From positions 9,067 through 73,066 of the forward strand of contig JAQXKO010000012.1 in NCBI GenBank assembly GCA_029010495.1: a stretch of DNA of 64,000 bases, written 5' to 3'. The notes beneath the pieces were generated by a model. It saw only the letters and a program-made list of their open reading frames with translations, did no database searches and had not been told where the DNA came from. Of this stretch, positions 1-64,000 are shown piece by piece. Every line of letters starts with the position of its first letter. Position 1 is the stretch's first letter. The translations under genes and the position numbers were made by a program. The DNA is from Clostridiales bacterium. Lineage in GTDB: Bacteria > Bacillota > Clostridia > Lachnospirales > Lachnospiraceae.

Positions 1-1176
1 GCCATAAGGGCGCAGGCAGGAGGTTTGCCGGGAGCGCTTTCAAAGGTCGGTCTTGATATTTTTGTTGACCCTGATATCGACGGCCCCGGCATCAATGATA
101 TTTCACATGACAAATCACTTATAAAGAAGGTAGAGGTTGACGGAGAAGAATTTCTCTATTATACGCTTCCGAAGATAAATGTGGCACTCATTAAGGGTAC
201 TTCATGTGACAGGAAGGGTAATATTTCATTTGACGATATGTATATGTCAGGCGATGCCCTTTCGATATGTCAGGCGGTTAAGGCAAATGGCGGAAAGGTT
301 ATTGTACAGGTTGACAGACTTATCAGAGTGCCTTCAAGACCCCGTAATACAATTATACCGGGTTGTCTGGTTGATGCTGTAGTTGTGGTAGACCCTGAGT
401 CAAGACATGCAGCATATGAATCCCTGACGGGTAATTTTGAAATACCTTACTCCCAGTGGAAGGACTGGCATGAAATGCTGGAAACACTTACTGCCACAAA
501 GCAGACAACAAATGTTGCAGGCCGAATCATCGGTAAGAGGGCGGCAAGGGAATTGAAGCCGGACGACATTGTAAATATAGGTATCGGTATCCCTGAAATA
601 GTTGCACATTATGCAAGAAAAACAGGTATTCTTGACCGGGTAACATTAACTGTGGAATCAGGTGGTGTGGGCGGTTTCCCTGCTTCGGGTACTGTTTTCG
701 GAGCCATGATAGGTGCGGCATGTATGGTGGACATGGCAAACCAGTTTGACCTTTATGACAACGGCGGACTTGATATATGCTTTATGGGAGCCTTGGAGGT
801 TGACAGGTATGGTAATGTAAATGCCCACAGGGGTCCGGGAGCATTTTCGGGAATAGGCGGATTTGCAAATATAACGGCAAAGACAAAAACAGTTGTATTC
901 TGTCTAACCTTTAATACAAAAGGTCTTGAGGTGCTTCGTCAGAAAGAAAAGGTAACCATCTGCAATAACGGAGCCATTCCAAAGTTTGTGGAGGAGGTTA
1001 GAAGTATATCGTTTTCCGCAAAACGTGCGCTTGTAAACGGCCAGCGTGTTCTGTATATAACTGAGCGTTGTGTGTTTGAGCTTACGGAAAAGGGTCTGAA
1101 GCTTAAAGAGGTATATCCTGGCATTAATGTTAAAAAGGATATCATTGATTTGCTTCCGTTTGAGATTGAAGTATAA
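1..1176 (+). CDS. Family-I acyl-CoA:acetate/3-ketoacid CoA-transferase (YdiF/Pct-like), 5' end truncated by the window edge
   Basis: The frame is open from nt 1, with no stop before the listed TTG at 25. The translation looks like a fused alpha/beta CoA-transferase (TVESGGVGGFPASG, FSGIGGFANIT). Stop at 1174-1176. Confidence 0.7.
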   Translation, partial: AIRAQAGGLPGALSKVGLDIFVDPDIDGPGINDISHDKSLIKKVEVDGEEFLYYTLPKINVALIKGTSCDRKGNISFDDMYMSGDALSICQAVKANGGKVIVQVDRLIRVPSRPRNTIIPGCLVDAVVVVDPESRHAAYESLTGNFEIPYSQWKDWHEMLETLTATKQTTNVAGRIIGKRAARELKPDDIVNIGIGIPEIVAHYARKTGILDRVTLTVESGGVGGFPASGTVFGAMIGAACMVDMANQFDLYDNGGLDICFMGALEVDRYGNVNAHRGPGAFSGIGGFANITAKTKTVVFCLTFNTKGLEVLRQKEKVTICNNGAIPKFVEEVRSISFSAKRALVNGQRVLYITERCVFELTEKGLKLKEVYPGINVKKDIIDLLPFEIEV

Positions 1177-1186
1177 ATATTGCAAT

Positions 1187-1219
1187 AAAAAAGGAGTAGG
1201 ATAATAATCCTACTCCTTT
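1187..1219. terminator. Hairpin between convergent genes, a good intrinsic terminator for the minus-strand AraC gene
   Basis: aaggagtagga-taataa-tcctactcctt is an 11-bp perfect stem. It is flanked by an A-run on the + strand, which reads as a T-run on the - strand. It overlaps the last AraC codons. Confidence 0.55.
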
Positions 1220-1962
1220 ACTGCGTCTATCTTTGTCTGTCTGAAATGGCTGCTCCTGTAATTTTTCGGAGTTTCACCCATTCTCTTTTTAAATACATAA
1301 TTAAAGTAGCTCTGGCTCGGGAAAGCAAGTGTAAGTGCAATATCCGTAATGGAATAATCTGAACAGATAAGCATATTGCAGGCGGTTTCTATTTTGAATG
1401 CCTGTATATATTCGCTTATTGATACGCCGGTATCCTTTTTGAAAATTCTTGACAGATATGTAGGAGTAAGACCTGTGTGTTCAGCGAGCATTTCGACCGT
1501 AATTCTTTTATGAAGATTATCATATATAAATTCGATGCATTTGGCAACAGGCATGGAGCTGACTTTCTTCTTTTTGAGATTTCTCATCCTCTTGGCATAG
1601 TCAAGACACATTTTGGGATGAAGTAAAGCAACCTCCTCGGGAGTTTTGGCCCTGTCAGCTTTTTGAATATAATAATCACTTATGGTATAGGACTTTGCTA
1701 CCGGCATTCCGCCATCGATGCAGTAGCGCGCCACAATTGCAGTTGTGATTACAAAGTGATACTTGATATTCTGAAGATAATTTTCGGAAAGCTTTCCGAG
1801 ACCCTGCTTGTCAAGCAGGCTTTCCGCGCACAGCTCCTCAACGCGTTTGATGTTGCCAAGCTTTATTGCTGAATAAAATTCCAGCTCCGGATTGTAAGCG
1901 GCACGCAGTATCTCATCCTCGCGTTGAATAAATTCCCTGTAAAGCAGTTCGTTTTTTAACAT
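1210..1962 (-). CDS. AraC-family transcriptional regulator
   Basis: C-terminal double HTH typical of AraC/XylS (ITVEMLAEHTGLTPTYLSRIFKK...ITDIALTLAFPSQSYFNYVFKKRMGETPKNYR). Divergent from the GH16 gene. Confidence 0.85.
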   Translation of the reverse strand: MLKNELLYREFIQREDEILRAAYNPELEFYSAIKLGNIKRVEELCAESLLDKQGLGKLSENYLQNIKYHFVITTAIVARYCIDGGMPVAKSYTISDYYIQKADRAKTPEEVALLHPKMCLDYAKRMRNLKKKKVSSMPVAKCIEFIYDNLHKRITVEMLAEHTGLTPTYLSRIFKKDTGVSISEYIQAFKIETACNMLICSDYSITDIALTLAFPSQSYFNYVFKKRMGETPKNYRSSHFRQTKIDAVKE

Positions 1963-2212
1963 TATTTATTTTTATCCCCCTTCTCTTCTGAATGAATTTT
2001 AATGATTAATTTTACCGGTAAATTTCAAATTGTGTTTTATAGGTTGATAATAGCTTAATAAGCCGAAAGTAAAACCCTTTTCTGTATTTATTACCATTAT
2101 AGCATTAAAACATACAAAAAGATATTAAAAGGATATTAAATTATTATTTTTTTGATTATATTTTATAATAAATAATGTGCAGTTAATTGCACGCGAAGGG
2201 AAGGATATTACT

Positions 2213-4576
2213 ATGAGAAAGAAGCAATTGGGTGTATGGGTGGTTATTGCTGCAATGCTTATTTCGGGCTGTGGCAAAAAGGCTGCCGAAAAAACAAATG
2301 AAAAACCTACAGAAGTGCCTGCTCAGGTTACAGAGGAAGATACATCAGAAAATATTACCCAGTATGAGGGATATAAGCTCGTATGGAATGATGAGTTCTC
2401 GGGAACAGAGCTTAATTCGGCAGACTGGAATTATGAAACACATGAAAAAGGCTGGGTTAACAACGAGCTTCAGGAATACATTAAAAGTGAGTCTACAGTT
2501 TACGTGAAAGACGGTAAGCTAGTTATTAAACCGCTCCAGACATCAAACGGATATGCTTCCGGACGTGTTAATACACAGGGCAAGCATGATTTCAAATACG
2601 GACGCTTTGAGGCAAGATGTAAGGTGCCTTCAGGTCAGGGATATCTGCCTGCTTTCTGGATGATGCCTACTGATGAAAACCTTTACGGTCAGTGGCCAAG
2701 ATGCGGTGAAATTGATATCATGGAGGTTATGGGTCAGGATACAAAGAAGGCTTATACAACTATTCATTACGGTAATCCTCATAAGGAAAACCAGGGAACT
2801 TATGATTTGGCAGAAGGAAGCTTTAGTGAGTCCTTCCATACATATGCCGTTGATTGGGAACCGGGTAAGATGACATGGTACATCGACGGTGAAAAGGTAT
2901 TTTCAACTCAGAACTGGTATACAAGAACAGATGGTCAGGGAACGGTAACATACCCTGCTCCGTTTGATCAGCCGTTTTATATGATACTTAACCTCGCAAT
3001 TGGTGGTAACTGGGTTGGCAATCCTGATTCTTCAACAGATGCTGATATGGAAAACCAGTCATTTGAAATTGACTACGTACGTGTTTATCAGAAAGACTCC
3101 TATGATGAAAACGTAAAGGAGCCTGAGATTAAGCTTGAACTCAGAGACCCTGATGAGACAGGAAACTACATTAACAATGCAACCTTCGACAAGCAGGAAT
3201 CCTTGGACGATATGGAGGACTGGAGATTCTTACTTGCAAACGGAGGTAAGGGCTCTGCTGAAATCAAAGACGGTCAGATGATTATCAGAACAGAGGAAGA
3301 GGGTACTGTAGATTACAGTGTACAGCTTATTCATCCGAAGATTCCTTTTGAAAAGGGCGTAACATATAAGGTTACTTTTGATGCATGGGCATCAGATAAC
3401 CGTTCTATGAAGGTGGCTGTAAAGGCTCCGAACAATGGCTGGATTGAATATCTTCCTACTACAACTGTTGACCTCACAAAGGAAAAGCAGACATTTGAAT
3501 TTGAATTTAAGATGACAAACAGAACCGATGATTCAGGACGTCTTGAGTATAATACAGGTGCTTCGGGCTCAAAGGAGACTATTTATATTGACAATGTAAG
3601 AGTTGCCAAAAAGGATGGAGAAGTTGTTGTTGAAGATGACGGCAAGAAGGTTCTTTCTGATGGTAATTATGTTTATAACGGACAGTTCCAGGAAGGTGAA
3701 AACAGAGTAGGCTTCTGGACAATTGATAATCCCGGCGATAAGGCACAGATTAGTGTAAGCCCTCTTGAGGACAACAGAAGATTAACAATTGTTGTTCCTT
3801 CAGGCGGATTAAAGGATACTCCTGTTAAGATTAGTCAGGGCGAGCTTGCAGTAACAGGCGGAACAGGTTATGAATTCAGTTTTGCTGCAGAGGGTCCTAA
3901 GGATTCTGTAATTAAAGTTCTCATTCTCGGCAAGGAAGAGAGCTTCACATTAACAGGCGGCAAGGATACATTTACGGTTAAGCTTGACATGACAGGCGTT
4001 AAGGAAATTAAATATCCGAATATTACAATCAGTGTTGATGCTGAAGGCACGACAAAGATTGATAATGTTAAGCTTATTGAGGACGTGCTTATAAAGAACG
4101 GTGATTTCTCAGCAGGCTTTGCCGGATTTGAAGTATATGTTGATTCACAGGCAGATGCCTCATATGTGGTAGACAGCCAGACAGCAGGTAATGACAACTC
4201 AGCAGATTTCACAATTAAGAAGACAGGCGGCGATGATTGGAGAATCCAGCTCAAGCAGAACAACGTAAATCTTGAATATGGAAAATGCTACAGACTTACA
4301 TTTTCAGCCCGTTCAAATAAGGCCAGAAAGATTCGGGCAATAATGCAGGGCGATGAGTCACACGGATGGGCCGTATACTCCTGTGAAAACATTGTTGATT
4401 TAAAGGGAGATATGGAATATCAGACATTTACATGCTCATTTAAGATGGAGCAGGCAACTGATGCTAAGGCATTCCTAAGTATTTGTCTCGGAAAGGTTGA
4501 TGCAGAAATCAATGAACAGCACAGAGTATGTATCGACAATATCTCATTAGTTGAAATCGACGAAAAGGATATGTAA
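2213..4576 (+). CDS. GH16 beta-glucanase (laminarinase/lichenase-like) lipoprotein with three C-terminal CBM4/9-like modules
   Basis: Start chosen at ATG 2213 (MRKKQLGVWVVIAAMLISGC, lipobox LISGC; SD gaaggga upstream). GH16 catalytic motif EIDIME at 2708-2725. There are three roughly 140-150 aa modules, each opening with an N-G-x-F motif and ending in IDNV/IDNI. Confidence 0.85.
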   Translation: MRKKQLGVWVVIAAMLISGCGKKAAEKTNEKPTEVPAQVTEEDTSENITQYEGYKLVWNDEFSGTELNSADWNYETHEKGWVNNELQEYIKSESTVYVKDGKLVIKPLQTSNGYASGRVNTQGKHDFKYGRFEARCKVPSGQGYLPAFWMMPTDENLYGQWPRCGEIDIMEVMGQDTKKAYTTIHYGNPHKENQGTYDLAEGSFSESFHTYAVDWEPGKMTWYIDGEKVFSTQNWYTRTDGQGTVTYPAPFDQPFYMILNLAIGGNWVGNPDSSTDADMENQSFEIDYVRVYQKDSYDENVKEPEIKLELRDPDETGNYINNATFDKQESLDDMEDWRFLLANGGKGSAEIKDGQMIIRTEEEGTVDYSVQLIHPKIPFEKGVTYKVTFDAWASDNRSMKVAVKAPNNGWIEYLPTTTVDLTKEKQTFEFEFKMTNRTDDSGRLEYNTGASGSKETIYIDNVRVAKKDGEVVVEDDGKKVLSDGNYVYNGQFQEGENRVGFWTIDNPGDKAQISVSPLEDNRRLTIVVPSGGLKDTPVKISQGELAVTGGTGYEFSFAAEGPKDSVIKVLILGKEESFTLTGGKDTFTVKLDMTGVKEIKYPNITISVDAEGTTKIDNVKLIEDVLIKNGDFSAGFAGFEVYVDSQADASYVVDSQTAGNDNSADFTIKKTGGDDWRIQLKQNNVNLEYGKCYRLTFSARSNKARKIRAIMQGDESHGWAVYSCENIVDLKGDMEYQTFTCSFKMEQATDAKAFLSICLGKVDAEINEQHRVCIDNISLVEIDEKDM

Positions 4577-4661
4577 TATTATATCTTTATTAATTTGATG
4601 GTTTTACCAACGTTATAAATACTTTTTCTTCTTTACTTCTTCTATATTGAAGGATAAAAGG

Positions 4662-4688
4662 GCACCCTTTCCCAGGGTGCTTTTTTAT
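4662..4688 (+). terminator. Rho-independent terminator after the GH16 gene
   Basis: Stem gcaccct / agggtgc followed by a T7 run. Confidence 0.7.
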
Positions 4689-4710
4689 TTGTCTGATAAA
4701 TAATGATATG

Positions 4711-4739
4711 TTGCTTATTTGAAATCACTGTGATAATAT
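4711..4739 (+). promoter_or_regulatory. Candidate sigmaA promoter for the small ORF
   Basis: TTGCTT - 17 nt - TAATAT. Confidence 0.3.
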
Positions 4740-4768
4740 GTATTAAAAACTGACTCGGAGGTGGTATT

Positions 4769-5014
4769 TTGTTTGGTTTTTTAAGGCACAATACAAAGGA
4801 CCTTGATAATGCTGTCCTTGAATTTGAACATTTTTACAAAAATAATTATAAGGACGAGGCTCATAAAAGCTTCGCAGAGGTATTAAGGCTTTTTGATGAG
4901 AAAAAAGCATCCGGCAGACTCAGTAAAAGAGAGATTGCAAGGTACACGAAGCTTATTAATGATTACAAGGAAAAACTTAAGGATTATACGCACTATAAAA
5001 GAATCGGATGGTAG
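4769..5014 (+). CDS. Hypothetical small, highly charged helical protein (81 aa)
   Basis: TTG start preceded by GGAGGTGG. No signal peptide and no motif I recognise. Confidence 0.35.
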   Translation: MFGFLRHNTKDLDNAVLEFEHFYKNNYKDEAHKSFAEVLRLFDEKKASGRLSKREIARYTKLINDYKEKLKDYTHYKRIGW

Positions 5015-5037
5015 TGTAAAAATATTTATTATCAGTA

Positions 5038-5066
5038 TTGACAAATGTTTACAAAGGGTATATTGT
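5038..5066 (+). promoter_or_regulatory. Candidate sigmaA promoter of the ABC operon
   Basis: TTGACA (5038-5043) - 17 nt - TATTGT (5061-5066). Confidence 0.4.
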
Positions 5067-5090
5067 ATATATAGCACATATACAATATAC
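5058..5090. promoter_or_regulatory. Perfect 13-bp inverted repeat, candidate operator of the GntR/YtrA-type repressor encoded at 7547-7933
   Basis: GTATATTGTATAT-N7-ATATACAATATAC. It overlaps the predicted -10 and transcription start of the ABC operon. Confidence 0.5.
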
Positions 5091-5134
5091 TCTTTTGTAT
5101 ATAAATTAAGAAAATATCGATATGGGAGGCAATA

Positions 5135-6010
5135 ATGGACTCAACAAATGCTATTGAAATTAATGGTCTTGTAAAGAAATATGACGGATTTACTCTCGGA
5201 CCTGTATCTTTCTGTGTGCCGGAGGGAAGCATAACGGGATTTATCGGCCAGAACGGTGCAGGAAAGTCAACTACCATCAAATCAATCCTTGGTATAATTA
5301 AGCCCGATGAAGGCAGTATTAATGTTCTGGGTACGGATGTATTATCGGGAAGGGATGATTACAGGCAGTACATGGCAGCGGTATTTGATGAGCTGCCGTT
5401 TAATGATGAGCTTAATTCAACAGATATTTCCAGAATTTTTTCAAGGATATACAAAAATTGGAGCAATGAAACATTCTTTGATTATATTACTAAATTTGAA
5501 CTTCCGAGAAAGAAAAAATGCGGGAAGTTTTCCAAGGGTATGAAGATGAAGCTTCAGATTGCCGTTGCGTTATCACATGGGGCTAAGCTGCTTGTAATGG
5601 ATGAGGCAACCTCAGGTCTTGACCCGGTTGTAAGAAATGAAATACTTGATATTTTCTATGATTATCTTAAGGACGAAGGCCACAGTATTCTGATGTCTTC
5701 ACATATCACTTCAGACCTTGATAAAATAGCCGATAATATTGTCTTTATTGACCACGGACGGGTTTATTTGACAGGTGAAAAGGATAAGATACTTGACAGT
5801 CACGGAATGGTTAAATGCACAAAAAATGAGTATTTGGAAATACCTGCGTGCGATTTCATTAGCGCCAGGGTAACTGAATTCGGAGTTGATGTTTTAATCA
5901 GTGACAGAGCTGCTTTTTCAGGAAAACATCCGGATATGATAATTGAGAAGGTATCCCTTGAGGATGTTATGCTTTTCTATGTTAACAAAGAGAAAAAGGA
6001 GTGGTCATAG
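5135..6010 (+). CDS. ABC transporter ATP-binding protein (YtrB-like, ABC-2 type)
   Basis: Walker A GQNGAGKST, signature FSKGMKMKL, Walker B LLVMDEATSGLD. SD gggagg lies before the ATG. Confidence 0.9.
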   Translation: MDSTNAIEINGLVKKYDGFTLGPVSFCVPEGSITGFIGQNGAGKSTTIKSILGIIKPDEGSINVLGTDVLSGRDDYRQYMAAVFDELPFNDELNSTDISRIFSRIYKNWSNETFFDYITKFELPRKKKCGKFSKGMKMKLQIAVALSHGAKLLVMDEATSGLDPVVRNEILDIFYDYLKDEGHSILMSSHITSDLDKIADNIVFIDHGRVYLTGEKDKILDSHGMVKCTKNEYLEIPACDFISARVTEFGVDVLISDRAAFSGKHPDMIIEKVSLEDVMLFYVNKEKKEWS

Positions 6011-6759
6011 TGAAGGGATTGGTTTACAGGGAATTCAGGTTAGCCAAAAAAAACATAATTATTATTGCTTTTATTGTAGGACTTTTGCTGGTAATACACA
6101 ATATGATATTATTGAGTCTTGACTTTGGCACTTTATCAAAACAGTCGACGGAAAGCATCATTGATATAAGTGAGTTTGCCGGAGAGTTGTATTATGTTGA
6201 GTTTGCAGTTTTTATGCTTGCGGCTTTCGGAATTATTAATAATATATTTATTGATTACCGTGCCGGCTGGATGACTTTTTCAAAGACACTGCCCGGTGGA
6301 ATAAAAACTGCAGTCAGGGCGAGATACATAAGCTTTATTCTGATTGGCATTACAGAGTTTGCTTTGGGATTTATTATTTCCTTTGTGATGGCGAAAATGG
6401 CGGATAAACCTTTAAATGCTTCAGACTGCAGGCTGCTTTTATCTGTAGCGTTAATAATGAATGTAATCGAGTGTCTCTATATGACACTGGCATATGCTTT
6501 AAAAACAAGTAATAAAACGATTGGATTATTTGCCTCCTTTTTGTTTTTGGTAATGATATTCCTTTCTGGATGTGTCGTTAACGAGAAAGAAAATATTAAT
6601 ATTGAAAAAGTCGGTAAGCTGGTGAGCTATGTGAATGAACACTTTTCTTTAATTGTTTTATTTGCAGCCGTAATTACCTGTCTTGTTTTTTTTGTCTGCT
6701 ATGAAATTTCACTTTATTCTGCAAAGAGAGAGGGTAAATATGTCCGGATTATTATATAA
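6001..6759 (+). CDS. ABC-2 family membrane (permease) protein
   Basis: About 6 hydrophobic segments. GTG start at 6001 or 6010, overlapping the ATPase stop. N-terminus GLVYREFRL is typical of ABC-2 permeases partnered with YtrA regulators. Confidence 0.7.
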   Translation: MVIVKGLVYREFRLAKKNIIIIAFIVGLLLVIHNMILLSLDFGTLSKQSTESIIDISEFAGELYYVEFAVFMLAAFGIINNIFIDYRAGWMTFSKTLPGGIKTAVRARYISFILIGITEFALGFIISFVMAKMADKPLNASDCRLLLSVALIMNVIECLYMTLAYALKTSNKTIGLFASFLFLVMIFLSGCVVNEKENINIEKVGKLVSYVNEHFSLIVLFAAVITCLVFFVCYEISLYSAKREGKYVRIII

Positions 6760-7453
6760 AGAGTTTGCAATTAACAGAAAGATATATATTGGTTTCATTA
6801 TTGAAGTCTTGATATTCGTTTTCGGGACAATATCTTTAAGCCACGGAGGAGATAATACCGAAAGCACCATAATCCAGTTTTTGTTTATTCCCGTAATTTA
6901 TTTAATAGTCGGAGCGATACAGGGAATGATATACGGAACAGATGAGAGAAAAGTTTCGGCATATATGTTTTCATCAACTCCCAATGGCATAAAGAGGATA
7001 GTTGCAGCAAAATATCTTATAATATCTATGATGACACTGTATGTAACATTATGCGCAGTAATGATAAACGGTTATTATAAATTATCGGACAACAGCACAG
7101 GCTCCGGTATCAGACTGGCTTTCATATGTATGCTTGTTCAGCTCTTTTTGCGGGCAACTGAGCTTCCTTTTATCATAAGATTTGGCTCAAAATACGGTTC
7201 TGTCATAAAAAGTGCAATTCTGACAATATTAGTTCTGTTTTGTTTATGGTATTCCCTTTTTATAGAAATACCTGAATTTTTTTCAGACGGCAGGTTTCTT
7301 GATTATGCTATGAAAATACTTGACGGTGATATAAGTAGAAAAGTTAAAATAACATATTGCTGTGCGGGTCTATGCGTAGCGGCATTTTACTATTTATCAT
7401 ACAGGATTTCGTGCCTGCTTTTCTTAAGAGGAGTAGAGGAGTATGAACAATAA
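6740..7453 (+). CDS. ABC-2 family membrane (permease) protein, paralogue of the previous gene
   Basis: Start moved to ATG 6740 (MSGLLYKEFAI, SD agagagaggg). Multi-pass membrane profile. Confidence 0.7.
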   Translation: MSGLLYKEFAINRKIYIGFIIEVLIFVFGTISLSHGGDNTESTIIQFLFIPVIYLIVGAIQGMIYGTDERKVSAYMFSSTPNGIKRIVAAKYLIISMMTLYVTLCAVMINGYYKLSDNSTGSGIRLAFICMLVQLFLRATELPFIIRFGSKYGSVIKSAILTILVLFCLWYSLFIEIPEFFSDGRFLDYAMKILDGDISRKVKITYCCAGLCVAAFYYLSYRISCLLFLRGVEEYEQ

Positions 7454-7546
7454 AATAAATATAGTATTCAGTTGCAAAATAATTAAAATATGATATTCTA
7501 TTATTAACAAATCCGGACGGATTAATTAAATTAACGGAAGTATAAC

Positions 7547-7933
7547 ATGGATATAATTATTAGTAATTCATCGGGAGATCCTATATATCTTCAGATAGTC
7601 AATCAGATAAAAGCGCTTATTATTTCGGGTGAGCTGGCAGTCGGCGAGGCACTTCCTTCCATGAGAACGCTTGCCGCCAGTCTGCGTATCAGTATAATCA
7701 CTACAAAGCGTGCTTATGAGGAGCTTGAACGTGACGGCTTTATAGAAAGCTATACGGGACGAGGAAGCTTTGTTAAGGCACAGAATTCGGAGCTGTTAAA
7801 GGAGCATAATCTCTGCAAAATAGAAGAGCTTCTGAAAGAAGCAACCGGATTAGCCGGAATGTGCGGTGTAAGCAGTGATGAACTCTGTTATATGATAAAG
7901 CTTATTATGGAGGATAACAGTTCTCAAAATTAA
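7547..7933 (+). CDS. GntR-family (YtrA-subfamily, short C-terminus) transcriptional regulator
   Basis: 128 aa. Winged HTH: LPSMRTLAASLRISIITTKRAYEELERDGFIESYTGRGSFV. Confidence 0.85.
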   Translation: MDIIISNSSGDPIYLQIVNQIKALIISGELAVGEALPSMRTLAASLRISIITTKRAYEELERDGFIESYTGRGSFVKAQNSELLKEHNLCKIEELLKEATGLAGMCGVSSDELCYMIKLIMEDNSSQN

Positions 7934-7947
7934 GGAAAAAGAAGCAT

Positions 7948-8008
7948 AAAAACAGCTGTGAAAAGATGACATATCATATGTCATATTCTGTTTCACAGCT
8001 GCTTTTTT
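7948..8008. terminator. Bidirectional terminator between the convergent GntR and aroE genes
   Basis: Stem cagctgtgaaa ... tttcacagctg with an inner atgacat/atgtcat stem. A5 upstream and T6 downstream. Confidence 0.7.
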
Positions 8009-8777
8009 ATTTATTAACTATTTGTTTGATTTCTTCATATACGTTGTCAATAACTGATTCATCAAAATGTTTATCAAGAAAGTATTCACATGCATAAACC
8101 GCCTGTGCTACAAGCATCAGAAGACCGTTGACAGCCATAACGCCTTTTGCCCCGGCATCAGCCAGAAGCTTTGTGACGTCAGGATTATATATGATGTCCA
8201 CGACTGCCTCAAGCCTGTCGTACGGAGTAAGATCAAGGGGTGTGGCATTGATATCCGGAAACATGCCTACAGGAGAGGTGTTGACAATTAATTCAGCATG
8301 GCTGAAGCTTTTTGCAGCCTCCTCATATGTTATGGTGCCCGGCTCCACCTTATATTTAACAATAGTCATTGATTTAGGCTTAAGAGAGTTAAGCGCAGCC
8401 ATGACAGCCTTGGCGGCACCGCCGTTTCCGATAACAAGAACAGTCTTTCCCTCAACCTTTATATTGAATTTTCTGAGTGTATAAAGGAAACCGTAATAGT
8501 CAGTATTGAAGCCGCTGAGCCGCCCGTTTTTATTTACAACTGTATTGACGGCACCAATCTGTCCGGCAGCTTCGTCAACATAGTCAAGGTAAGGAATTAC
8601 ATCCTGCTTGTAGGGAATGGTGACATTAATTGCCGCAAAATCCTTTTTTGTCATAAAATCGTCAAATTCATCAGTGCTTAGCGGAATCAGATCATATGTA
8701 TAATCAGCAATTTTTTCGTGAATGATTTTTGAATAACTGTGGCCCAGTTTACCTCCTATCAAACCGTATCTTTTCAT
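8007..8777 (-). CDS. aroE: Shikimate dehydrogenase
   Basis: Start taken at MKRYGLIGGKLGHSYS (SD aagagg). Motifs NVTIPYK, GAVNT, GFNTD and GNGGAAKA. Confidence 0.85.
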   Translation of the reverse strand: MKRYGLIGGKLGHSYSKIIHEKIADYTYDLIPLSTDEFDDFMTKKDFAAINVTIPYKQDVIPYLDYVDEAAGQIGAVNTVVNKNGRLSGFNTDYYGFLYTLRKFNIKVEGKTVLVIGNGGAAKAVMAALNSLKPKSMTIVKYKVEPGTITYEEAAKSFSHAELIVNTSPVGMFPDINATPLDLTPYDRLEAVVDIIYNPDVTKLLADAGAKGVMAVNGLLMLVAQAVYACEYFLDKHFDESVIDNVYEEIKQIVNK

Positions 8778-8973
8778 AATTAACCTCTTTTCTGTCAAAA
8801 GTATAATCATATGTATTATAATTCATCACATTTGTTTTTTCAATAACAGGAAAAACAAATATACAGTTTTGTATGTTTCCGGCTGAATTAAAATGTGTGT
8901 ACTAAGTAATGAAATATACTCATATTATTAATTAGGCATGTACAATTTTAATATGGTCAGGAAAGGATTGATT

Positions 8974-9891
8974 ATGGAAATGGACGGAATATTACGGGTA
9001 ATGCCATCGGCTGTAAGAAGACCGCTGCAGGAGGCTGTTGAGGATGTAAGTCTGCTTAGGGAAATCAGGCTTCGTTCGGGAAGGGAAATGTTTATATACT
9101 ATGACAATAAAGAGAGAGTGCTTGGAAGAAACGGATTTACCGTTACGGAGGATGCGGGACGTATAATTATCAGTGAACAGATGATAAAGGAAACGATAGA
9201 TTATATAAGCAATTATTCTTTGTATGCGGTAGAGGAGGAGCTTGGCAGAGGATATATTACGATTGCCGGCGGACACAGGGCAGGCATATGCGGTCATGTG
9301 GTCCTCTCGGGAGGCAAGGTTAAGGCGGTAAGAAACATATCCTCTGTTAATTTAAGAATTGCGCATGAAATGCCGGGGTGTGCCATGAAGCTTGCAAACG
9401 GGATATATCAGGAGGGAAGAATGGAAAACACTCTGATAATAAGTCCGCCGGGAGGAGGCAAAACAACACTCCTGCGTGATCTTATAAGAGTATTGTCGGA
9501 AAAAGGCTATCAGATAGGTGTGGTTGACGAAAGGTCTGAAATAGCAGCGATGTCAGGAGCTACGCCCGGCAACAATCTGGGACCGAGAGTCGATATACTG
9601 GACGGCTGTCCTAAAGCAATAGGAATAACCATGCTTTTAAGAAGTATGGCGCCTGATATTATAGCTGTTGACGAGATTGGCTCTGAGGATGATGTAAAGG
9701 AGATAGGTTACGCCGCCGTATCCGGCTGTAACGTGATTGCGACTGCTCATGGTCACGACGTTGAGGATGTCAAAAGAAATACAAGGCTTAAATATCTTAT
9801 CGAGGAAGGATTTTTCAGACGTGTTGTTGTACTCGGTAAAACTCCGATGCCGGGTACTGTTGTAAATATTTATCGGGGAAAGCAGAGCTGA
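8974..9891 (+). CDS. spoIIIAA: Stage III sporulation protein AA (AAA+/secretion-type ATPase)
   Basis: Walker A SPPGGGKTT and Walker B-like IIAVDEIG. About 305 aa from ATG 8974 (SD aggaaagga); 8938 is an alternative start. Position is upstream of spoIIIAB. Confidence 0.85.
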   Translation: MEMDGILRVMPSAVRRPLQEAVEDVSLLREIRLRSGREMFIYYDNKERVLGRNGFTVTEDAGRIIISEQMIKETIDYISNYSLYAVEEELGRGYITIAGGHRAGICGHVVLSGGKVKAVRNISSVNLRIAHEMPGCAMKLANGIYQEGRMENTLIISPPGGGKTTLLRDLIRVLSEKGYQIGVVDERSEIAAMSGATPGNNLGPRVDILDGCPKAIGITMLLRSMAPDIIAVDEIGSEDDVKEIGYAAVSGCNVIATAHGHDVEDVKRNTRLKYLIEEGFFRRVVVLGKTPMPGTVVNIYRGKQS

Positions 9892-9965
9892 AATACATTA
9901 CCGGCAGCATGCACACTGTGTATTCATAAGGGTAAATAAGAAAACAGACGGGACAGGTAAAAGAA

Positions 9966-10469
9966 ATGATAATAAAGCCGGTTGCGGCGGGTATAATAGT
10001 TATATCAGCATTTATTATCGGCAGGGAACTGCTTGATGAAAAAAGGAAAAGGATGAAAATGTATATTTCCCTCTCGGAGGCGGTTTTGACGTTACGCGGC
10101 TGTGTCTGGGGCACAAATATGTGCCTGCCTGAAGCGTTTAAAAGTCTGGACCATGGCGGCGGAGGTCTGTTTATGATGATTAATGACGGACTTGAGAGCG
10201 GAGAGGGACTTGGCAGGTCGGTAGAAGCTTCAATACACAGACTCTGCGGCGATTATAATATAGCAGAGGAAGAAAGGGCCGTATTTAACAGGATACGTGC
10301 AATACTGATATCGGATGATATTAACATGTTTGATAAAGGATTAGTATCTGTTTCGGAGCAGCTTTTTGAAGCAGCCGGAAGACTCAGCGATGAAATAAGC
10401 ACGAAAGAGGGTTTATACAGGAAGCTGTCGGTATATATTGCGCTTATGATAATAATAGCCATATGGTAA
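9966..10469 (+). CDS. spoIIIAB: Stage III sporulation protein AB
   Basis: 167 aa with an N-terminal TM segment, followed by a helical domain. Size and position after spoIIIAA fit SpoIIIAB. Confidence 0.7.
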   Translation: MIIKPVAAGIIVISAFIIGRELLDEKRKRMKMYISLSEAVLTLRGCVWGTNMCLPEAFKSLDHGGGGLFMMINDGLESGEGLGRSVEASIHRLCGDYNIAEEERAVFNRIRAILISDDINMFDKGLVSVSEQLFEAAGRLSDEISTKEGLYRKLSVYIALMIIIAIW

Positions 10470-10477
10470 ATTAATAT

Positions 10478-10506
10478 TGAAATTAATAGCATTTTTTTCT
10501 ATAATG
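10478..10506 (+). promoter_or_regulatory. Near-consensus sigmaA promoter for the EamA gene
   Basis: TTGAAA - 17 nt - TATAAT. Confidence 0.55.
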
Positions 10507-10534
10507 GATTTTAATGTGAGCTTTTGGAGGATGT

Positions 10535-11419
10535 ATGTACAAGAGAATTTTATCAGCAGTATATGTGATTCTGGCAGGTTGCCTGTGGGGCTGCATGGGG
10601 CTCCTTGTAAGACCGGTAAGTGGTATTCTTAAGGATTCTATTCAGATAGTATTTTTCAGGGCAGCGGTATCAACGCTGGTTCTGCTTTTGGGTCTTTTGA
10701 TTTTTAACCCAAAGGCACTTGTTATAAAATTAAAGGATTTATGGTGTTTTGTCGGAACAGGTATATTCAGCATCACATTTTTTAATTTCTGTTATTTTAA
10801 TACAATAAAAATCATGGATTTGTCTGTGGCAGCGGTGCTTTTATATACATCACCCGCTTTTGTTATTATACTTTCTGCAATATTGTTTAAAGAAAAGGTC
10901 GGAAAGGTAAAAGTATTTGCACTGGCGCTTTCATTTGCGGGATGCGTACTTGTGTCGGGGATTGTCAATACGGGATCGCCGCTAAATGCGGCCGGTATAA
11001 TTTATGGTCTTGGAGCAGGCTTTGGATATGCGCTTTACAGCATTTTTTCGAGATATGCCATAAACAGGGGATATAACTCATTTACCATAACTTTTTATAC
11101 TTTTTTGCTCAGTATGCTTGCAACATCATTTATGTGTGATGCCAAAACAGTTGTGTATGCATTCTCAGGACAGAATAAACTGTTCTGGTATGCAGCATTT
11201 ATGGTTATTCTTGTCACGCTCCTGCCTTATGTTTTATTCACTATCGGCCTTATGGGAATGGATAACGGCAAAGCCTCGGTGCTTGCTTCGATTGAACCGG
11301 TAATGGCGACGGTAGTGGGTATTGCAGCATATGGTGAAACTCCGGATTTATTTGTGGTGGCCGGGATGACTCTTGTGCTGGCCTCTATTGCAATTATAAA
11401 CAATGCAGAAAAAAATTAA
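10535..11419 (+). CDS. EamA/DMT-superfamily transporter
   Basis: About 10 TM segments in two internally similar halves. 294 aa. Confidence 0.85.
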   Translation: MYKRILSAVYVILAGCLWGCMGLLVRPVSGILKDSIQIVFFRAAVSTLVLLLGLLIFNPKALVIKLKDLWCFVGTGIFSITFFNFCYFNTIKIMDLSVAAVLLYTSPAFVIILSAILFKEKVGKVKVFALALSFAGCVLVSGIVNTGSPLNAAGIIYGLGAGFGYALYSIFSRYAINRGYNSFTITFYTFLLSMLATSFMCDAKTVVYAFSGQNKLFWYAAFMVILVTLLPYVLFTIGLMGMDNGKASVLASIEPVMATVVGIAAYGETPDLFVVAGMTLVLASIAIINNAEKN

Positions 11420-11538
11420 CATTCAGAAAACAGCCGCATGTTGTAAATTCATACTGTTATGATATTTCCTCCCGTATTGCGGCATCAATTTATGATTATT
11501 ATTAGAAATTCAAAAATATTGAATTGTCAGTTGCCTTA

Positions 11539-11567
11539 TTGACATAAAAGATGATAATAATTATAAT
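11539..11567 (+). promoter_or_regulatory. Consensus sigmaA promoter for the TetR gene
   Basis: TTGACA - 17 nt - TATAAT. It covers the ATG at 11551 listed in the ORF track. Confidence 0.55.
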
Positions 11568-11610
11568 AAAACAGGTAGGTTTAGTTGTAGTAAAAAGGGG
11601 GAAAGACCTA

Positions 11611-12216
11611 TTGCGTACCATAAATGAGGAAGCCCGCAAGGCTAAGAAAATTGAAATTATGGAGAAGTGCTTTGAGTGTTATGCCGACAATGGACTTACC
11701 GGCATAGGCATTAAGGCTATTGCGGATGCATGCGGATGTAATGTTGCGAGTATATACCAGTATTTTGAAAATCTGGATGATCTCATCATTCAGGCCACCG
11801 AATATTGTATGAGTAAGGTGGAAGATGATTTCATGGCAAAAGCACCGACGGATGTTGAGGAACTGTGGAGTTTTATTAATGAAATTCCTTATTGGACAGC
11901 TACTTTACACGGAAAAAAATACCGCCTTATGTATCAGGTATATACTAATCCAAAGTATAGGGAATACGGACAGAAATTTTTTGCGGGAGTAGATAAGCGA
12001 TATACTGAATATGCAAAGCTTCTTGAAGGCAAGCTCGGTATACCTTATCAGAAACTGACGGCACTTATATTTATATTGATAAGAGCATGTGTTCATTACG
12101 CGTTATTTGAGGATGAGTTTTATTTGAAAGCTCAGATTAATGTATTGAAGGAAAGTCTGGAGCTTTTTATTTTCAAATATAATTTAAAAGAATCTGACGT
12201 AATTAAGGCGAATTAA
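11611..12216 (+). CDS. TetR/AcrR-family transcriptional regulator
   Basis: N-terminal HTH GIGIKAIADACGCNVASIYQYFENLDDLI. Start placed at TTG 11611, behind SD AAGGGGGAAAG, because the ATG at 11551 lies inside the promoter. Confidence 0.8.
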   Translation: MRTINEEARKAKKIEIMEKCFECYADNGLTGIGIKAIADACGCNVASIYQYFENLDDLIIQATEYCMSKVEDDFMAKAPTDVEELWSFINEIPYWTATLHGKKYRLMYQVYTNPKYREYGQKFFAGVDKRYTEYAKLLEGKLGIPYQKLTALIFILIRACVHYALFEDEFYLKAQINVLKESLELFIFKYNLKESDVIKAN

Positions 12217-12262
12217 TGCTGTTGGTATCTGCATGTTACCGATATTATAATTAATTATTATT

Positions 12263-12300
12263 AAGACATTTGTCACAAGGCTGACAGATGTCTTTTTTTA
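12263..12300 (+). terminator. Rho-independent terminator after the TetR gene
   Basis: aagacatttgtca / tgacagatgtctt is a 13-bp stem with one G-U pair, followed by T7. Confidence 0.7.
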
Positions 12301-12392
12301 TCATACACAACCGTCATCGTCATATATATTTATTATAATAAACCGGAACCGCACTGTTATGAACGAACTGATAAATAATTTGAGCTTTTTTG

Positions 12393-12421
12393 TTGACACA
12401 GCGGTTAAATTTACATATAAT
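12393..12421 (+). promoter_or_regulatory. Consensus sigmaA promoter for the giant surface protein gene
   Basis: TTGACA - 17 nt - TATAAT. It predicts a leader of roughly 95 nt. Confidence 0.55.
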
Positions 12422-12521
12422 ATAAATGAACGTTTATTTTTGAGGCGTGTTATAATAATAGCTCTAAAATAAACTCAGAGTTGCTGTATTGACAGTATAC
12501 ATAAAAAAGGAGGAGAAAAAT

Positions 12522-15500
12522 ATGAAAAAGAAGATAACAGCATTTTTTCTGTGTCTTTTGATGGTACTAGGTGCAATTCCTATTCAGGTACTGGCTGATA
12601 CAATTGTGCCGTTCAATCCTAGTGAAGAACCTCTTATAATCAAACCTTATTATCCTGATTTTAATAACAGCTTAGGGTACAATGCGCCTGCTTCGGGCAA
12701 TGGTGAGAAAATATTAGAGGCCATGTTAAATCAGATTAAAGATGCCGAAGACCCAACATCGACTAATAAGCCTGAATCATTTTTTGATGATACTCTGACG
12801 CCTTACGGCACTCAGAAGGGTGAGGCGTTTACAATGCTTGAAAAGCTTGAATTATTTGAGTATGTATCCTTGGGAAATAACTTAAAAGATGCAAGGATAA
12901 TGGATGATATGAGTGTCGATATTAAAACTAGTTTTGTTCCGACAAAGGATCAGACAATTTCAAGCGGACTTCCGGGATTACGTTTTGCACGAGGAGTAGC
13001 ATTTGACCCTTCAGGCTGCGGTCGGAGAAATTATGTAGCTCTTATGGGATATCGTGATACTCCGAATTCAACTACAACCGGTTCGATTTATATTTATATC
13101 ATAAATGCAGATACCAGAACAGTTGAGTGCCAGACAACAATGATGACAAATTCCTCAAAACTTCGTAAGTTCATTAATGAAGTTACAATGGTTGATTCTT
13201 CAAACTTCTTCCAGATTACTGCCGGCGACTATAATGGTGACGGACGTGACAACCTTGTTGTAGGTTGCGGCTGTATTAATGGTTCTGCCAGCATATATCA
13301 GTTTGGACTGGCAAATGTTTCCTATGATACGTCCGCAAAGAAGGCAACCGTTACTAATATGTATGAGGGAACAGAAGGCAAATTTCTTCATTCTGAGTTC
13401 ATAAAGAAGAAGATGGGTAATTCCAGTGACCTTGCCAACCAGCTTTGTATGTCCCTTGACACAGATGATCTTAACGGCGACGGAATTGATGATCTGGTTG
13501 TCCTTTCCTGTACCGGAGACATCACAAGCGAATATGTTTCAAAGGTACAAAATAAAACCTGTATACCACAGCTTACCGTTGCATACGGTCAGAAGGGCAT
13601 TAAAAACATCTCTTCTACTACAGCTATTGACAGGCAGAGTATTGTACAGAATATAAAAAGTAAGGATATTACCATGGCATGTCCCGATGTTACCATCGGC
13701 GATATGGATGGTGACGGAAGAAAAGAAATACTTGTTGCCGGATATAAAAACGAAACAAAAGCAAATGATGTTTTGATAGTTCCGGATGATTCAACCGGCA
13801 GTATTACATATGCATTCTTTGAAACGACCGGAAAGGGTACTTTGAAGCGCGTAGGTGATATCAAGGAAATTGAAAAGTCAAATGTCTGTCCGATTGCAAA
13901 GGACGACAGCCTTAGAGAACGCGAAACATATTTTCAGCAGCTTTGCATAGAATCTGTTGCACTCGATGGTGTAAATACTCAGGAATATGTATTTGTAAAC
14001 GGTTATTTCTATTATTTGAACGATTCAGGTAATCTTATATCAATTTCGGGTAACGGTGAAGCTGAATGTTCGGGATCATTTTATCAGAATCTGTTTCATT
14101 ATCTTCCCGGAAAAATAAATAATGTAGATGTAGATGAGGTATTTATTCTGACTTCATCTGTAGGAAACTATTTCGGAAGCAATAGCGGCAGAGAAGGAGT
14201 TGCTGTTATTGTAGGCTTCAAGAAACATTCTGACGCTAACAAAGAAAGTTCATACAATTTCAGACAGGCTATTGTGTGGGGAGATGATAATACAAAGGGA
14301 GAAAATAAAGAAACAAATATTATAGGTGTTGATAGTCAGGCACCTATGGAAAAAATCGGTAGTAGTTATTATGGTTTTGTTTCCGGTTCATGCGGTAATA
14401 TCGGTACTGTATTAGTTGGCGTTGATGTCGGCAGTGATACGGTAGTTGCAAAATATTCGGGCAAAGCATGTACATATACCGATCCAACTCCTGTAGCATT
14501 TTTACAGGCCGCTCCATATTTTTCTGAGCTTGGAGCAGGCAACAGTTCCACACAGTACAGTTATTCCGAAGGTTACCGTGTAACAAATGGTAATTCGACA
14601 GAAACTTCATACAACATCGGCTTAACCGTTGAAGCAGAAGCCGGACCTGTTAAAACGAGTATGGATATCGGCGCTGCTTTTGAGGTTATCGAGGAATTTG
14701 CCGAGAGTCTTGAAAAGACTTATACGACTACCTTTGAAGCCAATGACCAGAACCAGATTATCCTGCGTCAGACACTGATGTATTATTATTTCTATGATGT
14801 TCAGGTTTATGACAGTAAGACAGGAAAGTATGAATTTAAACCGTGCTCGCTTGTAGTATCTGCACCGCAGTATCCGGTATTAACATCGCTTTCAATTGAA
14901 CAATATAATGCGTTTGCAAGAGCATACAATAAGAAGATTGATGAATTTGACAATACCGGTAATAAGAAGGTAGATAAAGCACATAAAATGCAGGTAATTT
15001 CCGATGCGCTTATTGCAAAGTATTATCTGAATAATGAGGGAAATCCTTTCGCATATGCAAAGGATAGTTCTAACTACAAATACAATAACAACAGGTTTGG
15101 CGGTTGGGACTTTTGCAAGTCGACCAACGGCAGTACAGATAACTGGATGAAGTTATCATATGCCGGTGGTACGCAACAGCAGGCATATACAGTAACTCTT
15201 GATAAGGAAAAAACGAAGTCTGTTTCAGAAGGCTGTTATATGAATACCGCGATTATGGGCGGCGGCGGCATCGGACCGTTTAGTGTCTATGCCGGCGTAT
15301 CTGCAGGCTTTGAACGTCTTAAGGGACATTCGTTCTCGACGGCGTCAATTACCAGTACGGAAACTTCAGGTTCCGTACAGAATCTTAACAATGAACAGAC
15401 CTCATACCGCTTCAATTGGAAATTAATCGGATGGAAGACGGATGACCTGTTTGAGGGCATACCTTTTGTAGGATATGCAGTAAAGGACCAGGTAGCGCCT

Positions 15501-17045
15501 CCTCAGCCGGTTACTGATTTGAAGGCAAGCTTTTCTTCAGAAAACGGCGGTAGGGTAACGCTTACATGGACTTCTCCGACTATACTTACGGGTCGTAAGG
15601 CAATAAATTATTTCTATGTAAACTGCGACAAGGAATCTTCATATGTTGCGGCTACAAGCAATAAAGGCGCCGGCGTTGAGCATTCGGTTACCATTGACGT
15701 AAGTAATTATTCTGACAGAAGTGGTGCTACATTTACGGTATCAAGCTATAATGAAGCCGGTAATGCAGCAAGTATGCCATCCAACGAAGTTTATGTAATG
15801 TTTGTACTTACCGATCATGAGGTTATCAGACTTATTAACGAGGCCAGAAATGATCTGCAGACTAAGATTGATGATCTCAAAGCTCAATTAAATAGCGGAA
15901 ACAATGTATCAGTTGAGAGCTTTAATAATCTTATTGAAGCATATAAGGAAGCAGATAAACTGATTAATTCGCGCATTGATGATTTGGTGCTTGTTCAGAA
16001 TGCTTTGGAAGATAAAATGTCTGCAGCTGATGTATTACTTGAGGAGGCAATTAATAAAGTTGAGAGTGAACTTCTGACGGCTATTGATGAACTCGGCAAG
16101 TCAAATGAAGAGGCACTCAGCAAGGCAATTACTGACCTTACAGATGCTTATAAAAATGCCGATGCTTTGTTAAAGAGTGATATTGATTCTTTATCATCAA
16201 AGCACGATAGTCTTGAACAGGCAGTAAAAAATGCTGATAAGACTTTACAGGACGCTATTGATAAGGTTAACGAGGATTTGACAAAAGCAATTGAAAATCT
16301 CGGCAAGGCCGGTGACGAAGCTTTAGAAAAGGCTGTTAAGGAACTGACAAATGCGTATAACAGTGCAGATGCACTCATTAATTCCGATATCAGCTCATTG
16401 GCAGGAAAGCAGGCTGACTTAGAGAAAACAGTCAGTGAAGCGGATAAGGCTTTGCAGCAGGCAATTGATGAGATGGATAAAAAATTAACTGATGCTATTG
16501 AAAAGCTTGGCAACTCAAGTGACAATAATCTTCAGCAGGCAATTACTAATCTGACAGCTGTTCGCGAAAATGCAGATGCACTTCTCAAGGCAGATATCAA
16601 ATCAGTATCCGACAAGCTTACTTCTCTTGAGCAGAATGTTAATAAGGCTGATGAGGCAATTAATGCTTCGATAAAGAAGGTTAAGGATGATCTTGATGCC
16701 ACAAAGCTTGTAATAGAAGCATTATCAAAGAAAATTGAGGAGATGGAATCAAGTCATAAGGAAGATATTAAAAATGTGACAGCAAATATGGAAGAAGGCC
16801 ACAAGAAGGATATTGATGAACTTAATGCGGAACTTGAAATCTTTAAGAATCAGGTATCAAAGAATAATTCCGTTAACGGTTCATTAATCAAGGAACTTGC
16901 TGATGCTAATGATAATCAGCAGTCTTCTCTTGATACTAACAGGGTTCTTTCAATTGTCGGTCTCGGAATAGGCAGTGTTTCATTATTTGGCAATATTGCT
17001 CTCCTTATGTTAATTTTCAGAAAGAAGTCTGCGCTGGCATTATAG
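12522..17045 (+). CDS. 1507-aa secreted, C-terminally membrane-anchored surface protein: FG-GAP/integrin-like repeats, unknown beta-rich core, FN3-like domain, coiled-coil repeats
   Basis: - Start: ATG 12522 after AAGGAGGAG.
- Signal peptide: MKKKITAFFLCLLMVLGAIPIQVLA.
- Ca-binding FG-GAP motifs: GDYNGDGRDNLVV, DDLNGDGIDDLVV, GDMDGDGRKEILV.
- FN3-like segment: PPQPVTDLKASF..VTLTWTSP.
- Coiled-coil repeats with a 69-aa period.
- C-terminal TM segment plus RKK tail. No LPXTG. Confidence 0.8.
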   Translation: MKKKITAFFLCLLMVLGAIPIQVLADTIVPFNPSEEPLIIKPYYPDFNNSLGYNAPASGNGEKILEAMLNQIKDAEDPTSTNKPESFFDDTLTPYGTQKGEAFTMLEKLELFEYVSLGNNLKDARIMDDMSVDIKTSFVPTKDQTISSGLPGLRFARGVAFDPSGCGRRNYVALMGYRDTPNSTTTGSIYIYIINADTRTVECQTTMMTNSSKLRKFINEVTMVDSSNFFQITAGDYNGDGRDNLVVGCGCINGSASIYQFGLANVSYDTSAKKATVTNMYEGTEGKFLHSEFIKKKMGNSSDLANQLCMSLDTDDLNGDGIDDLVVLSCTGDITSEYVSKVQNKTCIPQLTVAYGQKGIKNISSTTAIDRQSIVQNIKSKDITMACPDVTIGDMDGDGRKEILVAGYKNETKANDVLIVPDDSTGSITYAFFETTGKGTLKRVGDIKEIEKSNVCPIAKDDSLRERETYFQQLCIESVALDGVNTQEYVFVNGYFYYLNDSGNLISISGNGEAECSGSFYQNLFHYLPGKINNVDVDEVFILTSSVGNYFGSNSGREGVAVIVGFKKHSDANKESSYNFRQAIVWGDDNTKGENKETNIIGVDSQAPMEKIGSSYYGFVSGSCGNIGTVLVGVDVGSDTVVAKYSGKACTYTDPTPVAFLQAAPYFSELGAGNSSTQYSYSEGYRVTNGNSTETSYNIGLTVEAEAGPVKTSMDIGAAFEVIEEFAESLEKTYTTTFEANDQNQIILRQTLMYYYFYDVQVYDSKTGKYEFKPCSLVVSAPQYPVLTSLSIEQYNAFARAYNKKIDEFDNTGNKKVDKAHKMQVISDALIAKYYLNNEGNPFAYAKDSSNYKYNNNRFGGWDFCKSTNGSTDNWMKLSYAGGTQQQAYTVTLDKEKTKSVSEGCYMNTAIMGGGGIGPFSVYAGVSAGFERLKGHSFSTASITSTETSGSVQNLNNEQTSYRFNWKLIGWKTDDLFEGIPFVGYAVKDQVAPPQPVTDLKASFSSENGGRVTLTWTSPTILTGRKAINYFYVNCDKESSYVAATSNKGAGVEHSVTIDVSNYSDRSGATFTVSSYNEAGNAASMPSNEVYVMFVLTDHEVIRLINEARNDLQTKIDDLKAQLNSGNNVSVESFNNLIEAYKEADKLINSRIDDLVLVQNALEDKMSAADVLLEEAINKVESELLTAIDELGKSNEEALSKAITDLTDAYKNADALLKSDIDSLSSKHDSLEQAVKNADKTLQDAIDKVNEDLTKAIENLGKAGDEALEKAVKELTNAYNSADALINSDISSLAGKQADLEKTVSEADKALQQAIDEMDKKLTDAIEKLGNSSDNNLQQAITNLTAVRENADALLKADIKSVSDKLTSLEQNVNKADEAINASIKKVKDDLDATKLVIEALSKKIEEMESSHKEDIKNVTANMEEGHKKDIDELNAELEIFKNQVSKNNSVNGSLIKELADANDNQQSSLDTNRVLSIVGLGIGSVSLFGNIALLMLIFRKKSALAL
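15915..16750 (+). repeat. Tandem in-frame 207-nt (69-aa) coiled-coil repeats inside the surface protein gene
   Basis: Units start exactly at 16044, 16251, 16458 and 16665, with partial copies at both ends. Consensus: AIDxLGK...ALxKAIxxLTxAYxxADALLxSDIxSLxxK. The DNA copies are clearly diverged. Confidence 0.8.
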
Positions 17046-17076
17046 TTTTGCAAACTCAAATATTAAATAAATATAC

Positions 17077-17114
17077 AGTGTCTGGGAGCTGTGCTTTCAG
17101 ACACTGTTTTTTTT
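17077..17114 (+). terminator. Strong rho-independent terminator after the surface protein gene
   Basis: cagtgtctg / cagacactg is a 9-bp perfect stem, followed by T8. Confidence 0.8.
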
Positions 17115-17170
17115 GTCTTTTTCTGATTATGAAATTGTTGCGTAATATTAAAGATAGTAAAAAGTCTTTT

Positions 17171-17198
17171 GCATAAAAACAGGGCTAGTACATATATA
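17171..17198 (+). promoter_or_regulatory. Weak candidate mother-cell (sigmaE-like) promoter for spoIIIAC-AH
   Basis: GCATAAA - 13 nt - CATATATA, compared with my remembered sigmaE consensus xHATAxx-N14-CATACAHT. The match is imperfect. Confidence 0.2.
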
Positions 17199-17298
17199 TT
17201 TACAAAGAAATAATTTTGATAATATTACAGTAATTAAATTGTTGATGTTAAGTTACAAAGGAGGGTAATAGGCTGTCAGGAGAAAGGAAGTAACAAGA

Positions 17299-17493
17299 TT
17301 GAGCATATCCATCATTTACAAAATTGCTGCAGTAGGAATTCTGGTGTCGGTGCTTGGACAGGTTTTGAAGCATTCCGGCAGAGAGGATCAGGCTTTTCTG
17401 GCATCACTTGCCGGTCTGGTTCTTGTGCTGTCATGGGTGGTTCCGCTGATAGCTGAGCTGTTTAATACCATTCAGACATTATTTGATTTATGA
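17299..17493 (+). CDS. spoIIIAC: Stage III sporulation protein AC
   Basis: 64-aa two-TM protein. TTG start after GGAGAAAGGAAG. ATGA overlap with the next gene. Confidence 0.75.
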   Translation: MSISIIYKIAAVGILVSVLGQVLKHSGREDQAFLASLAGLVLVLSWVVPLIAELFNTIQTLFDL

Positions 17494-17882
17494 TAAAGAT
17501 AGCTTTATTCGGCGTAATAACTGTGGCAGTTTCGCTTTATTTCAGCAGGACAAACAGGGAATATCAGATGCTTCTCAGTCTTGTCGCAGGTCTGCTTATA
17601 CTTTATGCTTCACTTCGCTTTTTAAAAGAGGGACTTGAAACGGTTAACAGACTGTTTGAGGCAACAGGGGTCAACAGCAGCTACCTGAAGCTGATACTGA
17701 AATGTATAGGCATATCATATGTAGGCGACTTTGCTTCAAGCCTGTGCAGGGATGCGGGGAACCAGGCAGTGGGAGAACAGATAGAGATGGCGGCGAGACT
17801 GTTAATATTTGCACTGGGGATACCGCTTATGCAGGAGGTACTGACACTGCTGGGCATAGTTATGGAGGGACAGGCAGGTTGA
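17490..17882 (+). CDS. spoIIIAD: Stage III sporulation protein AD
   Basis: 130-aa multi-TM protein. Its position and size fit SpoIIIAD. Confidence 0.75.
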   Translation: MIKIALFGVITVAVSLYFSRTNREYQMLLSLVAGLLILYASLRFLKEGLETVNRLFEATGVNSSYLKLILKCIGISYVGDFASSLCRDAGNQAVGEQIEMAARLLIFALGIPLMQEVLTLLGIVMEGQAG

Positions 17883-18988
17883 GATTAAGAATATTGCCGC
17901 TTATTATTATTTTATTATTATTTGTTCCCGGACAGGCTGTGGCGGATACTGTAAGTGATTTGAACGATGCAATAAATTATGATGAAATTGATGAGTATAT
18001 GATGGAGCATACGGGCAACAGCTTCGCCGTTTACATTGAGGATGTGCTTACCGGCAGGAAGGAGTTCGGGACTCTTGAGCTTTTCAAAAACCTTCTTAAG
18101 AGCTGCTATGATAATGTTTTTAAGGATGTTGATATATATTCCGGAATATATGTTCTTGTGGCATCCGCATGTCTGTTTATGCCTATGGCCTTTGCCTGTA
18201 AGTCGGTTCAGGTAAGAGATTTAACCGTCAATGTTTCATATCTGTTGTCGGTAAGTGTATTGTGCGGATTTTACATATCGGTCATGTCAATGGTTCAGTC
18301 CGTTTTAGCCACGCTCGTTGAGTTTATGACGCTTTTTATACCGGCATATCTGATGGGCATAACATTTTGCACGGGGAGCGGCAGTGCCACTGCAATTTAC
18401 GGCGTTCTGCTTTTCGCAATCAATATTTCGCAAAAAATAATACTTGCAGTATTTGTTCCTCTCGTAAATACATATCAGTGTATCGCTATTTCAAATCATT
18501 TTTCAAAAAGATTAATGTTTTCGAAGCTTAGCGACCTTATATACAGCTTTATTATGTGGGGAAACAGGATGAGTTTGGGGATAATTATCGGACTTAGTGC
18601 CATACAGAGCATAGTAAGTCCGGGAGTAGACAGGCTGAGGCGGAGTACCGTCGGCGAGATATTTAATGTGGTTCCGGTATTTGGAAATGCGTTCTCCGGT
18701 GTGAGCGGCACTCTGCTGGGAGCATCAGTTGTTTTGAAAAACATAATAGGGGTTGCAGGGATAACAGCCATTCTGGTGTTAGTAACTGTCCCTCTTTTTA
18801 AAATAGGCTTTATCTACTGCGTCTTAAGACTTACCGGTGCACTTATTCAGCCCGTGGCAGGCGATAAACTGTCTTCATTAATTACCGATGTGTCCAAGGG
18901 AATATATCTGCTGCTGCGTATTGCAATAAATACAGGGCTTTTATTTGTATTAAGCTTATTAATAATAGCATTGGGGACAGGTCTATGA
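17879..18988 (+). CDS. spoIIIAE: Stage III sporulation protein AE
   Basis: Start placed at TTG 17879 (TTGA overlap with the spoIIIAD stop). This gives the signal peptide LRLRILPLIIILLLFVPGQAVA, followed by a polytopic membrane domain. Confidence 0.8.
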   Translation: MRLRILPLIIILLLFVPGQAVADTVSDLNDAINYDEIDEYMMEHTGNSFAVYIEDVLTGRKEFGTLELFKNLLKSCYDNVFKDVDIYSGIYVLVASACLFMPMAFACKSVQVRDLTVNVSYLLSVSVLCGFYISVMSMVQSVLATLVEFMTLFIPAYLMGITFCTGSGSATAIYGVLLFAINISQKIILAVFVPLVNTYQCIAISNHFSKRLMFSKLSDLIYSFIMWGNRMSLGIIIGLSAIQSIVSPGVDRLRRSTVGEIFNVVPVFGNAFSGVSGTLLGASVVLKNIIGVAGITAILVLVTVPLFKIGFIYCVLRLTGALIQPVAGDKLSSLITDVSKGIYLLLRIAINTGLLFVLSLLIIALGTGL

Positions 18989-19479
18989 TTGAAAAGATAT
19001 CTGAAATGGTTAAGAATCTTACTATGATTATAATAATTATTTCGTCTCTTATTAATCTTATTTCGGGGCGTGAATATGAAAAGTATGTCAGATATATTGT
19101 AGGTATGCTTATTGCAATTTATATTCTTAACGGTTTTATGTCAGTTATAAAATCCGAAGGGCTGAATGAGGAATTTTCAATATCTGATAAATATTATGAC
19201 AAATGTATTAAGGATGCGGATGAAATCTTCTCAAAAACTTATGAAGAAACACTGTCAAAAGAAATTACACGGGAAATTGGTAACGGTTTGAAAAATGCGG
19301 GCTACAGCGTGTCATCACTTAGCTGCTATTATCAGGAGGGGGAGGGATATTTTTTGAAATTTACGGCATCCTCACAGGAAAACGTTAATGTTATAAAAAA
19401 TTACATAAGAGACTTCTATCAGTTTGATGTGACGCATATATATGGATATACGGAAGATAAAAGGGGAGGGGTAAAGTGA
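18985..19479 (+). CDS. spoIIIAF: Stage III sporulation protein AF
   Basis: ATGA overlap with spoIIIAE. Two N-terminal TM segments plus a soluble domain. Assignment rests on operon position. Confidence 0.65.
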   Translation: MIEKISEMVKNLTMIIIIISSLINLISGREYEKYVRYIVGMLIAIYILNGFMSVIKSEGLNEEFSISDKYYDKCIKDADEIFSKTYEETLSKEITREIGNGLKNAGYSVSSLSCYYQEGEGYFLKFTASSQENVNVIKNYIRDFYQFDVTHIYGYTEDKRGGVK

Positions 19480-19895
19480 TGAAGATAAAGGAAAGCTTCG
19501 ACAGGTTAACTTCAAATCTCAGCCCCGGAATAATACTAATGCTTTTTGTTGGGATACTTCTGTTGATTTTATCAAACAGTCTTGATAACAAGGCTTCGAA
19601 AAGCAGGGTGAACGATTCGGGCACGGGCATACGGAGTCTGACCGGCAAAGAGGATAATAATTCATGGGACAGAAGCGGTGAAAATGCAACTGAGGAAAGA
19701 TTCAGAATACTTCTTGAAAGCATTGAGGGCATCGGAGAATGTCAGGTCATGCTTTCAAAGGATATGACAGGTGTCTGTATTGTGTGCGAGGGTGCAGACA
19801 ACAGTGAGACTGCAAAGGAAATCAGAAATATAAGTATGGCACTTTTTGACATACCCGCACATAAAGTTATGATTGTAAAATTAAAAGGAGTATAA
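19476..19895 (+). CDS. spoIIIAG: Stage III sporulation protein AG (unusually short)
   Basis: One TM segment. The C-terminus IEGIGECQVML..TGVCIVCEGADNSETAKEIRNISMALFDIPAHKVMIVKLK matches the SpoIIIAG ring-building-motif signature. Start is GTG 19476 or ATG 19479. Confidence 0.7.
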   Translation: MMKIKESFDRLTSNLSPGIILMLFVGILLLILSNSLDNKASKSRVNDSGTGIRSLTGKEDNNSWDRSGENATEERFRILLESIEGIGECQVMLSKDMTGVCIVCEGADNSETAKEIRNISMALFDIPAHKVMIVKLKGV

Positions 19896-19896
19896 A

Positions 19897-20586
19897 ATGT
19901 CGGAAAAATTTAAGTTTATGAAAAAGGTTGTAAAGAAAAACCAGGTCATTATTGCAGCTCTCGCAGTAATGATTATTATCGCAGGTTATCTTAATCTGAC
20001 CGGAATGAACGACAAAAAGTCGGCTGAAAATGGTAAAACCATTACCGATACGTCGGGTAAAAACGAAAAAAACAATGATAAGACAAACAAAACCTCGTCG
20101 GACGGCTACGATATTACCGATGGTGATATAGTGCCGCCCGAAACAGGCGAGGATGAAAAGGTTTCGTCAAACGACCTGGATGTTACCGATAATAAAGTCG
20201 GAGATACCATTATGGCTGAAAATTTTACAAACGGACACTTTATGGGAAATTCAAAGCTCGACCGCGAGCAGGTAAGGGCAGCCAACAAGGAGACACTCCA
20301 GAACATCGTATCCGATAAATCCCTGACTGATGAAGCCAAGAAGAGCGCAGTTGATAATCTTGTCAGTCTTACAAAGGAAGCAGGAATAGAGGATGAGCTT
20401 GAAACACTTTTAGAGGCAAAGGGTTATGAGACTGTGTGCTATTACGGAGAAAAGGGAATCGATGTGGTGGTTAATAAATCCAGTCTCAGCCAGACAGATG
20501 TGGCAAAAATCGAGGATGTTGTCACCAGAAAGACCGATATAGGAGTTAAAGACATAGTTATTACAAATGTATGTGTAAAAGACTGA
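19897..20586 (+). CDS. spoIIIAH: Stage III sporulation protein AH
   Basis: N-terminal TM segment, a low-complexity linker, and a C-terminal SpoIIIAH/YscJ-like domain (LDREQVRAANKETLQNIV...LLEAKGYETVCYYGEKGIDVVV). Confidence 0.75.
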   Translation: MSEKFKFMKKVVKKNQVIIAALAVMIIIAGYLNLTGMNDKKSAENGKTITDTSGKNEKNNDKTNKTSSDGYDITDGDIVPPETGEDEKVSSNDLDVTDNKVGDTIMAENFTNGHFMGNSKLDREQVRAANKETLQNIVSDKSLTDEAKKSAVDNLVSLTKEAGIEDELETLLEAKGYETVCYYGEKGIDVVVNKSSLSQTDVAKIEDVVTRKTDIGVKDIVITNVCVKD

Positions 20587-20607
20587 TATAAGTATTTTAA
20601 AAACCTC

Positions 20608-20636
20608 TTGGAAAATGGATTAAATTCTGTTATAAT
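20608..20636 (+). promoter_or_regulatory. sigmaA promoter with extended -10 upstream of asp23-nusB
   Basis: TTGGAA - 17 nt - TATAAT, preceded by TGt. Confidence 0.55.
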
Positions 20637-20685
20637 GTATAAAAATATGCTTAATAGTGTATAAGTATGCTTGGAGGAAAGTACA

Positions 20686-21075
20686 ATGGGCGAAAAAATC
20701 GAAACAAATTATACTGCAGCCATAGATGTAGAAAATCCTTGCGGCAATGTCATTATTGCCGATGATGTGATTGCTTCAATAGCAGGCGTTGCCGCAACAG
20801 AGGTTGAAGGTGTTGCATCAATGAGTGGAAATATAACAAATGAAATAGTCGGTAAGCTTGGAGTTAAGAATCTTTCAAAGGGTGTGGGCGTAGAACTGAC
20901 AGATGAGGATGTTGTAAGCGTAAAGCTTACTCTTAATCTCAGATACGGCTACAGTATACCTAAAACATCACTTGAAGTTCAGGAAAAGGTTAAGGCCCAG
21001 GTGGAAAACATGACAGGTCTTAAGGTTTCATGTGTCGACATCAAAATTGCCGGAATCGAACTTGATAAGGAATAA
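20686..21075 (+). CDS. Asp23/Gls24-family envelope stress (alkaline shock) protein
   Basis: ATG 20686 after GGAGGAAAG. Asp23-like sequence (VIIADDVIASIAGVAATEVEGVASM). Confidence 0.85.
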   Translation: MGEKIETNYTAAIDVENPCGNVIIADDVIASIAGVAATEVEGVASMSGNITNEIVGKLGVKNLSKGVGVELTDEDVVSVKLTLNLRYGYSIPKTSLEVQEKVKAQVENMTGLKVSCVDIKIAGIELDKE

Positions 21076-21086
21076 TAAGGAGTACT

Positions 21087-21503
21087 ATGAAACAAAGTGA
21101 TAAGAGAAGACATGTTCTGATGCTTCTTTATCTGTCTGAGTTTTATGACAGGGCAGATATGGATGAGCAGCTTGGTCTTTATAATGAAATGTGGATAAAT
21201 GATGAGGAGTCATTTGGACAGATCACAGAAAAGTACAAAAGCATCATGGAAAAGGTTGGCGTGATTGATCCTATGATTGCAGCCGTAAGCACAGGCTGGA
21301 AGCTTGAACGCATGGGAAAGCTTGACCTTAATATTATGCGAATGGCAGTTTACGAGATGTTCTATGATGATACTGTTCCGGCTGCGGTTGCAATTTCAGA
21401 GGCTGTAATTCTCGCCAAGGATTATGGCGGTGATGACAGCTCCCAGACATTTATCAACGGTATTCTCGGAAAGCTGGAAAGAAACAGAGTTAGTAATGAG
21501 TAA
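21087..21503 (+). CDS. nusB: Transcription antitermination factor NusB
   Basis: 138 aa. NusB-like sequence, in its conserved position upstream of xseA. Confidence 0.85.
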   Translation: MKQSDKRRHVLMLLYLSEFYDRADMDEQLGLYNEMWINDEESFGQITEKYKSIMEKVGVIDPMIAAVSTGWKLERMGKLDLNIMRMAVYEMFYDDTVPAAVAISEAVILAKDYGGDDSSQTFINGILGKLERNRVSNE

Positions 21504-22782
21504 TGTTTATTCGGTTTCACAAATAAATGCTTATATTAAAAATATGTTTGTCCGGGATGGCGTTTTATCGCATATTTGTATAAAGGGAGAGGTCTCTAAC
21601 TGCAAATATCACAGTTCCGGACATATTTATTTTTCCATAAAGGATGTCAATGCACAGATTAACTGTGTCATGTTTTTACGGGACCGTCAGTCAGGTCTGT
21701 CTTTTAAGCTTGAAAACGGACAGAGTATTATTGCATGCGGCCGCATCAGCTTCTATGAGAGGGACGGTGCAGTTAATATGTATGTTACGGAAATTACATC
21801 TGACGGTTACGGCAGACTTTATGAGCAGTATGAAAAATTAAAAAAACAGCTTCTTGATGAAGGGCTGTTTGACAGGTCTCATAAAAAGACTATTCCGCCA
21901 TATATAAAAAAGCTTGGCATTGTAACTGCCTCAACAGGAGCAGCCTTAAGAGATATATTAAATATCACAAAGAGACGTAATCCTTATGTGCAGCCCGTAT
22001 TGTATCCTGCAAAGGTTCAGGGAGACGGCGCCGCACAGAGCATTGTTAAGGCAATAAGGGCTCTTGATGATTACGGCGTTGACGTGATAATTGTCGGGCG
22101 CGGCGGCGGTTCGATAGAGGATTTGTGGGCTTTTAACGAGGAGATTGTCGCCAGATGTGTATATGAATGCAGAACTCCCGTTGTGTCTGCAGTAGGTCAT
22201 GAAACAGATACGACAATTATTGATTATGTATCGGACCTGCGTGCTCCGACACCGAGTGCTGCGGCAGAGCTGTGTGTATATGAATACAGTTTGTTTCAAA
22301 GTGCAATGGTAGATATGCATGCTGATCTTGTTCATTATATGATAAATAAAATTAATCTTTACCGTGAAAGGGTCGATGCATTTTCAAAGGCTGTTAATTT
22401 CAACAGTCCTTCTTCAAGGCTTTCGCAGCACAGACAGTTTATTGACGATATATCGGAGCGTATGAGCCTGGCCGTAAGGAGAAATGCAGCAATATATAAT
22501 GCAAGGCTTGATGATTATACGGAAAGAATTAAAAAGGAATTTTACCATAAGCTTGATTCATCAAAAAGACAGCTGGAAATGCTTTCCGAGATAATCGGCA
22601 GAAATTCGCCGCTTAACAGGCTTTCCGGCGGCTACGGTTATGTCAGCAGTGATAACAGACCGGTAAACAGCATTAATGATGTATCTGCAGGGGACAGACT
22701 GGATATCATATTAAAGGACGGTAAAGTTAATTGTCGCGTTGAAGACACTGTTGAAGACACATTTATTAAGAATTACACATAA
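21496..22782 (+). CDS. xseA: Exodeoxyribonuclease VII large subunit
   Basis: Start at MSNVYSVSQINAYIKNMF, overlapping the nusB stop. OB-fold N-terminus and VIIVGRGGGSIEDLWAFNEE. Confidence 0.9.
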   Translation: MSNVYSVSQINAYIKNMFVRDGVLSHICIKGEVSNCKYHSSGHIYFSIKDVNAQINCVMFLRDRQSGLSFKLENGQSIIACGRISFYERDGAVNMYVTEITSDGYGRLYEQYEKLKKQLLDEGLFDRSHKKTIPPYIKKLGIVTASTGAALRDILNITKRRNPYVQPVLYPAKVQGDGAAQSIVKAIRALDDYGVDVIIVGRGGGSIEDLWAFNEEIVARCVYECRTPVVSAVGHETDTTIIDYVSDLRAPTPSAAAELCVYEYSLFQSAMVDMHADLVHYMINKINLYRERVDAFSKAVNFNSPSSRLSQHRQFIDDISERMSLAVRRNAAIYNARLDDYTERIKKEFYHKLDSSKRQLEMLSEIIGRNSPLNRLSGGYGYVSSDNRPVNSINDVSAGDRLDIILKDGKVNCRVEDTVEDTFIKNYT

Positions 22783-22834
22783 ATCGTGCTGTCTGAGGAT
22801 AACCCTGCGGCCGGTTTTGTAAAGGGAGTATTTT

Positions 22835-23029
22835 ATGGATAAGAACAATATGTTGGAAGAAAAAATGTCAGAGCTTTCAGACATAATTAAGCAGATGGAA
22901 AATCCTGATGTGACTCTGTCAGATTCATTTGAATTATATAAAAAAGGCGTGCTTTGCATAAACGAATGTACGGGAATGATTGACAATATTGAGAAAGAGT
23001 TAATTATTCTTGAAGAAGGAAGAGACTAA
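22835..23029 (+). CDS. xseB: Exodeoxyribonuclease VII small subunit
   Basis: 64-aa helical protein immediately after xseA. Confidence 0.85.
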   Translation: MDKNNMLEEKMSELSDIIKQMENPDVTLSDSFELYKKGVLCINECTGMIDNIEKELIILEEGRD

Positions 23030-23031
23030 TC

Positions 23032-23955
23032 ATGGAAAACATTGACTTTAAGGAAAAGCTGGAAAAATATACAAAAGAGATTACAGACACCGTTCTGTCC
23101 TTCATGCCTCAGTGTAATGACCTGCACAGCCTTCTTTATGAAGCAATGGAATACAGTGTATCTAACGGAGGCAAGCGCTTAAGACCTCTTATGATAAGGG
23201 AAAGCTATAAGGCATTCGGCGGAAGCGATGATAAGCTTTGCTATGTAAATCCATTTATGGCTGCAATGGAATACATTCATTCATATTCTCTTGTACATGA
23301 TGACCTGCCTGACATGGACAATGACATGTACAGAAGAGGGAAGCTGACCACTCATGCAAAATATGGTGCCGATGTGGCAATTCTTGCCGGAGACGGTCTG
23401 CTTAATCTTGCTGCGGAAACTGCATCAAAGGCAATGGTGCTTGCCGCACGCAATAACGATTGCGAGATGATGGCACGCACCATAAGTGCATTTGACGTAC
23501 TTATGAAAAAGGCCGGCGCCGATGGTATGATCGGCGGTCAGATTGTTGATGTTGTCAATACCGGTAAGACAGTGGATGAGAAGATGCTTGGCTTTATTTA
23601 CAGGTTAAAAACCGGTGCTCTTCTTGAGGCTTCTCTTATGATAGGAACCATTCTGGCAGGAGCGGATGACGAAACAGTCAGACTTATGGAGCATATAGGA
23701 ACAATGACGGGTCTTGCATTTCAGATTAAGGATGATATCTTGGATGAGACGGGTACAAAGGAAATTCTCGGCAAGGATATTCATTCTGATGCAGACAATG
23801 ACAAGGTAACATATGTTACGTTACATGGCATAGAAGAATCTGAAAAGGAAGTTGCCAGACTGACAAATGATACTATTCCTGTATTTGACAGGCTCGGAAT
23901 AGCGGATACATTTTTAAAAGAGCTGGTAATGAGCCTGATTTACAGAAACAGATAA
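23032..23955 (+). CDS. ispA: Polyprenyl (farnesyl/geranylgeranyl) diphosphate synthase
   Basis: Asp-rich motifs LVHDDLPDMDND and FQIKDDILD. Confidence 0.85.
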   Translation: MENIDFKEKLEKYTKEITDTVLSFMPQCNDLHSLLYEAMEYSVSNGGKRLRPLMIRESYKAFGGSDDKLCYVNPFMAAMEYIHSYSLVHDDLPDMDNDMYRRGKLTTHAKYGADVAILAGDGLLNLAAETASKAMVLAARNNDCEMMARTISAFDVLMKKAGADGMIGGQIVDVVNTGKTVDEKMLGFIYRLKTGALLEASLMIGTILAGADDETVRLMEHIGTMTGLAFQIKDDILDETGTKEILGKDIHSDADNDKVTYVTLHGIEESEKEVARLTNDTIPVFDRLGIADTFLKELVMSLIYRNR

Positions 23956-23967
23956 TTGGAGGCAGAT

Positions 23968-25842
23968 ATGGGTATTTATCTAGATAAGATAAAAGAACCT
24001 AATGATATAAAGAAGATTCCGAAGGAAAATTATCCGGAGCTTTGCAGTGAAATAAGACAGTTTCTCATAAAAAACGTGTCGGAGACAGGAGGACATCTCG
24101 CCAGTAATCTCGGCGCTGTTGAGCTTACGGTTGCTCTTCATGCATGTCTTAATTTTCCGGAGGACAAGCTGATATGGGATGTAGGGCACCAGTCCTATGT
24201 TCATAAAATATTAACGGGGCGTAAAGAGCAGATGGGTACACTTCGTACTCACGGCGGATTAAGCGGCTTCCCTAAAGAAGAAGAGAGCGACTGCGATGCA
24301 TTTAATACAGGCCACAGTACTACGAGTATATCCGTGGCTGCGGGCTATGCAAAGGGGCGTGATATACTGGGTAAGGATTACAGGGTTGTTGCCGTAATAG
24401 GAGACGGTTCATTTTCGGGCGGTATGGCTTATGAGGCAATCAATAATCTCGCACCGTCAAAGACGAACTGTATCGTTATATTAAATGATAACGAAATGTC
24501 CATCTCAAAGAATGTCGGAGGTATGGCAAGCTATCTTGAGAACATAAGGACAAGCAGTAAATATATTGATTTTAAGGGCGATGTCGAAAGTGTTCTCAGT
24601 AAAACCAGGGTAGGCTCTAAATTTGCGGATACTCTCAAAAAGACAAAAAATGCGGTACGTGACCTCATAACTCCGGGAGAATTTTTTAAGGATATGGGTC
24701 TTGGATATTTCGGACCGATTGACGGTCATAACATACATGATCTGTGTCAGGCTATTGAAGCTGCAAAGACATACAGAGGCTGTGTGGTTGTGCATGTAAT
24801 AACTAAAAAGGGCAAGGGCTACTGCTTTGCGGAGAAAAATCCGAGTAAATTCCATGGCGTTGAGCCATTCTGCAGAAAAACGGGTGAGCTTCGTTCCCAA
24901 TCATCAGGTGAGAGCTATACCCAGGTGTTCGGAAAACATATCGTTGAGCTGGCAAAGAGTAATGACAGAATAGTTGCAATTACCGCGGCCATGAAATCCG
25001 GTACCGGACTTAGCGATTTTTCAAAGGAATTTCCCGACAGATTTTTTGATGTTGGGATAGCTGAAGAGCATGCAGTTACTTTTGCGGGAGGGCTTGCTGC
25101 GGCTGGTCTTGTACCGTTTGTATGTATATATTCCACATTTCTGCAGCGTTCATACGACCAGATAATTCATGACGTATGCCTTACAGGCAAGAAGGTTGTA
25201 TTTATGATCGACCGTGCCGGCATAGTCGGTAACGACGGAACAACCCATCAGGGTGTATACGATATGGCGTTTTTATCAACTATTCCGGGACTGTATGTTA
25301 TTTCACCAAAGGACAGGGAGGAGCTTATAGCGGCAATGGATTTCGCATTAGGCTTTGACGGTCCTGTTGCCATACGTTATCCGAGAGGTACTGCATACTC
25401 CAGCGGCATCAGTTCGGAACCTGTAAAAGCGGGAAAGGCAGAGATTATTTCACTTCATAAGGAAGTGTGTGTGTTATCGGTTGGCTCCGTATTTAAGGAG
25501 ACTGCGGAGGCATGCATGAGATTGGAAAATGAAGATTATCATGTGAGCTTTATCAATGCCAGGTTTTCATCACCTCTAGATACTGAAATGATTGACAGAA
25601 TAATGCCTTATCACAAGGTTATTGTGACTGTTGAGGAGGGTGTAAAAAGTGGCGGATTTGGAGAACATGTAGGTGCATATCTGCTTGAAAACGGATATAA
25701 GGGAAGATTTATTAATATTTCACTTCCAAATGCTTACATTGAGCACGGAAGTCAGTCCGTACTCAGAGAAAAATACGGACTTACTGCCGATAAAATATAT
25801 GATACTATTCTTGAAAACATCAGGGATTTATCAGAAGATTAA
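23968..25842 (+). CDS. dxs: 1-deoxy-D-xylulose-5-phosphate synthase
   Basis: ATG 23968 after GGAGGCAG. GGHLASNLG and the GDG..GG TPP motif. 624 aa. Confidence 0.95.
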   Translation: MGIYLDKIKEPNDIKKIPKENYPELCSEIRQFLIKNVSETGGHLASNLGAVELTVALHACLNFPEDKLIWDVGHQSYVHKILTGRKEQMGTLRTHGGLSGFPKEEESDCDAFNTGHSTTSISVAAGYAKGRDILGKDYRVVAVIGDGSFSGGMAYEAINNLAPSKTNCIVILNDNEMSISKNVGGMASYLENIRTSSKYIDFKGDVESVLSKTRVGSKFADTLKKTKNAVRDLITPGEFFKDMGLGYFGPIDGHNIHDLCQAIEAAKTYRGCVVVHVITKKGKGYCFAEKNPSKFHGVEPFCRKTGELRSQSSGESYTQVFGKHIVELAKSNDRIVAITAAMKSGTGLSDFSKEFPDRFFDVGIAEEHAVTFAGGLAAAGLVPFVCIYSTFLQRSYDQIIHDVCLTGKKVVFMIDRAGIVGNDGTTHQGVYDMAFLSTIPGLYVISPKDREELIAAMDFALGFDGPVAIRYPRGTAYSSGISSEPVKAGKAEIISLHKEVCVLSVGSVFKETAEACMRLENEDYHVSFINARFSSPLDTEMIDRIMPYHKVIVTVEEGVKSGGFGEHVGAYLLENGYKGRFINISLPNAYIEHGSQSVLREKYGLTADKIYDTILENIRDLSED

Positions 25843-25858
25843 TGATTGCGAGGAACAT

Positions 25859-26674
25859 ATGAAGGAACGACTTGATGTTCTTATGGTAAAAAGAGGCCTT
25901 GTTGACTCAAGGGAAAAGGCAAAGGCTTATATAATGTCCGGCGACGTGTATGTGAACGGCAATAAGGAGGATAAGGCCGGAAGTATGTTTAAGGAGGATG
26001 CTGAGATAATTCTCAGGGCTCCTAAGCTGAAATATGTCAGCCGTGGCGGATTAAAGCTTGAAAAGGCTGTGGAGACCTTTGACCTTAAGCTTGACGGTCT
26101 TGTCTGCATGGATGTGGGCTCAAGCACGGGAGGCTTTACTGACTGCATGCTTCAGAATGGCGCGGCTAAGGTATATGCGGTGGATGTCGGAACAAACCAG
26201 CTTGCATGGAAGCTCCGTCAGGATGAACGTGTCGTTTCCATGGAGCAGACAAATATCAGACACGTAACTCCCGAGGATATAGAAGAGCCTGTTATGTTTG
26301 TATCGGTTGACGTGGCCTTTATCTCTCTTACAAAGGTTCTGCCTCCTGTTTATGAGCTTATGGCGGATAATGCCGAAATAGTCTGTCTAATAAAGCCCCA
26401 GTTTGAGGCGGGCAGGGACAAGGTAGGCAAGAAGGGTGTTGTGAGGGAAAAATCAGTCCATGAGGATGTTGTAAAGATGATACTCGGCTTTGTCGTTGTA
26501 AACGGATTCTGCCCGCTCGGACTTACATATTCACCGATAAAGGGGCCTGAGGGAAATATAGAATATCTTCTTTATATGAAAAAGGTTTCTAAGGACAATA
26601 TACCCGATAATGAGGATTATATTAAGATTGCTGAGGATATAGTTAACATGGCTCATGGTGAGCTGGATAAATAA
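25859..26674 (+). CDS. tlyA: TlyA-family rRNA 2'-O-methyltransferase (S4 + FtsJ domains)
   Basis: Start at MKERLDVLMVKRGLVDSREKAK. SAM motif MDVGSSTGGFTD. Confidence 0.85.
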   Translation: MKERLDVLMVKRGLVDSREKAKAYIMSGDVYVNGNKEDKAGSMFKEDAEIILRAPKLKYVSRGGLKLEKAVETFDLKLDGLVCMDVGSSTGGFTDCMLQNGAAKVYAVDVGTNQLAWKLRQDERVVSMEQTNIRHVTPEDIEEPVMFVSVDVAFISLTKVLPPVYELMADNAEIVCLIKPQFEAGRDKVGKKGVVREKSVHEDVVKMILGFVVVNGFCPLGLTYSPIKGPEGNIEYLLYMKKVSKDNIPDNEDYIKIAEDIVNMAHGELDK

Positions 26675-26690
26675 CTGCGGAGAAAATGTG

Positions 26691-27524
26691 ATGAAAAATT
26701 TTTGTGTGGTTGCAAATTACAGTAAGGATGGCATAAAAGAGCTTATAGATAATATACATTCGTATATTGTTTCAAAAGGCGGAAAGTGCTATGTTTGTGA
26801 GAAGAGTGTATCAAAGAATTCCTACACTAATCCGGCAGATATCCCGTCGGATACGGAATGTGTAATCGTAATCGGCGGAGACGGTACATTCCTTAAGGCG
26901 GCCAGGGATCTGGCTGTATTATCACTGCCCATGACAGGTATCAATATGGGTACACTCGGTTTTCTGACCATGACAGAGGCTGATGATGCACTGACAATGA
27001 TTGATAAGCTGTTTAATGAAGAATATTCAATTGACTTCAGGGTTCAGCTTGCAATCAATAAATTCGGATGCAGGCCGGATACTGCACTTAACGATGTGGT
27101 TATAAGCCGAGGAGGCTATTCTCATCTGGTCGGAATTACGGTATATGTAAACGGTAAGGTTTTCGGGCGATACGAGGGTGACGGACTTATTATTTCAACG
27201 CCGACAGGCTCAACAGGTTATAATCTCAGTACGGGAGGACCGATAGTAACACCGAATGTTGATGCAATACTCATTACACCTATTTGTCCTCATGCTTTTA
27301 ATGCGAGAAGTTTTGTGATTCCTGCAACGGATGAGGTAAGGGTTGTGATAGGCAATGTGAGACATGAAACCGAAGAAGAGGCATATGTGACTGTTGACGG
27401 TGAGGACTATGTAAAGCTTACAACCGGTCAGGAGATAATAATTTCAAAGGCGGAAACAAGATGTAAAATGGTTGTGCCTGACGGTGTTTCATTTATTGAT
27501 ACATTATATACAAAGCTGAGTTAG
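26691..27524 (+). CDS. nadK: NAD kinase
   Basis: GGDGT motif, the region DGLIISTPTGSTGYNLS, and size. Confidence 0.9.
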   Translation: MKNFCVVANYSKDGIKELIDNIHSYIVSKGGKCYVCEKSVSKNSYTNPADIPSDTECVIVIGGDGTFLKAARDLAVLSLPMTGINMGTLGFLTMTEADDALTMIDKLFNEEYSIDFRVQLAINKFGCRPDTALNDVVISRGGYSHLVGITVYVNGKVFGRYEGDGLIISTPTGSTGYNLSTGGPIVTPNVDAILITPICPHAFNARSFVIPATDEVRVVIGNVRHETEEEAYVTVDGEDYVKLTTGQEIIISKAETRCKMVVPDGVSFIDTLYTKLS

Positions 27525-27532
27525 GAGAGAGT

Positions 27533-27985
27533 ATGAAATCGGATAGACATAATCTGATAATGAATATTATTGAGAATAACAGTATTGAAACACAGGATGA
27601 GCTTTGTGCACGTCTTAAGGAAGCAGGGTATAATGTGACCCAGGCTACCGTTTCAAGAGATATTCGGGAGCTTAAGCTGACAAAGGTGGTCGGACCGGAC
27701 GGAAGACAGATTTATGCCGGCTACCACAAAAATGTTACCAGTCAGGCCGACAGCAGACGTCATAAAAGATTGTTTAAGGATGCTGTTAAAAAGGTTGATG
27801 TGGCTGTGAATCTGCTTGTAATAAAGACAAATGAGGGTATGGCGCCGGCAGTCGGGGCCGCCATCGACGCACTCGGAATACCGGGTATGGTTGGATGTAT
27901 TGCGGGTGATGATACAATTATGTGTGCCATGCATTCTTACGAAGAGGCTGTTTCGGCAATGGACTTTATTGAAAGAATGCTTTAA
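27533..27985 (+). CDS. argR: Arginine repressor
   Basis: Winged-helix N-terminus QDELCARLKEAGYNVTQATVSRDIRELKL and C-terminal GCIAGDDT. Confidence 0.9.
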   Translation: MKSDRHNLIMNIIENNSIETQDELCARLKEAGYNVTQATVSRDIRELKLTKVVGPDGRQIYAGYHKNVTSQADSRRHKRLFKDAVKKVDVAVNLLVIKTNEGMAPAVGAAIDALGIPGMVGCIAGDDTIMCAMHSYEEAVSAMDFIERML

Positions 27986-28012
27986 AAATTATATTTATAC
28001 GGAGGGACAAAA

Positions 28013-28747
28013 ATGTCTGGACATTCAAAATTTGCTAATATTAAGCATAAGAAAGAAAAAAATGATGCGGCAAAGGGCAAGATTTTCACACGAATCGGTC
28101 GTGAAATTGCAGTTGCGGTAAAGGAAGGCGGAGCCGATCCGAACAATAATTCCAAGCTTAAGGATGTTATTGCAAAGGCAAAGGCTAATAATATGCCTAA
28201 TGATACAATTGACAGAAGCATTAAAAAGGCAGCCGGTGATGCAAATTCGGTAAATTATGAGTTCGTTTCATATGAAGGCTACGGTCCTAAGGGAACTGCT
28301 ATCATTGTAGAGGCATTGACAGATAACAAAAATCGTACGGCTTCAAATATCAGGAATGCATTTACAAAGGGTCAGGGAAGCATAGGTACACAGGGCTGCG
28401 TATCCTTTATGTTTGATGAGAAGGGACTTATCTTAATTGATAAGGAAGAGTGCAGCATGGAGGCTGACGACTTAATGATGATAGCTCTTGATGCAGGAGC
28501 AGAGGATTTTGCTGATGAAGAGGACTGCTATGAAATATATACTGCTCCGGACGATTTCTCTGCCGTAAGAGCGTCACTTGAGGATGCCGGGATTGCCATG
28601 GTGGAGGCTGAGGTTACAATGATTCCACAGACATACACAAAGCTTACGGATGAACAGGATATTAAGAATTTTCACAGGACAATGGATCTTCTTGATGAGG
28701 ATGATGACGTTCAGAATGTATATCACAATGTCGAAGAAGAGGATTAA
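28013..28747 (+). CDS. yebC: YebC/PmpR-family DNA-binding regulator
   Basis: MSGHSKFANIKHKKEKNDAAKGKIFT is the canonical N-terminus. Confidence 0.9.
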   Translation: MSGHSKFANIKHKKEKNDAAKGKIFTRIGREIAVAVKEGGADPNNNSKLKDVIAKAKANNMPNDTIDRSIKKAAGDANSVNYEFVSYEGYGPKGTAIIVEALTDNKNRTASNIRNAFTKGQGSIGTQGCVSFMFDEKGLILIDKEECSMEADDLMMIALDAGAEDFADEEDCYEIYTAPDDFSAVRASLEDAGIAMVEAEVTMIPQTYTKLTDEQDIKNFHRTMDLLDEDDDVQNVYHNVEEED

Positions 28748-28861
28748 TTAATACCTCAAATAAATATGTTTTACATAGGATTGTTTGTTTTCGGCATATT
28801 TTTTATGATGGAATTAAGTAATGCTTTGTAAAAAATATGTCAGGTTTGCAAGAGGATAAAT

Positions 28862-29530
28862 ATGAATGAAATAACTATGCCGGCTAAGCTCCCGGCAAAA
28901 GTAATGGAAATGTTTAAGAAAAGCTTCAAAAACTATGAAGAGCTTATGGCATATTACAGCTGTGCAATCATGGAAATTGAGACAAAGTTTAATGTGCTTA
29001 ATAAACAGTTTTCATTGACACAGGAATATAATCCGATTGAGACAATTAAGTCGCGTTTAAAGTCACCTGAAAGCATTTTGGAAAAAATGCAGAGAAAAGG
29101 GTATCCGATGTCTGCCGAATCCATTGAGATGAATATGCATGATGTGGCAGGCATAAGAGTAATATGTCCATTTATCAGTGATATTTATATGCTTGCCGAT
29201 TGTCTTCTGAAGCAGGATGACGTGTATCTCATAGAAAAAAAGGATTATATTGAAAAACCGAAGGAAAACGGCTACAGAAGCCTTCATCTGATAGTGGAGA
29301 CACCTATTTTTTTGAAAAATGAAAAGAAAATGATGAAGGTTGAGGTTCAGCTGCGTACAATTGCAATGGATTTCTGGGCTTCTCTTGAGCACAGAATGAG
29401 CTATAAAAAACAGATATCTCCTGTTCTTGTGAAAGAACTGAAAAAGGAGCTTAAGGAGTGTGCCGACATCAGCGCGGCACAGGACAAACGAATGCAGCTT
29501 GTCCGTGATAAGATTAACAGCGAATACTGA
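28862..29530 (+). CDS. Small alarmone synthetase (RelQ/RelP-type GTP pyrophosphokinase)
   Basis: RelA/SpoT synthetase motifs DVAGIRVICPF, GYRSLHLIV and EVQLRTIAMDFWASLEH. 222 aa, with no hydrolase domain. Confidence 0.85.
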   Translation: MNEITMPAKLPAKVMEMFKKSFKNYEELMAYYSCAIMEIETKFNVLNKQFSLTQEYNPIETIKSRLKSPESILEKMQRKGYPMSAESIEMNMHDVAGIRVICPFISDIYMLADCLLKQDDVYLIEKKDYIEKPKENGYRSLHLIVETPIFLKNEKKMMKVEVQLRTIAMDFWASLEHRMSYKKQISPVLVKELKKELKECADISAAQDKRMQLVRDKINSEY

Positions 29531-29575
29531 TTATTATTGTTCTGACATAATACGTAAGTGATTGGAGAGAAGAAG

Positions 29576-31255
29576 ATGTTAAATAGTCTTCATGTTAAAA
29601 ATTTTGCGATTATTGATGAGGTATGGATTGATTTAAAAAAAGGCTTTAATGTTCTGTCCGGTGAGACCGGAGCAGGAAAATCCATATTGATAGGCTCTGT
29701 ACTTGCTGCACTCGGAGGCAGATTCAGTAAGGATATGCTTGGCAGCAGAGGTGATTATTCATTGGTTGAGCTTGAATTTGAGTCGGACAATGAGGAAATA
29801 AAAAAACTTTTATCAGACAATGACCTTGAGGTGTCTGATGAGATAATCATTTCCAGGAGAATTTCCGAAAGCGGACGCAGCGTATGTCGAATTAACGGTG
29901 AAACAGTATCTGCTTCATTACTTAAAAGTATTGCGGGGAAGCTTATAGATGTGTTTGGGCAACATGAGCATCATTCACTTCTGTCAAAGCCGTCCCACCG
30001 GAGGATTGTTGACGGTTTTTCCGAAGAGATAATGAAGCTTCTGCCTGAGGTGGCAAATGCCTATAAAGAATATGATATAGCGGCCGGAAAATATCATGAT
30101 GCATCTGTCTCGGGGAAAATGTCGGAACGTGAACTGGATTTGTTGAAATATGAGCTTCAGGAAATTGAAGCGACTGCCTTAAAGCCCGGAGAGGATGATA
30201 TTTTGGAAGAAAGGTTCCGCGTTCTGTCCAGTGCGGAAAAACTTCAGAATGCGCTGTCAGGAGCACTTACAAAGCTTTGTGACGGCTATGGAAGTGCTGA
30301 AGTGCAGCTTTGTGACAGTATAAAGGCGCTTTCAAAGGTAACGGGAATTGATGGCAATATTGACGATATCAGTAACAGACTTGATATATTGTCAGCGGAA
30401 TTATCCGGTATTGCTTCCGAGCTTAGGGATTATGAGGCGGAGCTGTCCGAATCAGGCATGGAATTTGAAGAGGTTTCGGCGAGGCTTGATATAATTAACA
30501 GATTGAAGTCAAAATACGGCAGGCGGATTGAAGATATTCTTGAGTATGCTGAAAATGTAGCGGCAAGAATTGAAAAAAATGATGATTACGAGCTTTATCT
30601 TGAAAATCTCTTAAAGGAAAAGAATTTTAAATATGAGAAGCTGTGCGAATTGTCCGAGAAGCTTTCTGAGCTCAGAAAATCGACCGGACTTATTCTTGCT
30701 GACAATATCAGTAAAGCAATGAAGGAGCTGAATTTTGAGCATGCCGTATTTGAGGTAAGAATCGGCAGAAAGGATGCTCCTGATGAGTTTGGCTTCGATG
30801 ATGTGGAATTTTACCTCAGTACAAATGTCGGTGAAGCATCGAAGAGTATACTCAGCTGTGCAAGCGGCGGTGAGCTGAGCCGGATTATGCTCGCCATAAA
30901 GTCGGTTATCGCTGACGGCGGAAGTATAAATACACTTATTTTTGATGAAATAGATGTTGGCATTAGTGGTCGGACGGCACAGAAGGTGGCAGAAAAGATT
31001 GCCAGACTTTCACGCAGCTCACAGATAATATGTATTACTCATCTGCCTCAGCTTGCGGCAATGGCTGATATGCATTTTCTTATTGAAAAGCATAATGACG
31101 GAGAAAAGACTTCGACTGATATTCATCCGCTTTATGATGAGGATATAATCAAAGAACTCGGAAGAATGCTTTCTGGCGCATTGGTGACAAGCAGTGTTCT
31201 TGAAAATGCCAGAGAGATGAAACAGCTTGCAACCGATTATAAGAATAACTTATAA
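29576..31255 (+). CDS. recN: DNA repair protein RecN
   Basis: ATG 29576 after GGAGAGAAG. Walker A GETGAGKS, long coiled coil, and C-terminal SGGELSRIMLA / LIFDEIDVGISG. Confidence 0.9.
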   Translation: MLNSLHVKNFAIIDEVWIDLKKGFNVLSGETGAGKSILIGSVLAALGGRFSKDMLGSRGDYSLVELEFESDNEEIKKLLSDNDLEVSDEIIISRRISESGRSVCRINGETVSASLLKSIAGKLIDVFGQHEHHSLLSKPSHRRIVDGFSEEIMKLLPEVANAYKEYDIAAGKYHDASVSGKMSERELDLLKYELQEIEATALKPGEDDILEERFRVLSSAEKLQNALSGALTKLCDGYGSAEVQLCDSIKALSKVTGIDGNIDDISNRLDILSAELSGIASELRDYEAELSESGMEFEEVSARLDIINRLKSKYGRRIEDILEYAENVAARIEKNDDYELYLENLLKEKNFKYEKLCELSEKLSELRKSTGLILADNISKAMKELNFEHAVFEVRIGRKDAPDEFGFDDVEFYLSTNVGEASKSILSCASGGELSRIMLAIKSVIADGGSINTLIFDEIDVGISGRTAQKVAEKIARLSRSSQIICITHLPQLAAMADMHFLIEKHNDGEKTSTDIHPLYDEDIIKELGRMLSGALVTSSVLENAREMKQLATDYKNNL

Positions 31256-31365
31256 TTATTGCCGCAGAATGGTTTGTTAATTAAGTTTTTTCAAGATGAT
31301 TTATTTTATATAATTAACTAAATCAGATGATAAATTTAAAATAATAAACTTAACAAGATTATGCT

Positions 31366-31395
31366 GAATAATTAGTTTGTAAAAAGGAAACACTA
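31366..31395 (+). promoter_or_regulatory. Candidate forespore-type (sigmaF/sigmaG-like) promoter of spoIVB
   Basis: GAATA - 15 nt - GGAAACACTA. This resembles my remembered sigmaF-type -35 GYATA/GHATR and -10 GGnnAnAHTR. The -10 overlaps the 5' arm of the recN terminator. Confidence 0.25.
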
Positions 31396-31423
31396 GTCTA
31401 AAAATTCGGACTGGTGTTTTTTT
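31390..31423 (+). terminator. Rho-independent terminator after recN, abutting the spoIVB start codon
   Basis: Stem acactagtc / gactggtgt (one G-U pair) followed by T7. The ATG of spoIVB follows directly. Confidence 0.7.
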
Positions 31424-32686
31424 ATGAATAATTATAAAAGATTTTTAAAATATTCCATAATTGTAATGATTTCACTTCTGATTTTCTGGCTGGGCTGCAG
31501 TATATTAAGTGACAGACCTGACAGATATGTGCTTACGGTGGGAGAAAGGACAAGTATAGAATTCGACCTGCCTTATTCGATAAAATCAGACGGCAATATT
31601 TTTATTACAAAGGAGGGAAGGACGGCGCATGCAAGCGTAGACAGCGCCGTTGTGGTTGAAGGAGATGCTTTGGGAAGCTATGAAGCGGATATGTTTCTTT
31701 TTGGTTTCATTCCTGCCGGCAGGGTTAAGATTGATATAGTTGATAAAAATATGCTTTATGCGGGAGGTAACATACTCGGCCTGAAATTTGATACTGAGGG
31801 AGCTCTTGTAGTCGGACTTAAGGATGTTAACTCAGATAAAATCAATTCATGTCCTGCCAGAGGCGTTCTTCACATAGGTGATTATATAATAATGGCAGGA
31901 GGCATAAAGGTAAAGGAGAAAGAACAGCTTGTAAGCTTAATTGAAAAAAACGGTACTCATCCCATGTCTTTTGTCGTTAAGAGAGGAAATGAATATATCG
32001 ATTTAAATATTACTCCTGAAAAGGGTGATGATAATAAACCCAGAATAGGGGCGATGATAAGGGATGATATGGCAGGTGTGGGAACACTCAGCTTCATAAA
32101 TCCTGCAGGGGAAACGTTCGGAATGCTCGGACACGGAATATATGATGTTGATACTAAAGAAATTGTCGACTTTTCCGAGGCATCTGCATATCTGGCCAGG
32201 ACAGTCAGTATCAAAAAAGGCACTAAAAATAATGTCGGTGAGATTGCCGGTGCGATTAATCTGTCGAAGAATGAGTGCGTGGGTAAAATTACGGCCAATA
32301 CTAATCTGGGTGTTTTTGGCGAAATATCAAATATGACATATGCATTGTCAATGCTTAAGCTTTCCGAAAACGATCTTTATGAAATAGGACATTCTTCAAT
32401 GATAAAAAAGGGCAATGCGTATATAATCAGTGCTGCATTGGGAGAAAGAAAAAAATACGATGTTGAAATAACCGAAATTAATTATAACAGAAGAAATAAG
32501 GAAAAATCCCTGAAGCTGACTGTTACGGATAAAAGTCTGATAAAGAAAACAGGAGGCATTATTCAGGGCATGAGCGGAAGTCCAATTATACAGGAAGGAA
32601 AAATAATCGGGGTTGTTACCCATGTTTCTGTAGAAAATCCCAAGATTGGTTACGGAATATTTATAGATGATATGTTGAATTATTAA
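31424..32686 (+). CDS. spoIVB: SpoIVB signalling serine peptidase (S55) with PDZ domain
   Basis: N-terminal TM segment, a PDZ-like region (GDYIIMAGGIKV), and a peptidase S55 region (GTLSFINP..GMLGHGI, GMSGSPIIQEGKIIGVVTHV). An in-frame stop at 31394 excludes any earlier start. Confidence 0.85.
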   Translation: MNNYKRFLKYSIIVMISLLIFWLGCSILSDRPDRYVLTVGERTSIEFDLPYSIKSDGNIFITKEGRTAHASVDSAVVVEGDALGSYEADMFLFGFIPAGRVKIDIVDKNMLYAGGNILGLKFDTEGALVVGLKDVNSDKINSCPARGVLHIGDYIIMAGGIKVKEKEQLVSLIEKNGTHPMSFVVKRGNEYIDLNITPEKGDDNKPRIGAMIRDDMAGVGTLSFINPAGETFGMLGHGIYDVDTKEIVDFSEASAYLARTVSIKKGTKNNVGEIAGAINLSKNECVGKITANTNLGVFGEISNMTYALSMLKLSENDLYEIGHSSMIKKGNAYIISAALGERKKYDVEITEINYNRRNKEKSLKLTVTDKSLIKKTGGIIQGMSGSPIIQEGKIIGVVTHVSVENPKIGYGIFIDDMLNY

Positions 32687-32820
32687 ACATGCTATACTTT
32701 TGTGACTTTTGAAAGTAAAAAAAATAAAAAGAGTGATTTTGGTAATTGAATATGGCTTCTTAATTAAGTATTATTATGTCACAAGATATCGGCCGATACA
32801 AATAATTAAGGAGAGTAATT

Positions 32821-33615
32821 ATGAGTAAAACCAAAATATTATTAGTTGACGATACAAAAAGAGTGATTAATACACTTAAGGATATTATTTCGAAGGATAA
32901 TGAATTTGAGGTTGTTGGCAGTGCTGAAAACGGTGAGGAAGGTCTTGAATTAATAAAGAAGCTTCAGCCCGATATTGTTTTACTTGATTTAATAATGCCA
33001 AAGCTTGACGGACTTGGTGTTATGGAACATCTTCAAAGAGATGAGGATGTTGAGAAAAGACCCGATATTATAGTTGTGAGCGCCATCTCGCAGACAAGGG
33101 TTATGGAAAGTGCTTTTGAACTCGGAGCAAAGTATTATATTTTAAAGCCGTTTGATGAATCCATTATTTTGTCAAGAATCCGTCAGATAAGAGGGCTAAG
33201 CTGCATGAAGGGGACATCCCTCCTGCCTGAAAAAGACATAAAGAAGGATGTCCGTGAAAGAGATCTTGAAACGGATGTAACCAACATTATTCATGAAATA
33301 GGAGTTCCTGCCCACATAAAGGGCTATCAGTATCTGCGGGAAGCCATTATGCTTTCCGTAAATGATGCGGACATGCTTTCAGCTGTGACAAAACAGCTGT
33401 ATCCCTCGATTGCCAAGACTAATCATACTACGCCATCCAGAGTGGAAAGAGCCATAAGACATGCAATTGAGGTGGCATGGTCCAGAGGAAAGCTTGAGAC
33501 AATTAACGACCTGTTCGGATATACCATCAACGGTGGCAAAGGTAAACCTACAAATTCAGAGTTTGTTGCCTTAATTGCCGACAAAATCAGACTGGAATAT
33601 AAGTTTAGAATATAA
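32821..33615 (+). CDS. spo0A: Sporulation master regulator Spo0A
   Basis: Receiver domain (LLVDD...[14 protein letters not shown]) plus the Spo0A-specific effector domain ([37 protein letters not shown]). Confidence 0.95.
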
Positions 33616-33649
33616 TAATAATTTTTCTTTAACAAATTATAAATATGGT

Positions 33650-33677
33650 TTGAATTTATCGTATTTTGTGCTATAAT
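33650..33677 (+). promoter_or_regulatory. Candidate sigmaA promoter (extended -10) for glgA
   Basis: TTGAAT - 16 nt - TATAAT, preceded by TGc. Confidence 0.45.
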
Positions 33678-33723
33678 CGTATTATAAAAAGTCGGGGTGC
33701 TTTATGCCTTTACAGGAGGATGT

Positions 33724-35160
33724 ATGAAAAAAATATTATTTGTAGCATCAGAATGCGTACCATTTATTAAAACCGGCGGTCTTGCCGATGTTGTCGGTGC
33801 ACTGCCAAAGTATTGTAACAAAGAAGAGTTTGACATCAGGGTTATTATTCCGAACTATCAGTGTATTCCTCAGAAATATAAGGAACAGATGAAATATAAA
33901 ACACATTTCTATATGAATCTTGCATGGCGAACACAGTATGTAGGTATTCTTGAAACAGAATATGACGGGATAAAATTTTATTTTGTAGATAATGAATTTT
34001 ATTTTGCAGGAGCAAAGCCATACGGCGAAATATATCAGGACATTGAGAAATTTGCTTTCTTCTCAAAGGCTGTATTATCGGCACTTCCTACCATAGATTT
34101 CAGACCTGACATTATTCATTGTCATGACTGGCAGACCGGACTTATACCGGTAATGATTCATGATGCGTTCCAGAATAATCAGTTTTATCGCGGAATTAAG
34201 ACAATTATGACAATTCATAATCTTAAATTCCAGGGCATCTGGGATAAGAAGACCATTATGGACATTACGGGTCTTCCTCCGTATTACTTCACTCCGGACA
34301 AGCTTGAAGCATATGGTGACGCCAATTACTTAAAGGGCGGAATCGTATATGCGGATATGGTTACTACGGTAAGTAATACATATGCCGATGAAATAAAGAC
34401 TCCGTTCTACGGTGAAGGTCTTGACGGACTTATGAACGCAAAGAGCGGAAGACTCAGAGGTATTGTAAACGGTCTTGATTATAATGAATGGAATCCTGAA
34501 ACCGACAAATACATATATCAGAATTACAACCAGATTAATTTCCGAAAGGAAAAGGTTAAAAACAAGGTTGCACTTCAGAAGGAGCTTGGACTCAGAGTTG
34601 ATGAAAAGGTTTTCACAATAGGTATAGTTTCCAGACTTACGGATCAGAAGGGTCTTGACCTTGTGGATTACGTAATTGAAGAAATATGTGCTCCCGATAC
34701 ACAGTTTATCGTACTCGGTACGGGTGATCCGAAGTATGAAAACCTGTTCAGACATTTTGAATGGAAATATAAGGACAGAGTTTCTGCTAATATTTACTAC
34801 AACAATGAACGCTCCCATAAGATTTATGCGGCATGTGATGCATACCTTATGCCTTCATTATTTGAACCATGCGGTCTTTCACAGCTTATGAGTCTTCGTT
34901 ACGGTACTGTTCCGATTGTTCGTGAAACAGGCGGTTTGAAGGATACTGTTGAACCATATAACGAGTATGAAAATACCGGTACGGGCTTCAGCTTCAGAAA
35001 TTACAATGCTCACGAAATGCTCAATGCAATCCGTTATGCCAAGGATGTATATTATAACAGAAAGCGCGAATGGAACAAGATTGTTGACAGAGGCATGAAG
35101 AGAGATTTCTCCTGGTGTAATTCAGCAGGACAGTATGAAAACTTATATCGTCAGATGTAA
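33724..35160 (+). CDS. glgA: Glycogen synthase
   Basis: ATG 33724 after AGGAGGA. N-terminus ECVPFIKTGGLADVVGALP. 478 aa. Confidence 0.9.
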   Translation: MKKILFVASECVPFIKTGGLADVVGALPKYCNKEEFDIRVIIPNYQCIPQKYKEQMKYKTHFYMNLAWRTQYVGILETEYDGIKFYFVDNEFYFAGAKPYGEIYQDIEKFAFFSKAVLSALPTIDFRPDIIHCHDWQTGLIPVMIHDAFQNNQFYRGIKTIMTIHNLKFQGIWDKKTIMDITGLPPYYFTPDKLEAYGDANYLKGGIVYADMVTTVSNTYADEIKTPFYGEGLDGLMNAKSGRLRGIVNGLDYNEWNPETDKYIYQNYNQINFRKEKVKNKVALQKELGLRVDEKVFTIGIVSRLTDQKGLDLVDYVIEEICAPDTQFIVLGTGDPKYENLFRHFEWKYKDRVSANIYYNNERSHKIYAACDAYLMPSLFEPCGLSQLMSLRYGTVPIVRETGGLKDTVEPYNEYENTGTGFSFRNYNAHEMLNAIRYAKDVYYNRKREWNKIVDRGMKRDFSWCNSAGQYENLYRQM

Positions 35161-35175
35161 TCAGATTATTAGCGG

Positions 35176-35210
35176 ATTCCCACGACATATTATTGCCGTG
35201 GGAATTTGGT
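35176..35210 (+). terminator. Probable terminator after glgA
   Basis: attcccacg / cgtgggaat is a 9-bp perfect stem, but the downstream T tract is weak. Confidence 0.45.
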
Positions 35211-35339
35211 GTGTTTAAAAGTATTTATTATTAGTGTCGAAATTTGACATAAAAGCGCAAAATTCACATATTTTACAATTTTTTTTACGAATTAGTCTCT
35301 GCTGCATATGATATATTAAGGGACGGAAAGAGGCATTAT

Positions 35340-36821
35340 ATGAAACTTTCTAAGCTTTTGGAAAGACTTGAATATGAAATATTGGGCGGAAACCCTGACA
35401 TAGAAATCGACTCACTTGTTTATGATTCGAGAAAGGCCGGACCGGGCAGTGTTTTTGTCTGCATAAACGGTACGGTAACAAACGGTCATAAGTTTATTCC
35501 GAATGTATGCGAGGCGGGATGCAGGGCAATTATTGTCACACAGAGGGTTGATGTTCCTGAAGGTGTTACTGTTGTTAAGGTTAAGGATGACAGAATCGCA
35601 TTGGCATATATGAGCGCGGCTTTTTTTGATTATCCTGCCGAAAAGCTTACGACAATAGGCCTGACAGGTACAAAGGGAAAGACTACTTCAACTTTTATGG
35701 TTTATAAGGTGCTTACGCTTGCGGGTATTAAAACAGGACTTATCGGAACCATTGAATCCATTATTGGTGATGAGCATATTCCGGCAAGTCATTCTACACC
35801 TGAGAGCTATACCATCCAGGAGCTTTTTTCAAAGATGGTAAAGGCAGGAATCAGGGTTGTTGTAATGGAGGTCAGCTCACAGGGACTTAAAATGAACCGT
35901 GTTGCCGGCATCAATTTTGATATAGGTGTATTTACAAATCTTGAGCCGGATCATATCGGCGGCAACGAGCATCCTGATTTTGAAGATTATCTGGATTGTA
36001 AGAGAAGACTGTTTTCAATGTGTAAAACGGGTATTGCAAATAAAGACAGTGAGCATTTCGATGAGATGATGAAGGGCCATACCTGCGAGCTTTACACATT
36101 CGGAACAGACGAGACCTGTGATTACAGAGCGGTTGATATAGAGCTTTGCGGTAAGAAAAACGGAAAAGATAATGAAATGTCCTCTGCAGGAATTAAATAC
36201 AGAGCCGTTGGCAAACGTGAAATGGATGTATATGTAGATATTCCGGGCAGGTTTACTGTATACAATTCCCTTACGGCTCTTGCAATCTGCGATATTCTCG
36301 GCGTGGACAGCGATACCATTTATAAGGGTCTTAGTACCGTTAAGGTTAACGGACGTGTGGAGACTGTTCCCGTATCTGATGATTATACGATTATGGTTGA
36401 TTATGCCCATAATGAAATGTCGCTCAGAAGTGTTCTTATGACACTCCGGGAGTATGAGCCAAAGCGTCTGGTATGTGTATTCGGATGCGGCGGCAACCGT
36501 TCAAAGGAAAGAAGATTTACCATGGGTGCCGTGAGCGGCAAATACAGTGATTTGACGGTTATCACCTCAGATAATCCGAGATATGAAAAGCCTGCTGACA
36601 TAATAGCTGATATTGAGTCTTCAATCAGTAAGGTTGAAGGTGCGAAATATGTAATAATTGAGGACAGATATGAGGCTATAAAATATTGCATAGATAATGC
36701 TCAAAAGGGTGATTTGATTCTCGTGGCAGGTAAGGGTCATGAAAACTATCAGGAAATTGAAGGCGTCAAATATCATATGGATGATAAAGAACTGATACTT
36801 AAGGCTGCCGGAATGATTTAA
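35340..36821 (+). CDS. murE: UDP-MurNAc-L-Ala-D-Glu:meso-diaminopimelate ligase
   Basis: GLTGTKGKTT P-loop and the DNPR motif (TSDNPRYE) typical of DAP-adding MurE. Confidence 0.9.
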   Translation: MKLSKLLERLEYEILGGNPDIEIDSLVYDSRKAGPGSVFVCINGTVTNGHKFIPNVCEAGCRAIIVTQRVDVPEGVTVVKVKDDRIALAYMSAAFFDYPAEKLTTIGLTGTKGKTTSTFMVYKVLTLAGIKTGLIGTIESIIGDEHIPASHSTPESYTIQELFSKMVKAGIRVVVMEVSSQGLKMNRVAGINFDIGVFTNLEPDHIGGNEHPDFEDYLDCKRRLFSMCKTGIANKDSEHFDEMMKGHTCELYTFGTDETCDYRAVDIELCGKKNGKDNEMSSAGIKYRAVGKREMDVYVDIPGRFTVYNSLTALAICDILGVDSDTIYKGLSTVKVNGRVETVPVSDDYTIMVDYAHNEMSLRSVLMTLREYEPKRLVCVFGCGGNRSKERRFTMGAVSGKYSDLTVITSDNPRYEKPADIIADIESSISKVEGAKYVIIEDRYEAIKYCIDNAQKGDLILVAGKGHENYQEIEGVKYHMDDKELILKAAGMI

Positions 36822-36942
36822 AAATATTATATCATTATTTTGAATTATTCAGCATTAACATGTTGAGACCTTCGGCGTCAGCGGAAAGATAATACTATTA
36901 AAGGCAGAAAAGCCGTGAAAAGGAGTAAAATAATATATTAAA

Positions 36943-38391
36943 ATGGGACTATTGACGATAGGTGAAATAGCGGAAATGATGGGGGGAACTGTAATTGACG
37001 GCGACCCGTGTGTGACGATAAGTGATTACAGTTATAATTCCAGAGAAGGTGATTCGGAAACTCTTTTCCTGCCCATAGTAGGTGAGAGGGTTGATGCCCA
37101 TGATTTCATTAAGGATGCACTGGCACATGGAATGATTGCCACCGTTACCGAACGTGGCAGGATTGAAGAGGATACGGAGGGCATGACATACATAGCAGTT
37201 AATAATACTGCGGAGGCAATAGCTAATCTCGGCATGCGCTTCAGACGCTGCTTTGATGTTCCTTGTATAGGTATTACCGGCAGTGTGGGCAAAACTACTA
37301 CAAAGGAAATGATTTATGCATCACTGTGCGAGGCTTTCAACACCATAAAAACCGAGGGAAACAAAAACGGTCAGCTTGGGGTACCTGTCATGTGCATGAA
37401 AATGGATGAGGATACGGAATGTCTTGTGCTTGAAATGGGTGTGAGTCTTCCCGGTGAGATGAACAATTTATCACGTATTGCCTCTCCTGATATGGCTGTT
37501 GTAACAAATATAGGCATGTCCCATATCGGTAATTTTATATGCAGGGAAAATACAAGAAAAGAAAAGCTTGCAATAGTTAATGCAATGGATGAAAACGGAG
37601 TACTCCTGTTAAACGGTGAGGATGAGCTTCTGGCTGAGATTCTTCCGGGGTCGCCTAATCAGAAGGATATCGAAGACATTGAATTATACGAAGAGACAAG
37701 AGAAATACTTGGTAAAATAAAGCGTTACAGCTACGGTCTGTGTAAATGGTGCGATTTTTATGCGGAGGATATTGAAGCAGACGAAAACGGCACATCATTT
37801 GTGTTCAGACATGAGGATATAAAGCTTCCGGTAAGGCTTAACGTTACAGGCAGACACAATGTGTTAAATGCTGTAGTTGCACTTGCCTTTGCGACACTTT
37901 TAAAGGTGGATTATTCCCTTGCCGTTAATGGGCTTGCAGAGTACAGACCACTTGCAATGAGAGGTAATATTGAGAAATTATCAAAGGGCATAGTCCTTAT
38001 TGATGATTCCTATAATGCCAGTCCCGATTCTATGAAAAGCGGACTGGAAATACTTGATAATGTAGCCGCTTCAGGCAGGAGAATAGCGGTACTTGCCGAT
38101 ATGCTTGAGCTTGGTGACTATGAGGAGGAATGCCACAGACTGGTAGGCCGGTATGTCGCGAAATCCAAGACAGACATATTGGTTGCAATCGGTAAAGCGG
38201 CACAATACATTGCTGAAGAAGCAAAACAAAATGAAAATACGGAAGTCATATGTTTTGAAACCAGGGAAGAGGCCATGGCTTACATAAAGGAGCTTATTAC
38301 AGAGGGGGATGCCATTTTATTTAAGGGCAGCCGCGGTATGGGTCTTGACAAGCCCGCTGCTGAGATCCGTACAATGTTTACCGAACAATAA
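36943..38391 (+). CDS. murF: UDP-MurNAc-tripeptide:D-Ala-D-Ala ligase
   Basis: GITGSVGKTTTKEM. Position is after murE. Confidence 0.9.
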   Translation: MGLLTIGEIAEMMGGTVIDGDPCVTISDYSYNSREGDSETLFLPIVGERVDAHDFIKDALAHGMIATVTERGRIEEDTEGMTYIAVNNTAEAIANLGMRFRRCFDVPCIGITGSVGKTTTKEMIYASLCEAFNTIKTEGNKNGQLGVPVMCMKMDEDTECLVLEMGVSLPGEMNNLSRIASPDMAVVTNIGMSHIGNFICRENTRKEKLAIVNAMDENGVLLLNGEDELLAEILPGSPNQKDIEDIELYEETREILGKIKRYSYGLCKWCDFYAEDIEADENGTSFVFRHEDIKLPVRLNVTGRHNVLNAVVALAFATLLKVDYSLAVNGLAEYRPLAMRGNIEKLSKGIVLIDDSYNASPDSMKSGLEILDNVAASGRRIAVLADMLELGDYEEECHRLVGRYVAKSKTDILVAIGKAAQYIAEEAKQNENTEVICFETREEAMAYIKELITEGDAILFKGSRGMGLDKPAAEIRTMFTEQ

Positions 38392-38418
38392 TATACCTTA
38401 TGGGGAAAGGAGAGGAAT

Positions 38419-40464
38419 ATGTACGCAGATGTAATAGTTGATATATCATCACCTAATCTTGACAGAGCTTTTACGTATGAGATTCCTCAGCACCTGGAGA
38501 AAAGCATTACCCAGGGTTCCCCGGTGCTTATTCCCTTTGGCAGCGGCAATAAGCTGAGAAAAGGATATGTGACTGCTTTATACGATGAAAAGCCGAGAGT
38601 GAGTTTTGAAATCAAGCAGATTGATTCGGTTGTGAAGCAGGGCTTGTCCATAGAGGATGAATTTATGGAGCTTGCCTACAGAATGAAAAGCTATTACGGG
38701 GGGTTATTTAAGGATTCGCTAAGAACTGTTATTCCCGTAAAGAAATCCGTTAATAAAAACAGGGCAAAGGTGAAGGTTGATCCGTTTCCCGAAATAAGTG
38801 AAATAAAAAAACAGTATCCCGAAGGGATAGGAAGCCGGCTGGTGCTTAATGATGAGCAGCGACTTGCGGCAGAAACTATTTGCAATAACATCGGGAGCGG
38901 AAAGAGTAAAACATTTCTTCTTCACGGGGTTACGGGGAGCGGTAAAACAGAAGTATATATTGAAGCCATCAAAAGGACTATAGAGCGTGGTTACCAGACA
39001 ATTGTACTAATACCTGAAATCTCACTTACTTACCAGACGGTAAGAAGATTTGTATTAAGCTTCGGCGAGAGAGTGGCATTTAGTCATAGTAAGCTGAGTC
39101 AGGGCGAAAGATATATACAGAGCGAGAATGCAAAAAACGGAATGATAGATATTATGATAGGTCCGCGCTCGGCACTATTCACTCCGTTTAAAAAACTCGG
39201 ACTTATTATAATAGATGAGGAGCATGAGGCGAGCTATAAGTCGGAATCAACTCCGAAGTATCATGCAAGGGAAGTGGCTGAATGGAGAGCAGGCATGACA
39301 AATGCAACCCTGCTGCTCGGTTCTGCAACTCCTTCAGTCGAATCATATAAAAAAGCACTTGACGGAGAATATGAGCTGTTAAAACTTACTAAAAGAGCCG
39401 GCAATGCCTCTCTTCCGTCTGCTTCAATAGTTGACATGAGAGAGGAAATGAAGAAGGGGAATAAATCAGTCTTTTCTGCTTCACTGGCAATGAAAATTGA
39501 CGAAAGACTTAAAAAAAAGGAACAGATAATGCTGTTTCTGAACAGAAGAGGCTATGCCGGCTTTGTTGCCTGCAGAAGCTGCGGCCATGTTCCGAAATGT
39601 CCTCATTGTGATATATCACTTACGCTTCACAGCGACGGGGGACTTCACTGTCACTATTGCGGATATGTTGAGGCTAAGACAAAGAACTGCAATAAATGCG
39701 GGTCGCCTTATTATGCGGGATTTGGCAGCGGAACCCAGAAAATAGAGGATTTAATTAAAAAAAGATGGCCTCAGGCAAGAGTGCTCAGAATGGATGCAGA
39801 TACAACCAGGACGAAAGGTTCCTTTGAAAGGATTCTCTCTGATTTCAGACAGGAACGGGCTGACATACTTATCGGAACCCAGATGATTGTAAAAGGTCAT
39901 GATTTTGCAAAGGTTACGCTGGTTGGTATTCTGGCTGCGGATTTGTCGATGTATGCAGGTGACTTCAGGGCAGGAGAGAGAACATACCAGCTTATAGCCC
40001 AGGCTCTCGGAAGAGCCGGAAGGTCTGAACTGCCGGGGGAGGCAGTTATACAGACATATAATCCTGAGCAGTTCTGCATACAGGCAGCGGCTAAGGGTGA
40101 TTACGAGGCTTTTTATCATCAGGAAAATATGTACAGACAATTACTCGGTTATCCGCCAAACAGTAATATGTGCGTTATTTTTATACAGTCTGAAAAGGAT
40201 GAAGCCGCAAAGCAGGCAAGTGTAAAAATAAAATATGCCGTAAATACATACTGTGTCAAAACAGGTGAGAAATTTGCGATAACCGGACCTGCGGCGGCAA
40301 ATATAAAGAAGCTTAATGATATTTACAGATATGTTATTTATGTTAAACATAAAGATTATGATAAATTGGTGGGATTAAAGGATTCGCTGGAATACTTTAT
40401 TGACAATCTTAATATTAATGACGCGACGGTTCAGTTTGATTTTAATCCTATGAACAGTTATTAA
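38419..40464 (+). CDS. priA: Primosomal protein N' (replication restart helicase PriA)
   Basis: Walker A GVTGSGKTEVY, DEEHE box, and a Cys-rich Zn region (CRSCGHVPKCPHCDISL..CHYCG..CNKCG). Confidence 0.9.
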   Translation: MYADVIVDISSPNLDRAFTYEIPQHLEKSITQGSPVLIPFGSGNKLRKGYVTALYDEKPRVSFEIKQIDSVVKQGLSIEDEFMELAYRMKSYYGGLFKDSLRTVIPVKKSVNKNRAKVKVDPFPEISEIKKQYPEGIGSRLVLNDEQRLAAETICNNIGSGKSKTFLLHGVTGSGKTEVYIEAIKRTIERGYQTIVLIPEISLTYQTVRRFVLSFGERVAFSHSKLSQGERYIQSENAKNGMIDIMIGPRSALFTPFKKLGLIIIDEEHEASYKSESTPKYHAREVAEWRAGMTNATLLLGSATPSVESYKKALDGEYELLKLTKRAGNASLPSASIVDMREEMKKGNKSVFSASLAMKIDERLKKKEQIMLFLNRRGYAGFVACRSCGHVPKCPHCDISLTLHSDGGLHCHYCGYVEAKTKNCNKCGSPYYAGFGSGTQKIEDLIKKRWPQARVLRMDADTTRTKGSFERILSDFRQERADILIGTQMIVKGHDFAKVTLVGILAADLSMYAGDFRAGERTYQLIAQALGRAGRSELPGEAVIQTYNPEQFCIQAAAKGDYEAFYHQENMYRQLLGYPPNSNMCVIFIQSEKDEAAKQASVKIKYAVNTYCVKTGEKFAITGPAAANIKKLNDIYRYVIYVKHKDYDKLVGLKDSLEYFIDNLNINDATVQFDFNPMNSY

Positions 40465-40474
40465 GGAGGAATAT

Positions 40475-40972
40475 ATGGCACTTAGAACAATTAGAACACA
40501 GGGGGATGCAGTTCTTGGAAAGGTATGCAAGAAGGTAACAGAAAGTAATGAACGTCTTCTTGACCTTGTAAAGGATATGTATGAGACAATGTATGATGCG
40601 CAGGGCGTAGGCCTTGCAGCTCCGCAGATTGGCGTTTTGAAAAGAATATGTGTTATTGATGTATCACCTGACTGCAGCGAGCCTATATGTCTTGTAAATC
40701 CGGTCATTGTGGAATATTCCGAGGAAACACAGACAGGCTATGAAGGCTGTCTTTCCGTTCCCGATAAAACAGGGATTGTAACGAGAGCCATGAAAGTTAA
40801 GGTGGAGGCATTTGATGAATATCTCAAGCCTGTTACGATAGAGGGTGAGGCTCTCCTGGCAAGGGCGCTTCAGCATGAAATTGACCACCTTGACGGTCAC
40901 CTTTATGTTGAAAAGGTCGAGGGCAGATTATTTGATAATTCTGAATTCGAATCAGAGGATGCGGAGGAATAA
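40475..40972 (+). CDS. def: Peptide deformylase
   Basis: Motifs GVGLAAPQIG, EGCLSVP and HEIDHLDG. Confidence 0.95.
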   Translation: MALRTIRTQGDAVLGKVCKKVTESNERLLDLVKDMYETMYDAQGVGLAAPQIGVLKRICVIDVSPDCSEPICLVNPVIVEYSEETQTGYEGCLSVPDKTGIVTRAMKVKVEAFDEYLKPVTIEGEALLARALQHEIDHLDGHLYVEKVEGRLFDNSEFESEDAEE

Positions 40973-40980
40973 ACTGTTAT

Positions 40981-41907
40981 ATGAAAATAATTTATATGGG
41001 TACGCCGGAAATTGCAGCCGTTATTTTAAAGGATTTATTAAAAGGCGGACATGAGGTTGTACTCTGTGTAACACAGCCTGACAGGCCGAAGGGAAGAGGT
41101 CATGAAATGGCAATGTCAGATGTTAAGAAGGTAGCACTTGAGAATAATATACCGGTATATCAGCCTGAAAAAATCAGGGAGAAGGAGTGTGTAGAATATC
41201 TTAAGGGGTATGATGCAGACATAATTGTTGTGGCGGCTTTCGGCCAGATTCTGTCTAAGCCGATACTTGAAATGACTCCTTTCGGATGTATCAATGTACA
41301 TGCCTCGATTCTTCCGGCCTACAGGGGAGCTGCCCCGATACAGTGGGCAATTATTGACGGTCTTGATAAAACAGGCATTACAATCATGCAGATGGATGAA
41401 GGACTTGATACAGGTGATATTATCCTGAAATCAGAGGTTTCAATTGATGCTGACGAAACAGGAGGAAGTCTTCACGACAAGCTTGCGGCAGAAGGCGGCA
41501 GGGCGCTTCTTGAGGCAATAGAACTGTTGCGTGAGGGTAAGGCGACATTTACACCGCAGGGTGAGGCGACAACTCATTATGCGTTCATGCTGAATAAGAA
41601 AATGGGTGAGCTTATATTTACTAAAAGTGCCGCAGAGCTTGAGCGTACCGCCAGAGGATTATCACCATGGCCCGGTGCATACACATTTCTGGACGGAAGG
41701 ATGATTAAGATTACGAGCTGCAGGGCAATCGCCTGTGAGACAGACTGCGAGCCCGGAAGTGCGGTAATAATCGACAGGGACAGCTTTGCCATAAAGACAG
41801 GTGACGGCGCACTTTTGATAGAAAAGTTAAAGCCTGAGGGCAAAAAGGAGATGACAGCTGCAGAATATCTCAGGGGAAAATCTGTAGACGGAAAGGTTTT
41901 TGGATAA
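40981..41907 (+). CDS. fmt: Methionyl-tRNA formyltransferase
   Basis: N-terminus KIIYMGTPE, the motif INVHASILPAYRGAAPIQWAI, and position after def. Confidence 0.95.
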   Translation: MKIIYMGTPEIAAVILKDLLKGGHEVVLCVTQPDRPKGRGHEMAMSDVKKVALENNIPVYQPEKIREKECVEYLKGYDADIIVVAAFGQILSKPILEMTPFGCINVHASILPAYRGAAPIQWAIIDGLDKTGITIMQMDEGLDTGDIILKSEVSIDADETGGSLHDKLAAEGGRALLEAIELLREGKATFTPQGEATTHYAFMLNKKMGELIFTKSAAELERTARGLSPWPGAYTFLDGRMIKITSCRAIACETDCEPGSAVIIDRDSFAIKTGDGALLIEKLKPEGKKEMTAAEYLRGKSVDGKVFG

Positions 41908-43282
41908 TATGACTGACAGGGGATTGTCTTATCAGATATTGCTCGATATATTCTATAAAAATGAATTATCACATATTGCATTAAAAAAAGTATTTGATAC
42001 CATTAACGATAAATCAGAGACAAATAAAGCATTTGTCAAGACGCTTGTAAATGGTGTGTGCGAATATTATGAGTCATTCGGATATATTATAAGCAGTATG
42101 ACCGGAAGAGGTATTTCTAAGCTTAAGCCTCAGATAAGAATAATAATATCAATGGGTCTGTATCAGGGGTTTTTTATGAATGTACCCATTAGTGCAGCCT
42201 GCAATGAGAGCGTAAAGCTTGCCAAAAAGAACGGATTTACCGGTCTGTCGGGCTTCGTCAACGGTGTAATGCGAAACGTTTTCAGAATTGGTGAGGATTA
42301 CACACAGGTTACTGCCAAAATATTAGATGATAATAAAGCTGATGAAAAGACAAGGCTTGTTGTAAAATATTCAATACCTGCTTATATTGCAGATATATAT
42401 GAAGAGCAGTTTGGCAGGGAAAATGCCGAAGCGGCATTTGAAGCCTTCCTTGTAAAAAGAAAAGTTACAATTGTTCGTATCACGTCAAACTGCAGTTCTG
42501 AGGAATTGGAGGCTTCGCTTAAAAAGGACGGATATGAATTCAGGGCAATAGACGGTAACAGAGAAATATATGAGCTGTCAGGTCCTGTTGTGATTACGGA
42601 GCCGGAAGCATATAAAAAGGGTTATTTTATCGTTCAGGACCTTTCCTCGTATCTTGCCGGAAGGGTAATTAATAAAACAGACAGGCCATTAGTTCTTGAT
42701 ATGTGTGCCGCTCCGGGCGGAAAGCTGTTACATATGGCTGATACAATTAAATCATGGGGCGGAGTTATTACCGGTCGTGATTTGTCTGTGCAAAAGGTGA
42801 ATCTAATTAATCAGAATATCAAAAGAGTGCGACTGGATAATGTGACGGCTGAGGTAATGGATGCCACGGTTATTAACGAGGCTGATATAGATAAATACGA
42901 TGTGGTGATGGCTGATTTACCCTGCTCCGGACTCGGTGTTATCGCAAAAAAGCCTGATATCAGATACAAGACCGGCCCGGATGATATCATTTCACTTTCT
43001 AAAATTCAGAAAAGCATACTTAAAAATGCCGTAAAGTATGTTAAGAAGGATGGTTTTCTTTTATACAGCACATGTACACTTACAAGAGAAGAAAATGAAG
43101 AAAATGCATTGTTTATTAAGAGCTTTGGCTTTGAAGGTGTTGATATAAAAGAGTATTTTGATTTGATAAAAGAAGATATTGTAATAAAAGATAATTGTTT
43201 AAGTATACTTCCGACTAAAAGTCATGACGGCTTCTTTGCCGCATTATTCAAAAAAACGGAGAAATATTATGACAGATATTAA
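41900..43282 (+). CDS. rsmB: 16S rRNA (cytosine-C5) methyltransferase RsmB
   Basis: NusB-like N-terminus plus an MTase domain (DMCAAPGGK, ADLPCSGLG, YSTCT). The start is ambiguous: TTG 41900 or ATG 41909. Confidence 0.85.
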   Translation: MDNMTDRGLSYQILLDIFYKNELSHIALKKVFDTINDKSETNKAFVKTLVNGVCEYYESFGYIISSMTGRGISKLKPQIRIIISMGLYQGFFMNVPISAACNESVKLAKKNGFTGLSGFVNGVMRNVFRIGEDYTQVTAKILDDNKADEKTRLVVKYSIPAYIADIYEEQFGRENAEAAFEAFLVKRKVTIVRITSNCSSEELEASLKKDGYEFRAIDGNREIYELSGPVVITEPEAYKKGYFIVQDLSSYLAGRVINKTDRPLVLDMCAAPGGKLLHMADTIKSWGGVITGRDLSVQKVNLINQNIKRVRLDNVTAEVMDATVINEADIDKYDVVMADLPCSGLGVIAKKPDIRYKTGPDDIISLSKIQKSILKNAVKYVKKDGFLLYSTCTLTREENEENALFIKSFGFEGVDIKEYFDLIKEDIVIKDNCLSILPTKSHDGFFAALFKKTEKYYDRY

Positions 43283-44324
43283 ATCACTGGACAGGGATGA
43301 ATTAAAAGAATATATTATATCTCTTGACGAAAAAGCCTTTCGTGCGTCACAGGTGTATGACTGGATTCATAAAAAGCTTGTAAGTGATTTTGATGAGATG
43401 ACAAATATTCCTAAATCACTTATTGAAAAATTAAAGAATGATGCCACTCTTAATACCTCGAAGCTTATATGTGAAAAGATTTCCCAAAAGGGAGACACTA
43501 AAAAATATCTGTTTGGTTTGTCGGACGGTAATTGCATCGAAAGCGTGTGGATGCAATACAGGCATGGCAATTCTGTATGCATAAGCTCTCAGGTGGGCTG
43601 CAGGATGGGGTGTAAGTTCTGCGCTTCAACACTGGGCGGTCTTGTAAGGAATCTTACGCCTTCGGAAATGCTCGAGCAGGTATATGCAATTACAAGGCTT
43701 ACCGGGGAGCGTGTAAGCAATATAGTTATAATGGGCAGCGGCGAGCCGTTCGATAATTTTGAAACGGTTATAAGGTTTGTAAGGCTGATAAGTGATGACG
43801 GCGGTCTGAATATAAGCAAACGAAATATTACCATTTCAACATGCGGTATTGTTCCCGGAATAAAGAAGCTTGCTGATTTAAATACCGGAATTACGCTTGC
43901 TATTTCGCTTCATGCATACAATGATGAAAAAAGAAAAGAAATAATGCCTGTTGCAAATGCATATTCTATTAAAGAAATACTGGATGCCTGCAGATATTAT
44001 TTTGATACTACGGGAAGAAGAGTCAGCTTCGAATACAGTCTGATAGCAGGAGTTAATGACGGTGAGGAAGATGCGAGAGGACTGGTTAATATACTGAAGA
44101 ATATGTCGGCTCATGTTAATCTTATACCGGTAAATCCGGTAAAAGAGAGGAATTATACACGGTCGGATATTAAGAATGTCTTACATTTTCAGCAAATACT
44201 TGAAAAAAACGGATTAAATGCTACTATTAGAAGAGAAATGGGAAAGGATATTGAAGCTGCATGCGGTCAGCTGAGAAGAAGCTACGAGCAGAATCTTGTT
44301 GATAAGGGGGATACAAAAGGATGA
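43269..44324 (+). CDS. rlmN: 23S rRNA/tRNA adenine-C2 methyltransferase RlmN (radical SAM)
   Basis: Start at MTDIKSLDRDEL. CxxxCxxC cluster motif CRMGCKFCAS and C-terminal AACGQL. Confidence 0.9.
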   Translation: MTDIKSLDRDELKEYIISLDEKAFRASQVYDWIHKKLVSDFDEMTNIPKSLIEKLKNDATLNTSKLICEKISQKGDTKKYLFGLSDGNCIESVWMQYRHGNSVCISSQVGCRMGCKFCASTLGGLVRNLTPSEMLEQVYAITRLTGERVSNIVIMGSGEPFDNFETVIRFVRLISDDGGLNISKRNITISTCGIVPGIKKLADLNTGITLAISLHAYNDEKRKEIMPVANAYSIKEILDACRYYFDTTGRRVSFEYSLIAGVNDGEEDARGLVNILKNMSAHVNLIPVNPVKERNYTRSDIKNVLHFQQILEKNGLNATIRREMGKDIEAACGQLRRSYEQNLVDKGDTKG

Positions 44325-45043
44325 AGTCATATGCGGTAACAGATATTGGTGTTAAGAGAACAATGAATCAGGATACCTTTTTTTGTACGGAAGAAAGCGT
44401 CGGTATTCTTCCGAACTGCTTTATTGTTGCGGACGGTATGGGAGGACATAATGCAGGAGATATAGCTTCAAAACTGGTTGTGTCATCCTTTGTGTCACAT
44501 TTAAAGACTTCCTCGGAGAGGACACCGATTCAGGCAATCGAAGAGGCGATAAAGGCAAGCAATGAGGAGCTTATTGCAAAGGCGATGGATGTCAAAGAGC
44601 TTGAGGGTATGGGAACAACTTTTGTAATGGCAACATTAATTGATGACGAATTAATGGTTGCAAATATCGGAGACAGCCGTCTTTATCTTATCAAGGATGA
44701 CAAAATCATTCAGATTACAAGAGACCATTCACTTGTGGCAGAGATGGTAAGAAAAGGGGAAATCAAAAAGGAAGAGGCACGTTTTCATCCTCAGAAAAAT
44801 GTTGTTTTGAGAGCAATCAGCACTCAGGGCGTTGTTTCACCTGATTTTTACAAGATAAAGGTTAAAAAAGATGATATTTTTCTATTGTGTTCTGACGGAT
44901 TATCTGATATGCTAGAAGATACTGAAATAATAAAAACGATTGGCGAATACAGTGAAGTCAGTGATATAGCGGAACGTATGGTTGTACTTGCAAACGAAAA
45001 CGGAGGCAAGGATAATATTACACTCGTACTGGTTAAGGTTTGA
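44321..45043 (+). CDS. stp: PP2C-family Ser/Thr phosphatase (Stp/PrpC)
   Basis: ADGMGGHNAG, LLCSDGLSD and GGKDNITLVLV. Confidence 0.9.
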   Translation: MKSYAVTDIGVKRTMNQDTFFCTEESVGILPNCFIVADGMGGHNAGDIASKLVVSSFVSHLKTSSERTPIQAIEEAIKASNEELIAKAMDVKELEGMGTTFVMATLIDDELMVANIGDSRLYLIKDDKIIQITRDHSLVAEMVRKGEIKKEEARFHPQKNVVLRAISTQGVVSPDFYKIKVKKDDIFLLCSDGLSDMLEDTEIIKTIGEYSEVSDIAERMVVLANENGGKDNITLVLVKV

Positions 45044-45124
45044 TATTAACAAAGCAATTTGTTATATATATATTTATGAAAATAGGAGAACGAACAGGCA
45101 TTTGCCGGAAAGGAATATTTATTT

Positions 45125-47224
45125 ATGACTATGGTTAAAGCGGGTTATTTTATAAATGAACGTTATGAAATTATTGCCATTATTGGCTCTGGTGGAACAG
45201 CGGACGTATATAAAGCCAAAGACCACAGATTAAATCGTTTTGTCGCAATTAAGATTCTTAAGCAGAATTATATCGGTGATTCAAAGATTGTCGCAAAATT
45301 CAGGCAGGAAGCACAGGCTTGTGCCGGACTTACTCATCCGAATATTGTAAGCGTTTTCGATGTAGGTAACGACGGAGACTTACATTATATCGTTATGGAA
45401 CTCATCGAAGGTATTACACTTAAAAAATTCATTGAGAAAAAGGGAAAGCTTGAGGTTAAGGAAGCTGTAGGTATTGCAATTCAGATTGCCCAGGGACTTG
45501 ATGCGGCTCACGCCAACCACATTGTTCACAGAGATATTAAACCACAGAATATTATTATTTCACGTGAAGGTAAGGTTAAGGTAACGGATTTCGGTATTGC
45601 AAGAGCTACCTTTAAGACAAGCACCAACACTATTAATCAGGCTCCTGTAGGTTCAGTGCATTATCTGTCACCTGAGCAGGCAAGAGGCGGATTCAGTGAT
45701 GAGAGAAGTGATATTTATTCTCTTGGTGTTACAATTTACGAAATGCTTTCAGGAAAGGTTCCGTTCTCGGGAGAAAATAATGTGTCTGTTGCACTTCTTC
45801 ATATTCAGGGTGAGGCTACTCCTCTTTGCGAGCTTAATGATGCCGTTACTCCTTCTGTTGAAAAGATTGTTGCAAAGTGTATGCAGAAGAGACCTGAGAG
45901 AAGATATTTTTCCGCTGCTGAGCTCATTAGGGATTTGAAGGCGGCAATTGTTAATCCTACAGGTGATTTTGTAAAGATGGGAATGGCTGTCAATGATGCG
46001 CCTACGATTAATATGACTGCAGATGAGCTGTCTGAAATTAAAAATAATGCTCATTCCGATTCGATACTTGATGAAGATTATGAAGCCGAGGATGAGCCGG
46101 ATGATGATGACGATTTCGATGAAGTAAACTCTAAGACTGAGAAGATTGTCATCATTGCAACTATTGCAGTTATTCTTCTGTTCCTCGGAGTAATTGTTTA
46201 TTTTGTGATTAGTAAGTTTGACCTTATCGGTTCATCTTCTACCAATACAGGTAAGGAACAGACACTTAAGCTTTCAAATGCAGATATTTCAAAGCTTCTT
46301 GCAAGAGACCTTACACTTGATGAATTAAAAAAGATACTTAATGAAGAATATAATATTACAACATTTTCCACAAGATTTACAACAAGTAATTCCTTTGAGG
46401 AAAATCATGTAATGAATATTTCTTATGAATCGGATATTCTTCTTATTGAAGTAAGTCAGGGACCTGAGCAGATAAGAACAGTCAGGATGATAAGCGTAGT
46501 CGGCCTGTCAGCCCAGGATGCCAGAGAAAAGCTCAAAAATGAGGTGTCACAGGATCTTAAGATTGAATTTGTTGAGAATTCAGATTATACATCAGATTCA
46601 TTTAATACCATACTCAAGCAGAGTATTGAGGAAGGTGAACTTATACCTTATGATTCCGAGATTACACTTACTTACAGTAAAGGTCCTTTAACACTTCAGG
46701 TTCCTAATATCAACTCATATACAAAGCAGATGGTTGAAACACAGTACAGTGACTCATTCACACTTAAGTTTGAATATGATATGGAAAATGATTATTCAAC
46801 AGATAAGTCTGATATTGTGGTTCGTACATCCCCTGAGGCTAATTCTCCAATTAACAAGGGTGATACGCTTATAGTATATCTTTCTCCAAGTATAATTAAG
46901 GTTCCTGAAGTTAGAGGAAAGACAGAAGAAGAGGCTACCGCACTCCTTAAGGGTAAGAGCTTTAAGGTTACTGTTGTTGAAGTATATGATGCTGAAATTG
47001 AGAAAGGAAAGGTTGTAAGCCAGAGCCTGGCTGCCGATTCTTCAGTTGACAGAGGCGCTTCAATTACAATTAATGTTTCAAAGGGTGTTGAGCCTACGCC
47101 GGAACCAACAAAGGAACCGACACCTGTGCCAACAAAGGAGACGACACCGGAGGTTACCGTTCAACCGGATGAGCCTACTCCTTCACTTGCTCCTCCCGAA
47201 GAGGAAACACCTTTGGAAAATTAG
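45125..47224 (+). CDS. prkC: PASTA-domain Ser/Thr protein kinase (PrkC/PknB-like)
   Basis: Hanks kinase motifs (GSGGTADVY, HRDIKPQNI, DFGIA, SPEQ). One TM segment. PASTA-like extracellular repeats. Pro/Thr-rich C-terminal tail. Confidence 0.9.
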   Translation: MTMVKAGYFINERYEIIAIIGSGGTADVYKAKDHRLNRFVAIKILKQNYIGDSKIVAKFRQEAQACAGLTHPNIVSVFDVGNDGDLHYIVMELIEGITLKKFIEKKGKLEVKEAVGIAIQIAQGLDAAHANHIVHRDIKPQNIIISREGKVKVTDFGIARATFKTSTNTINQAPVGSVHYLSPEQARGGFSDERSDIYSLGVTIYEMLSGKVPFSGENNVSVALLHIQGEATPLCELNDAVTPSVEKIVAKCMQKRPERRYFSAAELIRDLKAAIVNPTGDFVKMGMAVNDAPTINMTADELSEIKNNAHSDSILDEDYEAEDEPDDDDDFDEVNSKTEKIVIIATIAVILLFLGVIVYFVISKFDLIGSSSTNTGKEQTLKLSNADISKLLARDLTLDELKKILNEEYNITTFSTRFTTSNSFEENHVMNISYESDILLIEVSQGPEQIRTVRMISVVGLSAQDAREKLKNEVSQDLKIEFVENSDYTSDSFNTILKQSIEEGELIPYDSEITLTYSKGPLTLQVPNINSYTKQMVETQYSDSFTLKFEYDMENDYSTDKSDIVVRTSPEANSPINKGDTLIVYLSPSIIKVPEVRGKTEEEATALLKGKSFKVTVVEVYDAEIEKGKVVSQSLAADSSVDRGASITINVSKGVEPTPEPTKEPTPVPTKETTPEVTVQPDEPTPSLAPPEEETPLEN

Positions 47225-47245
47225 GAATATTTGGAGTACGCTTTG

Positions 47246-48163
47246 ATGCAAAAACAGAATATTACAATTAATTTCGATTCCCTTTATGATGGTAAAATCA
47301 TAAAGGGAATTGCAGGTTTTTATTATGTATTTGTGGAAGATTTAGGTATTGTATCATGCAAGGCCAGGGGAGAATTCAGAAATCGCAGACTTAAGCCTCT
47401 TGTCGGTGACATGGTGTTAATTAAGATACTTGATGCTTCTGCAATGACAGGAAGTATTGAAGATATTCTTCCGAGAAAAAATACACTTATACGTCCTGCA
47501 GCCGCAAATATTGACCAGGCCGTTGTTGTATTTGCCATGGCTAAGCCTGAGCCTCATCTTAATCTTCTGGACCGCTTTCTTATTATTATGAAAAAGCAGA
47601 ATGTTCCTGTTGTAATTCTTTTTAATAAGACCGATCTTGATGAAAAAAACAGGGTGGCTTATTTCAGAAAAATATATGAAGACTGCGGCTACAAAACTCT
47701 GGATATGGTGGCCAGGGACGGAGTGAACATCCATATGCTTTCCGAAATTATTACCGGGAAAACCACAGTGCTTGCCGGACCAAGCGGAGTAGGAAAGTCA
47801 ACGATAATGAACCTGTGTCAGCCCGAAGCCAATATGGAAACGGGAGAAATCAGCCGCAAAATCGGACGCGGTAAAAATACTACAAGGCATACGGAGCTTG
47901 TATATGTGAAAAAGAATACATATCTGCTTGACACACCAGGCTTTTCAAGCCTGTATTTAGATGATATTGAGCCGGAGGATTTGATTTCCTGCTACAGTGA
48001 ATTTGAAAAACACGAGGCGTTATGTCGTTTTGGCGGCTGTTCACATATTAAGGAAAAGGAATGCGGTGTGAAAGCGGCTCTTGCAAAAGGAATTATTTAT
48101 CAGGAAAGATATGATAATTATTGCAAATTATATGAGGAAATAAATTCCAGAAAAAAATACTAG
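47246..48163 (+). CDS. rsgA: Ribosome small-subunit-dependent GTPase A
   Basis: Circularly permuted GTPase (NKTDL, then GPSGVGKST). C-terminal zinc motif CRFGGCSHIKEKECGV. TTG 47231 is an alternative start. Confidence 0.9.
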   Translation: MQKQNITINFDSLYDGKIIKGIAGFYYVFVEDLGIVSCKARGEFRNRRLKPLVGDMVLIKILDASAMTGSIEDILPRKNTLIRPAAANIDQAVVVFAMAKPEPHLNLLDRFLIIMKKQNVPVVILFNKTDLDEKNRVAYFRKIYEDCGYKTLDMVARDGVNIHMLSEIITGKTTVLAGPSGVGKSTIMNLCQPEANMETGEISRKIGRGKNTTRHTELVYVKKNTYLLDTPGFSSLYLDDIEPEDLISCYSEFEKHEALCRFGGCSHIKEKECGVKAALAKGIIYQERYDNYCKLYEEINSRKKY

Positions 48164-48173
48164 AGGAGGCAGT

Positions 48174-48830
48174 ATGAAAAAATTATCACCGTCAATTTTA
48201 TCAGCGGATTTTAATATCCTCGGTTCTCAGATTGAGACTATCAGACAGTCAGGAGCCGATTATCTCCATATTGACGTTATGGATGGTGCGTTTGTTAAGA
48301 GTATTTCCTACGGTATGCCGCTTATAAAGTCTATCAGAAAAAATACTGATTTATTTTTTGACGTTCATCTGATGATTAACGAGCCTATACGATATATTCG
48401 TGAGTTTGCAGAGTGCGGTGCAGACCTGATTAACGTACATTACGAGGCATGCTCTGATATTACCTCCACGCTTGAGGAAATCAGAAAGACGGGGGTAAAA
48501 GCAGGACTTACCATAAAGCCGGGTACGGATGTATCTGTGTTAAAAGAATTTATTGATAAGGTTGATTTGATTCTTCTTATGTCTGTGGAGCCGGGATTTG
48601 GCGGACAGAAATTTATAGAAAGCACATATACCAGGCTTGCTCTTTTAAAGGCGATGGTCAGCTGTCTTGATAATCCGCCTGAAATAGAAGTGGATGGCGG
48701 AATTAATCTGCTGAATGCCAAAAAGGTCCTTGATGCCGGAGCGGATGTTATTGTTGCGGGCAGTTCGATTTTTAAAGGTGACCTCAAGGAAAACCTTGAT
48801 GCATTTATGAATATTTGCAGGAGCGTATAA
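48174..48830 (+). CDS. rpe: Ribulose-phosphate 3-epimerase
   Basis: PSILSADF, HIDVMDG, and MSVEPGFGGQKF. Confidence 0.95.
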   Translation: MKKLSPSILSADFNILGSQIETIRQSGADYLHIDVMDGAFVKSISYGMPLIKSIRKNTDLFFDVHLMINEPIRYIREFAECGADLINVHYEACSDITSTLEEIRKTGVKAGLTIKPGTDVSVLKEFIDKVDLILLMSVEPGFGGQKFIESTYTRLALLKAMVSCLDNPPEIEVDGGINLLNAKKVLDAGADVIVAGSSIFKGDLKENLDAFMNICRSV

Positions 48831-48860
48831 GCTAAATACCTATTTTAAAATGAGGAAAAC

Positions 48861-50042
48861 ATGGAAGCAATAAAGCATTATCTGGATATGATGGCAGAAG
48901 CCGGCGTTGTAAAATATATCATCAGCAATCCGTTTCTAAAATCAGAGCCGGTAAGAAAAATCAACGTCGAAAAAACACTTCAGGGATATAAAATATCAAA
49001 GTATACCGAAAAGCAGGCGTTTCATGAAAATGTAAAAGAAGCAGAGCTTACAGACAGACTTTGTAATTTGATTACAGGTCACTACCGTCAGGTAAACGGA
49101 ATGTCAGCGAGCAGGGAATGTATATTACTTATTTCAAAAAAAGGTGTCTGCAATTATAAGATAAAGAAAAATGCAAATGAGATTATCAGAGGAGTAAGTG
49201 AAGGTCATAACAGAAAGAAGAATTATATTCTTAACGAGGGTATGACTATAGCTCCCCTGATTGATATGGGTGTATTTACAACAGAAGGCAGGGTTGTAAA
49301 TGCCATGTATGATAAATATAAACAGATTAACCGTTTCATTGAGCTGATACATGATGAAATTTCCGGACAAAACGTGAAAAAGTTAAATGTAATTGATTTT
49401 GGCTGCGGCAAATCATACCTGACTTTTGTTGTATATTATTATCTTACAGAGATTATGAAGCTCGAGGTCAATATGATAGGCCTTGACCTTAAGGAGGATG
49501 TGATAAAAAAATGCAATCTTGCTGCCGCAAAGTATGGTTATGATAATCTTAAATTTGAACTGGGTGACATTAATGGCTATAAGGCTCCGTTTGAAGTTGA
49601 TATGGTAATAACTCTTCATGCATGTGATGTAGCTACGGATTTTGCCATTTATAATGCGATTAACTGGAACGCACGTATGATTTTTTCCGTTCCGTGCTGC
49701 CAGCATGAATTAAATAAGCAGATTAAGCCCGAAAGCTTATCGATTATGTCACGATACGGAATAATAAGCGAGAGATTTTCGGCTTTGGTAACAGATGCAG
49801 TCAGGGCAAATATTCTGGAGTACTGTGGATACAAAACGCAACTGATAGAATTTATTGATATGGAGCATACTCCCAAGAATATATTGATAAGAGCCGTCAG
49901 GCGCCCGTTGACCGTCAAAGGTACAAGAGAAAAGTATCTTGATGAGGTCAGGGCAGTTTGCAGTGAGTTTAATTTTGACCCGATGTTATGCAGACTGCTT
50001 AATATTGATGTCGGCAAATCACATATTGTAAAGAATAAATAA
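48861..50042 (+). CDS. Class I SAM-dependent methyltransferase of unknown substrate
   Basis: Motif I VIDFGCGKSYLT and the downstream ITLHACDVATD. N-terminal extension of about 170 aa with unknown function. Confidence 0.7.
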   Translation: MEAIKHYLDMMAEAGVVKYIISNPFLKSEPVRKINVEKTLQGYKISKYTEKQAFHENVKEAELTDRLCNLITGHYRQVNGMSASRECILLISKKGVCNYKIKKNANEIIRGVSEGHNRKKNYILNEGMTIAPLIDMGVFTTEGRVVNAMYDKYKQINRFIELIHDEISGQNVKKLNVIDFGCGKSYLTFVVYYYLTEIMKLEVNMIGLDLKEDVIKKCNLAAAKYGYDNLKFELGDINGYKAPFEVDMVITLHACDVATDFAIYNAINWNARMIFSVPCCQHELNKQIKPESLSIMSRYGIISERFSALVTDAVRANILEYCGYKTQLIEFIDMEHTPKNILIRAVRRPLTVKGTREKYLDEVRAVCSEFNFDPMLCRLLNIDVGKSHIVKNK

Positions 50043-50056
50043 TAAATTTATTATCA

Positions 50057-50135
50057 CCTCAAAACAAGAAAAATGTTAAATGTATTATTCTATCCGGATA
50101 ATACAGGATGTTTTTCTTGCTTTGAGGTTTTTTGT
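50057..50135 (+). terminator. Long hairpin terminator closing the housekeeping block
   Basis: cctcaaaacaagaaaaa ... tttttcttgctttgagg (17 bp, one G-U pair) with an inner stem, followed by T6. Confidence 0.6.
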
Positions 50136-50213
50136 TTGCAAAAATATTGAAAATGTATTGAAAAATGTCATTTGTGATAATTTTTTACAGTCATCAACTT
50201 AAATCAAAAAATG

Positions 50214-50242
50214 TTGTCTTTTACAATAAAAAGAGTTATAAT
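50214..50242 (+). promoter_or_regulatory. Candidate sigmaA promoter of the pilus operon
   Basis: TTGTCT - 17 nt - TATAAT, about 85 nt upstream of the first pilin-like gene. Confidence 0.35.
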
Positions 50243-50328
50243 AGTATAGAATTGTTAATATAGGATATCTATACCTTTTTGACAGAAAGACGAACAGATA
50301 ATTACCGTATTTTAAGGCAGGTTTATAT

Positions 50329-52665
50329 ATGATAAATAAATTAAAAAATAAGAAAGGATTTTCGCTGGCCGAAGTATTGAGCGTGGTTGCCATAATGGGC
50401 ATACTGCTTGCGGTAGGCGTCGGCTTCATGTTTTCAATTCAGAAAAATTCAAGACAGAAGCAGCTTGATGCCAAAGCAGAAACAATATATGTTGCAGTTC
50501 AGAATAAGCTTACGTCATTATATGCCGGCGGCTTGGGCTCTGTGTATGATCCTGCCTCCTACAGTGATAACAGTATGAAATGTTCAAATATCATTCCGGG
50601 TGACTATGTTGAAGCGCTCGGAGCTAAGATAAATGAAAACAGTATATATTATATTACCTCGGAATCAGGAGATGCATTTGATAAACTTATCAACGATGAG
50701 GTGCTTGATGAGGAAATATTAAAAGGAAACATTGTTATTGAAATAATACCGTATGCTTATTCAAACCAGACGGGAACGGCCAATTCAAATCTTCTTACTG
50801 CCGCAACCGTGTACGGAGTATTTTATTCGGAGGATGAAATAAATGTTGCACAGGATTATCTCAAAAACGGAGGACCTGCGAATAACGATTATCAATCCGA
50901 TTACAGAAAGCTTGATTACAGAATAAGTAATGATTCACGTGTCGGATATTACGGCGGAGGAGGAGTTTGCGGAGCAAATGTTACAGCGTCTTTGTCACCT
51001 AAGGTGGTAATATCTAACGGAGAGAAGCTCACTGCAACAGTTAAACTTAAAAAGCCTGCCGGCGTAATTGACAATCTTTTTTTCACTTTTACAATTACTG
51101 ATGGTCCCGGCAATTCATATTCGTTCTGTTATGATGAGAAGACTGATAAATATACATTAAATGATGAAAAAGGCACAGTTGCGGATGATGGCAATATAAC
51201 ACTGGAATTATTAGGTCAGAACTATTTATTTACAATTACACTTGATGATCTTTCGTCAGAAAATACGAGATTCACAAATCTTTACGGCCAAGAAAGCAGT
51301 CATGAACAGAAGCTGGTGGCAGGAACCGACATTACATTAAAGGTCGGTGTTGAATGTCCGAATGACGGCAGGGTTGAATACGGAGAAGCACAGGATACAA
51401 ACAACAGCCTATTTGACAAGTCGTCTTCTTCTGACACCGCCGTTATTTCAAAAGCACGTCACCTTCAGAATCTCGACGAAAAAGCATCACCTATTAATAC
51501 TATAGAAAAGGCTGTGATTGCCGGCAATATTTCTTTGGGTGACGGTAGCGAATGGAATAATACTTACCGGTCGGCCTATTATAATAATGTTTTTGCGGTA
51601 AATATCATCAGCGCTTCAAAAAATGATGAAAAGGTTAATATGGTTAATTTTGACAGTATTGTCAATAAAAACATTAAGAGCCTTTCGGGAGACAATGAAG
51701 GAAATTCCTGTATTATTTCAGGTGTTGCCATGAGTGGCAACACGGCAGCTCTTTTTGAAAATGTCGGAGCAGAATCCCTTACAATCAGCGATTTAATAAT
51801 GACAGGCACAAGAGCATATGGCGTTAATAATGCAGCCTCACTTGTCGGAATTGTTGAAGCCGGCAAAACATTGGTAATTGATAATTGTCAGATATATCTT
51901 GATGCTGCTACAGGGGATTATCCTGCTACGGGTGTACTGAACAACAATTCAGAAGCAGTAAGATTTATTCAGGCCGGTATGGCGGGCGGACTTGTAGCCG
52001 TCAACAACGGCAGACTGACGATAACAGATTCGGCTGTAGCTACAATTATCGGAAATGATGTGTCTGAAACAGATAATTATAATATTTCCGGAGGTCTTGT
52101 TGCTTCAAATACAGGAATACTCGATATTTTACAATCATATACAGACTGTTATATCTACGGAAGTCGCGCAGGCGGTCTTGTGGGAGATAATGGCGGAAAA
52201 ATAGAGATTTCAACCTGTTTTACTGCAGGATATATTGCAATTCCGTCTCAGAAAACAAATGAGCCTGATTATGAATGTGCCGGTTTTGTTCCCGGGGATG
52301 TTGATAAGATTGTCAACTCATATACGGTAATTGCTCCTTATCTGTCCAAAAAAAATCAGGGTATGTGGATAGAAGAGGGAAAGCTAAACGACAAGAAAAA
52401 AGGAATCTTTTATTCCACGCTCAGGAGTGCGGCGGAAGTTAAAAATGTCTATTACCTGCATGAATCCTCAAAGGTGAATGATGCCAATGGCTCGGAATCA
52501 TTATCAGGACTAAACAATGAGACAATAAACAGCATGCTGGCTGCGGCAGGCTTTATAACGTTTGAAAACGGTTCGCATCCATATAAGCTTATGGGTCAGA
52601 ATATCAGCAGCTATCCGTATCCGGGACTGACAGGACTTGAACAGTTCGGAGACTGGCAGCAGTAA
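50329..52665 (+). CDS. 778-aa modular type IV (pseudo)pilin: prepilin N-terminus fused to a large module with GLUG-motif repeats
   Basis: Class III signal MINKLKNKKG|FSLAEVLSVVAIMGILLAV, with Glu at +5. The C-terminal half carries GLUG-like repeats: AGGLVAVNNGRLTITDS, SGGLVASNTGILDILQSY, AGGLVGDNGGKIEISTCF, CAGFVPGDVDKIVNSY. Confidence 0.8.
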   Translation: MINKLKNKKGFSLAEVLSVVAIMGILLAVGVGFMFSIQKNSRQKQLDAKAETIYVAVQNKLTSLYAGGLGSVYDPASYSDNSMKCSNIIPGDYVEALGAKINENSIYYITSESGDAFDKLINDEVLDEEILKGNIVIEIIPYAYSNQTGTANSNLLTAATVYGVFYSEDEINVAQDYLKNGGPANNDYQSDYRKLDYRISNDSRVGYYGGGGVCGANVTASLSPKVVISNGEKLTATVKLKKPAGVIDNLFFTFTITDGPGNSYSFCYDEKTDKYTLNDEKGTVADDGNITLELLGQNYLFTITLDDLSSENTRFTNLYGQESSHEQKLVAGTDITLKVGVECPNDGRVEYGEAQDTNNSLFDKSSSSDTAVISKARHLQNLDEKASPINTIEKAVIAGNISLGDGSEWNNTYRSAYYNNVFAVNIISASKNDEKVNMVNFDSIVNKNIKSLSGDNEGNSCIISGVAMSGNTAALFENVGAESLTISDLIMTGTRAYGVNNAASLVGIVEAGKTLVIDNCQIYLDAATGDYPATGVLNNNSEAVRFIQAGMAGGLVAVNNGRLTITDSAVATIIGNDVSETDNYNISGGLVASNTGILDILQSYTDCYIYGSRAGGLVGDNGGKIEISTCFTAGYIAIPSQKTNEPDYECAGFVPGDVDKIVNSYTVIAPYLSKKNQGMWIEEGKLNDKKKGIFYSTLRSAAEVKNVYYLHESSKVNDANGSESLSGLNNETINSMLAAAGFITFENGSHPYKLMGQNISSYPYPGLTGLEQFGDWQQ

Positions 52666-52709
52666 ATAAACAGGTGCATTACGTAAATGATTACGGAAGG
52701 AGACATACT

Positions 52710-53333
52710 TTGAAGAAAAAACTAAATAATAACCGGGGTGCCTCCATCGTATTTGCATTGATCGCTTTTATGCTGTCGGCAGTTATATGCAGCATCGTTC
52801 TCGTCGGTGCCAATACGGCTGTAAAAAGAATAGCCGCCACAAGGAAAAGTATTCAGGAAAATGTCACACTTGAATCTGCGGCTTTGCTTTTGAAAGAGGA
52901 TTTAAGGGGCTGCGAATATCGTATTTGTGTTACAAAAACCAAAACAAATACCGGTAATGACGTTGTGATCGACAGAGAATCAATGCCTGACACATTGCTT
53001 GCCGAAAAGCTTGCAAAAGCAATTGACGAAGGCGAGGCTAATGAACTTATAAACGGACACGGAGATTTTGTTATAAGTACCTCCGATAAGATAATGTCAG
53101 ATGTTAATGTGTCATTTGTTGTCAGCCACACGGGTGATGAGACATTTCCTTATCTCATTACATTTACCATGAAAAGCAGCATAACGGGTGAGTGCCTGCT
53201 TCTTGATTATACTCTGCATCTTGACGAAACCGTTTCAGAAATCAACAATGGTAATACAGTAAAAACTATTGTGAAAAAGCAATTTAAATTTATTAATCCG
53301 CAAATTCACAATAGTGCAGATATGAATAAGTAA
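52710..53333 (+). CDS. Minor pilin-like protein (no Glu5)
   Basis: TTG 52710 after GGAAGGAG. LKKKLNNNRG|ASIVFALIAFMLSAVICSIVLV is a pilin-like leader plus hydrophobic helix, with Phe at +5. Confidence 0.55.
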   Translation: MKKKLNNNRGASIVFALIAFMLSAVICSIVLVGANTAVKRIAATRKSIQENVTLESAALLLKEDLRGCEYRICVTKTKTNTGNDVVIDRESMPDTLLAEKLAKAIDEGEANELINGHGDFVISTSDKIMSDVNVSFVVSHTGDETFPYLITFTMKSSITGECLLLDYTLHLDETVSEINNGNTVKTIVKKQFKFINPQIHNSADMNK

Positions 53334-53345
53334 AGGGATTTTGCA

Positions 53346-53630
53346 ATGAAAGCTAAGCTTAAAAATAATAAAGGCGAATCAATTACAGAGGCGCTTGTAT
53401 CTGTTTTGATTGTGTGTCTGGCTGTGTTTATGCTCTGCGGTGCCATTATATCTGCCGGCAGGATAAATTCGGAGGCGGGCAGCTATAACAAGGGCTTTGA
53501 TACCACGGACTGTACGGCAGATGATTTTAAGGTAAAAATTGATGATCAGGATTATAAAGGGAAAGCAGTAATTTCCACATATTACACAAATGAGGGTTAT
53601 TATTATTATGATGTTAAGTCTGGTGAATAA
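53346..53630 (+). CDS. Small minor pilin-like protein (94 aa)
   Basis: MKAKLKNNKG|ESITEALVSVLIVCLAVFML. Glu at both +1 and +5. Confidence 0.55.
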   Translation: MKAKLKNNKGESITEALVSVLIVCLAVFMLCGAIISAGRINSEAGSYNKGFDTTDCTADDFKVKIDDQDYKGKAVISTYYTNEGYYYYDVKSGE

Positions 53631-54192
53631 GCTGAGAAGAAAACTGAATAATAATTCCGGTATGTCCGTAGCTGAAATGCTTGTTGCCATGGCAATAGTT
53701 TCACTGGTAGGTTCGGGTGTGTTTATGGCAATATCTCTCGGAAGCTCACGTTATGCTGAAAGCATGCGTATGTCGGAATCGGAGGAATTGTTTGCAACAC
53801 TCGAAACTTCGCTTACGCATGAACTGAGATATACGACTTCGGCTGTCCTTGCAAATCAGGGCGAAGAGAGCGGTCATGAAGGGCTGCGGCGTGTTGAAAC
53901 ATTGTTCAGCAAAACCTATGCCGTAAAAAACAAAAATACTGCATTGGTTTCTGTTGACGATGATAATAATCCGGTTGAGTTTGGAGAGCTTGCCTTCGGA
54001 AATGACGGGAAGTACAACAGAATTCTTGGTACGGCTTCGTATCCGAATGAGCTTACTGCGAAGGCCTGTTTATATTACAGAGAGTCTGACGGCAGATTCA
54101 GGGTTGAAATATCCATAAAGGCCGGCAACACCGTATATGTGGAGTCGAGAGCATTTGAGGTCAAACCGCTTAACGGAATAACCATAGAATAA
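53608..54192 (+). CDS. Minor pilin-like protein
   Basis: ..KLRRKLNNNSG|MSVAEMLVAMAIVSLVGSGVF, with Glu at +5. The start (ATG 53608 or 53611) overlaps the previous gene. Confidence 0.6.
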   Translation: MMLSLVNKLRRKLNNNSGMSVAEMLVAMAIVSLVGSGVFMAISLGSSRYAESMRMSESEELFATLETSLTHELRYTTSAVLANQGEESGHEGLRRVETLFSKTYAVKNKNTALVSVDDDNNPVEFGELAFGNDGKYNRILGTASYPNELTAKACLYYRESDGRFRVEISIKAGNTVYVESRAFEVKPLNGITIE

Positions 54193-54208
54193 TAAATCAC
54201 ATGAGCGG

Positions 54209-54601
54209 ATGGATAAAATGGTGTACATAAGAAATAATCAAAAAGGATTTGCTGCAATAATCTGGATACTGGGAATTGCAATAGTAGTAATGCTTTTACT
54301 GATATTTGTTCCGGTGTATAGGGAATCAAATAAGAAAGCAAGGGAAGAAATAGACATTAAGCACGAGCAGACTGCATATGATTCGGCAAAGCTGCGTGTT
54401 CAGCTAAACGGTCCTTTTTGTGCAATATACGATTATTATAATAAAGAGTTTGTTACGGGTCACGAAGCAGTAAATGTTGAGGCATACGGCGAAAGTGATT
54501 TACACAAGGAAATGGTAATACTTATTGAAGCCCAAAGTACTGAAAACATAAAAATGGAATGGGTTATTCCGCGGGAGGTACCATATGATATCTTTAAGTG
54601 A
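54209..54601 (+). CDS. Minor pilin-like protein (no Glu5)
   Basis: MDKMVYIRNNQKG|FAAIIWILGIAIVVMLLLIFV, with Ile at +5. Confidence 0.5.
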   Translation: MDKMVYIRNNQKGFAAIIWILGIAIVVMLLLIFVPVYRESNKKAREEIDIKHEQTAYDSAKLRVQLNGPFCAIYDYYNKEFVTGHEAVNVEAYGESDLHKEMVILIEAQSTENIKMEWVIPREVPYDIFK

Positions 54602-55391
54602 GCCTATATGGGCATGGTATTTCGGAATCCTTGCATTTGTCCTGGGGTCGGTCATGGGTTCTTTTCTCAACTGTATGGCATGGCGTACTGCCCACCATGA
54701 AAATGTATTTATGGGACGAAGTCATTGTACAGGCTGCGGACATACATTGTCATTTTTTGATCTAATACCGATTGCTTCATGGATTTTTTGCGGAGGAAAA
54801 TGCCGTTACTGCAAAGAAAAAATATCAGTAAGATATCTTATAACGGAAGTCTTCCTCGGAGCAATGTTTGTCTGGATACTTTTTTCGGACGGACTTACTG
54901 TTTTATGTATCAGGGACCTGATTTTTGTATGTATCCTGTTTACAATATCACTTATTGATATTGAAATATATGAGATACCTGATAAAGCCCACATTATTTC
55001 AATTGCATTATTCCTTGCCACTCTTTATTTCGTGACTGACAAGCCGTTAAAGATGCTTGGCTACGGAGCAATGGGTATGTTCCTTCTGGGAGGCGGTATT
55101 CTCCTGGTATCTCTTGCTCTTGATAAAATACTCGGTAAGGATACGCTTGGCGGGGGCGATATAAAGCTTATCGGTGTATGCGGTCTTTATCTCGGACCGT
55201 TAAAAACATTATTCGGTTTGATAATTGCATGTATTATCGGTATCATCATCGGCATTGCATGTAAGAAAACAGGCAGGAAGGAAAATGAGGAGGAAGCCCA
55301 TATTCCGTTCGGACCTGCAATATCTGCCGCAATGGTTATCATGCTTCTTGCCGGCGGCAGTCTGGAAAGCTGGTATTTGTCGCTTTTATAG
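54585..55391 (+). CDS. pilD: Prepilin peptidase / N-methyltransferase (A24 family, PilD/ComC-like)
   Basis: Zn-finger CTGCGH...CGGKCRYC. Polytopic membrane protein with the GGGDIKL active-site Asp motif. SD GGGAGGT. Confidence 0.9.
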   Translation: MISLSEPIWAWYFGILAFVLGSVMGSFLNCMAWRTAHHENVFMGRSHCTGCGHTLSFFDLIPIASWIFCGGKCRYCKEKISVRYLITEVFLGAMFVWILFSDGLTVLCIRDLIFVCILFTISLIDIEIYEIPDKAHIISIALFLATLYFVTDKPLKMLGYGAMGMFLLGGGILLVSLALDKILGKDTLGGGDIKLIGVCGLYLGPLKTLFGLIIACIIGIIIGIACKKTGRKENEEEAHIPFGPAISAAMVIMLLAGGSLESWYLSLL

Positions 55392-55450
55392 GCTTTCGTA
55401 ATTATTATCAGGAAAACTAAATGCTTCGGCGTTTATATATAGGAGGATTT

Positions 55451-56440
55451 ATGGGAAATAAACACTATCTCGGCATTGACATCGGACATGACCGTCTGAA
55501 GCTTGCCAGTATTAAAAATGGCAGGGTTTGCAAGGCAGTAGCCGTTCAGATGCCTGAAAATCTCATTAAAAACGGCCGTATTATTTCACATGAAATAATG
55601 ATTGAATTAATAAAGACAACAATGAAGGCAAACGGCATTAAAGAGAAATATGCAGCGCTTCTTCTTCCTTCGGATTCGGTATATATCAGAAATATTACAA
55701 TGCCTGTTATGACTGAGGATCAGCTTAAAATCAATCTTCCTTATGAATTCAGGGATTATTTTAATGAGGAGCTTCATGAGTATTATTATGATTATGCCAC
55801 CTATGAAGACAACGAAAAAGACGATAACATGGAGCTTCTGGCAGTCGCAGTAAAAAAGGATGTGGTTTCCGATTACAGAGCCATGCTTATAAAATGTGGT
55901 TTTAAGGTTGAGATAATCGCTCCGGCTGCATGTGCATTCAGAAATATTATTAATCTTTATGAGAAGAATGCTAATATATCCGGTGCAGAATACTGTTTCC
56001 TTGATTTGGGCTACAGAAATATTCATCTTAATTTTTACAAGGGGAATAAACATATTGCCACAAGAGAGCTTGAAAACGGTATAAGCACAATTTATAATTC
56101 CATTGCAAACGCATTTAATGTAGATACACATCTGGCTCATACATATCTTCTTGAAAATTTTGAAAACTGTCAGAGCAGAAAAGAATGTATCGACAGCTAT
56201 AATTCAATTGCAATTGAAATTTTAAGATCACTTAACTTCTATCAGTTTTCTAATCCGGACAGCCAGCTTAAGTCTATTTATATTTCCGGCGGCGGCGCTT
56301 CGATAAGAGAGATGATTAATGTGTTTAAGGAAGTGCTTTCAGATGTGGAAATCAAGGATGCGTCAGAGCTTATTCCTGCCGACAATTTAAGCAGGGAAGA
56401 AATTGACAATGCACTTCTGGCAATAGGAATTGCACTTTAA
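55451..56440 (+). CDS. pilM: Type IV pilus assembly protein PilM (actin-like ATPase fold)
   Basis: ATG 55451 after AGGAGGA. N-terminus YLGIDIGHDRLKLA and C-terminus IYISGGGASI. Position is before the PilN/O-like genes. Confidence 0.75.
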   Translation: MGNKHYLGIDIGHDRLKLASIKNGRVCKAVAVQMPENLIKNGRIISHEIMIELIKTTMKANGIKEKYAALLLPSDSVYIRNITMPVMTEDQLKINLPYEFRDYFNEELHEYYYDYATYEDNEKDDNMELLAVAVKKDVVSDYRAMLIKCGFKVEIIAPAACAFRNIINLYEKNANISGAEYCFLDLGYRNIHLNFYKGNKHIATRELENGISTIYNSIANAFNVDTHLAHTYLLENFENCQSRKECIDSYNSIAIEILRSLNFYQFSNPDSQLKSIYISGGGASIREMINVFKEVLSDVEIKDASELIPADNLSREEIDNALLAIGIAL

Positions 56441-56476
56441 TATATAAGCATTTATCCAGAAAAAGAGGTAATAAAA

Positions 56477-57121
56477 TTGGCAAAGGAAAATACAGTTAAA
56501 AAGGCTTCTAAGCAAACAAAAAGACCTGTTAAGCAAACAATTAATTTTGCCCTTATGGGTGTAGAAAAAATTAACTGGTTTATAGCGGTTCCGGCAATTA
56601 TCGTAATTATTATTCTTGCTGCACTGTTTGGTAAAGTATCGGTAGTTGACAGATATGCAAAACTCAATTCGCTTAAGGCGGAGGAAAAAAGACTCGAGAG
56701 GCAGAGGGATTCCCTTATGGAGTCAATCAATGAATATGATGATGTTGACGGCGAATATTCAAGATATACTTATGAAAGCTTTAACGAGCAGGAGCTTTCA
56801 TTTGTTGACCGTAATCATGTCTTTAAGATTATTGAGGAAGAGGTTTTGCAAAATGCGGACATTTCATCATGGTCGCTTTCTCAGAATATTCTTGTTATGA
56901 ATGTTACAAATGTAAATCTGTCAGATCTTTCAAAAATATCAAAGAATCTCGAGGCATTGGCTGAAGTAAGCTTTTGTATGGTTTCAAATGCAACCACAAT
57001 CGGAACAGTAGATAATTCTGACGAAGCAGATGAAGAAAATCTTATAGTATCCGCCGTTATGACGGCATATCTTGTTCAGGATTATTCATCAATGTACGAA
57101 GACGAAGGAGATATGGAATAA
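56477..57121 (+). CDS. PilN-like bitopic assembly protein
   Basis: TTG start after AAGAGG. Basic N-terminus, one TM segment (INWFIAVPAIIVIIILAALFG), then a coiled coil. Assignment is by architecture and position only. Confidence 0.5.
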   Translation: MAKENTVKKASKQTKRPVKQTINFALMGVEKINWFIAVPAIIVIIILAALFGKVSVVDRYAKLNSLKAEEKRLERQRDSLMESINEYDDVDGEYSRYTYESFNEQELSFVDRNHVFKIIEEEVLQNADISSWSLSQNILVMNVTNVNLSDLSKISKNLEALAEVSFCMVSNATTIGTVDNSDEADEENLIVSAVMTAYLVQDYSSMYEDEGDME

Positions 57122-57705
57122 TGAAAGGTTTACACAGAGAATTTACCACAAAAGAAAAAATTATAATTGTGGCGATGTCAATATTTCTTATCGGACTGTT
57201 TTATTATTATTTTGTTCATCAAAGTGTGACAAGTCAGACAAGGCAGGCAGAGAGCAATATTTCAAGCTTAACCGCAACGAATAATGCAATGAGTATGCAG
57301 CTTGCGCATCTTAGTGAGGTTGAGGCAAGTCTTGATGCAATCAAAGGTCAGAGTGAATCGGTTTCATATCTTCCGACCTATAATAATTTTAATAACCTGA
57401 TGGAGTACTTAAACAATATCCTGTGCAGGACCAACTCGTTTAATATGCAGTTTTCAAATGCTGTTGCAGAGGGTGACCTTGTAAGAAGAAGTGTAGCAAT
57501 TACATTTGAAGCCTCCGATTATGATAAAGCAGTCGAAATAATCGGCAAACTTGTTAATTCAGAATACAGATGTATAGTATTTGATATAAAAATGTCTTCG
57601 GTAAAGGGCGTACTTAGCTATAGCAGAGTGTCTGTTTCATGTAAAGCAACATTCTATGAAACTTTGGTTGGCGGCTTTGCTGACGAGGGATTAACAGGCA
57701 ATTAA
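57121..57705 (+). CDS. PilO-like bitopic assembly protein
   Basis: One TM segment (IIIVAMSIFLIGLFYYYFV), a coiled coil, then a small domain. Assignment is by architecture and position only. Confidence 0.5.
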   Translation: MKGLHREFTTKEKIIIVAMSIFLIGLFYYYFVHQSVTSQTRQAESNISSLTATNNAMSMQLAHLSEVEASLDAIKGQSESVSYLPTYNNFNNLMEYLNNILCRTNSFNMQFSNAVAEGDLVRRSVAITFEASDYDKAVEIIGKLVNSEYRCIVFDIKMSSVKGVLSYSRVSVSCKATFYETLVGGFADEGLTGN

Positions 57706-57716
57706 AGGAGTAAAAA

Positions 57717-59429
57717 ATGGCTTATAAAAGATTAGGTGAGGTGTTAATTGCTGCCGGAGCAATTACGGATGAAGAGCTTGGCAGGGCATTGGCACTTCAA
57801 AAGGAGCAAAAGGGACGATTGGGCGATGTAATGATTCGCAACAATCTGATTAGTGAGAACGAGCTTATTGATGCACTTCAGATGCAGCTTGGTATCGAAT
57901 TTATCGATTTGTCGGCAGTTAATATTCCGACAGAGCTTGCAAGAGTAGTACCAAAGAATGTAGCAAGACAATATCAGATTGTTCCCGTTAAACAGGTTAA
58001 GGACGAATTATACCTTGCCATGAGTGACCCTTTGAACTTCATGGCAATTGAAGACGTCAGAAAGTCTTCACATAAAAAAATCATACCTATGATTGCAACG
58101 GCATCGGGAGTAGAACGCGCTATTGCAACACTTTATGGAAATGAAGGTGCTGCTAAGGCTATCGATGAAATGAAGCGTGAAAGAAATATCGTAGGTGATG
58201 CCGAGGAAAGCAGTTCTGAAGTATTTGCGGCAAATCAGATTGATGATGAGAGCAATGTTAACTCTGCTCCTACAATCAGACTTGTAAACTCTATTATTGA
58301 CAGGGCGGTACTGGAGCGTGCCAGTGATATTCATCTGGAACCGCATGAGTTTGAATATCTGGTTCGAATGCGTGTTGACGGTGTTATGAGAGATACCCTT
58401 AACGTACCGAAGAACCTGCAGAATGCCGTTATATCAAGAATTAAGATTATGAGTGGCCTTGATATTTCCGAAAAGCGAATTCCGCAGGACGGAAGATTTT
58501 ATATTCAGACCAAAGGCAAGAATATTGACCTTCGTGTATCCACTCTGCCAACCGTATACGGTGAAAAGATTGTTATTCGTCTTCTTGACAAGTCTGCCGG
58601 TAAGCTTTCAATGGAAGCTATCGGTCTTGAAGGAGAGGATGAGAAAAAATTCCGCAGGCTGCTTCGCCATCATAGCGGTGTTATCCTTATTGCAGGTCCT
58701 ACGGGAAGCGGTAAATCTTCAACCATGTATACCATGATTAATGAACTTAATACACCTGATGTAAACTTTATTACACTTGAGGATCCTGTCGAGTATAATA
58801 TTGACAGAATCAATCAGGTACAGATAAATGAAAAGGTAGGAATGACATTTGCCAAAGGTCTCCGTTCAATTCTTCGTCAGGATCCGGATATTATTGCCGT
58901 AGGTGAGATTCGAGACGGTGAAACAGCTGATATTGCCATGAGAGCGGCTATTACGGGTCATCTTGTTCTCTCGACAATTCATACAAACGATTCTGCCGGT
59001 ACAATTGACAGACTTGTGGACAGCGGATGTGAGAGATACCTTATTGCTTCGGCTCTTAAGGGCGTAATATCACAGCGTCTTTTAAGAAAAGTATGTCCTG
59101 AGTGTAAATACAGTTATATTCCTGATGATGATGAGCTTGAAATGCTTGGTCTTTCCAGAGCTATTATGGGTAATATTCCGTTTTACAAGGGCGCCGGATG
59201 TGCAAAGTGCTTTAACACAGGTTATTCGGGAAGAACGGCCGTGTTTGAAATTCTTCCAATCACAAGAGAAATTCGCGAGTGTATTGTCACAAATGCCGGT
59301 CGTTCAAAGATGGATGAAATCATGAACAAACAGGGTGTTGTACTCCTCAGGGAGAATGCATTAAGACTTGTTGTTCAGGGTGTTACGTCAACAGATGAAG
59401 TGCTTCGTGTAACAAGTGAGGAGGATTGA
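57717..59429 (+). CDS. pilB: Type IV pilus assembly ATPase (GspE/PilB family) with MshEN-type N-terminal domain
   Basis: Walker A GPTGSGKSST, Asp box, Walker B, His box, and tetracysteine CPEC...CAKC. N-terminal tandem RLGxxLI..G/N.I....L...L..Q motifs. Confidence 0.9.
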   Translation: MAYKRLGEVLIAAGAITDEELGRALALQKEQKGRLGDVMIRNNLISENELIDALQMQLGIEFIDLSAVNIPTELARVVPKNVARQYQIVPVKQVKDELYLAMSDPLNFMAIEDVRKSSHKKIIPMIATASGVERAIATLYGNEGAAKAIDEMKRERNIVGDAEESSSEVFAANQIDDESNVNSAPTIRLVNSIIDRAVLERASDIHLEPHEFEYLVRMRVDGVMRDTLNVPKNLQNAVISRIKIMSGLDISEKRIPQDGRFYIQTKGKNIDLRVSTLPTVYGEKIVIRLLDKSAGKLSMEAIGLEGEDEKKFRRLLRHHSGVILIAGPTGSGKSSTMYTMINELNTPDVNFITLEDPVEYNIDRINQVQINEKVGMTFAKGLRSILRQDPDIIAVGEIRDGETADIAMRAAITGHLVLSTIHTNDSAGTIDRLVDSGCERYLIASALKGVISQRLLRKVCPECKYSYIPDDDELEMLGLSRAIMGNIPFYKGAGCAKCFNTGYSGRTAVFEILPITREIRECIVTNAGRSKMDEIMNKQGVVLLRENALRLVVQGVTSTDEVLRVTSEED

Positions 59430-59434
59430 TATAA

Positions 59435-60655
59435 TTGGATAAATTTAAATATCAGGCCATATCCAAGGATGGTGCAAAGGTCTCAGGTGTTATGGAAGCA
59501 TTCAATGAAATGGATGCGGTCGAAAGAATTAAACAGACCTGCAATGTAATAATTAAGGTTGAGGAAATAAAAGAAAAAGGTGCTGCAGGCGGAATCCTCA
59601 GCATGGAAATCGGTAAGAAAAAGCTTGATACTAAGGCATTTACGCTTATGTGCTCGCAGTTTTCGATAATTCTTCACTCCGGAATAGCCATTACAAAGAC
59701 TGTTGAGCTTATTGCAAAGCAGATGACTGATAAAAATCTGAAGAAAATGCTTGAAGAGGTGCATGAAGACATTCAGGGAGGACGTTCTCTATCGGCATCC
59801 TTTGAAGACAGAGGAAAGGATCTGCTTCCCGTTCTTTTTGTTGAAACATTAAGAGCCGGCGAAATGACAGGTAATTTTGAATCTGCTTTTGAGAGTATGG
59901 CACAGCATTTCGATACTCAGACAAAGACGAAGCAGAAGGTTAAGGGAGCTCTTACATATCCTATATTTGTCATGATTATTGCAATCGTTGTAGTAATTAT
60001 ACTTATGGTGAAGGTAGTTCCTACATTTACGGCTATGTTTAATCAGTACGGTTCAGACCTTCCTGCAATCACAAAGAGTCTTATTTTCGTATCGAATTTC
60101 TTTAAGAAGTACGGAATACTCATAATTGCAATAATATTTATTGCATTTATATCATACAAGGTATATTCCAAGACTCCAAACGGCAAGCTGAAATGCGGAA
60201 GTCTGGCACTTAAGATGCCGGGATTTGGCAATATCAGCGTATTAAATGCAGCTAGTCAGTTCAGTAATAACATGGCTGCACTTCTTCGTGCCGGCATCGG
60301 CATTACGGAGGCATTGAGAGTGGTTTCGAGAATTGTTTCAAACCAGTATATGTCTCATGAGCTCGGTAAAATGGCAGGTATGGTAGAAGAGGGTAATTCA
60401 ATCGGTGACTGCTTAAGACAAAATCAGATTATGCCTGATATTCTTGTTGATATGGTTACCGTAGGTGAGGAAACCGGTCAGCTTGATGATACTCTTGATA
60501 CAATCTCGAGATATTATGACAATGAGCTTGACGTGGCGGTATCCGCACTTCTTAGCAAGCTTGAACCGGCAATGTTATGTTTTGTGGCAGGAGTAGCGGG
60601 ATATATTGTTCTTGCCATATATATTGCCATGTTCCAGATGTACGGTATTATGTAA
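59435..60655 (+). CDS. pilC: Type IV pilus platform protein (GspF/PilC family)
   Basis: 406 aa with duplicated GspF domains and 3 TM segments. TTG start. Confidence 0.9.
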   Translation: MDKFKYQAISKDGAKVSGVMEAFNEMDAVERIKQTCNVIIKVEEIKEKGAAGGILSMEIGKKKLDTKAFTLMCSQFSIILHSGIAITKTVELIAKQMTDKNLKKMLEEVHEDIQGGRSLSASFEDRGKDLLPVLFVETLRAGEMTGNFESAFESMAQHFDTQTKTKQKVKGALTYPIFVMIIAIVVVIILMVKVVPTFTAMFNQYGSDLPAITKSLIFVSNFFKKYGILIIAIIFIAFISYKVYSKTPNGKLKCGSLALKMPGFGNISVLNAASQFSNNMAALLRAGIGITEALRVVSRIVSNQYMSHELGKMAGMVEEGNSIGDCLRQNQIMPDILVDMVTVGEETGQLDDTLDTISRYYDNELDVAVSALLSKLEPAMLCFVAGVAGYIVLAIYIAMFQMYGIM

Positions 60656-60875
60656 AATGTATAGTTTTCGGACTGATTAACAATATATTTAGTTTAAAAT
60701 ACATAAAAATATCACAAATTATGTAATAATATATGTCATTTACAAAATTCGACAATAATTGATTGAATTGGTACTTTTCAAATTATATTTTATCAAATAT
60801 AATTAAGCCATAAGATAACAGCTAAGCAATATGTTAGTTGTTATAAAAAATTTAGAGTATAAAGGAGAATTTATT

Positions 60876-61313
60876 ATGAAGAACAATAATAAAGGTTTCA
60901 CACTTTCCGAGTTACTTATCGTTGTAGCTATTATCGCAGTATTGGTTGCAGTTTCTATTCCAATCTTTACTACACAGTTGGAGAAGAGCCGTGACTCAGT
61001 TTCAGTTTCAAACATCAGAGCTGCTTATGCAGAGGCTTCAACAGCTTTCCTTACAGCAAACGGAAAAGCAGTTGCTACAAATGGCAATGTAACAGTTGCT
61101 GCTCCTGATAGTGGAAAGCAGACAGTTACAGTTACAGGTGTTGTAATTAAGAGTCAGGCAGCTGATGGTTGGAGTGATCAGGCTTCAGAGCTTCCTTTTG
61201 ATATTGCAAAAGTTGTTGATCCTGGCGAACCTGGAAATTACACAATGACATTTACATTCTCACTTAAGGGAAGCGGAACAAAGCCGGAAGTTGTATTAGG
61301 TGCTAAGGAATAA
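60876..61313 (+). CDS. Major type IV pilin (145-aa precursor)
   Basis: AAAGGAGAA SD. MKNNNKG|FTLSELLIVVAIIAVLVAVSIPIF is a canonical class III signal. Strongly biased codon use and its own strong terminator. No Cys in the mature protein. Confidence 0.85.
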   Translation: MKNNNKGFTLSELLIVVAIIAVLVAVSIPIFTTQLEKSRDSVSVSNIRAAYAEASTAFLTANGKAVATNGNVTVAAPDSGKQTVTVTGVVIKSQAADGWSDQASELPFDIAKVVDPGEPGNYTMTFTFSLKGSGTKPEVVLGAKE

Positions 61314-61335
61314 TAATTACTAATTAAAATTCTTA

Positions 61336-61369
61336 AATCCCCTGTCAAATGACAGGGGATTATTTTTTA
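61336..61369 (+). terminator. Strong rho-independent terminator after the major pilin gene
   Basis: aatcccctgtc-aaat-gacaggggatt, followed by a T-run. Confidence 0.85.
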
Positions 61370-61623
61370 ATTAATAGTTTAATAATCTTTATTTAATTCT
61401 TTATTATTGTTTATTTGTATTAATAAAACTTTATTATTATTTATTAATTCTATTCCGTTAACTATGTAACTATTCAGTATGTATTGCAAAAGGCTGTAAT
61501 GTCTGATATACTTATATTGAATCCATGCGTATATTTTTTGTTATTATATTTTTTACAGTTTTATTTTTAACCGTTTTTTACTTTATGATTCTTATCTCTA
61601 TGATTATTAACAAGGAGGAAAAT

Positions 61624-62598
61624 ATGAAAAAAAGTAATTTGGGTTTTACATTATCGGAATTACTTATTGTTGTGGCAATTATTGCTGTACTTGTTGCGGT
61701 ATCGGTTCCGATATTTACAACTCAGCTCGAAAAGTCGAGAGAAGCTACAGACCTTGCAAATGTCAGGAGTGCGTATGCACTCATTAAGGCTGCCGTTTCA
61801 TCAAATGACAAAAAATCAGAGTATGAGGGCGTTCCTATTTACAGAAAAAATGAGGACGTATATATGATAGATGTATCCTTAAAGCAGAAGGAGGATGGCT
61901 GGACTACGAAGGAAGGTCTTGCAATCGGCGAGATTACCTCTGATGATTCGGTTCACTGGCTTGATGAACCATATGGCGGAGGCGTATGCCGTATTTATTA
62001 TTCAAAGGGAGAGTTATTTATTGACTGGGGATGCTCCGAGATTCTTTCAACATTTCAGCCGAATTATGATTATCTGACGTCTTTTAAAAATGCAATTAAT
62101 CAGGTAACAGTTGTGACAAACTGTTATAATTCTACATGTTCAAATCATTCTGCAATTAAATCTATCGCCAATGCAATAAGTAAAGCGGATGAAATATTTG
62201 CAAATGATATTAAAACATGGACGGCTGTCAGAAGTCCCAAAGACAAAACAAAGGATGACTATTGCTATGTAATGTCTACCTTCAGTATTGATAAGCTTGA
62301 GGCGGGAACTAAAATTCCGGCATTATATATGGATAAGACGGGTTATTATCTTGTAGGTTATGCTACTGTCAATGCTGCTCCGGATCCGGGCTCTAACGGT
62401 AATAAACCTTATAATGTCATTTCAATTGATCCGAATGGAAAGTATCCTTGCAGCAGTAAAATATATGACGTAAATTATCAGCCTGCAACACTTATTTCAG
62501 AGGGAGTAAAATATACTACAGCCACAAAGGCAGGAGAAGCATATAATAAGCTTGTCGGTAAATATCTTAAGCTTAACACGAACATGAAGGAAGAATAA
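61624..62598 (+). CDS. 324-aa modular pilin paralogue with a Cys-containing C-terminal module of unknown function
   Basis: ATG 61624 after AAGGAGGAAAA. MKKSNLG|FTLSELLIVVAIIAVLVAVSVPIFTTQLEKSRE is almost identical to the N-terminus of the major pilin. Confidence 0.75.
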   Translation: MKKSNLGFTLSELLIVVAIIAVLVAVSVPIFTTQLEKSREATDLANVRSAYALIKAAVSSNDKKSEYEGVPIYRKNEDVYMIDVSLKQKEDGWTTKEGLAIGEITSDDSVHWLDEPYGGGVCRIYYSKGELFIDWGCSEILSTFQPNYDYLTSFKNAINQVTVVTNCYNSTCSNHSAIKSIANAISKADEIFANDIKTWTAVRSPKDKTKDDYCYVMSTFSIDKLEAGTKIPALYMDKTGYYLVGYATVNAAPDPGSNGNKPYNVISIDPNGKYPCSSKIYDVNYQPATLISEGVKYTTATKAGEAYNKLVGKYLKLNTNMKEE

Positions 62599-62631
62599 AA
62601 AGAATACTGAAAAGTTATGAGGCGTAATATA

Positions 62632-62660
62632 TTGCATTATTAGTAGAAAAATAGTATAAT
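62632..62660 (+). promoter_or_regulatory. Candidate sigmaA promoter for degV
   Basis: TTGCAT - 17 nt - TATAAT. Confidence 0.4.
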
Positions 62661-62702
62661 CTTTTCATATGAAAATACTAATTTTAAATTTGAGGTGGGT
62701 AT

Positions 62703-63590
62703 ATGGATGATTATATATTAAGCTGCTGTTCAACTGCAGATATTTCAAAAGAGCATTTTGACAGGATAAATGTCAATTATATTTGCTTCCACTTTGAAAT
62801 AGATGGAGTACAGTATCCGGATGATCTCGGAAAGTCAATACCGTTCGATGAATTTTATGAACGTATGTCCAAGGGCGCCGATACCAAGACTTCTCAGATA
62901 AATACCGAGGAATTTATAGAATACTTTGAACCGTTTTTATTACAGGGCAGGGATATAATTCATGTAACATTATCTTCGGGCTTAAGCGGAGTGTTAAATT
63001 CTGCAGAGCTTGCCAGACAATATCTGCTGGAAAAATATCCTGAGCGTAAAATATTTATAGTTGATTCTTTAGGTGCTTCTTCGGGATATGGTCTTCTTGT
63101 TGATACTATGGCTTCACTTCGTGATGAAGGTTATTCTGTAGAACAGCTTTATGAGTGGGCTGAGAATAATAAACTCCGCCTGCATCATTGGTTTTTTTCA
63201 ACTGATTTATCATTTTACATAAAGGGCGGACGCATTTCAAAAACGTCGGGCACCATCGGTCAGATGCTTAATATCTGCCCTCTTTTAAATATGGATAATA
63301 TGGGACGGTTAGTTCCAAGATTTAAAATCAGGGGAAAGAAGAAGGTTATCAGGGAAATCGTTGAAAAAATGGCTGAGTTTGCTGAAAACGGAACTGATTA
63401 TTCGGGCAAATGCTATATTTCGCAATCTGCCTGCATTGAGGATGCAAAAGAAGTTGCGGCACTTGTAGAAAGCAGATTTCCAAAGCTTAAGGGAAGTGTA
63501 GAGATAAATCATATCGGTACAACAATAGGAAGTCATACAGGCCCGGGTACCGTAGCTTTATTCTTCTGGGGGACTGAAAGAACAAACTGA
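62703..63590 (+). CDS. DegV-family fatty-acid-binding protein
   Basis: 295 aa. DegV-like sequence (TSQINTEEF, LSSGLSGVLNSA, GTTIGSHTGPG). Confidence 0.9.
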   Translation: MDDYILSCCSTADISKEHFDRINVNYICFHFEIDGVQYPDDLGKSIPFDEFYERMSKGADTKTSQINTEEFIEYFEPFLLQGRDIIHVTLSSGLSGVLNSAELARQYLLEKYPERKIFIVDSLGASSGYGLLVDTMASLRDEGYSVEQLYEWAENNKLRLHHWFFSTDLSFYIKGGRISKTSGTIGQMLNICPLLNMDNMGRLVPRFKIRGKKKVIREIVEKMAEFAENGTDYSGKCYISQSACIEDAKEVAALVESRFPKLKGSVEINHIGTTIGSHTGPGTVALFFWGTERTN

Positions 63591-63657
63591 TTCAAAATAC
63601 TTTAGTAGAACATGTTTTCTTTACTATTATAATGAAAACATACTAAATCACAGATGA

Positions 63658-63703
63658 TAAAAAGAGTTGTTACATGAGAACATATGTATACGACTCTTTT
63701 TTC
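63658..63703 (+). terminator. Terminator after degV
   Basis: aaagagttgt ... acgactcttt stem with an inner tacat/atgta stem, followed by T6. Confidence 0.6.
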
Positions 63704-63810
63704 TTAAGCATTTATTAATTATTTGGTCACAAATAATTCAATTTTATAAGATATTATCAGATAATACAGTGGTAATTTATACCCATAAATAAAATTTGGG
63801 AGGACAAAGA

Positions 63811-64000
63811 ATGAGTATATTGGAAAAATATTCTGAAAAAAAGGCACAATTGTGCAGAGATTGCGGCGCCATTGATTCGTCGCTTTATGATGAATTTGGT
63901 GTTAAAAAAGGTCTCAGGGATGTAAACGGTAAGGGCGTAATGACAGGACTTACATACATATCAAAAATCACATCCTTCAAAGAGGAAAACGGCGAACGCA
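63811..64000 (+). CDS. Probable citrate synthase, 3'-truncated by the window edge
   Basis: ATG after GGGAGGAC. The hand translation MSILEKYSEKKAQLCRDCGAIDSSLYDEFGVKKGLRDVNGKGVMTGLTYISKI resembles clostridial citrate synthase N-termini. Only 63 codons are visible. Confidence 0.5.
   Translation, partial: MSILEKYSEKKAQLCRDCGAIDSSLYDEFGVKKGLRDVNGKGVMTGLTYISKITSFKEENGER

Follow-up and report, generated by a model that had tools for sequence, protein, structure and literature searches.

A 778-residue modular prepilin from a Clostridiales type IV pilus locus appears to be the core-only form of a mostly giant pilin family

The abundant but hard-to-study Lachnospiraceae and Oscillospiraceae of the gut encode few organelles for adhesion and motility, and type IV pili are among them. 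In diderm type IVa pili, the PilY1/PilC proteins are not themselves pilins and are defined by a C-terminal β-propeller. Large minor pilins with an extra β-rich module and a presumed place at the pilus tip include ComZ, a pilin with a β-solenoid module, and CofB/TcpB. Both ComZ (Thermus thermophilus) and CofB/TcpB (type IVb) are cited in the discussion of a survey of modular pilins, which are defined there by an N-terminal pilin module and an extra module that is not pilus-specific (Raynaud et al. 2021, PMC8179133). The modular type IV pilins of Streptococcus sanguinis are PilB, with a vWA module, and PilC, with a lectin module (PMC8179133; Shahin et al. 2023, PMC9934059). Dataset S1 of the 2021 survey also lists six proteins of the architecture IPR012902-IPR011493, read by its authors as a pilin with a predicted M26-family peptidase module (PMC8179133).

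We analysed a stretch of 64,000 nucleotides of a Clostridiales genome assembly (the window). Exactly as originally predicted, a gene at 50329..52665 on the + strand, starting with ATG, encodes a protein of 778 aa. The sequence is identical to that of NCBI MDD6102010.1, a record entitled 'MAG: type II secretion system protein [Clostridiales bacterium]', and it shares a 90%-identity cluster with four further 778-aa proteins from other assemblies. The class III signal peptide that had been proposed (MINKLKNKKG|FSLAE) is borne out: in MINKLKNKKG|FSLAEVL a short, basic leader that ends in Gly (residues 1–10, MINKLKNKKG; 50329..50358, + strand) is followed by Phe at +1, Glu at +5 and a hydrophobic stretch (MINKLKNKKG|FSLAEVLSVVAIMGILLAVGVGF), as in a pilin signal. 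Both N_methyl (PF07963; 24.1 bits against a Pfam cut-off of 21.2) and TIGR02532 (22.8 bits against an NCBIfam cut-off of 16.3) recognise it. The NCBIfam scan of the protein returned N-terminal pilin-type matches only, all far below equivalog cut-offs. From the sequence and these two models we infer that the prepilin peptidase PilD would cut after Gly10.

The mature protein is modelled in four parts, namely a pilin module, an Ig-like sandwich, a β-helix and a small C-terminal piece. In the AF2 model of the whole 778-aa protein (pLDDT 80.1, pTM 0.71) a helix at residues 13–66 is followed by four strands up to residue 209. The helix belongs to the pilin α1 (residues 11–66; 50359..50526, + strand), in which E15, D47, A50 and Q58 are invariant in the large-pilin family alignments, E15 being Glu5 of the mature protein. 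The strands (residues 107–110, 134–142, 156–167 and 205–209) lie in the globular part (residues 67–220; 50527..50988, + strand), at the end of which is a GYYGG hinge (206–210) with G206, Y207, G209 and G210 invariant in the family alignment; pLDDT drops below 50 just past it, at residues 212–219. A sequence profile search of the PDB, for which the family alignment served as query, matched pilin α1 helices only, apart from a weak match to 3n6z (E 0.41). With the whole model as query, Foldseek gave no pilin structure among the matches listed and nothing at E≤1e-3, Ig-like domains being dominant. The pilin fold proposed for the N-terminal module rests on modelled secondary structure and on the sequence of α1. 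Per-domain conservation of α1 is 0.65 in the large-pilin family, and no other long stretch of the family is as well conserved as its α1C segment (LRQKELDAKAETIY-like); this segment and the cap motif of the β-helix (see below) are the most conserved parts of the family, which fits a conserved docking module. A predicted Ig-like β-sandwich spacer follows (residues 221–365, AF2 strands 225–359; 50989..51423, + strand). To it we would assign the Ig-like and V-set matches of the whole model (about 125–156 aligned columns, TM about 0.5 relative to target), judging by match length since Foldseek gives no query positions.

It had been predicted that the last third of the protein begins with ISKARHLQNL and contains four GLUG-type repeats. 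All of these strings are present (ISKARHLQNL at residues 373–382, 51445–51474; AGGLVAVNNGRLTITDS at residues 552–568, 51982–52032; SGGLVASNTGILDILQSY at residues 587–604, 52087–52140; AGGLVGDNGGKIEISTCF at residues 614–631, 52168–52221; CAGFVPGDVDKIVNSY at residues 650–665, 52276–52323). The solenoid is larger than was claimed on both counts: it covers roughly 45% of the protein (about residues 366–715), with more than four rungs, earlier ones being AASLVG at 502 and TAALFE at 472. It is modelled as a right-handed parallel β-helix of the GLUG or M26-N-terminal-domain type (residues 366–715; 51424..52473, + strand) with a cap motif, RHLQNLD, at 377–383. When the C-terminal domain was modelled separately (pLDDT 82.4, pTM 0.90), Foldseek matched it to β-helices, as the original prediction had anticipated: the top match was 3n6z (E 2.5e-4, prob 1.00, TM 0.56 relative to target), followed by 7uvk and 7uvl_P. 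These are BACOVA_03286 of B. ovatus (3n6z), presumably a Glug family member, and the N-terminal β-helix of M26 IgA1 metalloproteases of S. pneumoniae and G. haemolysans (7uvk, 7uvl), and the window protein shares GLUG-type rungs (AGGLVG) with them. Unlike it, the IgA1 proteases and BACOVA_03286 are not pilins, and the helix of the proteases serves as the gate to a zinc active site, which the window protein lacks.

The assignment of the repeats to GLUG stood in part. In Pfam scans of the full-length sequence and of three sub-fragments, N_methyl alone passed. Glug (PF07581) gave nothing on the whole protein at E≤1, and one stretch of the sub-fragment of residues 521–674 reached 13.7 bits (E 0.09), below the gathering threshold of 20.5. 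Homology to Glug proteins is nevertheless found by profile comparison. The large-pilin profile matches Glug-annotated non-pilin proteins at profile positions 420–630, equivalent to residues 452–696, with domain E down to 3e-18, and a reciprocal HMM made from Glug-annotated non-pilin proteins scores 31.7 bits over residues 457–633 of the window protein, whereas none of 500 shuffled versions of that protein exceeded 5.3 bits, so that the GLUG-type similarity is beyond chance. Longer members of the family do clear the Pfam Glug threshold (55.9 and 42 bits; two of 17 in another Pfam scan of members). Model and sequence together support a GLUG-type right-handed β-helix as the C-terminal module. Alignments and AF2 models place a small α/β piece after it (residues 716–778; 52474..52662, + strand), ending in FGDWQ, the counterpart of the HYGDW motif that in giant members closes both the conserved core and each repeated module.

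The protein thus has the two components by which modular pilins are defined, N_methyl and a β-helix of the GLUG type, which occurs in non-pilin proteins too, haemagglutinin-like ones among them, and the parallel originally drawn with S. sanguinis fits the concept of Raynaud et al. (PMC8179133). Like S. sanguinis PilB and PilC, it combines a class III signal peptide with a small pilin module, a short hinge and a bulky module that occurs outside pilus biology; like them, it appears to be a minor pilin of a monoderm type IVa pilus and is encoded with a small I-like minor pilin. A tip location and an adhesive role are proposed in both cases, here from sequence and model. The graft differs, being an Ig-like spacer plus GLUG β-helix rather than a vWA or lectin module; no sequence similarity to PilB or PilC was detected beyond α1, and members of the present family usually have thousands of residues. 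ComZ and CofB/TcpB are likewise large minor pilins with an extra β-rich module, but they belong to other systems (competence and type IVb) and are unrelated in sequence, and the ComZ solenoid is inserted within the pilin sheet, whereas here the β-helix is appended.

A pilin–GLUG fusion of this size had been thought to be without known precedent. The fusion is in fact common in relatives and its architecture was catalogued in 2021, and the window copy is small, not large: at 778 aa it stands near the lower end of the family's length range, typical members having about 2,300–2,500 aa and the largest 5,704 aa. The screen for domain co-occurrence proposed in the original prediction finds N_methyl and Glug together in many relatives (precomputed Pfam). 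An exhaustive search with a profile spanning the pilin core and the GLUG repeats yielded 4,071 clusters at E≤1e-30, of which the top 150 were examined for the pilin N-terminus; all of these 150 are full-length, from their own N-terminus onward over profile positions of about 5–800, and most have 2,000–5,700 aa. The G|F..E signature is present in nearly all top members, and those without it look like proteins with mis-called starts. Family alignments were made from a 28-member set, and genome contigs were searched with a profile from a 10-member alignment. In 80 species genomes the median homologue length is 2,453 aa, and the homologues lie within type IV pilus operons, adjoining three small minor pilins, including one without Glu5. 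The hosts are Lachnospiraceae, Oscillospiraceae and Erysipelotrichaceae, and cultured strains with a member of the family include Ventrimonas faecis CLA-AP-H27, Oscillibacter sp. MSJ-31, Vescimonas sanitatis MH37-1, Hominenteromicrobium mulieris CLA-AA-H250 and Agathobacter rectalis. The window protein corresponds to the conserved core alone, at profile positions of about 5–800, without the variable distal modules of its relatives. Short forms of 743–786 aa recur (P0009, P0010 and P0115). It is well supported that the 778-aa protein is a core-only form, one of the shortest, of a very large and mostly giant pilin family of gut Clostridia.

The architecture in the 2021 census pairs N-terminal methylation with IPR011493, which we take to be the GLUG entry, and many relatives show exactly these two Pfam matches. 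In contrast to the catalogued proteins, the window protein would escape such detection, its Glug match being sub-threshold. The census makes no mention of the conserved 800-residue core, of the giant sizes or of the operon position. In the literature on GLUG pilins, IPR011493, giant Lachnospiraceae pilins and E. rectale type IV pili, we found no description of the family beyond that list of architectures.

Four small pilin-like ORFs were predicted downstream of the large pilin gene and are present, all on the + strand; only three of them are conserved in related loci. The first encodes a cap-like, 'K-like' minor pilin of 219 aa (52674..53333; NNNRG|ASIVF) that lacks Glu5. Related loci keep it beside the large pilin (blastp matches L001_221 and L003_263), with a tblastn match in 23 of 80 loci; 22 orthologues were recovered, and Glu5 is missing from every one in which a cleavage site can be recognised. 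The next two, an 'I-like' pilin of 94 aa (53346..53630; NNKG|ESITE) and a 'J-like' pilin of 200 aa (53590..54192; NNSG|MSVAE), are conserved in synteny, with tblastn matches in 38 and 30 of the 80 loci respectively; on the latter, N_methyl scores 20.6 bits, marginally under its cut-off, and TIGR02532 16.7 against 16.3. The fourth, of 130 aa (54209..54601; NQKG|FAAII) and also without Glu5, is not conserved: it has tblastn matches in three of the 80 loci only, all over or beside matches to the major pilin (PilA160).

A full set of assembly genes follows in the same operon and on the same strand, with PilD, PilM, PilO, PilB and PilC all within 8 kb. PilD is encoded at 54585..55391 (A24_N_bact 97.5 bits, Peptidase_A24 46.7 bits). 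The assembly sub-complex occupies 55421..57705 (PilM_2 94.9 bits, T2SSM 29.2 bits), with PilM at 55421–56440, a PilN-like protein, so named by position only, at 56477–57121 and PilO at 57121–57705. The extension ATPase PilB (57717–59429) and the platform protein PilC (59435–60655) together span 57717..60655 (T2SSE 443.9, MshEN 70.5 and T2SSF 184 bits).

The large pilin and the 219-aa, 94-aa and 200-aa proteins make up four co-encoded minor pilins, one without Glu5, and this set recurs in related loci. A neighbourhood of this kind would be expected for a tip or priming complex. No sequence similarity of the small minor pilins to GspI/J/K or PilV/W/X was detected. Profiles of the 219-aa and 200-aa proteins searched against the PDB returned no GspK, GspJ, PilX or PilW, the best matches being chance ones or, as for the 200-aa protein throughout, matches to α1 only, and on the large pilin and its neighbours NCBIfam models of core minor pilins stayed far below their cut-offs (TIGR01708 gspH 14.8 bits against 80; GspK 11.8 against 130; gspI 12.6 against 44.35). 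The assignment to H, I, J and K positions rests on size, order and Glu5.

Taken as a whole, the data are best explained, and we think probably correctly, by a modular minor type IV pilin that is docked with the small minor pilins at or near the tip and whose β-helix acts as an adhesin or as the base of a fibre. Once PilD has removed the leader, the pilin module would dock with the three small minor pilins to form an assembly-priming complex, the large pilin taking the 'H' position, fourth in the minor-pilin set, which normally has four members. A type IV pilus is built from its tip towards its base, so that the large pilin would end up at, or just beneath, the distal tip of the fibre. There the Ig-like spacer would keep the β-helix off the fibre and the β-helix would offer a binding surface; in the giant relatives it would be the base from which tandem β-helix modules extend as a long fibre. 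It is established that tip complexes can have a cap subunit that lacks Glu5 (PMC10191384). The binding end of the fibre is most readily sought in a conserved β-helix pilin encoded beside priming minor pilins, and we infer a tip location and an adhesin role as a plausible arrangement. Adhesion by the 778-aa form is less certain than adhesion by the giants, because this form is made solely of the family-conserved part; the ligand specificity of the family may reside in the variable modules at the distal end, and these are missing from it.

A broader reading is offered more tentatively. The 778-aa protein could be the minimal core of an undescribed giant type IV pilin family (median about 2,400 aa, up to 5,704) that fills the fourth core minor-pilin slot in the type IVa operons of dominant gut Clostridia and that is the monoderm counterpart of PilY1, with a tip-presented fibre of tandem GLUG β-helices whose distal parts vary between species. 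The likeness to the diderm PilY1/PilC proteins would be one of functional analogy, in that a large, modular and variable effector is shown at the tip by core minor pilins. Unlike them, the 778-aa protein is itself a pilin, and Pfam finds no PilY1-type domain in the whole protein or its sub-fragments.

The alternative that survives best, although we consider it unlikely, is that the protein is a structural priming subunit only, a core minor pilin equivalent to GspH/PilH that starts assembly or carries the fibre through the thick wall; the Ig-like domain and β-helix would then be a ligand-free stalk, and adhesion would be left to the distal modules of the giants. That all 778 aa belong to the family-conserved part agrees with this, as does the β-helix, whose conservation (0.45) is near that of the pilin globular domain (0.46) and whose invariant residues (Gly, Leu, Phe, Ile and Asn) are core positions, while the giants carry 1,500–5,000 extra residues past the HYGDW boundary. 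Yet β-helices of surface proteins commonly bind ligands, and the structures matched by the C-terminal model include the SRRP adhesin of L. reuteri. The recurrence of short forms suggests that they are functional as they are. Priming and adhesive roles are, moreover, mutually compatible.

An improbable alternative is that the modular minor pilin proposed here is not a filament subunit at all, and that once cleaved it acts as a cell-surface protein, which its N-terminal helix would keep in the membrane or a short pseudopilus would push outward. The NCBI name 'type II secretion system protein', the absence of pilT from the window and the difficulty of packing very large subunits into a fibre could be read in this way. 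The operon, on the other hand, has PilM/N/O, PilB, PilC and a major pilin, which is the Clostridial type IVa set, and related loci do contain pilT. Glu5 is invariant, as is typical for subunits packed in a filament core, and the 778-aa form would reach about 10 nm past the pilin module by a rough rung-count estimate from the model, so that it would probably need a fibre to get beyond a Gram-positive wall.

Slightly less probable still is a β-helix that works as an enzyme on the pilus. It would be a lyase or hydrolase of polysaccharides, akin to pectate lyases, or else an M26-like peptidase, in line with the reading of IPR012902-IPR011493 by Raynaud et al. (PMC8179133). Pectate lyases, polygalacturonases and alginate lyases do appear among the Foldseek matches of the C-terminal model, but they stand below the top ones, at E 0.01 to a few and with low TM-scores (0.23–0.29 for most), and the invariant columns of the β-helix contain no conserved acidic or basic cluster. 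An M26 IgA1-specific metallopeptidase was rejected: HExxH is absent from the window protein and from 197 family members, and there is no match to Peptidase_M26_C or to a catalytic domain. The best fold matches are to the N-terminal β-helix of IgA1 proteases, a domain that in S. pneumoniae acts as a gate and has no catalytic part (PMC7695701). With the zinc site found in none of the members searched, the published reading of a pilus-borne M26 peptidase is corrected here.

The least credible alternative, a truncated pseudogene remnant of a giant pilin gene, might be suspected from the much greater length of the nearest relatives (P0002, 1,281 aa; L005, 2,536 aa), but we reject it on the clean module boundary, the frame stopping straight after FGDWQ and the next gene beginning 9 nt on with no residual coding sequence between, and on the 778-aa members in several assemblies, besides which further complete short members are known.

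The modular minor pilin of the window comprises the conserved core only and is of a size suited to expression and structure determination, and the short form is for this reason a practical entry point to the family. Cell-wall anchoring by LPXTG was also considered and rejected, the motif occurring in no family member examined. In the 286-bp gap 5′ of the gene a consensus scan picked up a weak promoter-like site (TTGTCT, 17 nt, TATAAT; 50214..50242, + strand), and Rfam, run on the whole window, found no riboswitch or other RNA family 5′ of the operon. At the other end, a candidate major pilin of 160 aa (60831–61313; N_methyl 35.0 bits, TIGR02532 29.7 bits) is followed by a terminator-like hairpin found by a terminator scan (61336–61361), the two together spanning 60831..61361 on the + strand.

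An uninterrupted ORF at window positions 50329–52665 (+), preceded by a 286-bp gap that contains a promoter-like site and a purine-rich stretch, encodes a 778-aa protein with the N-terminus MINKLKNKKG/FSLAEVLSVVAIMGILLAVGVGF (slashes mark cleavage sites). Its leader is basic and ends in Gly, followed by Phe+1 and by Glu+5 within a hydrophobic stretch. Both Pfam N_methyl (24.1 bits, cut-off 21.2) and TIGR02532 (22.8 bits, cut-off 16.3) score above their cut-offs, bearing out the class III signal peptide of the original prediction, and every peptide string quoted there from the protein was found in its place. The protein is 100% identical to NCBI MDD6102010.1, 'MAG: type II secretion system protein [Clostridiales bacterium]', and its 90%-identity cluster holds four further 778-aa members, from other assemblies, so the short length is real.

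The C-terminal part had been described as GLUG repeats. It fails Pfam's own criterion for GLUG: Pfam Glug did not match the whole 778-aa protein, and in residues 521–674 scanned alone one stretch reached 13.7 bits (cut-off 20.5). Three independent lines of evidence nonetheless identify it as a GLUG-type beta-helix. Firstly, the profile of the family formed by this protein and its relatives matches non-pilin proteins with precomputed PF07581, including filamentous-haemagglutinin-like, Big_2- and dockerin-containing proteins, repeatedly at positions 420–630 (residues 452–696 of the window protein), with domain E-values down to 3e-18. Secondly, a reciprocal HMM made from the non-pilin segments only matched residues 457–633 of the window protein with 31.7 bits, compared to 5.3 bits for the best of 500 shuffles. 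Thirdly, a model of residues 365–778 (pLDDT 82.4, pTM 0.90) supports the expected beta-helix fold: its best PDB match is 3n6z, a 'putative IgA1 protease' of B. ovatus (E 2.5e-4, prob 1.00, TM 0.56), followed by the IgA1 proteases of G. haemolysans and S. pneumoniae and then by pectate lyases and other right-handed parallel beta-helices. Longer relatives do exceed the Pfam Glug threshold (55.9 and 42 bits). The window protein is very probably a prepilin whose C-terminal module is a beta-helix of GLUG type.

The whole-chain model (pLDDT 80.1, pTM 0.71) has a four-part architecture. The alpha-1 helix (residues 13–66) and four strands of the pilin module, which extends to residue 209 and ends in an invariant GYYGG, are joined by a low-confidence hinge (212–219) to a beta-sandwich (225–360). 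A cap helix within the invariant RHLQNLD (377–383) then precedes the solenoid (about 394 to 710) and a small C-terminal alpha/beta piece ending in FGDWQ. Foldseek matched this model to Ig-like and V-set domains over about 125–156 columns which, judged by match length (query positions were unreported), probably belong to the 225–360 sandwich. Across the family the cap and alpha-1C are most conserved (mean column identity 0.68 and 0.65). Values for the globular pilin region, Ig-like domain and helix are all about 0.41–0.46. The invariant residues C-terminal to 383 are Gly, Leu, Phe, Ile and Asn, a solenoid-core pattern and not an active site.

A single-sequence search returned 17 relatives and a profile search 65, mostly of 1,400–2,270 aa. 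Exhaustive search of 1.84 billion representatives gave 70,376 matches at E<=1e-3 and 4,071 at E<=1e-30; these 4,071 clusters may include some non-pilin proteins rich in GLUG repeats. The best 150 of them (>=555 bits) all match the profile at about 5–800 from their own N-terminus. The 197 members retrieved have a median length of 2,339 aa and reach 5,704 aa at most; only 16, several of them fragments, have 900 aa or fewer, and nearly all carry G/F..E, the exceptions resembling mis-called starts. The unit of cap, beta-helix and HYGDW motif occurs up to five times in the giants (P0136, P0090 and P0156 are examples). The 778-aa protein thus amounts to the conserved core, stopping exactly at the first module boundary. 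It is an unusually short modular type IV pilin from a large, experimentally unstudied family. Hence the original prediction holds for the ORF, signal peptide and quoted strings, and in part for the interpretation, but not for an unusually large size or an unprecedented fusion. IPR011493, which forms part of the architecture IPR012902-IPR011493, is presumably the GLUG entry. Six proteins of this architecture are already present in Dataset S1 of Raynaud et al. 2021 (PMC8179133). We found no description in the literature of the family's conserved core, giant sizes or operon position. If processed as pilins, the giants would rank among the largest on record; the single finding is ordinary, the family behind it merits attention, and the short form offers a convenient handle on it.

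The window locus is a complete monoderm type IVa pilus locus with housekeeping genes on either side. All pilus genes downstream of the large pilin share its strand. The four small pilin-like genes predicted there are present as ORFs of 219 aa (NNNRG/ASIVF), 94 aa (G/ESITE), 200 aa (G/MSVAE) and 130 aa (54209–54601; NQKG/FAAII, overlapping the pilD start), followed in order by PilD (A24_N_bact and Peptidase_A24), PilM, a PilN-like protein, PilO, PilB (T2SSE and MshEN), PilC (T2SSF), a 160-aa pilin with a strong terminator-like hairpin 3' of it and, after this terminator, a 357-aa second pilin (61525–62598; N_methyl 26.1 bits). Two of the pilin-like proteins (219 and 130 aa) lack Glu5. Related loci conserve the other three small pilins but not the 130-aa protein. 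In the 357-aa pilin the class III signal peptide (MKKSNLG/FTLSE) does not begin until about residue 35, and the true start therefore probably lies downstream of the listed one; the C-terminal 250 or so residues of this pilin have no Pfam or NCBIfam match, so that it, too, may be enlarged or modular. The 64-kb window contains no pilT retraction ATPase gene, whereas in related loci L001 and L003 pilB is followed by pilT; either pilT is encoded elsewhere or the pilus of the window locus (50329–62598) is non-retractile. Rfam found no family in the window.

On two long contigs, pilB-pilT-pilC-pilA-pilD-pilM-(N)-pilO precede the homologue, which has proteins of about 220, 96 and 166 aa (263, 137 and 195 aa in Ventrimonas) at its flanks. 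These are the counterparts of the window's 219-, 94- and 200-aa proteins (K-, I- and J-like, labelled by size, order and Glu5). A one-genome-per-species scan, a lower bound as it used two peptide patterns only, placed relatives in at least 118 genomes, with carriers in Lachnospiraceae, Oscillospiraceae, Erysipelotrichaceae/Bulleidia and Agathobacter rectalis, and cultured ones including Oscillibacter sp. MSJ-31, Vescimonas sanitatis and Hominenteromicrobium mulieris. The signal-peptide motif is present in 78 of the 80 loci kept; the median length of their 63 complete ORFs is 2,453 aa, with only one of <=900 aa. Here tblastn with the window's proteins detected, among others, PilM in 45, PilD in 44, I-like in 38 and J-like proteins in 30. 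Glu5 is absent from the K-like orthologues whose cleavage site can be recognised and is retained in the I- and J-like ones. The window and its closest relatives (L006–L014) have the same gene order: large pilin, K, I, J, pilD, pilM. Several matches (L031, L039, L069, L009, L074 and L079) come from MAGs with the labels Akkermansia muciniphila, Bacteroides stercoris, Moraxellaceae, Duodenibacillus or Bacteroidaceae. As the same Clostridia-type pilus genes flank these matches, the contigs have probably been mis-binned.

The window protein falls under the definition of a modular pilin and works like S. sanguinis PilB and PilC. By sequence it does not belong to GspH, nor do its neighbours belong to GspI/J/K. 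Co-encoded minor pilins form an assembly-priming complex capped by a Glu5-less subunit, pili grow from tip to base so that this complex remains at the tip, and bulky modular pilins are tolerated there (Pelicic 2023, PMC10191384; Raynaud et al. 2021, PMC8179133). Extrapolating from this biology, the large pilin would take the fourth slot, alongside the K-, I- and J-like proteins, presenting its beta-helix at or just below the tip. It is likely to be a minor pilin of this pilus, and a role as tip adhesin is slightly favoured. The 778-aa copy, which has the conserved core only, might instead be mainly structural; on the same grounds the family's binding specificity may reside in the variable distal modules that this form is missing. 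An M26 peptidase identity was rejected, as HExxH is absent from all 197 members examined, and the M26 peptidase module proposed in the discussion of PMC8179133 for IPR012902-IPR011493 appears to over-read the GLUG signature. As the matching domain of IgA1 proteases is moreover a gate and not the active site (PMC7695701), the beta-helix is most likely non-catalytic. Identity with PilY1 was also rejected. Elsewhere in the window, 12489–17045 (+) encodes a 1,518-aa protein with FG-GAP-like repeats, possibly a surface protein, and 2177–4576 (+) a GH16 glycoside hydrolase with two CBM_4_9 modules.
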